Positions 1 through 64,000 of a DNA stretch of 64,000 nucleotides are shown one piece after another. How positions within the stretch are numbered: the first letter of the stretch is position 1; every line of letters begins with the position of its first letter. The stretch spans positions 8,643,786 through 8,707,785 of the forward strand of contig MU062841.1 of the NCBI GenBank assembly GCA_013265495.1. Reading direction: 5' to 3'. A model generated the notes under the pieces. That model was not told the DNA's origin. It worked only from the letters and a program-made list of their open reading frames with translations, and searched no databases. A program made the translations under genes and the position numbers. This stretch comes from Vicugna vicugna. Lineage: Eukaryota.

Positions 1-500
1 CCATGTAGTTGTGTACCTTTGAGTTTCTTTGGCTGTACTTTCAGATGGATTTTTCAAAAGGGTCTTCTTAAAGATGCTTTAAAGATGTTGTTACTAAAAA
101 CGTAAGACTCGCAATTACGTGCCATGTTGTAAGCAAACCCAGATTAAGTCTCAGTCCCTGCTCTTGTGGAGATTAAAATCAAATGTATCAGGAAGGAAAA
201 AACGTTAAACAAATAAACAAAAAGTCCACCTGCATTTTTGTGAACTCATTCAGAGACATGGAATTATCTGGAAAAATGACTCCAGGGAGATGGGTTGAAG
301 ATCTTCCGAGATCCCATTCTTGACAAATCGAGTTGAAATGCTATCACATCTTAAAGTTCTGGGCATCTTCACATGCCGGAATTTGTTGTGATAGATATGT
401 GGTTGCCCACACAGGTGGCTTACATTCGTCTCATTTTGGAAAGTGTGGAAAGCACTAGCTCCTCGTACGCAAATGTGCTATCACCATTCTCTCTGTCCAG

Positions 501-612
501 ACCAGGTCCACTGCGGCCAAGGACAGCGTGGTCCAGTTCTTCTTTTACCAGCCGATCAGTCATCAATGGAGACAGACTGACTTCTTCCCCTGCACTGCGA
601 CGTGTGGAGGAG
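501..612 (+). CDS. ADAMTSL3: ADAMTSL3 exon A (112 nt): end of spacer, start of TSP1 repeat
   Basis: ctctgtccag|ACC acceptor and GGAG|gtgagg donor. Encodes TRSTAAKDSVVQFFFYQPISHQWRQTDFFPCTATCGGG. Not in the supplied ORF frame. Confidence 0.95.
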
Positions 613-3600
613 GTGAGGCACAGACTTTGCTCGTGAATATTTAGAGCTCAGAGTTGGAGATGACACATTGGCCTTTTTGAAGCTGACTTTAAAATTATGT
701 AGTAATTAGAGATGTGTAATCTCACAGCATCGTGCTCAGTGGCCTGGAATGCTGCGGTGTTAATAAATGTGCATTTGCCTTGTTCTTGAAGACAGGTGAA
801 AACTGGATTTGGAAACCACCCTTTGCTTTTAGCAAAGAGCTGGAAAGATGTTTGCATGTGTTCTTTTCTTCGTTGTCCTTAAAGCATGTCCTTTAAATTT
901 TCTGTGGAAAACCCGAGGAACAGAGAGTCCAAGTGAGTTGCTCAGTCTGCTCAAGTTAATGGCGGTGTTGGTTCTAATACTTAGATTTCCACCCTCTGTC
1001 TCCTCAGGTGCCAGAGTATAAACTTAGCAAAAAGAGAAAGTCTGCCCACTATTTGATAAGGGGAGGGTCCTGCTTACTGTTTGCTTAGTTCACGGTGTTC
1101 ACAGACAGTTGAGGAAGGTCCTGGGGCTCAGATGTAACCCGGGGCTCCCCACACATGCGGCACATCTTTGCAGGCTCAGATGGAGGATGATTGTTTATTT
1201 AACTGACCCTGTGGAGCAGATGAAGTGACCAGAGCCACTGTCAAGACAATTCTCTTTCCCTGAACTGAACTTTTAAATTGAAGAGTAAATGGTTCAAAAC
1301 TAGTGCCAACCCAGGAATTACTTTCTCAAACTGCTAGAGGGACTTAATGTTGATGCTGCCACTAAAACTCCCAGATAACAGTACGTGGCATGTACCACGT
1401 CTCAAGCCATGTGCTAGAGTACTCACCATCACGTTTATTTTTCCAAGAAAGGTCTGTTCTCGTGACTTCCACGAGTGAGCAAACTGAAACTTAGAAAGGG
1501 TAAAGAATATAATCAAGGTTGCTCAGCTAGGAAACAGCACAGCTCGGATCCGGCTCTAGGTCTGTCCGATGCCAGAGCCATGCTCTAAGTGATCTTCCCC
1601 TTGGGTCTCCCCTGAACCGTCTACCGCACCTGGGACCAGGTCGGCGTCGGCAGGCTCACGGATGGTTCTGTTTGAAGAGCCAGAATAAATCCTCCTCCTT
1701 CAGGCCAGTCCAGCTCAGCCCAGCCCCAAAGCATTTCCTCCCTCCAGAAGAAGATCAACTTAGGCAGAGAGAGCAGCCGAGCTGGGCTCTGGCCTCTGTC
1801 CTTTACACTGCGATTCTGTCAAGGAGGAATCCTCAGGCAATGTCAGCTTCCGTGAAGACGCAGGGCAGACCTCTCTCTTCTGGGATTCACACTCCCTGGG
1901 AAACCAGGAGGCAGGCACTTTTGTGGGGAGCTGTGGGCATCCCAGACCCCAGAAGGAGCTTGTGTCCCAGGGAATGGAAGGGAAACAGTTTGAGGGTTAA
2001 ACAGGGCTCTGAAAAGAAAGGAAAAAGCAAATCTTCCTCATTTCCCAGTTAGTTCTCCCAGGCCAGGCCTGGGCAGTAGATCACGTGGTGGTGACCCTAC
2101 AGCAGCGCTCCTCAAGGTGGGGTCCCTGGACCAGCAGCCCCAGAGTCTCCTGGGAACTTGTGAGAGGTTCAGATCTTTGACCACACCCCAGGCCTACTGG
2201 ATCAGAACTCTGGGGGTGGGGCTCAGCGGTCTGTTTCCAAGGGCCCTCCAGGAGGCTGGTGCACCCTCAGGTTTAAGACCCACTGCTCTCTAGGGCAACG
2301 TCTGACTGTCAGCTATAATCACGCTAACTGTACTTTTATGCCTTATCTGTGTTACCCCTGCGCTATTATTTACTTAAGCTGTTTTCTTCAAATGGACCTT
2401 TAAAAAAAAACTTCAATAACCATGTTTACCAAGTAACTTAATATTACTACCTTATGTGGGAAACTGTTATCTCTTGTCATAAATAAAACAGAATCACAAA
2501 AATCAATGAGAATGAAACAATGGGGCAGACAATCTTTGGATCCCTGCCAGCTCTAACATGCTCTCAGTTTTGAACCTTGAGATTATCGTACTACGTGAAG
2601 TGAGTCAAAGTCAAATACCATATGATATCACTTAGACGTGGAATCTAAAAAAAAGGACACAAATAAACTTATTTACAAAGTAGAAACAGACTCACAGAAA
2701 TAGAAAACAAACTGTGGTCACCAAAGGTGAAAGGTGGGGAGGGGGATAAATTAGGAGTTTGGGATTAGCAGATACAAACTACTATGTATAAAATAGATAA
2801 ACAACAAGGTCCTACTGTGTAGCACAGGGAACTATATTCAATATCTTGTAATAACCTATAATGAAAAAGAATATGGAAAAAAATATGTGCATGTACACCT
2901 GAGTCACTATGCTGTACACTGGAAACTAATGCAACATTGTAAATCGACTATGCTTTAATAATAATTTTTAAAAAAGGGGCAGCATGGCATAGTGGGACAA
3001 GTATTAGAGTTGGAATTTGAAGATCTGGATTCACTTCTTGTTTTTGCTGCTCATTAACTCTGAGACATCTCTGAGCCTCGTTCTTCTCATCTATAAAATA
3101 GAATGATTCCCATTGTAACCTTGTTGGGGGTTAAAGTGAGATGGCGTATCTTAAGGAGCGCAATGTAATGCCTGGCACTTAGCGGGCACTCAGGAAATCT
3201 CCGTAATGTCGGAATTGACACCTGAGTTTTGTCAAAGGTGCCTCTGTGTAATCTACAGGTCATCGGCCATCTCCCACTTCTGGCGTTCTCTGGTCGTGAG
3301 TTATATGGTCACAGGAGAAAGCTCTCAGAGTGAGTGGGACGTACCCAGAGATCCCTCCATGAATATTTTTTATCCAGAACCAGAATCCCACCAGCTTAAA
3401 GCGAGTTGGATCATGGCTTCGGGAAGGACAGGAGTCTCTCAGGGACCCCAAATAAAAGCAAAAGGATCGGGGGGCTTTTTTATTCTTACGCATCAAAAAA
3501 ACAAACATCTCTCTTTTTTTAATTTATTCCCTAGCTCTCACACACAGTTAGAGAGATGTTCCCATTTGGACACACAAGTTAAAAGAGAAGCTTTCCACTC

Positions 3601-6600
3601 TGGGAGGGACGTTTCTCGTTTCTGATGGGACTCAGCTTAGTTCAGTTGGTTAAATTCTTGGGAGGAGAATAGACGTTTCTCGTATCTGGGTGCCCAAAGG
3701 AAGACACAGTCAGTCCTGCTGGAACGTTAAATGGAAACACCTGACTGTGAGACTGTCCACCAAAGACAGCGTTGGCTGTAAGATCAGAAGGGAAACTTCA
3801 CACTGCTTTTGGGGCCCCTCAATAGCCTGCCATTTTCTGCACACTGGCAGAACTTCACTACATTTGTTCACCACGTAGGAAGGCCGTCTGCCTTATTTCT
3901 TTCACTTTTGGTTATCTCTGGACTGCCACAAAATTAAGAGGAAAGTTAATTGTCTCTCCCTAAATTATAAACGACTGTAGGCTTCTCATCTCCTTCTTCT
4001 AGAGATATGTTTCCATTTAGAGCGAAGATTTTTCTTTGACTCAGGGAGCTGTGATCTCATTCTGTTATTGTTTTGAGGAAAATAAAAACACACACGTAAA
4101 ACCCACAAGGAAAGCATTACCAAAATTTAATTATATTAGAAATCAAATCTATATGATTTGTGTAAATGCTATTTCAGAGTTTTGGGGTGGGGGGTAATTA
4201 CTAAAATTAACTCCCTGGTCTCCAAGGTGCTTGGATGGACTTTCCCAGTCTTGTCTGCAAGCATCTGTGTAGGACACTTGAGATCAGTTTGGGGGAAGTG
4301 CCACTGCCACCTGATATTGTAGACTTTCTGGCAGATGTTGGCACCCAAGTAATATTTTATTGACTCCATTTGGATTTTCATTCCTGTGGTTTGGACCTTG
4401 CTTTTTATAAGGCATAACCCGTCGTCCTTCCACTCAGCCATGACTTGTAGAAAGCTGTCTAGTAGTTTATAAAATCAGATTCTTCTCGGCAATCAGGCCT
4501 CTAAGTGTATTTTTAGAACTTTAGACCAGTTGGCAGAGGCTGAGAACTTAACTTAGGGCTTTTTTTTTTTTTCCTGAAGAGCTCATTCTGGTTTTAAAAA
4601 TTTACCTTTTTTTAAACTTAACATGACGCTTCTGTAGTGACAGGAAACCTGGAATCAAATCTTTCAGGAAATAGAAGCGTCGTTTTGTGAGTTGTTTTTT
4701 AAATTTACAGCACTCGTGCTTTTGGAACGTTCACTTCCCTCAGAGACTGTACGAACTGAAATGAGTAGAATCAGGCATCAGTCTTCATTCCCTCCTCTTT
4801 GAAGGCTTGTGAGTCAGGGGGAGGTGCTGGCGGAAGTATTTTGTTCCTCTGTATATAGACAATGCTTAATTCCCCAGGTAGAAAGCTTATTGTCATCAGA
4901 GGCACCCTAAGTACCCCAGGACAGGAAGTGAGTAAAAAGTAACAAGCAGTGGAATATTACACAGAAGAAGGAAGCAGCAACTCAGCACAAGGGTTGCTCT
5001 CAAAAATGTAATGTTGAGTGAGAAAAGTAGAAAACAACAGGATCTGAAACACAGTATCATTTATTTAGTTAAAACAAATACACACAAAACATTACATAAG
5101 GCAGATGTATGTTTAAGGACATACAAACGATAAAGAGGTGTCTCTGGGGGATTGTAATGGGAGTGGCGATGGGAGAAGGGGAAAAAGAGCGGGACCTTGC
5201 CCAGTACCATGATGACAGTGAGGACATGTGACAGTGACCTGAGGACAGTGAATAACTAACAGTCTGTACGTGAGGTCCAAACATTTTCAAAGGAGTCTAC
5301 TGTAACTTTAGTTATAAGTGCTCAGACTAACACAATCAGTTCAAGTAGTCATTCTCAATCTTGGCCACACATTTTAGACATCTTAGAGGAACCTGAGAAT
5401 CCTGGGGAAAAAAGATTAATTTCTTGGACCTAGTGACAGTTGGACCAGGAAGGGACCTGGGCATTGGTGTTTATGAAAGGATCCCAGGTGATTCTGTTAC
5501 ACACCCAGGGTGGAGAACCACAGAGTTCAGTTCCTTAAAGAGGAAAAATAGTGTGCGGCAAGTGCTAGCTTTGCCAAGTGAAGATGGAATGGATGTGATA
5601 TTCAGACGTTCCTGTTCTGCTGCTTTAGGTTATCAGCTCAATTCTGCTGAATGTGTGGATATCCGCCTGAAGAGGGTGGTTCCTGACCATTATTGCCATT
5701 ACTACCCTGAAAATGTGAAACCAAAACCGAAACTGAAGGAATGCAGCATGGATCCTTGCCCATCGAGGTTTGCATAACTGCCCAGACCCTTCTTCCTTTA
5801 AAAAAAAAAAAAAAAAAGCAAATCAATTGCAGCAGAGACTGATCCATCCTCTCCAGGGGACACATTTCCATTGCATGACCTTGAACGTACACTGGTGGCA
5901 GGCACTGGCATTCACGTTTATAACTGTGGTAAGTAGGAATTAGGCTCATCAGCTCACTCAGCGCAGCCCTCTCTTGTGGGCTGTGCGCCCATGTGCTGTG
6001 CCATTTAACTCTTGCTAATGAGCCTCTTTGAGCATCTCCTGCATACACAGCATGAGAGATCTCTCTGTCCAAGTACAATGTCTAGTCCATCCGCTTGCCA
6101 TAAATACCGGCAGCTCACCATTTGAACTTTTTAAACTGTCACCCATGACCACGTTTTGACTTTTGAAGTGTTCACATTAAATTCAGTATAAATAATGCAT
6201 CATGCAAGGAAGTGAAAAGTTTTAATGCCAAAGCAGAAAAGCTATCCATAAACTATCCTGCTGCATAATTTAGTACCTGATGACTTGGATTGCCTGGGGA
6301 AGTTTCCTGGCTTTACTACAGTATCTTAAAATAACAGCACCATATCAAGTCCCAGAATCCCCCAGCTATCTGCCAGCTGGCAAAGGCAGACGTGTGCAAG
6401 TGGAAAAGGAAGCGTTCTCGGTGGATTTCATTTCCTGTCACTAAACTGAGCATTTCCTGTAGTCCCAGGTGTATGAATTATTAATAGAGGCTTTTCAAAG
6501 GACAAATTCTGTGAAATAAAATGGTTTTCTGAAGATCCTAATAATATGACAATGTGTTAATATCCTTAATATATTTTATCAAAATAACCTCTTAAGATGA

Positions 6601-9600
6601 TAAAAGCAAATAAACAGATCTAAGTTAAGAGAAACTCATTCCTTTGATTAATACATATCGCTAGTTCCATTTTCTGTATTTTCATATAGAACTGGGGAGG
6701 TTGTCAGAGATGTTCCTGAAAATTAAGGAGGTGGTGGCTTAATTTTGGGGGAAATGGAGCATAACACTTTGCATTTAGCTTTTAATTTGAAAGTGCTCTG
6801 TCTTTTAGGATGTCACGCCTGTACTAATCAAATTAATAAATGTTAATTGGTTAGAAATTATATTCTCACGATGATTTCATTTGTAGTGATGGATTTAAAG
6901 AGATCATGCCCTATGACCACTTCCAGCCTCTCCCTCGGTGAGTCACATGTTTCCTTTTCCTTTTTGTAATTTGGTCTAAGTGGTTTGTAAGGAACTGCAG
7001 TATCTGTAGCAATAGCCTAAAATGGAAGAGGGACAGATATTAGACCCTTCACGGAGAGCTAAGGGGACACAGACTTCAACTCCGTGATAAGAAAGATCTT
7101 TCTAAGAATTAGATGGAATAGGCAGCCTCGAAAGGTGATGTTTTCTGTCACTGGCGATGTCAAGCATATCTTGGATAACTGGGAGTTACAGAGGGAGCTC
7201 AAGCGTTGCAATTCACCAGAAATTTGAATGCCCTTTTACACCTCGATGACTAGTATGGTTCTTCCTGACTTTGAGTTTCTGTGATTCCCTAGTAATGCTG
7301 TCCGTTCGTGATTTATAGTTTAGAGACAGTTTGAAGATGCTTTCATACTCTGTATGTATTTGGTTCTCACGATGGCCCTATTGTGCTAATACATGAGGGC
7401 AGGTGTGTTACTTCCACTTGATGATAACCTTAGAGTCAAAGGAGTTAAGTACCTTGTGACTGCAGGTTGTGTGTAGCATAAGATTAAAATTATAAGATTC
7501 CAAGTCCAGTCCTCTTTCATCTGAACTACAACTGTTTTCCTGAGGCTGCACTTTCGCCATCATCTCTGCAAACTTGAAACAAACAACAAATAATGTGTTT
7601 TCACTTGTTTGCTTTTGAGCTGGGAACATAATCCTTGGACGGCATGCTCGGTGTCGTGTGGAGGCGGGATTCAGAGGCGGAGCTTCGTGTGTGTGGAGGA
7701 GTCCATGCACGGAGAGATACTGCAGGTGGAAGAGTGGAAGTGCATGTATGCGCCCAAACCCAAGGTGATGCAGACCTGCAATCTGTTCGACTGCCCCAAG
7801 TGGATCGCCATGGAGTGGTCTCAGGTAAGACTGGAGAACATGCCACTTGTAATCAAATTTCAGATTTGAGTGATTATTTGCTATTTGCCCAACACTGTCC
7901 TGGGTAGCATGAGGGGTGCAGAGGTTGTGTGTGAACATGCTTCTGACTTCCAAAGAGCTTAGGGAGACAGTTGGAGGACCATGTAAGAGAACATGGTAGG
8001 CATCAGTGTAGATAAGAATAACTAAGAACCATGGTACACCTAAAGGAACAGATATAGGAACTTGATTGATTGGGAGGTCTTTCTTGCCCTTGTAGGACTC
8101 AACCCATCTTTAAGATGAGCAGAATTTAACCAAGCAAGAGCCTAGAGAAGACATCATTGTGGGATATGGCCAAGCTAAGATGGCTGAGCAAATGTAGAAA
8201 TGACACGGAATGACTAGAGATTGGAAAAGGCCCTAAGTCATCTAGATTAAAGGGAGAACCCATGTTCCCAAGAATTGGAAGCTTAAGATGGAAATGCTAA
8301 AATGGACATTAGAAGTGTGTTCTTGATCTAGTAGTTACTAAGAATCTTCACAATTCTAGTTGGAGAAAATAATGTATTATATTTTAAATACTTGAGGCAA
8401 GATAGACTGGCGCTGGGAAAGACCCAAGGTGCGCAGCTTATGTGAACATCACTGGGGTGTCAGGGTGGGAAAAGAGAAAAGAGCAGGGAAGCAGCCCAGA
8501 GGTATGAGAAAGCCTCGTGTCAGATTAGCTTAGTTTCCTCATTCTAGGGAGACGGCCAAGTAAACCTCCAGAGCAAATAAAGTGCAGTTGGAGGAGTCAA
8601 GTAGAAACATCACACGTGTTGGTATTGAACATTTTAATCTTAAACTTTTATTTTTCTAGACTCGTGTTTCTTTAGCCCTTTTGAGTGATCTTTACATATT
8701 TAGCTCAACATATGCATGCATTCATCTATTTATTCATCTATTTATGTATTCAGTGTGTCAGCCGCCATCCTAGGAAGGAAATAAAGCATGCTCCTGCCCC
8801 CCAAAAACTCAGAATCCAGTTGCAGAAATGTGCATCAAATAAACCACTGTGATGCAGTGTAACACTGTGGTGCACGGCGTCGCGTGTCCTGTTCTGCAGG
8901 CACCCAGAGGTGGGGTGATCCTCTCCACCTGAAGGTATCAGAGGCAGCTTCAGAAAGGAGGTAGCACTTGAACTGCAACTTGAAGAACAGAGATAAGTCT
9001 TCTGGTTGGAGAAGACCCACTTTCAGCCCCAGTTTTCGGAGGCTGCCTCCATCACAGTCCTTTTCCCATATCCCCAGCTCAAAATCATTACCTTCTACAA
9101 CTTTGTTTGTACTTATTAGGGCAGGAGTTATTCATTCTCTTTGGCTCACATACCAAAAGAAGTTTGCAAAATTACATACCCCTTCACATATATTTAGGTT
9201 GACATCTGAAATTTTTTGTCACAAGTTTAAATAAAAAATATCAAAAGAATGTCATTTCTAACATGTTGTGAATGCTAACATTTTAAAATAAAAGTGGTAT
9301 AGCATTCAAAAAAAATGTCCAGTAGAATGTAAATGCCATGATGGTTTCTATCCTTGCCATCTTTCATTTTTAAAAGTCATATGAACAAGCTCCTTTTGAA
9401 TAATTTGAATATTTTGCATTATTTCCCCCTTGAACTCACATTTTTAATCCACTTCCCCCCCACACACAGAATTTCATCCTAATATAATGTACTTTTATGT
9501 TTTAGAGCCTTTTATTGGTTACATTATTCTACTTTTCTCCAAGAAAATGTGTGTAGCAATTGAATTTATTTATTTTAATTTCCTATAACCATAAGGCTTT

Positions 9601-12600
9601 AGGTATTGGAAATGTTCCCCTGGATTAAGTTATTGTTAAATTTAATTTAGTACACAACCAAAACAACATAAATATATTTCAATTTTTGGCAAATAGTTAC
9701 TACACATAGAAAGGAAATTTTCCTGTGAAATCTGTCTTTCTAGGAGATGAGTAGACCTTTAAAAATTAGTGCATTGCCAGCGTGAAACATAGGTTCAGCA
9801 GTAATTTTACTCCAAATTTTTATTGCCGATTTCTTGGTTTGTTGTGTTTTGCACGCACACACTGGGAAAGCTTGTTCACATAAATCAGTAGACTGAGAGG
9901 GAAGGGCTTTGTTGTGGCAAGGTCATTCAGTTCTTTGAACTCCCAAATTATATGCCAAAAATCACATTGTGCTCTATCATCAGAGATCAACACGACCTCT
10001 ACAACCCGCAGAGCGTGTTCTCAGCTCTTGAAAGTCTTATCCATATGTTTTGTGTTGTCTTTAGAGCTCTTATTCCACTCCCACCCCCATCAATATCATG
10101 ACTGTATCATCACTTTTAATACCCAAAACAAAGGATTGTTAACCAACACATCTCATTCACCTTTCTTGGCTCTTCATACTTTTCATTAAAAAAAAAATCA
10201 AAATCATTCTCAGCGATGAGGATTTGCTATCATCAAGGGTGTATTCAGCTTGAAAGAGGAGTTTTGGAAATGTTGTAAACACAGACCTGATGGGGAAAAA
10301 GTCCAGCTTCCTTGAGAAGCTGCTTAGGAGACAATACTCCCTTGGACTGACCAAGTTCCAGGATAGTTAAGACCTTATAACTGTATTGTTTTCTTTTTCT
10401 TTGGGCAGAATATTTTCCTTCTTGGCCAATGTAAAATAGCCTCTCAAGATCACATGTATTTCAAATTGGTACATGTGGGGGTGGGTGAATCGGTTTCCCA
10501 GACGTAGGATGTAATCTCAAACCTCACTGAACTATATCAGTATTTGTTCAGTGCTCCTAAGAGTGTTGCGATGAATAAGAGAGGTTTCCTGCTCTTCTGC
10601 TCTTCCTAGAGGTGGGTATATGCTGAAAAATGCTTCCATGTCCTCTGCAGTGTGTCTGTGACAATGAAGAAAGCATCCAAGGACTCAGGAAAGAGTCTTC
10701 AAGCTTTGTGAAGCAGTGGCAAAGCCATTATTTTGACAACAGGAGACTCAGGGATGGAATTCCACTCTGCCTCTTAGGAGCTATGTAACCGTGAGCAAGG
10801 TCCTTAGGTGGTGGGCCGTTTGTTTGCTCACCTGTTAAGTGGGCATGAAGCCGTTCACCTGCCAGTGTGTCGGACAGTTAGTGAGATCACATCTGCAGAA
10901 CAGTGCCTGCTCTGTAGCACATGCACAAGGACCCCAGCCTCTCCCAGGGGTGGATCCAGGATTGGCGGGGCCTGAAGTGTATGCAGTATGGAGGTGACTC
11001 TTTAAGAAGAAAGAATACGCAACACAAATATTGGGCATCTAAGTGAATGTTTATTTAGAATAAGAAAAAAATTGTAAGAAATTACAGATTTTTGAAAGCT
11101 GACAACCCTAATAGGAACTCTGGACTTTAGTTAATAATAATGTACCAGTATTGGTTCATCAGCTGTAACAAAGATACCACACTAATGCAGTACTAAAACT
11201 AGGGGAAACGGTGTCGGGGGGTGGATGGACTTTCCTGTACTGTCTGCTCAATTTTTCTACAAACCTTAAACAATCCTAAAAAATAAACTCTTGATTTAAA
11301 GAATAAGCCCACATACATACATACATACTCACCAACATAAGTAGATAAATTGAAAAGAAATCCTTGATGTCCACGACTTGAAAATACTCCATTCATAGGC
11401 AAGAATACCTTCCAAATCTTTCACAAATAATTCAAGGGGAAAAAAAACACTGACAACACTAAGTTTGTAAGAATGCAGAGAAAATAGCATAATGTCTTCA
11501 TTAATTTTAACTGCCTGATGTATCCATAGCACGTTTTCCTAAACTTTTTGGCTGAGTTCTTTTGATGTCCTCTTCACGTGACAGTAGTTTTGCATGATCA
11601 ATTTCCATACACAGATTAGAACGACAGTCCTCTAACATGATTGATCAAAATTTGATATTTTTAATTAATAGTTTAGAAAAGTTTCTTTTATCTTCATGCA
11701 TTGTGTTGGATGATGTCATGTGAATTTTTAATCAAATTTGAGGAAACCTATGTTAGGATTCTTTCATATTTGAGTGGAAAGATTTCAGGGCATTTCAATT
11801 TTTCTTGCACTGTGACCTCATCTGAAATACTTTTCAAATGGAAATTGAAAGGAGGCTTTGCTAGGGAGGGGCCCCGAGGCATAAGAATCGTGGGGTATCA
11901 GCCTCCGCCTCCTTCCTTCCATAATATTTTGTATCTAATATTCATGGAGATCAGTGGCTCTGCTGCATCTGAGACATTAATAACTTTGTGGATCTCTTCA
12001 AAGAATCTCATTGGCTTCTCTTCTCGTCTTTGAAGTGCACAGTGACTTGTGGCCGAGGGTTACGGTACCGGGTTGTTCTCTGTATCAACCATCGTGGCCA
12101 GCACGTTGGCGGCTGTAATCCACAACTGAAGTTACACATCAAAGAAGAGTGCGTCGTTCCCATCCCATGTTATAAGCCAAAAGGTAACTCTGTGGTGCAC
12201 TTTAAAGTTAAATTAAATGGTGTTTTCCAGCTCTCATACTAATATTGCAGCATTTACATTTCAACGTACTAGCTTTCTTATAAAAATTATTTTACTGACA
12301 GATTACAGTGGACCTGTCCACCTAGATAAAGAAGTTAGACCTGTGTGATTAATTGATCTGGAGGGGAAACTGAGCTCTTGTTCATTCAGTACATGTAGAG
12401 TGGCTCCTACCTCTCTAGGCTTATATTAATATTCCTTGGTAGGCATAAAATAATTTGATGCAGTCCCTGCCTTGAAGAAAACGGAGGAGGATGAAAATGA
12501 GAAAGAGGAAAGGAAGGTTCCCCCGAGGTTTTCATTGTGTTTTCCCACGGTATTTCATGCATGCCTTCTGCTGCAGTGTAAGTTTCTTGGGGAAGGGACA

Positions 12601-15600
12601 GTGTCATCTTCATCGTTGTCCTACTGCCTCCCATGAGGGAATGAAGACTCTCAGCTGCCAATCTAGATTTATAGATGCATTTAGAAATTCTTTTTTAGTT
12701 CCCATTTGTTCCACATGAGTTAGCAGAAATGGGTAGCATCCATGGTTAGGAAGTCTTGGCATCGTCTCTTGGATATCTTGGATATATGTTCCTCTCTAGA
12801 CATGATTATTTCCATCTACGTACTTTTGTAAGGTATTACCAACCCTTCTGACAACTATTTCCTTTTGGAAATGGAAAAAGAATTACTCCCAAGTGTCAGT
12901 GCCAAGGAGCCGTCCTTAGTACTTCAGAGAGGACGGTAAAAATTCTTCTTCATTACTTCTGGGTGCATTATTCATACAAATAGCCTCATAACCTACTATT
13001 CAACACATATTTGTTTGACGAAGTCTTTCTTCCAGAAAAATCAGTGGTTTCCATGCAAGGTACAAATCCTGATTATATAACTTCCTCAGTGAAAAAAACT
13101 CTTTCTCTTTCTGTGGTTGATGGTCCTTTTATAGCCAGGTTCTTAGTGTCTGTGGTTCCCCTGGAACAGCCCAGAATGATTCCCTTTCTCATTTCATAAT
13201 TAGATTATTTCTTTCTTCACATCTTAGGAAGTTTCAAAGGGCAGAGAAGCACAGCAGCTTGCTCCTGCCTGCTAACTGTAATTGGTAATAATCTCCCTCA
13301 ACAACTACAGCAATTAAAGTCTGAGAAAACCACAGCACAAACTCTCCTCCTTCTCCCAGGTTTCCGTCTTCTATGTTATTTGCTTTTCTCTATTCATTTC
13401 TTCATCAATGGGCAAAAAGAATTTGACACAAAAGGATGCAAACTGATGTGGTTGAAGGAAGAGCTTTAATATGCAAACAACAGAGACTGGTATTGACTTA
13501 CAAAAGACATTTTTATGCTAACTTGGAGAGTATATGTAACCGTCTCAGGGGATGATTTGGTTACATTTTGATAATGTGTTAATTAAAAAAATATATGACA
13601 TAAAAAAGAATAAAATAATGCCATTTTCAGCAACATGGATGGATCTGGAGATCATCATTCTAAGTGAAGGAAGCCAGAAAGAGAAAGAAAAATGCCGTAT
13701 GATATCACTTATATGTGAAATCTTAAAAAAAAGGCACAAGTGAACTTATTTACAAAACAGAAGCAGACTCACAGACATAGAAAACAAACTTACGGTTACC
13801 AGGGGGTAAAGGGCATAGGAAGGGATAAATTGGGAGTTCAAGATTTGCAGATACTGACTACTATATATAAAATATATAAACAGGTTTATACTGTATAGCA
13901 CAGAGCTCTATATTCAATATCTTGTAGTAACCTATAATGAAAAAAGTATGAAATGAATATATGTACATACATGTGTGACTGAAACATTATGCTGTACAGC
14001 AGAAATTGACGCAACATTGTAAACTAACTGTGCATCAATAAAGAAAAAAGAGAGAGAAAAAAACCAAAGCAAAAATATGACAGACATTTTTGATTCAATC
14101 CAGAAGCCACTTAACGTACTGGACATTTGAAAAGCATGACTGACCTTTTAATTGATGAAATCTTCAGCAGATTAACAGTCATATATTTAACTCTTTAATG
14201 ATTAACAATAATTAAGCTTGTTGTTTATGTTCCTTTTTTTCTTAGAAAAGGGTCCAGTGGAAGCTAAATTGCCTTGGCTGAAACAAGCACAAGAACTAGA
14301 AGAGACCAGAATAGCAACAGAGGAACCAACGTGAGTCCAGGACCTTTTATGGGAGCAATCAGGGCAGGGCCAGTTAACATGATATATGTAATTTTTGTCC
14401 TCATTGGAGTACAATGATACGTTTCAAATCCAAATGGCCTGGATTTGCAGACTCCAGAGAGCTTGAGCTGGCTAGAATTCTTCTTTATTTCACAATTCAG
14501 CAGTCCTGCTTTGGCAGTGTCTGTGAGAAGCTTAGGGAAGGACAGTGTTATTTAACTCAAAGCAGACCCAGCGGTCTGCTACAGTTAGGAGATTGGGGGC
14601 AATCCCTAGGTCGAGATTGATACGTATGGTTTGACCAAGGATCATCACAATATAAAACAAGTCAGCCAGTCATTCCATGGTTAAGTAATAGCCAGTCTCT
14701 ATAAAACCAGTGAAGGTGAAGTGTATCAGGGTGGCCTGAGTGATGATGGTAAGGAGAAATCCCAGAGCTGCTGTGGTCTGGTGCATGGAAAGAATATGGC
14801 AGTATGAGTCTTGGAGCCTAGAACCTACACCAAGTTTACTCATGTGACCTTAGACAGGTCTTTAGTTTTTCTGTCTCATTCTCCTAATGAGCAGGCTGGA
14901 CTTGATCTCTCCAGGGTCCATCCCAACTCAGAAGTCTAATGACTTCTATCCACATGGGATTTGGCAAGTCTGTGTTGTAATGGTATCCATGGAAACGAAG
15001 TATCAAGAGCAAATCAAAGAAACATTGGGGAGGCAGAGGGTGGGGACCTAAAGAGAGCAAGGAATCAAAGATGCCCTGAGATCTCCAGTCTAGGAATCTG
15101 GAAGAACACCAGCATCCGTGATGGATTCAAGGAGCTAGACAGGCCGCTGATTCCACGTCGGACACGTGCGGTCTGTGGCGCTGACAGGCTGTCTACCAAG
15201 AGAGCGATTCATAGGGCGTTAGAGGAGAGAATCTTGGAGGTGATCTGGCCAGTCTCCCTCTCAGAGCAAGCGTTTCTTCTTCAACACGTTCAGCAACGGG
15301 CAGAGTTCACTGCATTGAGAGACAGCTCCTTCTTCTGTTATTTGCAAGATTTTTCATTTTCTTGTTAAGTCAAAATACAACCGCCTTCAAATTTCTGCTT
15401 TCTGAAAAAAAAAAAAACCCACGTCTATGCCTCATCCCACGTGACGAGTTTTCACAAATTTGGAGAAAGCTGGCTCCCAAGAGCCTTGTCTTTCCCAAGC
15501 TCATCATTCTTAGCCTTTTCAGTGGTTTTCATGGATTGTTGTTTTTAGATCCCTTACCAAGCCCATTGCTCTTTTCAGAACAGGCTCTCATTTGTCAATG

Positions 15601-18600
15601 TCCCTTTTAACTGTGGTCCAGCCCAGCAGTGAGCCCCAGGCGGACATGGATTACTTGTCTCCAAGAAGGCACTGTGCCTCTAGTGATGCGGGCCAAGAGA
15701 ATTGGCACATCACGCTTGCGACACGTGCAGAACTTTTCCACGTGGACTACCGACAGGCCTGGATGTGACCCCAGGAGAAATTGCGGATGCTGTCAGGTGA
15801 ATGGCCCCAGAGTGACTGAAGAGGGAAGAGCGTTTGGCTAATGAGGGAAGCGTGAAGATCTAGAGGAAGAAGTGGATTCAGAAGAAGTGGATCGTGAACG
15901 GAGGAAGGAACAGACCCAAGGAAAGCTCATTGTTACAAAGACCAGGAGAGGAGACTGTTCAAGCAGGGGTGCAGCGAAGAGTGTTCACATTCTCAGAGAA
16001 AGCCGAAGAACAATTGTGGGGACTGAGTAAAGGCTGTTTTGTTTGACAAGAAGGTCTTTCTCAGTTAATTTTAGAGTAGTATCATAGGAGGGCAGAGAAG
16101 TAAAAAGTGGCAGAGCTTTAAGAAATGAATTCTAAGAAGGAAATGGGGCAGTGGGTATTTGACTACGAAGAAGGAAGACTGGGAGTCAGGTTAACAGAAA
16201 GGAGTGGTTAAATGTATGTGGTTGATTTTTGTTGTTTTTCATTTGAAGTTAGGACAGCCTGACACATAATCAAAAGATAATTAGTCTGTAAGACTGCTCA
16301 GTGACTACCCCCGGGGCTCCCAACTGTACAAGGAGGGTGTTAGGCTAAATGTTACCGGAATCTTCTCCCAGCTCTGGTCTCCTGTGATTCTGTAAGGGAA
16401 GGGACCTATAAAAGGAACGGGACTTGAGACATCGGTAAGGGTGTATGTAGCTGTCACACGAGGAGGGTCATGGAGTTTTCAGTCTCAAATGGTGCATCCT
16501 TTTCTCAAGACACAGTGAGATAACAGTTGCTAATCCTTCTGCATGTCCTCTCCTGGTTAAAGGGTTTGCTGTCCAGTTCCCCAGAGTAGAAGTCTGCCAT
16601 CATTCTTGCCTCTTGCTCATTCTTCCCTTATATGTAATTGCTGAGTTGTGACAGTCATACCCATCTACTGATATCTTTCTCAGTTCTGGCTCGCTCTCTC
16701 CTTTCCTTCCATCATCCTGGTCCAGGTCCTGAAATCACCTACAAGAGCCTTCCAATTTGCTCTCCACTTGATCCCCTCAAATCCACCCTCTCACCCAGAG
16801 TGGTCTAGCTAAGGCACAAATCTTTCTTTCCAGCGTTCATAATATCTCAGTGTTTCCCCATCACCCAAAAAGATTTAACGCTCGTGCACAAGGCCGCCAA
16901 GACTGAGCAGGCTATTACCCTTCCTGGCTCCCAGCCTCATCTCTGACCACTTCTTTGCTTTGACTTGAACGGGATGCTCCAGCCACATGAAACTGTTGGT
17001 TGTTCCTTGCCTGCAGCAATCTGCCACTCACCTCCATCCCTTTCATCATGTTCTCCTCTCTGTTGGGAATGACCCGGCTCCCACCTGGTTTTTAAAAAGC
17101 TTTTTTTGTTGTTATAGAAAATTTCAAACATGTATAAAGGAGGAGAGAACAGTAGGATGAGCCCCCATGTATCCACCCCCCAAGTTCAACAGCTATTCAC
17201 TTAGGGCCACGCTTGTTTCATTTGTTCCACCAACACTGCCTCCGCCCCACTGGTTCATCTCCGAAGCAAACCCAGACAGCATATCATCTCATTCATAAAT
17301 ATTTCAGTATAAATCTCTAAAATAGAAAGGCCTTTTTTTTGATAACTGCAATATCATTTTTTAAAGTGTGGTCCTCAAATTGCTTCCTTTAGAATCACCT
17401 GTGGTGCTATTGAAAAAACGCAGATTTCTGGACCTCACCAAGTCAGACATTCTGTGAGTGGGACCCAGTCACCAGCATTTTTTTTTCTTTTGACTCTGCC
17501 AGGTATTTTTTAAATTGTGGTGAAATATGCAAAACATAAAATTGACCATTTTAATCCTTTTTAAGTGCACAGTTCGCTGGTATTAAGTACATTGGCATGG
17601 TTGTGCAGCCATCACCACCATCCATCTCCAGAATTTTTTCATCATCCCAACACAAACTCTGTTCCCATTAAACACCCTTCCTTCCCCCGACTCCCCCCCC
17701 AACCCCCAGCCCCTGGTAATCTCTGCTGTACCTTCCATCTCTGTGGATTTGTCAGCAGCACTTTTAGCAAGCGCCCCAGGTGACTTCGGTGTGTGCATCC
17801 AGATTTGGGAACCACTCGGTCAGTTAGTCCCTAGGGCCCCTTTTGAAATTACTCTTCATTACTTAACTGGAAAAGAGAGATACCATGTAAGTTACAGGAG
17901 GTTCAGGCCCCATTTCATCCCAAGCCTGCATTTTCTGTTGGCCCCACTGACTTTGCTGGTGGAGCTTCCTGTCCGTCTTCCCAGAGCAGAGCTAATATAT
18001 CCTCTCCTCTTGCAGACCACCGCTTCCTTCTCCCCAGCACAGAAGACGGAGGCCCCAGCACCTGTTCCCTGGCCGGAGCGGCTGCCTCCTCCCACCCTCC
18101 TGCCCTCTCTCCCTCTGTGGTCTCTCTGCAATTTTCCTTTATAACTCACACTGCCTGGCAGTTTCTGGCCTGTTCCTGGCTATCTAGTGTGAAGTTTATG
18201 GTTTCCTCCCACCCTTCTGACTCTGTTCATTCCCTTGATTTCCAAGCAAAACCACAACATATCTCAGCTTCCAGTTCATCCTTTTATTACCCCCGTCTTT
18301 TGTGGTTTGGGGATGCTTGCTTGTTGACAGTGAACGAGAAGATGAACATAGCTGCAGTTCAGATCCCTGGAGGAAAGCCTGCCAAACCCGCCTGGAGAAG
18401 ATAAATATTTCTGCCTCTGTGGTTTACCAGGGCCCGCCCGAGCTCTGAATTTACATAGGGGGGCGGATGTTCAGAAGGCTTTTTTTTAATTAGGAAAATA
18501 AAAATTACAGCTTATAAAGCTAAGCCAGGGGAACTGCAGTTTTGACCTTCTTAGCTTTCGGCTGTGGAATGTGTTGACAGTTGATACTGTTCATTGTTGT

Positions 18601-21600
18601 TTTCAAAGTTCTTCCCTGGAGCCTCCCTGGTTTCTGTGGGATTCACAACGCTTCCTCCGTCACGCTGCCTTCTCCCCCATTTTTCATGTATAAATACCAA
18701 GGAAATACTACAGGTTTAGAACACTTTGTATGTTTTCTTTCCTGCTATTTTAGCCCCTCCATTTATGGACTTTGTATTTGCTAAGATCAAATTAGCTTAT
18801 ATTCCAGGCATCTTTCTTCTCCCAGCAATAGTAGGCCTTTTTTTGTGCCAGTGTTCTACGTGTCCTATGCGGATTGACTTATTTAATTCTCACAATGACC
18901 CCCATAAAGAGGTGTTATTATTACTCTCATTTTAGGGAGGAGAAAAATCAAGGCACAGAAAGATTAAGGAATTATCCAGCATTTCAGATATTGGTTCTCT
19001 GGCATGTGATACTAGGGAGAGCTCCAATTTTGTGTCAGGAAACCTGAATTCAAGTCTCACCCACCCTTAGGTGGTCTAATAGGGCCGAAAGAGGAGTTAG
19101 TGACTATATTATGGTATTGTGAGGTCAGGGGTGGCTTCCTGGGAGAGTTGGCACGTGAAGTGATGCCCTAAGACCTGGGTGTCAGGTACTTGGGATGGCA
19201 GATAGACCTCCTGGCCCATGGGGGACACACTTGGACATTGAGGTACTGAGTGTGGAGAGAGACCTGGAGGATAGGGAGGTGGTAATGGCAGCAAGGATGC
19301 AGCTAGAAAAGTCAGCACGTCTTGGAGGTCTTCCATGGTTCACGAGAGAATTTGGGCTTCATCTGGAGGCAATGAGAGCCATCGGAGGATTTTTAATAAG
19401 TGATGTAATCACAATTACATTTTAGAAAGATCTTTCTAGCTGTCTGCAGTTTGCTTCTAATTATTTACCATGATACATAAAACTGTAGCAAATCTCTAAT
19501 TGTACATCCCTACATCCCTAATTGTCTCCTTAGGACACATTTGCTGTGTGGAATTTCTGAGCCAGAAGATGGGCACGTTGGAGGCATTCAATTTCTATTG
19601 TCAAATTTCCCTTTTAAAATTTAAACAAAAGATGTATTAGTGTTCATGCAGTTATGAATCTTGTTTTGTTTTTGTTTTTCCCTCGCAGTGATATTTTAAA
19701 TTAAATTTTCATTGAATTGGAGTAGATCTTTATGCATATTTTTCTAGGAGATTATATGGATAGGATAACCTCTAAGATCCTCTGTATTTAAGAATGCATT
19801 TCTTATACCATCTCAGTTGAGTAGAAGCACAAAATCTTGTTTAATAAGGTTGCTTTTTTTTTCCTTAGAACTCTGAACATGTGGCTCTGGATATCAAAGA
19901 AGAAATATTTGAGCCTAAACTGCCTTTTCTCCTTTTGCTCTCCATTTTTTTCAGCTTAGATTTAAGAGTTTTTCCCCATGTACTTAAAATTAGAGGATTT
20001 CACCAGAATAAGTCCAGAAATTATTTTCTTTTCAATAATTTTGCTAAATAGTGAGGGCTTTTAGGACATAGATTCAAATCTTTCTTGGGTACATGAAAGT
20101 TTTCTTCTGTTATATTTATGCCTCTTTTCTATTGTTTTTCTTATTTATTCTAAAGGTTCACCAGCATCTCTTTTCTATTTTTAACATTTGGTGTTTCCCC
20201 CCACATCTTTGTCTTTTTTCCTCTATGTTTTGGAAGCATACCTTCCCTTCCAACAAAAGCACTTCCCTCCTCCTCATTATTGAGTGGATTTCCATACTGT
20301 TCATTTGGATTTTCTTCTGTCATAGAGCAAACTTTGTGTTATTTTTTGTATTTTTCAGTCTTTTATCAACCAAGCCAGAAGTTTTCTCCAGTCATGTTTT
20401 GACTTGTTAATCACATTTTTTATCTTTTGTTTTATAGAATGTTTCCCTGAATTTTATTGTTATTTAATTTTAAGTAGATGCTGTGCTATGTCCTTCTATT
20501 TCTGATATTTCTCCCCAAATAATTTTTTCTTTCACTAATACGTGTTACGTTCTTTTTCTTTTATACTGAAGAATTATTTTTATCAATTTTATCAATTTTT
20601 ATCAAGTGTTTATTTATTCATTTTGAAATAAAATTAATAAATGCCCCCAAACAGTATTGTCGATTTTTCCTGGGATCCTTTTACTGTCATCTTGGATAAT
20701 CTTAATATACATCTCTCATCTATGATACTGCTGAGGCAGAGTGAAATAATGCCAGCAGCTACTGTGTAATTTTTGACAAATGACTTCTCTGTATCTCAGT
20801 TTCCTCGTCTGTAAAATGGGAATAATAGCAATATTTCCTGACGGGGTGGTTGTTATGAGTAAATGGTAAGCTGTGTGTGAATTACATAGAACAGTATCTC
20901 ACCCAGTTAACAATGCAATGAATGCTGGTTGCTGCCATTTTAATTTTATTGTAGTCATTGAGCTTTTCACTCTGACTCTCTTTTAATCCTTACCTAACCC
21001 TATAAGGTTGAGCCTATTGTTGTCTCTATTTTAGAGAAAATTATTGCCTTTGTATTTGAATAACGTTGTGACTGGACACAGTATTCTTGGGACCCAGATT
21101 CTCTCTCCCAAATCTTTTGCTCCACTGCTTTCTGGTTTTGAACGTTGTGTGAGTCTGGGGTCCGCCTGACTTTTTATTCTGATAGGAACTTGTTTTTTTG
21201 TGCCTAGATGCCTGTACAATTCTTTCTACATCCTCAAAGTTTTCATTTTTTTAGCCAGGTATCTTCATTTACTCTGGCTGCTGTGAAAAATCACCACAAA
21301 CTTAGTGGTTTAAGACAAAATGAATTTGTTATCTCACAATCCTGTAGATCAGATGCTAGTAGAGTCAGCTGGTTTCTCTGGATCCCACTAGGCTAAAATC
21401 AAGGGGTTGCTCAGCCTGAACTCTTCTCTGGAGGCCCTAGGATGGAATCCACTTCCAGGCTCTTTCAGCAAGTTGGCAGAATTCCGTTCCACGCATTTGT
21501 AGAGCTGAAATCTCCATTTCCTTACTGGCTGTTGGCCGTGAGTTGTTCTCAACTTCTGGGGCCCTCCTGCATTCCTTGGCTCCTGGCCCCTTCCATCTTG

Positions 21601-24600
21601 GAGCCAGCGACAAGGGGTTGAGTACCTCTTGTGCTTTGAATCTCTCTTAACTCATGTTCTGCTGCATCTCTCTAACTCCAGCCAGAAAATTTTTTTCGTT
21701 CTTAAGGACTTGTGTGATTAGATTAGGCTCACTAAGATGGTCTCCTGATCTTGAGGTCCATAACCTTAATCACATCTGCAAAGCCCCTTTTGTCGTGCAA
21801 TGTAACATACTCATAAATTCTAGGAATTGGGATGTGGGCATCTTTAGGGGAGGCATTAGTCTGCTGAAAACGCTAGGTTTTTATGTTAACCATTTCTGTC
21901 ACTTTTCCTGGAGGACAGTGTACTTTCCCAAGCTGTGTTTTAGGCACTTTTTTTTTTTACATATTTATGAACACTTTTTCTGTTTCATGTGTTGCAACTT
22001 CTACTTGAAGAGTCCAATTATTTTCAATATTGGATTATTTAGATTCTCTCTCGTTTTATCTCTAAAAATGGCATTAAAACATCCATTTTAGGTATAATTT
22101 ACATACAATAAACTGTGTCTGTTTAAAGTGATGCATTTGAACAGATGTGTCTAGCCACAGAACCCCAATCCCACTCGTGATACAGAACGTTTCCATCACC
22201 CACAAAAGCTTTCTTTGCCGCCCAGCCCTCCCTTCACTCCTCTAGCTGCTTTAAAAGCTTTTCTTTCTCTCTCTCAATACTGCGTTCACTTCCAAGTCTT
22301 GCCTCTATGTCATTAATTTGATCTTCAGCCATGTTTCTTCTGTTTTTTTTTCCTTCTGGTTCTGAATTATTTGTTGGATTTCTAATAATGTTATATTTCA
22401 TAGTTTTTCCCCTCACCTCTGTAGTTTTCCATTTTATTCTGTTATTTTATCATCTCATGTCCAACCTCTGATATTTGTGAACTGATATTATTTTAAAGTT
22501 TTCCTATTGTGCAAAAACATAGGAAACTTGCTCTGTTTCTCTGGTTGTGTTTTGCCCAGATATGGCTCTTCAGATGCTTTCATACAGCTGTGTTCCTTTC
22601 TTTCCTTAAAAAAAAAATTACCATGGGGGAGAAACAAAAACAAAACAAGATTCAGAACTGCACAAACTTTATTATGTCTTTTGTTTAAATAATAATACAT
22701 TAAAGAAAATCATGCTAGGTTATGCATACATTTTTTTGAGTTGCCATGGCTCCCCTCCCCTCCTCCTCCAAATCACATGGTTAATTTGGACAGCTCTGAC
22801 ACTTATTTTTTAAGAAGACCTCTAAAGCGTCCTTGAAAACCATCTTGAAACATCCAGGGCACCTAGAAAAACATTGGTATAACAATCATTTGCCTGGTCG
22901 GAAACTGAGGTGAGCCTTCCCACTTACCCACTCTCCTCTCAGGATTCCGAATCACTGAGACACAGGAGTCCAATGGGAATGAAAAAAAAAATACTTCCCA
23001 TTAAAACATAATCCCCAATTTTAAGTTTTTATTACTAAGGAGAAAAGAGAAAAATATTAATGACCGTAAAATTACAGTATGCACATGGTTAGAAAATTCA
23101 AACCTTTTAAAAACTGCAAAACAAAAAGCAAAAGCCTCTCTCTTTACAAACTCCAGTTCCTGACATTTGTAATTGCTTCCTGAAAACAGAAATTATACTA
23201 ACATATATAGACATCTATGCTATAAATATGTATCATATATGTACGCTGTATGTGCATATATATGCCCTATTTGTTTAGACAGGAGGTCATCGTATATGAA
23301 CTGCCCCATACTTGTTTCGTTTAACGATCTCCAAGAGGAGACTATTCCTCATCAATTCATGTAGACCCACCTCCTTCTTTTACAGTCCTCCGGTCTACCA
23401 GCTGAGCTGTTGAAGGGCACATCCCACCTCCTTCTTTTAAATAACCTCAACTTCTTACATTGTGTGGATGCTTCATCTTAAATTTAATCAGTCTCCTTCT
23501 TTCCAGTTTTACCCCAGGAAAGCAGCAAGCAAAGCAAAGGGTAAAAACACAGATATTTCTCCAATACTCCTGGGAAGTTGAGCAAACCTTCTCATGGAGA
23601 ATGAGAATTAGAGAATAGAGTTCCCCACTGATCATTTTCAACACAAGAAACAAATTGGGGGGAAGGGAGGGGTTACTAATATTTCTTTCTTGGGCTCATT
23701 TAGAGCAGTGGTGTTTCAGTTGTGCTGACTGGGATGTGCTGTTGTGCACAACGGGAATGAAGTCTTACCGAGGGAAGGGAGGAAGGCGGGATGACGCTGA
23801 AAGACCCTCCAACTCTGTCTTTCTGAGATTTTAAACTTGAAGCCTTGGGACTGCATCTTAAGCAAACATCTCAGCGGCATTTTCTGCAGTTATTTAGTGC
23901 AACATTAGCCTACGAATAGAGCCCTGTACCCACTTAAATGATGAAGTGATGCACGTGAATTTCCCCTGTTAAGGATGGATAGTTTGCATTCACGTATCAT
24001 AGTTTGGGGAGAAGTTTTGCAGTAAATGAACCTATTGAACATGCATGAACCCAAAGTTTCCCAGACTTCCTCTAGCACTGAGCTCTTTCCAGCCTGTTAC
24101 TTGTTAATATCTCATGATGCAAGTGTTGCCTTCCGAGTATCTTAAAAATATATGTCGCTACTGAATCTCTTTTTTAAATTCAGTGCAGGAATCAGTAAAC
24201 ATTTTCTGTAAGGGGCCAGATAATAGATATTTTAGGATCTGCGGGCCAAACAGTCTCTTGCAAATACTCAGCTCTGCCATGTAGCACGAAAACCGCCGTA
24301 AACAGTGAGTGAACAAGTGACCATGGCTGCGTTCCAATAGGTCTTTAATTACGGACACTTAAGTTGAGTTTTATGTCATTTTTGCAAGACACCAAAGATC
24401 ATCCTTGTTTTCCCCCAGCCATTTAAAACTATAAAAATCATTCTTTTTTGTTTGTTTGTTTGTTTTTGGGGGTGGTGGGGGTAATTAGTAAAAATCATTC
24501 TTAGTTAGTAGGCTGTGCAGAAAGAGATGGGCTGAATTTGACCTGATAGGCCACAGGGTGATCTGCTCTGATTTAGTGGATAATAATTTAGGATAAGAAA

Positions 24601-27600
24601 TAAATGCTTTATTCAACCAGACTGTGTGACGTCTATGACATTTTCAAGCAGATTCGGAAGTTTTGTGTATTTACATATTAAAGGGAAAAGATATTAAAGC
24701 TGCATCTACTCTACAGAAAGCATTTGTTATCCTACAGTTTAGCTCCTAAATATTGAGACATTTTAATAAAACTCTACCTGTTAAGACAGGGTAAGTTTGA
24801 TAAGGATTTCTTGAATAAATGCTGGTGAACATCTCCATGTTATAAAAGAAATGAGATTAGAAATTGTCTCTCCACAAAGGTTTATTTAGTGCCAGATGTT
24901 AAAGAAAAGCTTTTCGTGATGCTTTGCAAAGGACACAGCACAGAATTTGCATCATAAAATGGGTGCAAAAGTTTAGTGTACCTCTGGTGAAAAATTTCTT
25001 TCTGCTGCTGATAAAGTCTGAACATTTGTCAGCTACAGATTTTTGAGCATCCACAAAAGTACAGCTTTCCAAATGTACTGCAGTCCCTCTGAATGCATGT
25101 CCCTTTTTCCTACATAGAATGCTTGCCACGCCTCCTTTTGGGGCCTCTCTTTAGTGACTGCCCTTGTCCTCTTCCCGTGGCTCCCTGGTTTCTTGCAGGT
25201 TCATCCCGGAGCCCTGGTCCACCTGCAGCACCACGTGTGGGCCCGGCGTCCAGGTGCGCGAGGTGAAGTGCCGCGTGCTCCTGACCTTCACACAGACGGA
25301 GACCGAGCTGCCTGAGGAGGAGTGTGAAGGCCCCAGGCTGCCCACCGAGCGGCCTTGCCTCCTGGACCCCTGTGATGAGAGCCCAGCCTCCCGCGAGCTG
25401 GACGTGCCCCTCCAGGAGGAGGACAGTGAGATGACTTACGACTGGGAGTACGCTGGGTTCACCCCCTGCACCGCGACATGTTTGGGAGGTACTTGATCTT
25501 TTGCTTAAAGGACCGTTAGGCTTGTGTTACTAATGGCTTGAGAAATCACTAAGTCAGTTAAGCCAAACGTGCAAACTAGCAGAAGTGGAAAGGAGGTTAA
25601 GTCACCTGAACAACTGAAAACTATGCTTTTTCTTTCTTTTATTTTTCATTGTGATTATTCCATAAAGATAAAGGATGGTGGCACTGTATCCGACATTCCT
25701 TTGGCCTGAGGTGGAGAGAGAGGTCCCTGGTTCATAGAGAGTGAGTAGGAAAATGCAGAAATGCCAAGTCAAGGCACTTGTGCATAAATCAGAACTGCAG
25801 CGTGAGGCCGCCTGGGGTTGCCCTGTCTGATGCGGCTCGAGGTCAGAAGGCATCCTCAGAGAATTCTTAGGTTCATCCCCGCAGATTAGGCCAGAAACCA
25901 GGGCCGAGCAAACGGATGAGCACAGTTTATGTGTGTGTGTCCGTGTGGAGCACAGGCATAGCCTGGGGACCCTGTTAAGATTAGGAGGTGGCAATCAGTC
26001 AGGTGACCCTCTGAGGGTGGAAGCTGGCCCCAGGGTGCTGTCAGCATTCCAGGATCCGAAAGGCAGTGGAGGAGCAGGGAGCAGGAGTCCCGATCGGCGT
26101 TCTCTCTCGGTTGGAAGTAAAAAGACAGAAATAATCAATGGGAAACCTAATCCTCTACCCACATGAAGGAGACTCATCTCATCAGGAATCCAGGGCCCCT
26201 GACATCCTGTCGCTGACTCCTGGCTGTGCCTTGCAGCCAGCTGTCTCGGCTGAAGCTGGGGGTTAGGCGTGCTCTGACTTTGGCCCCAGCCAATGGTGGG
26301 AAAAATAAGGAGGCCGCGGCCTTCCAGGCGATTGGCTCAGGAGCATGCTCCACCCCTCCTGGTGGCCCTGAGCCCGTTTCTCGGAGTCCCCGGTCAGGTC
26401 TTAGAGCTCATGGCCCGGTCATTGTGCCCGAGCCTCTCACCCTTTTTTCCCCGGGCTCTTGAGTACATTCTCAGTCCTTACCATCCAGTGGCCGTGACTC
26501 GATGGTATCTGTCTTTCTCCTTTTCTGTCTCACTCAGCCTGCCAACCCACCTGTCCTAGACACCAGTCCTTCCGTAAACCCAGATGGAGCGGCATGTGCT
26601 TTACCCCCAGGCTTCAGCGAAGCTACTGCCTGTCGTATGGAGGTACACACGTGGAAGTCAGGAAAAGAACCCTTATTTGCCTCCAGACTCTCTCTCCCTC
26701 TCTTACTTGCTTCTCCCTGGTTCCTAGCAGCCCACCTGAACTAGCCAGAAATGTAGTTTTCTGTCTCACTCAGATCCTAAATGTCTGCTCCGTCTCTTCC
26801 CTCCAGGGCGTGTGGTCTCAGTTGCCCCTACACTGCCTCATGTCTGTTGCTGCCCAAAGCTTAGCTCTTGCTCCCTCTGAGTTCAGGATCCTGGACACTT
26901 CTTTTGTTGTATCTTGGAAACCTTAAGGCTGATATTCCCTTGGACATCTGGGGACTGATACCTTCCTGATGAGTCTAGGAAACCCTCTAGAGATGGTCAC
27001 CGAGATGCAAAAATGTTTCCCAACTCAAATGCAATTATAGATGTCTGAAGCTTTCTGCTACATGACTGCAAAATGCATCTCTCTCCCACTTCTGAGCCAC
27101 TGTGTCGCTGCTGGAGACTTGGAGCTCTGTCCCTCGTTGTTGGAGCAGAAGTGGGTGCTGCTATTGCGTGCATACCCCACATCTACTGTATTAATCTCAG
27201 GCTTCTAACTATTGTCATTATAGAATTGCTGTTTTATCTAGTACTCCGTCGTCCTCGACCTCATTTCTTTTCCGGACTGGGAGGGCCCTCTCCAGGTGGA
27301 AAAGAATGGCATGTCGGGTCCTTGGAACTCAAGAGACCAGTTGGAGTTGCCCAAGGAGAGAGGATCAGGTGAATTCTGATTCATTTGGGAGAGTCTGTTA
27401 GACTTCTGCTTTGGAGCCTGGTGCCAACTTGTGAAGATCTGCTGTTGTGTTCCCAGTGCCCACTAAGGTGGCCCTAGGTTCCACCTCCAGGATGGCTGCA
27501 CCCACTGGAATGATCTATTTTTTTCTGCAACAGCTTTATTAAGATATAATTCACATGCCATGTGATTCACGTATTCAAAGTATACAATTTGGTGTTTTTT

Positions 27601-30600
27601 AGTATGTTCGCAAAGCTGTGCACCCATCAGCACAATTTTAGGACACCTAAAACAACCCTGTGCCATTAAGCAATCATTCCCCATTTTCCCTCAAACTGCC
27701 GCTCACCCTGCTAGCGGCGGCCTCTGGCAACTGCTAATCTACTTTCTGTTTGTTCTGGACATTTCATAGAGATGGAATCACACAGCAAGTGGTCCTTTGT
27801 GGCCACCTGCTTTAATTTAGTCTGTTTTCAATGTTCATCCATGTTGTAGCATAAATTGGTAATTAATTTCTTTTTGTGACTGAATACTGTTCCATTTGTA
27901 TGGATATATCACATTTTATTTATCCATTCATCACTTAGATTTTGGATTATTCACATGTCTTGGGTATTATGAATAATACGGCTTTGAACATTCGTGTACA
28001 CATTTTTGTACAACATATGTTTTCATTTCTCTTGGGTATATACTTAGGAGTAGTAGAATAACCTTTGGATCCATTTAAAACACATAAGTTTTGTGAAACT
28101 TGACTAATTGAGTTTATCCTTACTGGCACCGTGGACCTTTTGGTCTGCTGTGAGGAGAGAAATGCCTTGCACGTGTCAAAAATGCATTTCAGTATTCATA
28201 TGGTTGATGTGAAGGTGCCCATTTGCTTTCTGACATCCTCTTGTGTATCTGGAACACATTTTACAAATTTTAACAGTGACCAATTTGGTTCAGCACTCAA
28301 TCTTTCAACGCTCAGTTAAACAACAATTTAGCCTTGTGAGGGTGTATCATGTTGTATAATTCAGAATAATATCATTAAGGTGAACCTTGGTTACCCACTA
28401 ACCCAAATTTTACAGCTGGGGAAGCTGCGGATCGGAGGCCATCACACAGTTCAAAATAGAAAACGAACAACTTAACTGTCATTCTTTAGAGGGGGTTGGT
28501 TGAACTGTCAGTGCATGTACTAAGCTTCTCAGCTTTGCAAAACATAATGTTTTTAAGGTCTTGGGTTCAAGCTTAACATTTCCTTTTAAGTATGTAACTA
28601 AGTTTTATAAAACTGAAGAGCTAGGGCATGAAACCAAAGTCCCCTATAAATGCAGGGAACTGGACACCTGCCCTGTGCTAGACTCCATGGCTCTGCATGG
28701 GGTTCTGTGCTCAGTACCAGGGCACAGAACAAAGACACGGCCCCTGTCCTGACGGAGCGCAGCTTTGGTTACTTTTCGTTTTACTGTCTCTCGACTGCAT
28801 TACTTACAGGCAGCGATGCTGCCTCTCTGGGATCCATTTTAATGTGGTTTTAGAGGCTCGGCCTTTACAAGTCCACTTACGTGTGGTTTTGAGTGTGGGT
28901 TTTTAGCCCTCACCCTGGATAACAGAGAGGGTAAGTCTGTAATGACTGAAAACCACAGGAAATAGAATTTCCACAGACCTATAGTTATTTCTTCAACATT
29001 CTTGTTTCTGGTAAAAAATATCTGTATATATATATAGAGATATGCAAATGATAGATTTCCAAAAAGATAAACTTCTGGTCACATCATGATACCGTGTGTT
29101 CGTACTTTCTAGCTGGCCTTCACATTGTGCAGGAAATAAAAGTAAGTCCATTTGTTGTAATTACTGATGCTTGAGTACCTTTTATAAGTCTGCTTTCGTA
29201 CTAGAGGGGCAACAGAGAATTCTTTTTTAATTCTCCAGAGTATGAAGAATCCAGACATACTCAATTTCCAGCTTCCAGAGTGTATTTGTGTGTGTGCGTA
29301 TGCAGCCCTGTGTGTGTGTGTGTCTCTGTGTGTGTGTACACAGATGTATACATCCTGGGAGTTAAGCTTACCTCTTTTAATACTTTATGGTAAGGCTTTA
29401 CAATTTACTACATCATGAACATTCCTCACCAGTTTTTCTTTTGTATCTTATGTTACTTGTTTCATTTATGACCTTTCATTTTCACCTTTGTATTTCCCAA
29501 CAGCACAGGCTAGTAGTACACACATGGACTGTGAGGGCTGGCCCGGTTTGGAACGCTACGTCTGCCACTCCCTTGGGGCTAATTATTTAAGTTTGTAGTG
29601 GTTTATTTTTGTAAATAAGAAGAGCCATACTTCCCTCATTAGGATTAATGAAAGGATTAAATGTGATCTTTCAACAAGATCATGTTGCAGAAGTGTTTAA
29701 TCATAGTGCCTGACACATGGATGTAATAAATATTAATGGGATGATTGTTTTATAATATAATAGTAACAGGTTATTCCTCTTATATTACGGTACTGGTTTT
29801 TTTTTTTTAAACATCTGATCTAACTAACTTGCTGAGCCTCTCAATGCATCTAACAGTTTTCAAGTTCATTCTTTTGAATTCCTCAGGTAAATAATTATCT
29901 ACAATTGATCATGATTTTTCTCTTTCCCTTTCCAAAGTTTGTTTATCTTGTGTAAGTTTTCTGTCTTACTGTGTTGTCCAGAATCTCAAGAACATTAGTG
30001 AACGATGTGGATAATGCCAGGCTTGCCTTGGCGTTGGCAATAGCAGGAACCTCTCTGTTTTTTCATTGAAAAGCAATGTCCTACAAACGTTTATTGCATG
30101 TTTCTTTGTGACAGGCCCTGGTAGGTGAGAGTGTCTCACCAGCTCCTATCTTTGGAACTCAAAGCTAGTGGGGCGAATGGGTTACTCACATAATCACACA
30201 CGTATATGTGAAGTTACAACTGGTTATAGCAGCTTCAGAAGATGTACATGGATGGTGCTATGAAAGCATGTAATGGGGGGAACTTGACCTATTTAGGGAA
30301 GTCAAGGAAAGCTTCCCTGGAAACAATTACACTTGAACTTAAATCTTAAAGATGAGGAATTAATAACAGAGGGATTGGAGAGGATGGCATGAAGAGAAAT
30401 CCCAGCAGAAAAAAGAGATCGTGTGGAAGGGCCCTGGGTGGCAGGAGGGCACATGGCACACTCCAGGAGCTGAGGCAGGCGGGCGCAGCTGGGGCACCGG
30501 GGAGGACAGGGTTTAGTGTGAAACGCTGCTAGAGAGGCGTGCAGGGGCTGGGCAGGTCAGGCCTCGCAGGCCATGCTGACTGGGGTCTTTATCCCAAGAT

Positions 30601-33600
30601 CAGTGAGAAGCCATTCAAGTCACTTAAATGGGAGCGACATGATAAAATATTTATTTGTTTCAAAAAGGTTAGTCCAGTCGTCTTGTCAAAAAGAGACTAG
30701 GAGGGATGATCACAGATGTAAGCAAGACCATCTGGGAAGCCTCTGCCTGTTCCCGGCAGGGGCTTGGGCTGGAGTGGTGATGCTGATGGAGATGGAGGAA
30801 GCAGAGGACTTCGACAGATGTTGAGAAGGTTTGAGGAGGTAAAAATCTGTCGATGGAGTAAGTGAGAGTGCGGTGGCAGGTCTGAGTCCCAGGATTCTTC
30901 TCCAAGATGACGAGTGCTGACAGGAGGTCCGAGTTGGCAGGAGGAAGTCATGGGTTCAGTTGTGGACATCGTGGTTTTACAGCGTCTTTAGGCTTCCAGA
31001 TGCCGATGCTAAACAGACAGCTGAATGTGCGACTCGGAAGTAAAGTGGAGAGATCTAGACTGGAAATACGCATTGATGAGTCGTCTGTGTATGGAGGAAA
31101 TTGAAGCCAGGGGTGTGGACGCGAGTCTTCAGGAAAAGCACACCTGTGAGGACTGGGGAGGGGCGAAGGGTGAGCTCTGAGGACATGCAGCATTTAATGC
31201 TGGGTGGAGCATACTGAGCTGCAAAGTCCAATGAAAAGAAGAGACAGGAGCAAAACCAGGGGGGAGTGGTGGGTGTGGTGGGAACTGAGGTCGCTGCGTC
31301 ACGGCCACTGAGAGGTGAAGTGAGGTGAACAGAGAATCAGCCCCGGGTTCAGCAATGGGACGTCACTGTGACAGAGTCAGTTCCATGGAGTGGCGGAGAT
31401 GGGGTCAGACTTGATGGAGGAGAGTGACAGGTGACAAAATGGGGATGAACAGAACATATTTTTTGTGTGTGTGGCAAGATCCCTGATAAAGTAAACAGAG
31501 AGGGGGAGATGGCTAGAAGGCATTGTGGGTTGAGGGAGAGCTGTGTGTGTGTGGTGTTATTTAGTGACAAAGAGTCATGGGTACATTTAAAAGGCAATGA
31601 GACTATACACGTAAATAAAATAGACTATTTACATATATAAAATAGATAAACAGCAAGGTGCTACTGTATAGCACAGGGAACTATGTTCAATATGAGGTAA
31701 TAGCCTATGACGAAAGAGAATATGGAAAGGAATATATATATATATGTATATGTATAACTGAATCACTATGCTGTACACCAGAAATTAACACAACATTGTA
31801 AACCGACTGTGCTTCAGTTGGAAAAAAAAAAGGCGATGAGAAAGCTCCAGGATGAAAGTGGAAGACAGAGTAATCAGTAAATTTCCTGAGAAGATGGAGG
31901 GAATGAAGTGCAAAGCCCAGCTGTGAGGAGCAGTCTTAAATGGTCGGAGGGGCAGCTCCTAATTGCAACCAGCAAGGCAGAGGCTAGGATGGATGTGGAA
32001 GTGGGTGGCTTTATCTGCTTGCTTGCTTGCAGGAGGTCCCTGTCTGGTTGTTTCTGGGTGAGTGTGTGTGAGTATTTGAGTGTGAGTGGTTTGGTGGGTG
32101 AACACACACATATTTGAGGTCATGATGTAGCATTCTTTTATTACACTGTTGACTACCACGAGCTAGTGTTTAATTTAGGATTTTGCATATATATGTATAT
32201 AAAAGATACTGATGCATGTAAGTGTCCTCCGTTTAGCCTGATGGAGCACATGAATGCCTTCCCATAAATGGGAAAATGGGACTGGAAGCTGAATTGGCCC
32301 ACGTGGCTCATTTTAGCCTACTCCCTACGGAGATGTGTTCCCAACATGGCACATTAGCAGTCGCCGTTTTGTTCTCTTCAGATCTCATCAAATCATAACA
32401 GGCCTCTAGCTGTAGTTTCCTCCAGTCATTCTTGACATAATTGGTCCCTTCCTCTCAGGCTCCAGTGATGTTTGAGATGCCTTTATAAGGCCAAATGGCT
32501 TTCAACAATCCTTAATTTTTACCAGCTGTCTCCTCAGCTGGTTCCTAAAAGAGCTCACCTATTCAGAGTGCTCTAAAACTTGCGTTTTTGACCCCAAGAA
32601 TGGCACTCCCCTGGCTCTATACCGTATTATGCTTCTCCTCTTTTTCATTGCCTGGGGGTTTACAGTAGCATCTACTCTATCATACTGGCTAAACAGCAGA
32701 GAGAAAAATAAACGTGCTAACTGTTCTTTTCAATATGGCCCTAGACTTGCTTCTGTCATAGGGCGTTGAGCAAGGTACCACCACATGGAGTAGATCTCTT
32801 TTTTCTTTCACAGATTTTGTCATCAGGGTTATACTAGTTTTGTAAGATGAATTGGACTTTTCCATACCTTTCAGTAATCTTGAATAGTGCACATGATAGA
32901 TGTGATCTGTTCAAAACTTTGGAAAAGAATTTGTTCCTACAGCTGTCTAAATTCAGTTTTTACTTTTCCCTCTTGGGGACAGGATTTAGCAGGGGGGGGA
33001 GTAAGTCCTCCCCCCCCCATTATTGTTAAATTCAAGATCTTCATTTTTAAGTGAATTCCATAATTTAGATTTTCTTGGAAAAAAGTCATCTATTTCACAA
33101 TGATACTGAAACTATCATCCAGAGCTGTTCATCTGGGCTCAGTTTGCTTTAAGCCTTCCCCTTCTCTTTTTTCTTGCCACAGCTAATGTATAATCTAGTC
33201 ATTCTTTTTGATCTAGGAGTTTTATAGGAAATGACTTAAAAAGTTCTAATGTTTGGATTTGGGGAGTTTAGTTGTTTATTATTCATTTATAGTTGGACTC
33301 TTATTATCATCAGAGTATGTCACCTAGATAATTTCTGACTTTTGGAATTTAGTGCCGTTTTCTTTATAGACTAATAGAGGATCAATTTTTGTTAATGTTT
33401 CACTGGTGCTTCAAAAGAGCCTATTACATCTATTTCTGGGGGCCAAGGCTATTTGGTTATTAAATCAACATAATTTTCTTATTCAAATCATTTTCCCACA
33501 TTTATTTTACAATTTGATATGTTAAATACTGGGTGGCACCTTGAAGGTTCTGACTATAGATTTTTTTTGTTGCTCTGGGTATTTCTTCCTGGGTGTGTGT

Positions 33601-36600
33601 ATGAGTGTGTGCGTGTACGTGATGTTACTTGGTGTGTTGAATTAGTCAAGATTTATTTGTAACAAGCCCAACTCAAACTAACCTTAAACCAACAAAACAG
33701 AATGTATTAGCTCATTTATTGGCTCTGTTTCCCCTCTGAGAGTCTGTGTTTTTACCCTCTAATTATTAATTCATTTCTTGGTGTAGGCTTTAGTTTTTTT
33801 TCTTTTTTGGCCAAAAAAAAAATTATTATTATGACATTGCAGAAATCAAATGTGAAAGGGAGGGATGTTGCCTCATGCTTCCAAAGGAATTTGTTAGAAA
33901 AATTACATTGAAATTTCAACATGATTTATTTTACATCTTCTAACTATATATTTGTGATTACTACCCAAATTTTGTTAAGTATAAGATGAAGTAAACTTGC
34001 TTTTATAATTTTTACTCTTACATTTGAAGATAAAGCTTTGCTCAAACCCCTTGAAGTGAAAAGTGGTGAAGTCACGTTGCTGTTTCGGTGTGTGGGATGT
34101 GAGATACTCTCGTGATTGTCTTTGGAAAATACACTACCTCAATGCGTATCCTAAATCACCCATTAGCCTTTTACATTCTTTTGAGTAAACTTGCTTTAAA
34201 ACACAAAAATTTGTCATGAGTGTTGGGAAATTCCATCAAAATGGTTAACATGAGGTACCACCCACTCAATCTCCAGAGAACTTTCCAAAATAGTCCCTGA
34301 GTGCATTTTTAAAATAACTTTAATTAAAAATTAAGGTATATGTGAAAGATAACTGAATTTTTCTCAGGTTAAAAAGAGATGAAACCTGCTAGACAATGAA
34401 CATCTATGTCTCTGTAAAGTCACTAAGGAATTAAGACATTTGCAGGTGAGAACCTGAGTTGTGAAGTTGGAGCAGTGCCTCCTTGTTTTTCAGGTTAGCC
34501 AGTGTTTATTATTTTTTTTTAAAGGTTCACCCTACAAAAGATTGCTTTGGCAGTTCAGGCCCTTTTATGGTTCCGTATAAATTTTGGAGCTGTTTGTTCC
34601 AGTTCTGTGGACAGTGTTGTGAGTGCTCTGACGGGGGTGCACTGGGTCTGTGGATTGCTTTGGGTAGTGCTGCCATTTTGATAGTGTTGATTCTTCCAGT
34701 CCAGGAGCACGGGTTATCTTTCCATTTCTTTGTGTCATCTTCAGTTTCCTTCATCAGTGTTTTACGGTTTTCAGAGTATATAGGTAACCCCCTTGGTTAG
34801 GTTTATTTCTGGGTATTTGGGGTTTTTTTGATGCAATGGAAATGTTTATGCCAGTTATAAAATTCTGGGTTTTGAAGTGAAAAAAAAAAGGGAATGAAGG
34901 GCTGCAAATGGCAAAATATCCTTTTTCCTTATGGATGAGTTGTATTTCATTACATGTATATGCTGCATCTTCTTTATTATCCATTCATCTATTGATATGC
35001 ACTTATGATGCTTCCATATCTTGGCAATTATAAGTAATGTTGCTGCTAGTAGTGGGGTGTATGTATCTTTTTGAATTAATTCTTATTTTGTGGTTGGCTT
35101 TATTCCTTTGATAACTATGTAAGTTTAAAAAGCTAAAGCTCTAAACGGTCTTAGAAGCAATGAACAATATATATATGTAAATTTTAAAAATATGTGCAGT
35201 ATATTGTGTATATGTATTTACATGCAGTACATTGTATATGTGCAGTCAAATTGTAACAATTCTACCTGATAAAACTGAAAAATGAAAAAAAAAATTTTAA
35301 GGTTAATGGAAGATGCAGAGATTTAAGACTGCATCCTGCCATGGCCAGAAACATAAGATTGCAGTGAAGAAAGCAGAAGAAAATTTAGTGAAAGGAACTG
35401 AACATTGCAAATATATACTTTATACATACTTTTGGCCCCTAGTGCGTTCTGCAAAACATTGTAAAATGGTTGAATTGAAACATGGCATTTGGAAAGAGAA
35501 CCAGAATCTTATAACAGAATTATATAACACACATTCTTGCATGAAACCGAATACATTTGCATATTTCCAATAGCATAGTCAGTTGCCATTACAATTTTTA
35601 TTTGATTTTCTTCAGCAAAAGTTTGGTTTATATTTTGTTCAGTTCTGATTTCCCAGTGATTCTTTTGGTCTCAAAAGATAAAGAATAGTAGTTGAGACAT
35701 GGGCTTTGGGGTCAGACAGACCTGTCTGGCCTCAAAGCAAAAATGTGCTTGTGAAAGTTCGTACTTGGGCAAGGAGCAGTCACTGCTTTGGGAAGCTGGT
35801 CTGAAGTACTGCATTTTGGAATCCCTGGAGTACAAAGGAACGACCACTGAATTAGGAGGCAGGATATCTAATTTTCAGTTTTGAATCTACGACTTTTTTG
35901 TTGTCGTGATTTCTCTCTCAATTGTTTCCTTATTATTAAATTAATAAAATGGACATAACAATACCATTCTTTGGACCTCACAAGATTATCGTGGGCTCAA
36001 ATAACATAGTTAAACACTTTGTGAGCTGCAAACCACTTTCCCAATGAGAGGCATTACTGCTATTCTTGCTAGTAATAGACATACTACTAACTATAGTCAT
36101 GGTGAACAGGAACTCAGGCTGTATTTTAATTAGAGTTATACATCACATTTAGCACATATGCAGTGAGATGGAGAAAGTGTTATTCTTTAGGAGCTGATAG
36201 GAGAATTCCTCTTAGGGACATTGCTGTGTATGTCTGGAAGGAATACTTTGATGTTTCATTTGAGGGAACGTCTAGCTTTGAGTGCATTTAGAATGCACAT
36301 TAGTCCAAAGGTGGATGGGGAGTCAGGGGTGCTCCTCAGTGTCTCAGAGTGAGTGTCTCTGGGGGAGGGACAGCAGAGGGGCTGAGTTTACAAGGTGACT
36401 GAGAGAGTGTCAAAGACTGGGGAGGCTTTGGAAAATGCAGAGTTGTTTGCTGCACGTGTTCCCTGAAGTGCAGCCTGCAGCCACGCCGTACAGTCAAAAG
36501 AGCGGCGGCTTAAGACCGAGAGGTCTCAAGACCCAATTTTCTTTTCTCGCACAACAAGTTATTCTAAGTCATTTGCATTTTCTTCTCTTTCCAACCTCTA

Positions 36601-39600
36601 GGCCGTCAAGAAGCCATTGCGGTGTGCTTACACATCCAGACCCAGCAGACCGTCAATGACACCTTGTGCGATACGGTCCACCGCCCCCCAGCCATGAGCC
36701 AGGCTTGTAACACGGAGCCCTGCCCGCCCAGGTGTGTGCTGTCCCGTGCTTCCGGGACACGCTGTTTTGACAGGGTTGGTTCCTTCCGAGGGCTGCGTGG
36801 GAAAACCTGGTCTGTGCCTCTCTCCTAGCTTCTGGGAGCCCCGAGCGTTCCTTAGCTTACACGCAGCCTTCTTCCTCTCTTTTCACATCATCTCCTTTCT
36901 GTGTGTCCCTGCGTCAAAATTCCCTGTTTTTATAAGATCACCACTCATGTTGGGATTAGGGCCCACTCTAATGACCTCATCCGAACTTGATCGTCAGCAA
37001 AGACCCTGTTTCCAGATAAGGTCACATTTACAGGTACTAGCAGTGAGGACTTCTACATCTTTTTGAGAGAACCAATTCAACCTATAACAGCATATAAACT
37101 CCTTTGTAACCCTGGTTTTAGATTCTTGAACCATATTTGTCATGACCACCCTCACCTCACCCCCTGTACACACACACACCACACTCAAGTGCCGCCCCAG
37201 CAGACTTGCTCAGCAGCCACACTGCATTATCCGTTATGACCCATGCTCATGCTCACTCATGGCTTCTGGGCCTTTGCATGTACTGTGCCCTCTGCATGGA
37301 GCCCTTCTCTGCCGTGAAATGAGCTAATCTCTCCCATAAATATCATCAGTGGCTCCCTTCTCGCTGGCATGATGAAGTCCAACAATGTGAAACAGGATCC
37401 TAGCCTGAGACCTTTGCTGGGGGTGTGGGGGACTCTGAATAGTCCAAAGAGAAGTGGGGATGGTCAGGGACATGAGGCAGAGCCCTAGTTCGGCCTCCGT
37501 CAAGGAGCGTCAGACATGTCCCTTGGCTCTCTGGCCTAGCTTCTTAGTGTGAATAATGGTGAAAGGTGTTCGAGTTTATGGTCCCCAAGGTCCCCTTCAG
37601 CTCTGGTCTTTCATCTTGAGCAGTGCTTTCTGGTTGCGTTTTCCACTCACGTCTCCAGAACTCTGCCCGGTCTTTTTGCAGCTAGAATCATTTGAAATGC
37701 TCCGGGGCTTGTTTTAGTTCTAAGAACAGCAGCCTCTGCGTGCCCTGCCTGGGAGGCCAGGGCGGGGATGAGTTTGCTCACCAAGTCAGGGCAAGATGGA
37801 ACAATGAGTCTAGAAACTGTTTCTTCAGGTTGCTGAAGGCAGCATGCTGGTTTATTCACGCGCAGGACCCCTTCCCCTCATCCCTCAGCCTCTGCGGGAG
37901 TTCTTGCATGTTATCTTCTTCAGCAGTGTCTTGCCCATGGAGCTTTCAAGCTAGGAATAACACAGCACACAATGTGTCCTGGCCACTTTGCAAAATTAAG
38001 GGTCTGTTTTTATGTGAAGAGNNNNNNNNNNNNNNNNNNNNNNNNNNNNNNNNNNNNNNNNNNNNNNNNNNNNNNNNNNNNNNNNNNNNNNNNNNNNNNN
38101 NNNNNNNNNNNNNNNNNNNNNNNNNNNNNNNNNNNNNNNNNNNNNNNNNNNNNNNNNNNNNNNNNNNNNNNNNNNNNNNNNNNNNNNNNNNNNNNNNNNN
38201 NATTTTCCATACAAATATTTACGGACTCCAAGGGCAATAGCAGTAAAATATCACCCCAGGGCGAAACTTACCAGTGAGACTGGGTTGGACAGTCAGTAGA
38301 TCTCTGTTTACCCAAAGGCAAGTGTGTTTGATGTATTAGCCTGACTCTCCGAGGTGGGGCGTTGTATGTTTATTTGCTCTTACGGGGTTACTCTCCTTGG
38401 TCTCTCCTATAACTGCTGAGTGTCTGCTGCTTATGGAGTTTGTTTTTTCCAGGAGAGAGCCAGCAGTTCGTAGAAACATGCAGGGTTACATCACGGTCCC
38501 ACTAGTCCCGAGAAGAGCCTTCTATGACAGGTTTCAACACAGCTAGATAGGGAAGTAGGAAAAGTAAGAGGCAAGAGTAATGTGTTTCTGTACCAACTTG
38601 TTACCCAGTTCTTGAATTTAAAATACACTCTGTGTGTAGTTTATTGTCTCTTAGTAAGAAATTGTTACCCATTTCTTGAATAAAAATGGTTCCAATCCAG
38701 TCCCTTATGCCACTAATCGATTCTTCCAGTTATATACTTTCTTGAAAGATTGAGCATCCCAGAATCACTCCAAATTAGTTACATAGTTAAGCTGAATTGT
38801 TTTAATAGTGCAAGAAAAGCCGTCTAATGATTTAACTATGTAATCTGATTGTCATCAAAGTATGACCTATGTATCTACTCTTGGTGAGTTCCCTCACTTC
38901 TGAAGCTACTGGAAATTTAGATGTGAGTAGGCTAATTTAATAGGTCAACTAGTTAATATGCTTCCAATTAAGATGGTGTTTTAATTTCACGTTCTGCTCC
39001 AAATACAGATCAGTGATAGCTGTAGTATTAAAAAGAGAGACGACATAGGGAAAAACAGCTACGTAGGCTAGGAAAGGAGAAGTGGTGGGTGGTGAGTGGA
39101 ACTGGACCTATGGTTCCTCTGGGCTTCAGCACCAAAGCAGTTAGGGTAAATCAGAGTTCAGATACTATGGATGGCAAGGACTGAGCATCTCCCTTTTAAT
39201 TCATGGGAAAGAGCCCATGTTTTTTGCTTCTTTGAGAAAGAAAGCAAAAAACGAACAGAAAAACTGCTGCTGATTACAACCTGAAGCGGCTGTTTGCATG
39301 AGGCTGCTCACCTGTGGGGATGGAGGACGGACACAAATGAGCCCTATGACCAGACACGGCCCAAATTACCTGGACCCTTTACTACCAGCAAAGTTTCCCT
39401 AAAGATAATTTTAAAGGAATGTATTCATGAAGCAAACTGATCCTAGAAGGATGGTCTGAGATACAAGAATGAATAAAGAGCAAAGTGCATTGTAAAGACA
39501 GTTACTCCAAAAAAGAATCATCGATTGTGCAAATCAATAGTAAGATTGACTTTATGGATTTAAAATCGATGTTGAACAGCAAAGCCTGGTGAAACTGGGT

Positions 39601-42600
39601 CAAAGGTTGATTGGAGTTAAGGTACTTTAAGCCCTTTGTACTGTTTGTGAAGATGGGAATAATTTTGATTAAGTCTGGAAATTAAATAAGCTCTTTAGAA
39701 TTCCAAGGATAACTCTTAAGAATGAAAGATAGCAGAGGAGAAAATGGAATTTAAAAATATAACAAACTCAACCAAACCTGAAAAAAAAAAACCCCAGGAA
39801 TAATTAAATAAATATGAAGAAGTCAGGAAAAACAGAAATCAGAAAAGCCAAAAATAACGTTTAGATAAACACTGTTTTTTTCAAAGAACTAATTTATTTT
39901 TTCTAATAATGAACGTTTATTATAAGAAAAATCAGGAAAAAAATTGGCAAGTATAAAGAAAATTAAAATCCTATCAGTTAGAGATCATCACTGTTAACAT
40001 TTCTATGTGTAATTATCCAGGTTCTTTTTCTGCATGCATTTCTAAGTGCATAGAATAGTATGGTGATTTTATGACCTACCTTCTGATAAAAAAAACGTAT
40101 CATGAATGTATTTCTATGTCAAGAACTCTACATCTGCTTTATTTTTTAATGGCTGCTAGCATTGTGCTCTGTGAAGAGACGATTATTTATTTTGCCCTTT
40201 AATATTAAAACTTTAGATTGCCTCCTTCCACTTTGTAAAGTTAAATTAATTTATTTTTATTCATTAAATTATTTTTGCTGTTACATACTACCCTGCAACA
40301 CCCATTCTTTTATTAATGTCCGTTTTAAGCATTTGTAAATTCTTTCCTCGTGATATATCTCTACAGTAACTAGTTAAAACTTCATGTTCACTAATAATTA
40401 AGTATCCAAGAATTAAAATGACCATCACATACAATTGTTCACTCACCAGATGAGCAGAAACTTTTTTAAATGGCATCGTCCAGTGTTGATGTGGCTGTAG
40501 GAAGCCAGGCCCTCTGCAGTGCTCCTGGTGAGAGTGTGACTTGAGACAGTCTTCCTTGAAGGCAGCTTGGAAATATGTATCAAAAGCAGCTGACCTGGTT
40601 TTTCATTTTTACAGACGTTTCATGAGAAAACCTGATTTTTCCACGATCTTATTGGAAAAGAATCATATGTATATATATATAATATATGTATATTCCAATC
40701 CTAACATAAAATAATTTTCTTAGGGATATTCCAAATAATGAATCCAGGTGCCCTGAAGATTTCTTGAAGTGTGCTTTTGAGCATTTAAAATTTCTTTTGA
40801 CACCCGGATAAATCATCCTTGCCTTAGGGCTCTGTTCAAAACAAAACTAAGATTTTATTATTGATACACGGTAGTAAGTTAGGATGGCGATCAGTATGTG
40901 GAGAGCGGAGTCTGGAGGTCCCGGGAGGAACTTGAAATTGTCCCTGCTGTGGCTGTGGCACAGAGACTCACTGGACACTGTTAACTTTGCCCACTTGTGT
41001 TTCGGTACAGGTGGCACATGGGGTCCTGGGGGCCCTGCTCGGCTACCTGTGGTGTTGGCATACAGACCCGGGAAGTGTACTGCCTGCAGCCCGGGGGATC
41101 GCCCTCCCCTCCTGAGGACTGCAGAGAGGAGAGGCCCCACGCCTTACAAGCATGCAATCAGTTTGACTGCCCTCCTAGCTGGCACATCGAGGAATGGCAG
41201 CAGGTATGGCCGACGGGTGACTGCAGGGCCGCCAGGCTTCTGATGTAAGAGCCCTGCCTTGCGCTAACTCGAAAGGGGCCCAGCCCGCTGACCCGCCTCT
41301 CTCTGTCTCCCCAGTGCTCCAGGACATGTGGCGGGGGCACTCAGAACCGCAGAGTCACCTGTCGACAGCTGTTAACGGATGGCAGCTCTTTGAATCTCTC
41401 AGACGAACTGTGCCAGGGACCCAAGGCCTCTTCTCATAAGTCCTGCGCCAGAACAGACTGTCCTCCGCATTTAACTGTGGGAGACTGGTCGAAGGTAAGG
41501 GCCACTGCCAACTTCACGGTCTCTTCTTTTCTGATCCTCCTTTGTTTCAGCCTCTCAGTGTTTCCTCTGCAGGGTGAGTGCTGGGGCTAGTGTGAGGTGA
41601 GGGGAGCGTCTGGGGTGCAAAATTTCCAGGGGCCCTCAGTCACTCTCAGGCTTGTGGAAGTGTCCTGGTCCAGACCCACACGTAAGGATTCGTTTTCAGT
41701 TTACTTCTTCTAAACCAAGTCCCATAACTTCTCTCTTTTGGAACTGCCAAAGCCGTTGTATCCCAGGATAAACTCAAAATCGGTTTGGTTCTTCTCTGCC
41801 TTATGTCTCCTTATGTGGAATTATCCATTAAACCCTGTCATGTCAACTTGCTGAAAACCTTCCATACCTTTACTTCCTCTGCACTCTGTTGACACCATGG
41901 CTGATTTTACTCTTTATCCTCTCAAGCTCGCGTTAACTGCAATAAGCAGAATTCCAATGCATCATTTTAGTGCTGGCAGGACCTAACAGTCTCGTAGCAA
42001 TGCCTCATTTTTCAGGTGGGGAACGTGAAACCCAAAGAGCTGAAAATACGTTGCCTAAGCTCCTGCAGCTGGCAAAGTAGGAGCAGAATCCATATGTTTT
42101 GACCTGATTCTGAGGGGTCTCTCTTTTCATATTGCACTGCTCGCCTGATTCCCTGCCTCCGTACCACTCTCCCGTCTCCAAGCCAGCTAGCACAGTCTTC
42201 CCATCACTGTGTCCATCCAGCCGCCTCCTAAAGGTCGTATTGCCTGAAAAATCAGCTTTCAGTGCTCCAGAGTACCCTGCAGGGCTTTCCTTAAACTGAT
42301 GGGACTCACGGTCCAGCCCCCTTTATTCTTACTCCTGCTCTGTCTTCCAGTCTTGCTGCATCCTGAATGTTTATAGGCTGAGGTTTTAGCACAGATTCTG
42401 AAGCAGGGAGTTGAGGTAGGTAATCAGAGTCCTAAAACCTCCAGTCATTGCTCCAAATGTATATCTTCTGGGAGTAGAGAGGCAATCTAACATCTCAAGA
42501 AATAAGAAAGAGCAGTAACTGACATTAATGAATTTCCCCAAGTCCTAGATTCAGCGTACAGTCAGTACAGTCACGAGCTACCATTCTCATCTCATCCTAC

Positions 42601-45600
42601 AATCGCCCGGGAAGCAGAAGCTGTCTCCATTTCTATATACAAGAAAACAGAAGTACATTGAGATTAAGCAGCCTTCCCAAGGGTAGACCTAGGATTCAAC
42701 CCACGTGTAATGTGAACAGTGTACCCTTGTATTTCTCATGCAAGAAGAGGGCTTTTGAGCCAAACAGACCCATGATGTAACCTACAAGCCCTCATGCCTA
42801 CATGTGACCTTGTTCAATATACTCAACCCGCCTGAGCCCCCATTTTCCTTTCTTTTACTGCAGTGGTTGTATTAAGGATAACATGAGAGATTCCTAACCC
42901 CCTGAAGGAAAGTCCACATTCTTTCTTTTGATGTAGGTTGGATTGACAATACTTCAACCTGCGTGTCCTACAGCCTTATATTTTGTCTCTTTCAACTGTC
43001 TAGCTCAATTAAGTGCTGGTAATTATAAAGTATCTTAGTGGACAAGCCACACAGGTCATGGGCCTCATCCAGCCCACCGAGGGTCTACATAAATGTGTCC
43101 CCAGACCTCAGAAAATGCTTCCAGTTACTCTCTCTGTAAGGTGAGGGGCAGAACTTCGGGGAGGGAAGGGCTGTGCACTTGTGGAGAGACCTCTTGGCAT
43201 TGGGAATGCTTTGTCACCTTACTAGGTGTGACACAGGGACAGCCAAATGGGCATCTTTTTAGAAGCCGGGAGCTTGTAAGAGATGAGGATCTCCAGTCCC
43301 ACCCAGACCTAAGGAATCAGAATCTGCCTTTGAAAAGACCCCCAGGTGAGGGAGTGCACGTTACAGGTGGAGAAGCACTTCCCCGCCTGCCCCTCACTGA
43401 GAGGGCTTCTCAGCCCTTCAGTGTGTCCAGAGGAGGGATGGCTCTGGGAAATGACTGCTTTGAGTGAGTGCTGCTCTAACCCAAAGGGAAGAGGCAGGAA
43501 AGGGGAAAGACAAGATGTGAGCAGAGGTGACGGAGAAACCAGGCACCTTGTTTTCTGGATGCAGCCAGGGAGCACCTGGAACCCCTGCCGTGCTCTGCAG
43601 TACCACACCCTCCTCATCTCTCTTCTTCTTTTCTCTGAGAACAAACAGGCTTTCACAGCTTCATCCTGTCTCCTGGAATGAACTCTTCTCAAGAGCCTTT
43701 TAGCTGAGAGACTGATGGTGGCCTCCTTGCTCTCCTTCCCTGTCCATCTCTCTGTGAATAACAGATTTGCTGTTGCGGGTTGTTTCACTGAATTAGCACC
43801 CATTCCCACGTTTACTCGTGCTTGCCTTTGCTCTTGTGGTTACCCTCAAACCCTGGGCCCGGCTCTAAGCGTCCCTTCTCTGTGAAGTCTTCCCCTCCCG
43901 AAAGTCATACAGCATTTCCCAGCTTTAACTCACAATGACCTAATTTGTATTGCGTTTTATGGGGAGCTACTTCCTGAGCATCCATATGGTCTTCTCATCT
44001 GGCTGACAGTGTCCTTGAGGCCAGTGGCCATGAGATCACTGACAGGTCCTTGGGCCCAAGAGACCTTTAAGCAGGTAAATACTCTTCCTTAAGAGTCTTT
44101 GCAAAGACGGGGGACATACAAAACGGTGTTGAAGTAGTGACCTGTAGAAAAGCTTGGGCCAGCTAACACAGGGCAGGAAAATCATTCATTGGAAGGGATT
44201 TTGCTGGGGGAAACAAGAGGAGACAGAAGAGGTTACTCATGTGAGCTGGGCTGGACCTGAGGCAGGTCCGTTTCCTAGGCAACCATTCTTCAAGGCAAGA
44301 GCAAGCTTGTGCACGTGCCAAGAGTTAGCGCAAGCACCGACAAGACACCTTCCTGCTCCCAGCCAAGGCCACCTCTCTAGGAAACCTCCTCTGGGAGGGC
44401 GAGCAGGTGTGCCCACGTGTGCAGGAAGGCAGAGCCAGTGTTCTGACTTGGGTCGGGTCCAGCGCACGTATGGCCCCGCAGTTTGTGTTTCCCGCTGGGT
44501 TCAGCTTTTCTCTTGATATTTGAAATTTTCTCTTATTGCAGAGTTGCTTTGTTTTGGCAGAGACTCTGATGCCAGTTGCCACCCCTCTAAAGCTTTCTGC
44601 CAGGCTAGTCCCTCCGCCACAGGATGGCTCCCTGGGGGCAGCCGTCCATCTTGTGGTTCTGGATGAGGCTCTTTCGCATTGGAACTGGCCACTGCCCCTG
44701 GACACAGAAAGGCTGAAAAGCCACGCCAGAATTTCCATTTTTCACCGAGCCAGGCCTCTCAGCCTGCAGCTGGAACAGTGCTCCCTCCCCGACACTAGCT
44801 CTATTCATGGCTTGTGTGGGCTTTGTTCATTCATTGGCTCATGCGTTTCCCTTGACTCCCTTAGATCTGAACCCAGTTTTAGGCAGAAAGGAGCCTTCAA
44901 TTCTTACACTGTTTTTTTCTAGCTACAAAAAAAGAGCATTGACTTATATATGGGACAATCTTCCCAAAAGCTGGATTGCTGCGATCCACATGCCCCTGGC
45001 AGGGGGTTTTGTGGCCCCATCCCTTGGACTGAAATCCAGTAGCCTGTTTTCATTCTTTGTTCTCTGTACTTTGATGGAACATTTGCCTACTTTCATCATT
45101 CTCCTTCAGGGTGTTCCTTGGTGTTTTTTAAAAATTTTTCCTAGTTACCTGACTGCATTTTTTCTTTTGGTCTGTTTTCTTCCAAATCTCCAAAAGTCTC
45201 CATATTTGACGTTTGATTTCCATTGCTGCATTTTTCCTCCATAGTTGATTCTGTGGCCTGATTTCTTCTCTAACTTCTGCAGGTGATTCTCTGTCACCAG
45301 GAATGGTCTCTAACCTTCTGTTCAATACCTTGTCCTTGGTTCGCTATGTAGGGTAGATCCTCATTATGGGAAAGCAAAGAGACACCCTCTTCACTCCCAA
45401 ACAGCTCCACCACCTACTGCCTGTCTCTGTCCGTGCACCAACATCTTTCCAACATTTGTGATCACCTCTGACTTCTTTACCTCCTATATTTAAGAAGGGT
45501 ATTAATTACCTGGGTATGGGTACTTGAATGCAGAATATTCTTCAATTTTTGAAATATATCCGTATGCTAAGGGAAAAGGGAAACAGCTCTATACATGAGA

Positions 45601-47218
45601 CATATTACAGAGCACAGCTCAAGATACATCCAAGAACATGGATTTCCAAATATGACTTTTCAGTTTTCAATAGATTTATTAATTGTGACTCATAAAGGCA
45701 GTTATGTGTTCGTAACTGGCTTTGGAGAACCAATTGTAATCTCTTCTTACCTTATATTCAGTGACATTAGGATGACAGCTTGAAGTCAGCCATGATGGGA
45801 GTATTTACACCACAGAAACTGGCAAATGTTACAGTCAGAGCCCTTGTCTTCAAGGACCTGTTGTGAAACATTTACTAGCACACAACTTCAATGAAAGGGT
45901 TATTCACACACACACACACACACACACAATCTTATCAATAAGACAGTTTCAGCTTATTGATAAGACAGGTACTTAGGATGGAAATGCCCTTACTTATTAA
46001 CTGAAATAAAGAGACTTGTATAAGCTTCTTCTAAATTGAATATGCCTATTGCCACAGCCCTGCACCCTCCCATTCATTCACTGAGCTCTGAGATGATTGA
46101 TTATCCCAGAGACCAGGAATCTGAGACAACCAAGAATACAGCCTTCAATGAACTCACAGCTTAATGAGGCAGACAGATACAAAATTGAGTAAAAAGCCCA
46201 ATAAAGGCGTCCCATCTCCAGAACTATGTGAAAATCAACAGGAAACATCTAAGTCGGTCTGAGTCCCCGGAAAGTATTGTGGAAGATGTGGCTTTAGAGT
46301 TGGGTCTTAAAGGATGAATGCCAACTGTGTGGAAATGAGACAGCAGGGTGTTCTAGGCAGTGACAGGAGTGTAGTGACAGATTGTGAGTGAATCAGTCTT
46401 ATGTGGCTTGAGAGTAGGAAGCATTAAAGATGAGGAAGAAGGTGAGAGGTGAAGGGGAAGTTGCAGCTAGATTGTGAAGGACCTTGGGTATTTGGATTTA
46501 TCCGTAGTCATTGAGGGCACAGTGGAAGTTGTTTGAATAGGGAAGTAAAAGGCAGGGTTTTTTTTTTTTTTTTGATGGAGGTACTAGGGATTGAACCCAG
46601 GCCCTTGAGCATGCTAAGCAAGAAAATCATGCAGAACAGTGAAGATAACTACACTGAAACACTCCCACCCCCCTACCCTCTTCTAACAGTACAGGGAAAA
46701 AATCTATTTCGTTTAAATAGGAGCATCAGCAAACCCCACAGAAGGATACTGTAAGATAAAAGTATCAATAACATAACAACATAATGAAAATTCTGCCTCA
46801 AGGCAGATGAATTGAATATAACTTACGATTCAAAATGAGTTAAAAGAAATCAAGAAATGTATAGAAATAAATCAGAAGTAGAAAAGCTCAGAAATGATAT
46901 TAATAAGGCAGGGGGATGTGAAAAAATAGCTGACAGGGTTTAGGAAAGAATTAGAAAACTAAGGGGGAAAAAATTCAGAAATGCAGACTAAACTAGAAGG
47001 AACACAAGAATGACCAGACGCAGGAAGCGTAAGTGTAAGAGAAACCAGAGAAAGAAGGGAGTTAAAAATAATCAATGAGAAATACAAAATAGTCAAGCAA
47101 AAGTGATAGATGTAAAACAAAGAAAGGCAGGTCAACAAAGATCGAAAAAATAATCAATGAGAAATACAAAATAGTCAAGCAAAAGTGATAGATGTAAAAC
47201 AAAGAAAGGCAGTCCAAC

Positions 47219-47261
<43 letters not shown>

Positions 47262-50200
47262 GAATCCTAAGAGAAGAAAACCAAAACAATGTAATAGAAC
47301 AAAACTATAACTTAAAGACTCAAATCACCATCTTGAAAGAACACACACCATACCTGGGAAAATCGACCCAGAATGGCCAATACCAAGACATAATTGTACT
47401 AAAACTACTGGATTTTAAAGATAAGGCATAATGTATTAGTGTATCTAGGCAGAAGGACCAGGTCACGTATTAGGGGAAGAAAATCAGGTAAGCATCAGGT
47501 TTCTCAGCAATACCACTTCCTACTAGAAAACAGTGCAGCAACATATTTAATATAATAAAGAAAAAGAAAGAAAGAACATGTGAACCGAGGATTTTATATC
47601 CTGCCCAACTGACCTTCGAGTTTGAAAGTCACAAACAAATCGCTACAAAGATGCAAGAACGCGGGGTCTGTTGTTCCCATGAGCTCTTGCAGGGGAATCT
47701 GCCGTATTTCTATGGAACAAATCACAGAAGCTTTGGCACAAGGTGCTGCTTTGGGAATTATAGTTGATGGCACTGATCTGGTCACTTCCTCTCGCTCTGA
47801 GCTGTGAACGTTCTCCAAAGGCATTCTAACGACGAACTCAGCGGATGCAGGTCACGTAAGACCTCCATCCAGAAAAGGAGTTTACAAATGATCCTCCCTT
47901 TCATAATAGGGAGAAAAAGCCAAATATTGATCATTAAAAATGGCTTGTGAGTGGTGACTGACAATCATTTAACCACTACTTTTACATTGTGTGGTAACCT
48001 CAGATAATGATTCGACTTGTTAAAAAATCATAATTTGCTGAGTGATAATTTTTAATTATTTGTTCAAAAGCTTACAAAAAACTTTCCTCCATACTAAAAA
48101 AATGTATTAATAATTGGGGCTTTCTGTTAAAGATGACAGTAAAGGCATTTAAGAAAATTCCATTCCCCTCCTTTGAAATCCAACAAAAAACCCACAAAGA
48201 GAATGAAAGAGAGGGAACAGTCTGTCTTCAATGAACAGTGAAATGGCCACAATCACAAACGACAAATTACGAAACACACCTGCCAAAGATCGTAAAATCT
48301 GGACCAAAATAAGAGAGGGAAGGCTGAGGGCTGACAAATATTTCCTCAGGCGCCGAACGGGATGTAGATTTCCCTAGGAGTAAGTGTGACCGTCCTGACA
48401 GGCCTACTCAACAGTTTTTTGAGTACAGAGACTAGATGGAGGACCATGAGCTGCCCCTGAAAGCAGCGTGAACGTCCCTGCAGGACGGCTGGGGAGATGG
48501 AGAAGCCTCAAGGAAGGCTGCCAGCGATGAAGTGGTGTGAAGGGAGAGGGGCAGCAGCCACTGGACGGTTACCCAGCGAGCCAGGTATTTACGAGGCTTT
48601 TTCCCAGCCACACCGACCACTCAAATACCAAAATCTGAAGAGAGATGTGGGCAAGGGAAATAAAAGTCTGGTGACAGAGTGATGAAGACAACAGACTGAT
48701 ATAAACACCCCAGTTCATTCCCCGACACATGTTCTTCACAAACAGCCAGCTGCATTTAAAGCTCCAGCATAAAACTATGCATCGGGGGTGTGTGTGTGTG
48801 TGTGTGTGTGTGGAGGTGGGGAGGGTATAGCTCAGTGGTAGACAGTATGCTTAGCATACACGAGGTCCTGGGTTCAGTCCCCAGTACCTCCATTAAAATA
48901 AATGAATCTAATTACCCCCCTCAACAAACAAACAAACTATGCATTAAAACTGGGGAGAAAAATTGAAGGGGAAGAAAGAAGTCAGGATGTGGGGAAAGGA
49001 ACAGAAAGTGAGTCACATGAACAACACAGCATCACAAAAATGTTCCTCATGGAAAAGAACCAACAAATAGGCTCTGTACTCCTAAGGAAATTAGAGCCGT
49101 GATGTCTGGGGAAAAGCGGGCTTTAAAATGGAATTTGAAACATAAGTCAACAGAAGGAGATGAAAAGAACCTCAGAACAGTCAGGGAAGAAAATTTGAAA
49201 AGAAAAATTTTAAGAAGCAGACGTAAAAGTTACTTTACAAGCAATAACAACAAAAATAATTTAGATGATTGAGAACAGAGAGTTGCAGTATACAAGCTGG
49301 AATAGCTCATATAAAATGGTAGGGAAAAGAGTCAAGGTGTAAAGTTGGTGTCAGAGGCAGTGATGGATCTGGAAGACGGCGGAAGGAGATCAAACGTAAG
49401 TGTCATCGGTATTTGCGAGAACAAAATGAATGGAACAGAAAAGCATTCCGAGATAATTGAGGGGAATTCACTTCCTTTAATAAAAGCTTTAATCTGCAAC
49501 TCATAATGGTAAACCACGTGCCAAGAACTATGACCCACTGAGACGCAGCCTGCTTGAGCTGCTGAACTTTGTGAGTCAAGAAAGAGCCCTGGGCCTCTGA
49601 GCATGAAAGGCAAAGCAAATAAACAAGAAAAATTCCCCGCTGGGCTTCCTGCAGCCTCACAGTAGCATCAGATGCAAGAAGTCAGTGGAGCAGTGTCTGC
49701 ACAGTTCACAAGGAAAGGACGTATGGCCCGAGCGTTTTCACCTCGGTGGTTCTTCATGTAGAAAGGCAACAGAGGGGCAGTCAGAGAATGAATACGTTCG
49801 CATAAGCCCCTCTTGAAAACGTTGCAGGGCCAAGATGAGACAGCAAGATGATTCTAAATAAAGAATACAGGAAGGTACTGATGCTGGTAAAAAAAAAAAA
49901 ATGGAAGATGAATAATAAATTCACTTAAGTTCAGAAATAAGACTCAGCAACCAGCAAGTTGCATTTCAGAAGAGTGTAAATATCAGAAATCTTGCCATTA
50001 GCTAAATGATTGAACAAAAACAAATGGGGTGCTTGGAGAGGAGAGGTGGGTGGGGAGAAATGTAAATGTGCTTGTTTTCTCCTCTTTCTTAGCAGCAAGT
50101 CAATAGATACTCTCATAAGTCAAAATATGTCTGTAAAAATAATTACCCGAATCTTTTGTTGGTTTCTTTCATCTTGCTTATTAACTTCAGAAAGTTCTTT

Positions 50201-53200
50201 TGGAAATCAATTACCTAATAGTGAGAAAAAAGATCAACCTTTCAGCAACTCTTTTAATTTTACTTTAGTCTTTTATCCTAATATACGTCATCAAATTGCA
50301 TTAAAATTTTACTTTAAAGTTGCACATGTACATGTGATTATGACTATCAAATATCAATGGTATACCCACAATTATTATCAAATATTAGTGTTATTTTATG
50401 TATAGCAGTTTGGGTGGTTTTTTAAAAAAACTTTCCTTTTATACTTTGCTGCTTCTTGAAATTCTGATCATGGGTATGCATTACTTTTTAATTTTAATTT
50501 TTAACTGAACTGCATATGACATATATTCGTTTCAGGTGTAGAACATGGTGACTTAGTGTCTTTATACATTACGAAAGGATCACCACAGTAAGTCTAGTTA
50601 CCATTGGTCACCATACAAAGTTAATACTACATTTTGTTGATATTATGTTGTTTTTAAAAAAGCAAAGTCATCTTGTTGTATAAATAAATAGCTAAAGAAT
50701 AAACGTTAATCACAAGGCCAAAAAAATCCCATGAGAATAAATTACTAGAAATTANNNNNNNNNNNNNNNNNNNNNNNNNNNNNNNNNNNNNNNNNNNNNN
50801 NNNNNNNNNNNNNNNNNNNNNNNNNNNNNNNNNNNNNNNNNNNNNNNNNNNNNNNNNNNNNNNNNNNNNNNNNNNNNNNNNNNNNNNNNGGAGGAGTGGG
50901 GAGAAGAGAGGGAAACCTTCCATAACCTAAAAGATGTTCAGGCCTAGGAAATGCTTACGGGCACACCCATACACAAAACACCTCCTTGTTTCGCCATGGG
51001 AGGCCTCACTGTTGCTGGGAGCATGTGTCTGCTCTCGCCCCGTTTGACTGTTGCACAATTCTCATTGCAGTGTTCTGTCAGCTGTGGTGTTGGAACCCAG
51101 CGAAGAAAGCAGGTGTGTCAAAGGCTGACAGCCAAAGGCCGGCGCGTCCCCCTCAGTGAGGCGGTGTGCAGGCATCTCTCTGGGCCGCCTCTCGTGAGAT
51201 CTTGCCAGATGCCTGTGTGCAGGAGTAAGTATGGAAAGTCTGTGTGCCACCGGATCTGCTGATTCTGTTCATCTCTCCCAATGGCTTCATCTTCCCTAGA
51301 GCGACATATTTCTAATCTGTAGGTAAAGCAAATCATGCAGAACTCAGGACTGTTACAAGTGGCAACCAATATAACTTTGAAGACCAAGATATAGCTCTAA
51401 GAAAAATCAGTTTTAAGACACATCCACCTGCTTAACAAATGCATCTTTTAGGTTTCCTCACTTGAATTTATATTTCTTATATCCTCCCCTCCACTCTGAT
51501 TTCTTCTACTTAGAATTCATGAGTGTTCCTTGTAGAAGTGAAGCTGAAATACTTTTCTGGCTGACTTTGTGAATGATATACTGTGATTCATTCTATTAAA
51601 GGTAGATGAGCTAATTATTTTTAAGTACAAATATCTCTTCGTTTGTGTAATCTAAAACTAGCACGGATGAAAACATGAAGTAGCTTTGTTGTTGTTTTTT
51701 TTTTAAATGGCAGTTTAGAGACTTCTTCCATTTATTCTAAATAATAAGCTTTGTATAAAGAGTTAATATTATAGCTTCATTATATCCAAAAGCTAATATG
51801 CAGGTAGTGTTTGTCTCTATCTTCGGCGTGCATGAGATCCTGAATGCACATGTGCATGGCCGTGTTTCATGTAGAAAGCTGACAAAAAATGAGTTGAGGC
51901 CTTCCCCTGCAGCAGTTGAAAATAAAGCAGCAGAGCGATGGTGGGAGGTGGGGGAGGGGGTGAGGAACAGGCACCCTGGGAACACATGGCTTCTGGGTCC
52001 GTCTACTGCTTTTGTTTCTCACTGTCTTTAATTATCCACCTGAAAAAAGAATACCAATTACCTAAGTAACTACCTCCTGAGCTTACGGTAAGAAAAAAAA
52101 TCAAAAGTAACTATTATTTTAATGCTTCTTAGGAAGAAAAATATATATAAATACGTATACATATATATATTCTCCTAAGTTTACCAACAACTTTCCTGGA
52201 GAAACTCACAAAGGAAAGTAAGAAAAACAATCATAGCTTGTTAAAAAAAAGTAATAGCATTTATAGCATTTATTGACCACTTATTCCGTGGAGTTCCTTG
52301 CAGGCATTATTGCATTATCTTATTTAGTTCCCAGCAATGTTGTGAGACAGGTATTATCCTCATTTAGAGAAGAACAATCCAAGACTTTGAGAAGGTATGA
52401 GACTTGACCAAGGATCCGTAGCTGCCAGTTGGACCTCTCGGCCTGTTTGACCACAAGTCTGTCTGAGTCCTGAGCCCACGCTCTTAGTCACCTCTCTATG
52501 GTGATTCATGGATAACATTCACTTTTTTTTCCCTGGGAATTCTTTGAGAACAAATTTTCAAAATCTTGAGATTCCAAAAATTTGAGATCCCAAGTTGTAT
52601 GGTGTCCTGGAATCCGAGAATGTCCGTGGCATGTGGCGCAGTGTCATGCTTTAAGCTGTTTATCTATCTGATTTCTATTAATTGTGGATGGTTGCAGAGC
52701 CATGTGGCTACACCGTAAATTGCCTTAGAGGAGAGTGAAATTAAATTTTGGCAGCTCTCTCTAAAGTAATAACGGAATAACATGTGGGAATACATCGTGG
52801 TTATTAGGGCATGTGATGTGGTACAAGATGAAATTATAAATTATTATAGCATGCAGTAGAAAGTAGAAATGATAAGTTTTAGGGAGAAAAAAACAGGAAA
52901 TAAGGCAGTAATATTTCTTCTTGACCCCACCCTACTCCCTAGCTTGCCAACACGTGGGTCATGGAAGCAAACAAGAGTCAAGAATGCATGCTCCCAGCCC
53001 AGCCAAGTCACCCTGAGCTGTAGCCTGGCCTCACGCCATCACTTTGGATCAGTGACCCTTGTTTGCAGAAATTTGGCTTCTCCCTCTGCACTCTCCTATG
53101 GCATCCTCTTCTCCCACCACCGTATCGGAGTCTACGGATGAGCCCAGCCCTCATCCATCCTCCTTTCCCCTGCTGTCTCCGCACCCATTTCCCTCTGTCA

Positions 53201-56200
53201 TCACACACTCAGCATGAATGCTGCCCTCATCCTACTTTCAAATGCATCCTGTGCAGACCTGCAGGACACTTGCTCCCTTTTTCCAGGATGTATCACCACC
53301 AGGTCCATTCTTTCCCTCCAACATTTGCCAGCATCCAGGACAACCGGCATCCATGCTGATGACTTTCTTATACCCTGATGCCCCAATTTCCCAACATGGT
53401 CACTCTCACTGACCGCCGTCACCTTGGCGTGGTGCCACCCTACACCTTCTCACTTCTTGGCACTCAGATACTTCCCTGCTCTTCCACTTTCCCCCACCTC
53501 ACCCCTGCTGATTTAGTTAATGCCTCCCTGTGACCTCTGGTTCTTCCTTCCCTGTTGTCCACAAACTTTCTGCTCTTGTACTAGAAACCATTCCTCTTAG
53601 TTTAACCGATTTCCTTGTCACTTAACCAATTCTATAGTCAGACTCAAATGCCTTTCCTTAACCCACCTGCCTCAATCACCCTGTTTATTTTCAACCCTGG
53701 TAGGTTACCTTTCAGGCAATTTTTGTTTGCTTGCTTTCTGGTTCTCTGGCCTGAGCTACTGGAATTTACTAAAGGAAATAATATAGCCATACTGATTAAC
53801 ATACTTCATATTTATGTCATCTGATCTACCTGGGAACTAATGTGTGGGGTCTTTTCCCCCTGTTTCCTAAGAATTGCCTAGAAATCCGCCATCACAGCTA
53901 TTTCCTAACCGGCGCACTGACCCCAAGTTCCCATTTCTCTACCAATGAACTCGTCTTTTATTCCAGCAGGAATGTCCAGGCTCTGTGGCTCAATGACCTT
54001 CTGACTGTCCTCTCCTTGACCTCACATCTGCCCGCTCTGCTCACCAGACTGGAAATGTATGATCTTCTTCATAGTTCTGACTCCTCAGTCATGGAAGGGG
54101 TCAGAAGACAGTAAAAATCAAGCCTGACTGTGCTGTGATCTTTATTCCCTTTCGAGGCTCCACTTCTAGAAATGTATCCTAATCAGTGTCTTGAGTTTAA
54201 GTAAAACCTTTCCTCTTTGGAGCAGTGAATTTTCTTGCTCTCTGTTTTGACCCTTTTAATGTGCAACAGGGTGGAGGGCAGCGGGGGAAGATATCTTGAG
54301 CTCCCCCTAGAGGCCAGTGGTGCACCATGCAGTCCAGTTATACCCCCAACTGCTGCTTCCCGGACCTTCCCTGCATTCTCCCACCACTGGCTTTTTACCC
54401 TTGTTTGAATTCTTCACTCCACCATATCTAGCGGCAGACGTTCTTTCCATTCTTGAAGGACCAGTACAAACCATACCTTCCCCAGTAATCTTTCTCAGTT
54501 GCACTTAATCTCTGAAAGGTAATATGACATTGTGGTTAAGCCAGTTCACCTGAGTTCAAATCTCATTTCTTCCAGTATCTCATCGTGTGACATTGGGCAG
54601 GTGTTCAATCTCTGTGAGTCTCAATTTTTTCATCTATAAGATGGGAGGAGCAATTGTACCTACCTAATAGAATTGTTCTGAGAATTAATGCCTAGAAAGT
54701 ACTTAGAAATAGTGCCAGGCACATACTTTAGCCTCAACAATATTAGTTATTTTTAATGTCATTACCTCCTTCCTCTAATTCTTATTGTAGCTTTAAAAGA
54801 GGATAAAATGCGACAGACTAACGTGTGTTGTGTCTTTTGGCCCATTAGGGTATGAGCTTATATGGAGTAGGAACACAGTAGCTCTGGACATTTTTTCCGT
54901 TTGGGCCCCCAGTGTGCTTTCATAATGAGTTTTACCCAGAGGCCTACTTTTCAAACATGGCAGACTTGGCTCCTCCTCAAATTGCTATTAAAAGTCTACC
55001 TGTCTTGGTTTCCAATCAGGCATCTGAAGAAAAGAAAGGATAACAGGAATGTAGTGTTTGATTTTAGATTTTTTTAAAATTATGGCTCCTGGTTTTAAGG
55101 GTCCCCAAGTGTAGGGAAAGAATTCTTATTTTTCACCCAAGGACTGACATCAGAATGGCTGAGGGAGGAGAGGCACCCAGGCAAGACCTATATGATTGAT
55201 CCCCTCCCCGGGGTTATCTCGAACCTACTCCCTTCTTTCCAACTCTGTCTCCCTCCTTGTTCCAGCCAAGGGTCTGCTTCTGCAGCTCTCCCAGGTCCTG
55301 GTCACACCTTGGACTTTACAACAGCATTCAGCCTTCCTGGCTTCCACTCTTCCTGTAAGCTTTCTCAGCTCCTAGTAATACCCACCCCCCACCCCACCTG
55401 ACGTATCTACAGCCCTTGGAAGCCCAGCCAAGCGCAGAGCTATCTGGCCAGCACCCTTCTTGGGCTTGTATCACCTCCCGCAGCATCCAGCAACATACAT
55501 GTTACTTTTCCTCTTGCTCAGTCATTCTTTCAGTTAGTCATTCTATAAACAGTAAGTGTTTACTATGTACCAGGCCCTATGCTGTGCCCTAAGGACAGGG
55601 ATCATCTTTCTGCCCTGGCGTATATTGTTTTCAGTGTCAGATGATAGCATTTCTTTATTAATTCTTTCCAGCAATCATTCAAGTGCTACTGTGATTTAGA
55701 TGTTATGATGCAAAATGAAAAATATTCATTTCCTTGTCTCTAAGAACTCATAGTCCAGCAGGAGAGACACATATGTAAATAAATAAGAAGAGTAAAGTGC
55801 CAAGGATGTCCTAATAGAATGCAGAAGCGCGCGATGCCCCTGGGGGAGGTCAGGAAAAGTTTCGTAAAGGAGGAACCTTTGAGCAGAGTTCTGAAAGATA
55901 AGTGTCCATTCGTCAGACCCACATGGGATACAGGAGAACCTGGGAAAAGAGAGCAGTGTAGACAGAGGTGGGTGGTGTGTTTGGGAAAATTGCAAGCAGT
56001 TCCACAGGATTAGAGCAGAAGTTGAAGATGGGTTATGATGAAGGAGAAAGCTTGAGAGGTTAGCTGTAGAGGATCTTGAACTCCATACTAAGGAGTTTAG
56101 ATTTTATCCAAGAAGGAAGTGACATGGTCAGATTTTATTCTGGTTTATTTACTCGGACAACTATATAGATATACTGGAAGACTATGAGAGTGCAGGCAGG

Positions 56201-59200
56201 GGGTCTCGTTAAGGGAATATGGCAATATCTAGGGGAGAGAGTGTGAGGATGGAGGCAGTCAGGATGAATTCTAACAGTGTTTCAGATGTCCCTTCTAAGT
56301 ACCTGATGTCGGGCTAGAGTTGGGAGCTAAAGGGACAATGGTGTGCTTGCAAATACTTAACAACCAGCTCTGGGGCAAGAGGGTGGGGAGGAGGGGGAGG
56401 CTGCTGGCATTTGTTACCTTTGCTGATTTCTGTGGTGTAAACAATCCCATCACGGCTCGCTTCCGGGTACCAATGTGACATCATTGAATGCAGAGTAGGA
56501 AATGAATACTAACCCAATCTGTGAGTCAGTGAGCAGTAGGGCCAGCATACCACTGGACAGGGAGGAATCAAGGTGACTGGTTTCTGCCTTGAGGAAATTG
56601 GTAGAAGATGAAACCATTAACTTAGGGTATATCGGAGGAGGAGAATCATTGGGATGAGATGGGGAGGCAGAGATAATGTGTTCAGATGGAAGTATTTTAA
56701 AACTGAAGTACCAGGGAGAGAGTTCTAGTAAGCAGTGAACAGTTAGGTCTGGAGCTCCCGAGAGGAGACAGACCAACTTGGGAGGCATCAACCTAACTTT
56801 GTTAGTTACAACTCCAGGTTCATCCAGGGAAAAGCTTTCAGCAAGAAGAGAAACAGAGGAAGTGGCCACGCACAGACCCCTGAGGCATAGCCACAGCCAG
56901 CAGCACGCTGGCAATGAACAGTGGTTGGAAACCAGAAGAAGCGTTAAAACAAAAAAAAGTGGGGAGGAGAGATTTCTCCATGAACTGGGTGATTGAGGAT
57001 GCCAGATGTCCTAGAAGGGTCACGTAAGAATACCGAAGAGGGGCATTGTGTTTGTCACTAGGGGACTGTTGGTGGCCTTTCCCTGAGAGCTTTTAGCAGG
57101 ATGCTGTGAGCAGAAGCTAGACGACCCTTGGCTGAAAAGTGCCTGATAACCAAGGGTGGAGGCCATTCTTTCAGGTTGGTGAGACGTTTACCGTACGGTC
57201 TTCCACGGGGCTTCGGGGGGCTTCACAGCTCGTTATCGAGTCCACCCGCAGCATCCCTCGCAGCCGCCTCTCAGCTAGCTGTGCTGCTGCCCTCAGAGAA
57301 GCCTCAAGAGAACCCGAACAAAGCTGCCCAGGTTCTCGATAGAGCTCCCAGGGGTCTTCCATGCTGGTGGAAGGAGCGGGACTCAGCGCCGGCCAAGCCC
57401 CCTCTTGCAGGGCTGGACTCTGAGGGGCCAGGGTTCCAGCAGGGTCATGGAAAGCCCTAGAGGCTGATTTGCAGCCAGGGCCCATTCGGGAGTGGCAGGA
57501 GTCAAACGCTGGCGAGACCAAGTGCAAACATCCAGCGCAGATGGCTCGGGGCAGAAACCTGGCTTGGCACCAAGACTGAGAGTCATGGCCAGGGTATGCC
57601 TGGACTTAAGGCAGGACACAAGCAAGCGAAGAACAGAGGAAATTGCTGTAAACAGCCCCAGGCACCGGAGCTGACCTCGGCTGGGTAGGGCAGGCTGGCC
57701 CAGAGGCCAGAAGGAGACTTGATAACATGACAACCATCTTGAAAACAGCAACCTGGTCGATGACACAGTTCAGTGTTCATTGGATAGGAAGCAGACTCAT
57801 CACTCAGAGGAAAGTATAAGGATTCCTGACGGTAAGACCACGAAGAGATCCTCCCGCGTCCTCGTTACTGAGGACACCTCAGGTTGCAAAGACTTCGGCA
57901 GGATTCGCACAGGAAACACAGATGCCGTTCCTTACTTTCCCTGCCCTCTTTCCTGGTAGCATCCCATCAGACTGCCTTTGAGTTAAGACGATGAGATGCC
58001 CTGGGGCTCCGTCTTTGCTGTGCCTTTCAGTCGCCTGGAGAGATTTTAAATTCTGATAACCAGGCTGTTCCCCATAAGACAGAATTTCTGGAGGTGGGAT
58101 CCAGGACATTGAGATTTTAATAATCATAATGATGATGCTGATGATGCTGATGATGCTGATGATGATAATGGCAGCAACGTTTGAGAGCCGCTCAACGGTC
58201 AGAGTTGATACTGAAACTCTACATAACCAGTTTGTCTATACTGGTTGTTAAAGTATGGAAATACTTCCCAAAGGGTTAGTAAATAGCCTCTGTCGGAACC
58301 CCATGACTGTCTCCCAGCTGCTTGGACCCTTCTGCCAGGAGCCGTCTGACCTCCCCATCATCTAACAATGTTGGGAGAGGGAGCACCAGTGTTAGAAGCT
58401 CCTGGTCCAGTGCTCCAGTGGATATCTGTCTGTTCTGGCTGACTGTGCCCCTGCTGTACAGATTTAGTATTTGGGGCAGCATCTCTGCCTATAATAATGG
58501 ATGAACTGTCGATTTAGCAGGAATCCTCTTCCTGCTTGTGATCACTGTTGAATAGCAGTAAGTTCAAAATTCTGTGCTGCCAACCAAAAGATAATCTATG
58601 TGCCGTGACTGGCGGAGGTGAGCTTGACCTCCTCTGCAGAGAATCTAGATCCCAACAGGGAGACGTGTATCCATGTCTGGTCATCCAGCTCCACTTGGAG
58701 ATGAGCTGAGGGGAGCATCCACGGGCAGAACCCTAAACAAGGGGCCTGGCCTGCTAACTGCGTTGGTGTGGAATTTGCTTACAAACTCATACGCATGTCC
58801 CTCACCTAGAACATCGTCTACCATAGAAATTATGCATCCACCCCCATTATTTTCCTGAACCTGCTGGCACCATGACACCCCAGCAGGCAGCCAGATCCTA
58901 AAGGAATCACAAACCACCCAAGAGGAGTCCAGGAGTTGTCCTGGCAAACCAGGGTACCAGTAAACACACTGGAGCTAGTGCCTAGGGCCTGAGAAGTCCA
59001 TCTAAGTGGAGTCTTAATCTGGTTCTTCTCCCAACATATCCCTGTCAGTGCTGCAACCAGGAGGGGTCATAACTGGGATCCTCCAAGGTGCTGAGGCCCC
59101 TCATCTCATGACCTGAATTCCACAATGCCTTCGTGGGAGTCCAGTCTCTCTTCTATCACTCCCTGGTGGCTCCAGGCCCTCCAGCCCATCTGCCACCATC

Positions 59201-61437
59201 TGCCCATGGACCTAAGTACATTTTCAAAGAGGAATCAGCCTTCTGCCCACATTACGCCCCTTACTTACAGCAGAACCATGTCAGGACACCTTGAGACCTT
59301 CCCGCAGGTGAACCGAGGGAGAGGAATACTCCTCCTGGGGGATGGGATCTGAGGAGTATCCATTCATCCATTCACTGGAGCCAGTGCCCTGGAACAAGTA
59401 TGAGTCAGCCCGTCTCTGACCCCCTCAGATGGCCCTGTGGCCTGCTGGCTGGACCTGCCTTTGTCAGCCGACAGCAGTTGTATGTGAGATCTTAGGTGTG
59501 CCTGCTGCTGTGCTGTGCACTTGATGTAAATGCTCCAGCCTAACTGTCACGTTCCCCTGGTGAAGGTGCTAACATTACCCCCACTTTATAAGTGAGAAAA
59601 CTGAGGCTCAGAGAGAGTAAATGACTTGTCCAAGTGGCAGTGGGAAGATTCAAACTCAGACTCATCTGGCTTCGAAATACCTATTCTGCCTTTTCTTCTT
59701 TCTTGAGCTCCTGTTTCTTCAGGCCCCCATGCTAGTTTAACTGACCTGCTGCAGTTGGCCAACCTCATCCTCCTTTTCAGATCCTTCACATGCTTTCACT
59801 CACCTGCCCACTCTCACTTTCTCCTTCAGATTGGTGTACCCATGGCCAAGCCATACCAGGCTCTCAGGGGCCTCCCTGCCCGATGGTGGTGGCCCAACAC
59901 ACTGGACATCGTGTTGATGGAAACACTTAACCATGTAACCTCATGCCTCCCCCAACCAGGCTTTATAAAATAATGTGCATGTTTTCAGGCAATTCATTCC
60001 AACCTGCATTCTCTGCTGCCAAAATACTAGGTAGTTGTGAAATTTACCCCAATCTATGGATGTATATCACTATTTTTGTTTTAGTTCTCAAATATTTTAA
60101 AAGGGGGAAAACAATTTTTAAAAATAAGATAAATAAAAATACGAAAAGGAATATATATATATGTATATATGTATGACTGCATCACTATGTTGTACACCAG
60201 AAACTAACACAACATTGTAAATCAATAAAAAATAAACAAGTAAATAAAAAGGAAAAAAGAAGATCCATTTGTTGACTTGTGTCAGCCTTGGAAGATGACT
60301 GTCAAAAAGTTTTCATTACTGAGATGTTGCTCTGTGTTTTCTTTTCTTTCTTGTTTCCCCCACAGAAACGAAACCAGAGGTGAGGACAAGGCTTGGCGAT
60401 CAGGGTCCTCAGATCCTCGGGGTCCAGAGAGTCTACATTCAGACGAGGGAGGAGAAACGCATTAACCTGACCGTCGGTAGCAGAGCCTATTTGCTGCCCA
60501 ACACGTCGGTGATTATTAAGTGCCCGGTGCGACGCTTCCAGAAGTCGCTGATCCAGTGGGAGAAAGACGGCCATTGTCTGCAGAACTCCAAACGACTCGG
60601 CATCACCAAGTCGGGCTCCCTGAAAATCCACAGCCTCGCGGCCCCCGACATCGGCACGTACCGCTGCGTCGCGGGCTCTGCCCACGAGACGGTGGTCCTC
60701 AAGCTCATTGGCACTGACAACCGGCTCATCGCGCCGCCGGCCCTCAGAGAGCACGTGAGGGGGTATCCTGGGAGGGACCCCAACGAAGCCAATAATTTGG
60801 GAGCCACGTGGCATAAAATGAGGCAAATGTGGAGTAACAAAAATGAGCTTTACCTGGACGACGACCACATTCATAACCAGCCTCTCTTGAGAGCTCTGCT
60901 GGGCCCCTGCGGCCCTTCTGCGGGGAACACCGACTCCTGGGAGCTTAAGAATAAGCAGTTTGAAGCAGCGGTTAAACAGGGAGCCTACAGCATGGATACC
61001 GCCCAGTTCGATGAGCTGATAAGAAACATGAGTCAGCTCATGGAAACCGGAGAGGTCAGCGATGACCTGGCGTCCCAGGTGATATATCAGCTGGTGGCCG
61101 AGTTAGCTAAGGCGCAGCCGGCACACGTGCAGTGGGGGCGCCTCCCCGAAGCGGTGCCTCCCGCGGCTCAGCTGAGGGGGGGATCAGGAAGCGTCCCCCA
61201 AAGCGTGAAGGTGAAAAAGTCAGGCAAGCTGATGTTCAAGCCAAAGGGACCTGTTCTTCTGAGACCAAGCCAGCCCACCTTGATTTCCTTTAATAAAACA
61301 ATAAATGCAAGGATTGGAAACACAGTCTACGTTACAAAAAGGACGGAGGTCATCAATATACTGTGTGAGCTTGTTACCCCCAGTGAGGCCACATATACGT
61401 GGACCAAGGATGGGGCACTGCTCCAACCCTCAGAAAA
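501..61437 (+). CDS. ADAMTSL3: ADAMTS-like protein 3 (punctin-2), partial multi-exon CDS: join(501..612,5629..5767,6887..6937,7620..7824,12036..12183,14246..14330,25199..25488,36602..36731,41011..41203,41315..41494,51071..51224,60366..61437)
   Basis: Twelve AG/GT-bounded exons. Phases chain without a break (0-1-2-2-0-1-2-1-2-0-0-1-2). The joined translation matches ADAMTSL3 as recalled (e.g. GYQLNSAECVDIRLKRVVPDHYC, WEHNPWTACSVSCGGG, KRINLTVGSRAYLLPNTSVIIKCP). No start or stop codon in the window. Confidence 0.97.
2103..2285 (+). mobile_element. MER5A-like hAT-Charlie non-autonomous DNA transposon
   Basis: Resembles the MER5A consensus as recalled: ggaccagcagc...cctgggaacttgtgaga...ccccaggcctactggatcagaactctgggggtgggg...cccactg. 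Confidence 0.75.
2575..2975 (+). mobile_element. 5'-truncated L1 3' end (artiodactyl/camelid type)
   Basis: Contains atatgatatcactta...gtagcacagggaactatattcaatatcttgtaataacctataatgaaaaagaatat...cactatgctgtacac and ends in an A tail. Clearly similar to the copies at 13601 and 31603. Confidence 0.85.
2977..3197 (+). mobile_element. MIR SINE
   Basis: MIR core tctctgagcctcgttcttctcatctataaaatag and 3' gcctggcacttag. Confidence 0.7.
5346..5523 (+). mobile_element. MER5-family hAT-Charlie element
   Basis: Termini attctcaatcttggc...cccaggtgattctg...ggagaaccacag. Confidence 0.55.
5629..5767 (+). CDS. ADAMTSL3: ADAMTSL3 exon B (139 nt), TSP1 repeat
   Basis: tgctttag|GT acceptor and AG|gtttgc donor. 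Encodes GYQLNSAECVDIRLKRVVPDHYCHYYPENVKPKPKLKECSMDPCPS. Confidence 0.96.
6887..6937 (+). CDS. ADAMTSL3: ADAMTSL3 exon C (51 nt), inter-TSR linker
   Basis: ttcatttgtag|T acceptor and CG|gtgagt donor. Encodes SDGFKEIMPYDHFQPLPR. Phase 2-2. Confidence 0.93.
7620..7824 (+). CDS. ADAMTSL3: ADAMTSL3 exon D (205 nt), TSP1 repeat
   Basis: gcttttgag|C acceptor (GAG) and CAG|gtaaga donor. Encodes WEHNPWTACSVSCGGG...CPKWIAMEWSQ. Confidence 0.95.
11105..11290 (+). mobile_element. Old L1 (L1MB/MC-like) 3' end
   Basis: ggactttagttaataataatgtaccagtattggttcatc...tgtactgtctgctcaatttttctac...ctaaaaaataaa. Confidence 0.7.
12036..12183 (+). CDS. ADAMTSL3: ADAMTSL3 exon E (148 nt), TSP1 repeat
   Basis: tctttgaag|TGC acceptor and AAG|gtaact donor. 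Encodes CTVTCGRGLRYRVVLCINHRGQHVGGCNPQLKLHIKEECVVPIPCYKPK. Confidence 0.96.
13601..14070 (+). mobile_element. 5'-truncated L1 with a candidate TSD
   Basis: Extreme ORF2 C-terminus (IKKNKIMPFSATWMDLEIIILSE in ORF 13552-13743) followed by the 3' UTR and an A-rich tail. Flanked by aaaaatatatgaca (~13587-13600) and aaaaatatgaca (14071-14082). Confidence 0.88.
14246..14330 (+). CDS. ADAMTSL3: ADAMTSL3 exon F (85 nt), linker
   Basis: ttttttcttag|AA acceptor and AC|gtgagt donor. Encodes EKGPVEAKLPWLKQAQELEETRIATEEPT. Absent from the ORF track. Confidence 0.95.
17085..17357 (-). mobile_element. Old L1 3' UTR fragment (L1MB/MC-like)
   Basis: gaaaatttcaaacatgtataaag...gcaaacccagacagcatatcatctcattcataaatatttcagtat. 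Confidence 0.6.
17358..17816. mobile_element. MER5-like element (17358-17480 and 17756-17816) split by an antisense L1MB-like 3' fragment (~17506-17751)
   Basis: MER5-like 5' part (aaagtgtggtcc...agaatcacctg) and 3' part (ccccaggtgacttc...gggaaccact) flank aaattgtggtgaaatat...ccatctccagaattttttcatcatccca. Confidence 0.65.
18826..18972 (-). mobile_element. MIR SINE
   Basis: ttaattctcacaatgacccc...attattactctcattttag...ggcacagaaagattaagg. Confidence 0.65.
21259..21870. mobile_element. MLT1-family MaLR solo LTR
   Basis: caccacaaacttagtggtttaagacaa...ccttaatcacatctgcaaagcccc...gggcatctttaggggaggcatt. Confidence 0.75.
23381..23416 (-). pseudogene. Tailless retrocopy of tRNA-Tyr(GUA) 5' half (nt 1-36)
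   Basis: The minus strand reads CCTTCAACAGCTCAGCTGGTAGACCGGAGGACTGTA, 33/36 identical to the vertebrate tRNA-Tyr 5' exon as recalled. Flanked by a perfect 17-nt direct repeat (23366-23382 and 23423-23439). No poly(A) tail. Confidence 0.85.
24186..24570. mobile_element. MER58-like hAT-Charlie element
   Basis: gtaaacattttctgtaaggggccagataatagatattttagg...tactcagctctgccatgtagc...ggctgcgttccaata. Confidence 0.7.
24446..24488 (-). mobile_element. Tail-only remnant of a Vic-1 SINE, with TSD
   Basis: Reverse complement ctaattacccccaccacccccaaaaacaaacaaacaaacaaaa matches the 3' end of the full copy at ~48908-48936. 14-nt TSD TAAAAATCATTCTT at 24432-24445 and 24489-24502. Confidence 0.75.
25199..25488 (+). 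CDS. ADAMTSL3: ADAMTSL3 exon G (290 nt), TSP1 repeat plus start of the next
   Basis: tttcttgcag|G acceptor and GAG|gtactt donor. Encodes FIPEPWSTCSTTCGPG...YDWEYAGFTPCTATCLGG. Confidence 0.96.
27518..28070 (-). mobile_element. L1MB-like 3' fragment
   Basis: cagctttattaagatataattcacat...ttcatccatgttgtagcat...tttcatttctcttgggtatatacttaggagtag. Confidence 0.8.
30110..32050 (-). mobile_element. L2 LINE remnant, interrupted by a younger L1
   Basis: Purine-rich antisense L2 signatures, e.g. gagaagccattcaagtcacttaaatggg...gacatgataaaat and gagttcagttgtggacat...gagatctagactggaaat. Boundaries approximate. Confidence 0.65.
31603..31827 (+). mobile_element. 5'-truncated L1 3' end with 14-nt TSD
   Basis: Same family as 2575 and 13601. 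TSD aaaaggcaatgaga (31589-31602) and aaaaggcgatgaga (31828-31841). Confidence 0.85.
32780..33520 (-). mobile_element. Degenerate old L1 ORF2 fragment
   Basis: ttttgtcatcagggttatactagttttgtaagatgaattgg resembles antisense L1 ORF2, and T-rich L1-like sequence follows. Boundaries approximate. Confidence 0.5.
34535..34870 (-). mobile_element. L1 ORF2 internal fragment
   Basis: ORF 34527-34754 ([35 protein letters not shown]) resembles the L1 ORF2 motif [26 protein letters not shown]. Confidence 0.85.
34900..35075 (-). mobile_element. L1 ORF2 extreme C-terminal fragment
   Basis: gctgcaaatggcaaaatatcc...atccattcatctattgat...cttccatatcttggcaatt...gtatctttttgaatta. Confidence 0.8.
36602..36731 (+). 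CDS. ADAMTSL3: ADAMTSL3 exon H (130 nt), TSP1 repeat
   Basis: ccaacctctag|GC acceptor and AG|gtgtgt donor. Encodes GRQEAIAVCLHIQTQQTVNDTLCDTVHRPPAMSQACNTEPCPPR. Confidence 0.96.
36770..37090. mobile_element. MLT1-family LTR fragment
   Basis: cagggttggttccttccgagggctg...ttgggattagggcccactctaatgacctcatc...gtcacatttacaggtact...caattcaacctataaca. Confidence 0.75.
38022..38201. other. Assembly gap (180 N)
   Basis: Run of N. Exons H and I join in frame across it, so no constitutive exon is needed here. Confidence 0.99.
41011..41203 (+). CDS. ADAMTSL3: ADAMTSL3 exon I (193 nt), TSP1 repeat
   Basis: ttcggtacag|G acceptor and CAG|gtatgg donor. Encodes WHMGSWGPCSATCGVG...CPPSWHIEEWQQ. Confidence 0.96.
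41315..41494 (+). CDS. ADAMTSL3: ADAMTSL3 exon J (180 nt), TSP1 repeat
   Basis: ctgtctccccag|TGC acceptor after a 111-nt intron, and AAG|gtaagg donor. Encodes CSRTCGGGTQNRRVTC...CPPHLTVGDWSK. Confidence 0.96.
45705..45882. mobile_element. Probable hAT (Tip100-like) non-autonomous element
   Basis: gccatgatgggagtatttacaccacagaaactggcaaat and terminal ttgtgaaacatttactagcacac. Family assignment uncertain. Confidence 0.45.
45905..45928. repeat. (CA)n microsatellite
   Basis: Uninterrupted CA run. Confidence 0.9.
46556..46620 (-). mobile_element. 5'-truncated Vic-1 SINE
   Basis: T tail followed by ggaggtactagggattgaacccaggcccttgagcatgctaagca (B-box region in reverse complement). Confidence 0.8.
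47064..47220. repeat. Tandem duplication, 82-nt period
   Basis: 47064-47130 and 47146-47212 are identical over 67 nt. Confidence 0.95.
47222..47254. repeat. (TA)n microsatellite
   Basis: Uninterrupted TA run. Confidence 0.9.
48783..48933 (+). mobile_element. Full-length Vic-1 tRNA-derived SINE with a 5' (GT)n extension
   Basis: ggggagggtatagctcagtggtag (A box)...gtcctgggttcagtccccagtacctcc (B box)...ctaattaccccc and a caaa tail. TSD aaactatgcat at 48772-48782 and 48934-48944. Confidence 0.88.
48950..49850 (+). mobile_element. Degenerate L1/HAL1 ORF1-like remnant
   Basis: A-rich sequence with gatggatctggaagacggcggaaggagatcaaacgtaagtgtcatcggt (DLEDRSRRNNIRIIG-like). Confidence 0.55.
50755..50889. 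other. Assembly gap (135 N)
   Basis: Run of N about 180 nt upstream of exon K. Confidence 0.99.
51071..51224 (+). CDS. ADAMTSL3: ADAMTSL3 exon K (154 nt), TSP1 repeat
   Basis: ctcattgcag|TGT acceptor and GGA|gtaagt donor. Encodes CSVSCGVGTQRRKQVC...RSCQMPVCR. Confidence 0.95.
52255..52460 (-). mobile_element. MIR SINE
   Basis: atagcatttattgaccactta...gtattatcctcatttag...gacttgaccaagg. Confidence 0.65.
54519..54760 (+). mobile_element. MIR SINE
   Basis: tgtggttaag...gagttcaaatctc...gtgacattgggcagg...ctcaatttttcatctataagatggg...gtgccaggcacata. Confidence 0.75.
55545..56850 (-). mobile_element. L2 LINE remnants
   Basis: tttactatgtaccaggccctatgct (L2 3' end), taaggagtttagattttatcca and gtgaacagttaggtctggagctc. 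Boundaries approximate. Confidence 0.55.
58131..58166. repeat. Compound (GATGATGCT)3(GAT)3 repeat
   Basis: gatgatgctgatgatgctgatgatgctgatgatgat. Confidence 0.9.
59570..59700 (-). mobile_element. MIR SINE
   Basis: attaccccactttataagtgagaaaactgaggctcagagagagtaaatgacttgtccaag...gattcaaactcag. Confidence 0.75.
60140..60265 (+). mobile_element. Short L1 3' terminal fragment
   Basis: atcactatgttgtacaccagaaactaacacaacattgtaaatcaataaaaaataaa; same family as 31603. Confidence 0.75.
60366..61437 (+). CDS. ADAMTSL3: ADAMTSL3 exon L (1072 nt): Ig-like domain 1, long spacer, start of Ig-like domain 2
   Basis: tttccccacag|AA acceptor and AA|gtaagt donor. Ig motifs IKCP...WEKDG...YRCVAG and ILCE...WTKDG. 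Coincides with the 353-aa ORF. Confidence 0.97.
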
Positions 61438-62612
61438 GTAAGTAAAGAATCCAGTGTTCACTCTGTCCTCAGTCACACCTTCTTAATGATTATTCCAGTT
61501 TTCTTGAAAATATTTTCAAATTCCTTCTCCTTTCCAACAGGACTTTTTAGGAAAGAACCTCAAAAATGTTAGGGTATGTTTTTCACATATGCATTGGAAT
61601 TCTAAAAATGATCATACTGTCCCAATCACTATCATGCAGATGTAATGCAAGATGCTATGAGACTGAGTTTAGACATATATAGACTCGCTCTTTGCAGGGC
61701 ACTTAACCTTTGCAAATAAAATCAGTATAAGGTCGTTAAAAAAGTAAGCATACGTGTAGTAATCCTACATTATGTAGGAACTGCAAATCAGCATTTACAG
61801 TGCCCTTCCACGTCTGGGAGATGCGGTATCTCATTTGAACTCAAACCAGACCCGTGAGTTTGGCAAGGCAGCGGTTAACACGTTTTTGATGAGATCGTTG
61901 AGAAACAGAATCTCATGACTAATTCATGGCCAGTCAGAACCAGGGACCATATCTCCTGAACACTGCCAGCAGTGTTTGAAGATCACAACAAAAGCAATTT
62001 TTTGGTAGAAAGATTGAGTATCTGAGGTAATTTTCTATATCATGTAGTTTTTTATGTCATGAAATCCAAAAATAAAATGATAAGGACCAAATTTTTTTGA
62101 GATGTTCGAAACACAGTGTTAAGTCACACATGATTTTATTGTGATCTCCATCTGTGACGGTGCAAAAAATGCTACGTTTCATCCATTTTACATAAAACAG
62201 GGGATAACAGAAATACTAATTCATTTTTGTGCCTTTACTTGTTTGTACACATAGGACTATGGACGTTTGGCTTTCTTTCAATTTGCATTTAAGAGCTCAA
62301 GGTGTACCTTATCTGCCTCTAGGGATTGTTAAAAGACACTAACAAAACATCAGATGTTAAACTGTTATGCAAACCATAAAGTGCTTTTAAAATGCAAGTT
62401 TTATTTTTAGTATGTCTTTTGTGCATCACTTAATATGTCAAACATGAAAAGAAATCTAGGTAAATTCAATTTTTAGTAATAAATTATTAGGTTATGTCTT
62501 AGAATGATAAGACAGAACAAATTTAATTAAAAATTTTTTTTTGCCTGGAACTCTGAACTCAAGAGTGTAATGAAGTTATAAAAGTGGAAAAAACTTTCCG
62601 TATCAACTAGCT

Positions 62613-64000
62613 TAGCAGTTCTCAACTCTTTTGGTGTTAGGACTCCTTTAAACTTAAAAAAAAAAAAATGAGAAGCCCAAAGCGCTTTTTTTTGGGTGGG
62701 TGAGGAGGTGATTGGGTTTGTATTTATTTATTTACTTATTTTACTAGAGGAGGTACTGGGGATTGAACCTAGAACCTTGTGCATGCTAAGCATGTGCTCT
62801 ACCACTTTGAGCTACACCCTACACCCCAAAGCACTTTTGTTAATGTGAGTTATATCTGTTGATGTTTACTGTGTTAGAAATTGAAACTGTGAAACATTTA
62901 AAATACCTATTTATTAATCCTTTTAGAAATAACAATAATAAGCCCAATTCTTGTTCACATAAATAACGTAATTTTTGAAAAGCAGTATTTAAAAAAATTA
63001 CTGATAGCGGCATTATTTTACATCTCTGCAAATTTCTTCAATGTCTGGCTTAATAAAGTACAGCTGGATTCTCTTAATTCTTCTACACTTCATTTGTTGT
63101 GATATGTTGTTTTAATTGAAGTTTATGGAGGAAAGTTGGCTTCATACAGATATGTCAGTTGGAAGGAGAAGGAAAATTTTCACAGCCTTTCCAGGTAATT
63201 ATGGCCATTCTTCTTTAATCCTACCCTAAAACTAGACAAGGGGTAGTTTCTTAAGTGTTAGTTGGAGTGTGGAATCCAAAACTATACTAATGAGATTTTG
63301 GTACTCAGTTACAATGAAATCTATTGGTTTATCCTGCACTTTGAATTCATCTTTTAACTACACAAGATTTTAAACATCATACATTGATCTTTGGGGAAAT
63401 ATTGGCTCACTGAATTACACATCTTCCAAATATTGACACATTTCATTATATAATATAAAAAAATGTATATTCTTTAATATTACTACCCAGCTTTTCAGAG
63501 AAGTCTTTGAGTTTACGGAAGCAAAGTCAAATCGAAGGTTACCGATTTTCCAAATTCTGATCTTCACTTGAAAGCTTGAATTTTTATCATCTGCAACAAA
63601 TATTGTCCATTGTTTTCCTTGAATTGGCCAGCTCATTTCTGTCCATGAGAAAAACAGCTTCCAAATACCCTAATATGAATAACCATAGTGTGTCTGCCAG
63701 TCGTTCTTTCAGGCAGAAATGGGATTCCACAGAGAAAGCAGCTGGTTCCGCCAGCAGGTCACACCATCGCACCAGCATCCTTCGGCACGTGGCGCAAGTG
63801 CCCTGTGCCTACTTCCTGGTTTGTTGTACAGAGTGTTAAAAACATACACCCAAGAGCTGAGATTTAGTAAAATGAATACGTTCTACTGCTTCATGAAGAA
63901 CATTCCTAAGGGAATCCGGCATTTTTGTTTTTACTGCAAATGTGTGGTGGCAAGAAGAATACAGTGACTCCTGGTACCCTTTGGTGCCATGGCCTTGGTC
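62613..64000 (-). mobile_element. Charlie1-like hAT DNA transposon with transposase remnants; runs off the window end
   Basis: Terminus tagcagttctcaactcttttgg. Minus-strand ORFs 63587-63778 (VRW...LKERLADTLWLFILGYLEAVF) and 63415-63636 (QGK...LYNEMCQYLED) resemble consecutive, frameshifted segments of Charlie/Buster transposase. Confidence 0.75.
62690..62824 (-). mobile_element. Full-length Vic-1 SINE inserted in the Charlie element
   Basis: Reverse complement agggtgtagctcaaagtggtagagcacatgcttagcatgcacaaggttctaggttcaatccccagtacctcc. TSD cccaaagcgctttt (62676-62689) and cccaaagcactttt (62825-62838). Confidence 0.9.

Follow-up and report, generated by a model that had tools for sequence, protein, structure and literature searches.

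Between the two copies of a short direct repeat in camelid DNA we find what is very probably a tailless, 3′-truncated retropseudogene, made by L1 from a precursor of tRNA-Tyr and functionless. The 17-nt sequence CCCACCTCCTTCTTTTA occurs exactly twice in the window (the whole 64-kb stretch of DNA analysed), at 23366–23382 and 23423–23439. The two copies agree at 17/17 positions and enclose an insert of 40 nt (23383–23422). In a 64-kb window of such composition, ∼0.001 perfect direct repeats of 17 nt, with the copies no more than 200 nt apart, would be expected by chance. The order on the plus strand is ...TGTAGA / CCCACCTCCTTCTTTTA / 40 nt / CCCACCTCCTTCTTTTA / AATAACC..., and on the minus strand it is TAAAAGAAGGAGGTGGG / ATGTGC / CCTTCAACAGCTCAGCTGGTAGACCGGAGGACTG / TAAAAGAAGGAGGTGGG, where the TA that comes after CCTTCAACAGCTCAGCTGGTAGACCGGAGGACTG is part of the repeat. 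An oligo(A) tail is absent: the insert end, ...GGACTG, runs straight into the repeat, TAAAAGAAGG... The features of the locus are as follows.

23366..23382, no strand assigned: target-site duplication (TSD), the copy at the 3′ (anticodon) end of the retrocopy; perfect 17/17 repeat.
23383..23416, minus strand: tRNA-Tyr(GUA) positions 1–34, spanning the 5′ strand of the acceptor stem, the D arm, the 5′ strand of the anticodon stem and the loop to G34; 33/36 ungapped identity, including the common TA.
23417..23422, minus strand: ATGTGC, six additional letters immediately 5′ of tRNA position 1; read from the sequence.
23423..23439, no strand assigned: target-site duplication, the copy at the 5′ end of the retrocopy; perfect 17/17 repeat.
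23440..23445, no strand assigned: flank AATAAC, which together with the repeat completes the pre-insertion site CTTCTTTT(A)/AATAAC.

The insert was identified by comparison with two printed references, a human 37-nt tRF-Tyr-GUA that represents the 5′ exon (bioRxiv 10.1101/416727) and the fly tRNA-Tyr genes (PMC4536317). With the first two repeat letters included, it matches the human reference at 33 of 36 positions, ungapped and starting from tRNA position 1; the expectation for such a tRNA-Tyr match by chance in the window is ∼5e-12. A preliminary description of this DNA had claimed a perfect 17-nt repeat around 40 nt, a minus strand consisting of ATGTGC and the start of tRNA-Tyr(GUA), and no poly(A). 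Direct reading of the sequence bore out the repeat, the ungapped 33/36 match confirmed the minus-strand content, and no A-run adjoins the insert.

Three substitutions separate the insert from the human reference: G>A at position 6, which is a CpG transition, T>C at position 8 and G>C at position 24. U8 and the C11–G24 pair are structurally essential in tRNAs. Because, in addition, the human (bioRxiv 10.1101/416727) and fly (PMC4536317) sequences are the same at all three positions, the substitutions are most simply read as decay after insertion, or as inheritance from a source copy that was already defective.

No full tRNA was called at the locus by ARAGORN, nor by Rfam even at E≤10, and no such call is expected, because the insert is a half. 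A functional tRNA-Tyr gene is ruled against: the A-box is kept, and the insert stops at the anticodon, without a complete cloverleaf, a B box or a 3′ half. Neither further copies of the insert nor a tRNA-Tyr gene were found in the 64-kb window, and on that ground we rejected duplication at the DNA level from a neighbouring tRNA-Tyr gene. We likewise rejected a SINE head as the source. To the local tRNA-derived SINE head (copies at 48821 and 62821) the insert aligns only with gaps, at 24/36 as computed against the copy at 48821, and the overlap is the generic A-box; the insert has neither SINE body nor SINE tail. A better match to a SINE head than to tRNA-Tyr had been named beforehand as an outcome that would overturn the tRNA-Tyr assignment, and the comparison came out for tRNA-Tyr (33/36 ungapped vs 24/36 gapped).

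Letters specific to the insert end at G34, and U35 and A36 are the same as the first two letters of the repeat. Because TA fits both U35–A36 and the start of the repeat, the junction between RNA and target is ambiguous and may lie anywhere within positions 34–36, with 2 nt of microhomology. The 3′ end of the tRNA match therefore falls inside the anticodon loop. The copy had previously been said to end exactly at GUA; an end at or near the anticodon stands, but the exactness does not, since 2 nt of microhomology leave three readings. Position 37 is an A that comes from the target/TSD, where the tRNA has G: the 5′ exon of tRNA-Tyr ends ...GTAG in fly genes (PMC4536317) and in the human fragment (bioRxiv 10.1101/416727).

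The pre-insertion site reads ...CTTCTTTT(A)/AATAAC on the plus strand and ATT/TAAAAGA in the tRNA sense, and by its letters it is an L1 endonuclease-type nick site. Noll et al. 2015 (PMC5322556) give TT/WAAAAWW as the consensus for tailless insertions. In ATT/TAAAAGA the TT, the first W (as T) and the AAAA are satisfied, and the trailing W positions are G and A. The L1-type target context proposed earlier is upheld by this fit. Complementarity between the RNA end and the target is certain for 2 nt (TA, at U35–A36), and a possible G–T wobble at position 37 could lengthen it.

These junctions suggest the following mechanism, with L1 as the enzyme that we infer to be responsible. A nick by the L1 endonuclease at CTTCTTTT(A)/AATAAC on the plus strand would release a T-rich 3′ end, which would pair with U35–A36 of the anticodon loop in a tRNA-Tyr transcript from which ∼6 nt of 5′ leader had not been removed. 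The plus-strand TSD copy at 23366–23382 would represent the end of this DNA primer (...CTTCTTTTA-3′), where reverse transcription began; its final letters, TA (23381–23382), could also be the complement of U35–A36. The L1 reverse transcriptase would then copy the RNA to its 5′ end, and a second nick, offset by 17 nt, would yield the 17-nt target-site duplication. The expected outcome is 40–42 nt of RNA-derived DNA without an A-tail.

The locus appears to be an ordinary case, a new camelid example of an already catalogued class, the tailless retropseudogenes of Schmitz, Churakov, Zischler & Brosius 2004 (Genome Res 14:1911), whose content we take via Noll 2015 (PMC5322556) and Ohshima 2013. As Noll 2015 (PMC5322556) describes the class, truncations fall in loops and the target is complementary to the final 2–18 nt of the copied RNA. 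The class takes in unprocessed tRNAs, and the screen reported there permitted 20 nt upstream for precursor sequence. In the present copy, small-RNA origin with a (near) complete 5′ end is seen in the 33/36 match from +1 with 6 nt ahead of it, and 3′ truncation in a loop or single-stranded region is seen at anticodon loop positions 34–36. No oligo(A) stands between element and TSD, the TSD is perfect at 17/17 (8–30 nt in the class), and the target follows TT/WAAAAWW, though one trailing W is G. The last 2 nt of the copied RNA are complementary to the target, the lower limit of the 2–18 nt range. The traits in common with the elements of Schmitz 2004 and Noll 2015 are thus the start at the RNA 5′ end, the cut-off in the anticodon loop, the perfect TSD, the lack of oligo(A), the TT/WAAAA target, the complementarity of end and target and the permitted leader. 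We see no difference in kind, only a new locus, in a camelid; camelids are not among the species named in those parts of Noll 2015 that we draw on. The earlier assignment of the locus to this known class, as a tailless L1-type retrocopy of tRNA-Tyr, holds on all these traits.

Length is also in keeping with the class. Table S2 of Noll 2015 (PMC5322556) has 18 human Tyr-derived copies (16 TyrGTA and 2 TyrATA) of 37–57 nt, with a median near 44–45 nt, besides many copies of anticodon-loop length from other tRNAs; the supplements of that paper give the Tyr copies as coordinates, without sequences. At 40–42 nt including the extension, the present element lies within the human Tyr range.

A classical L1-mobilised SINE or processed pseudogene shares with the present copy the anatomy of target-primed reverse transcription (TPRT), the TSD and the TT/AAAA-like target. 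Unlike these, the present copy has no A-tail and is truncated at its 3′ instead of its 5′ end. A textbook classical case is found close by: at 24432–24502 there is a 5′-truncated SINE tail with an A-rich end.

Twenty runs from three organisms (A, B and C) were returned, and 18 of them had nearly all sampled words of the locus. The filled site was recovered in single contigs of A, B and C (one run each), over a whole 501-nt stretch and with 0–1 differences. Because the filled site is present in all three, the insertion is, on these contigs, older than the split of these close relatives. The polarity of the event as an insertion is read solely from its anatomy.

Two other contigs aligned to 23379/23380–23417 only, with 4 differences each. 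One of them, of 512 nt, is found in all three organisms with the depth of a single copy and has loose ends on both sides. In the tRNA sense it reads ...TTCACAGT TAATATTGAAAGCTGGG GTTCC[C + tRNA part]TAA TATTGAAAGCTGGG ATACC... To judge from this order of parts, it is a second, independent 5′ part of tRNA-Tyr with a repeat of its own, TATTGAAAGCTGGG, of which 14 letters are read directly; the repeat comes to 17 letters if TAA precedes both copies. This copy has 6 additional 5′ letters, GTTCCC. Apparently it also has the same end point as the window copy, with TA common to anticodon and repeat; both this end point and the 17-letter repeat hold if the TAA in the aligned stretch is that of the window.

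The other contig, of 7336 nt, continues for 30 letters past the match without the expected 3′ exon, and upstream its sequence is only mixed, with an agreement of 0.7. It could be a tRNA-Tyr gene or a third retrocopy. A likeness between its 5′ flank and that of the 512-nt contig was rejected as an artefact, the consensus being a mixture of two records (agreement 0.7).

Which RNA served as template is a question on which both views have been published, one favouring a half that was already cut and the other a longer pre-tRNA primed internally; the sequence of the locus fits either and cannot separate them. We lean slightly towards internal priming at U35–A36 on a longer, leader-bearing transcript. 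Noll 2015 (PMC5322556) attributes the origin of such copies to priming inside the loops of longer RNAs. A search reported there for oligoadenylated truncated forms or matching small RNAs of 5S and U2 found none, and the study concluded internal priming "by default".

Alternatively, and we hold this as a tentative second choice, the template would have been a pre-existing fragment, the 5′ leader plus 5′ exon of a pre-tRNA-Tyr cut in or beside the anticodon. Such a fragment might be a by-product of the TSEN/CLP1 pathway or a product of stress cleavage, and L1 would have copied it from its very 3′ end. On this view the locus would preserve that RNA as a germline fossil, which is how the preliminary description interpreted it. 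Fragments of the right kind are known. In humans, almost all Tyr loci give rise to 5′ tRNA-Tyr fragments that carry leader (10.1101/416727), and the commonest 3′ ends in mouse cells are -TAGA, -TGTA and -GTAG (PMC11092647), of which -TGTA is the end seen here. The genome holds two independent copies, both with a 6-nt extension and apparently with the same end point. A 2025 preprint (bioRxiv 10.1101/2025.02.02.635956) that finds tRNA parts 1–37 in tRNA/L1 chimeras favours truncation before reverse transcription.

Several observations weigh against a template that was cut beforehand. The null result of Noll 2015 (PMC5322556) for truncated 5S and U2 RNAs, from which that study concluded internal priming, is one of them. 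In addition, the true 5′ exon closes with G37, and since the copy lacks this base, it does not represent the complete canonical splicing intermediate. A copy of a TSEN-cut 5′ exon should end with G37, and position 37 here is the A of the TSD; with that predicted end failing, the earlier claim of a fossil splicing intermediate is plausible at most. The TA common to RNA and target is what internal priming predicts, and TA microhomology is found at both genomic loci. Finally, if the coordinates in Noll 2015 mark the tRNA match alone, most human Tyr copies (39–57 nt) pass position 37, which would be incompatible with a 5′ exon template.

Two known systems bear comparison. The 5′ fragments of pre-tRNA-Tyr that retain leader (Hanada et al. 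2013, via 10.1101/416727; PMC11092647) have, as described there, the same make-up as the present copy, the 5′ exon preceded by a few nucleotides of leader, and the reported -TGTA end (PMC11092647) is the end of the present copy. These fragments, however, are described as cellular RNAs without a demonstrated link to retroposition, and their exon ends with G37, which is absent in the copy. The tRNA-half/LINE-1 chimeras (bioRxiv 10.1101/2025.02.02.635956) share with the present copy a tRNA part of about 1–37 and the endonuclease motif; their TSDs are 9–19 bp, and halves are proposed as their templates. They differ in that the tRNA part is joined to a segment of L1, in most cases antisense (twin priming), whereas the present copy has no L1 sequence.

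In a broader proposal, the Tyr-derived tailless copies (the present one, the second genomic one and perhaps those of humans) would all go back to a discrete nuclear RNA made of leader and 5′ exon, with its end at or beside the anticodon; this strikes us as rather unlikely. If true, these loci would be a germline record of the abundance of a pre-tRNA-Tyr fragment. They would moreover be evidence that L1 can start reverse transcription at the 3′ end of an RNA that was cut beforehand and has no tail, and the choice between a breakpoint and internal priming would be reopened. tRNA-Tyr is the one tRNA with a documented abundant fragment of leader plus 5′ exon, and Tyr tailless copies, compared for leader length, end point and intron bases, could discriminate internal priming from pre-cut fragments. 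The two genomic copies, each with a 6-nt extension and apparently with the same end point, are a hint that such a comparison is informative. By itself, the locus is of little weight, being another neutral by-product of L1 within an intron.

The six letters ATGTGC are probably pre-tRNA 5′ leader, which we consider a better reading than filler. Leader is plausible because the class has unprocessed tRNAs and because the second copy has a 6-nt extension. The other reading, that ATGTGC is filler at the 5′ junction, added without template or by template jumping, is less likely; the template would in that case have been a 5′-processed tRNA-Tyr. In its favour is the general knowledge that short additional sequences occur at L1 5′ junctions. 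Against it, the second independent copy also carries exactly 6 additional letters, likewise ending in C. Moreover, Pol III often starts at a purine, and ATGTGC opens with a purine at −6. The inclusion of unprocessed tRNAs in the class, for which the screen of Noll 2015 permitted 20 nt of precursor sequence, also speaks against filler. Leader-bearing 5′ Tyr fragments documented elsewhere (10.1101/416727; PMC11092647) add support for the leader. When metagenomes were scanned for ATGTGC directly followed by the canonical Tyr start, a single match came up, in contig L001. We rejected it as evidence for a leader: the tRNA-Tyr genes of that contig are non-mammalian and stand in tandem, with ATGTGC as the spacer between them, and the match is a coincidence.

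An origin without L1, whether by capture during double-strand-break repair, as the head of a tRNA-derived SINE or as the remnant of a DNA-duplicated tRNA-Tyr gene, would suit so short an insert with no tail tying it to L1, but it is very improbable, given that a 17-nt duplication and a nick site of the form TTTT(A)/AA are both characteristic of L1, that the match begins at tRNA +1 and is far better for tRNA-Tyr than for the local SINE head, that the 64-kb window has no tRNA-Tyr gene or other copy, and that we saw no SINE consensus with matching acceptor and anticodon stems and no neighbouring Tyr gene.

Divergence within the locus is mildly uneven, with 3 substitutions in 36 nt of tRNA-derived sequence vs 0 in 17 repeat pairs. 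Either a variant or pseudogene served as the source, or the difference is small-number noise. The numbers are small, and any age between a few million and tens of millions of years is compatible with them. Nothing suggests a function for the retrocopy. An exon-like open reading frame at 60380–61441 on the plus strand encodes an Ig domain together with an ADAMTSL1 domain of near-threshold score, and the retrocopy probably lies in an intron of an ADAMTSL1-like gene, antisense to it.

A second, independent retrocopy of a tRNA-Tyr 5' part lies in the same genome outside the window, on a 512-nt contig (runs X1, X2 and X6). It is bounded by its own repeat, (TAA)TATTGAAAGCTGGG, with 30 letters of each flank visible, and carries a 5' extension of 6 nt, GTTCCC. 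This copy seems to stop at the same position as the first one, with TA again common to repeat and anticodon.

The metagenome match to ATGTGC joined to a tRNA-Tyr start (L001:150–290, contig Ga0137388_10297309) consists of intron-containing tRNA-Tyr genes in tandem, from a non-mammalian eukaryote. Their sole spacer is the 6-nt ATGTGC. ARAGORN in bacterial mode called none of these tandem genes.

Within the window, a perfect 14-nt repeat, TAAAAATCATTCTT, surrounds 43 nt at 24432–24502. Repeat spacing is 57 nt, equal to that of the tailless tRNA-Tyr locus, and the insert reads on the minus strand CTAATTACCCCCACCACCCCC followed by AAAAACAAACAAACAAACAAAA. By sequence likeness (compare 48900–48935), this insert is the 3' end of the local tRNA-derived SINE plus an A-rich tail. 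The locus is a classical tailed L1-mediated SINE insertion, severely 5'-truncated, 1 kb from the tailless copy. The SINE family has the head GGGTATAGCTCAGTGGTAGA... and the tail ...CTAATTACCCCC...AAACAAAC; two copies are in the window:

48821–48935, plus strand, SINE copy
about 62690–62825, minus strand, SINE copy

ARAGORN had labeled these loci tRNA-Leu(tag) and tRNA-Ala(agc); they belong to the same SINE family and are not tRNA genes. Only one of the two reached the Rfam tRNA threshold of 29 bits, and barely, at 29.2 bits.

Another perfect direct repeat of 17 nt, TTTTCTGTCTCACTCAG, brackets 219 nt at 26521–26773. The interval has no A-tail, and an Rfam search gave no family match even at E≤5. 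It may be one more tailless insertion, copied from some RNA, or else the product of another type of duplication.

An open frame of 353 aa at 60380–61441 (plus strand) matched Ig_3/I-set profiles (E 3e-11), with an ADAMTSL1-domain match slightly below threshold (26.2 versus 27 bits). An ADAMTSL1-like gene probably has one of its coding exons here, and therefore most of the window would be intron of that gene. The window also contains two runs of N:

38022–38201, N run, 180 nt
50755–50889, N run, 135 nt

At 47064–47255, an 82-nt unit is tandemly repeated (1.9 copies, 97% identical), with (TA)17 directly after it.
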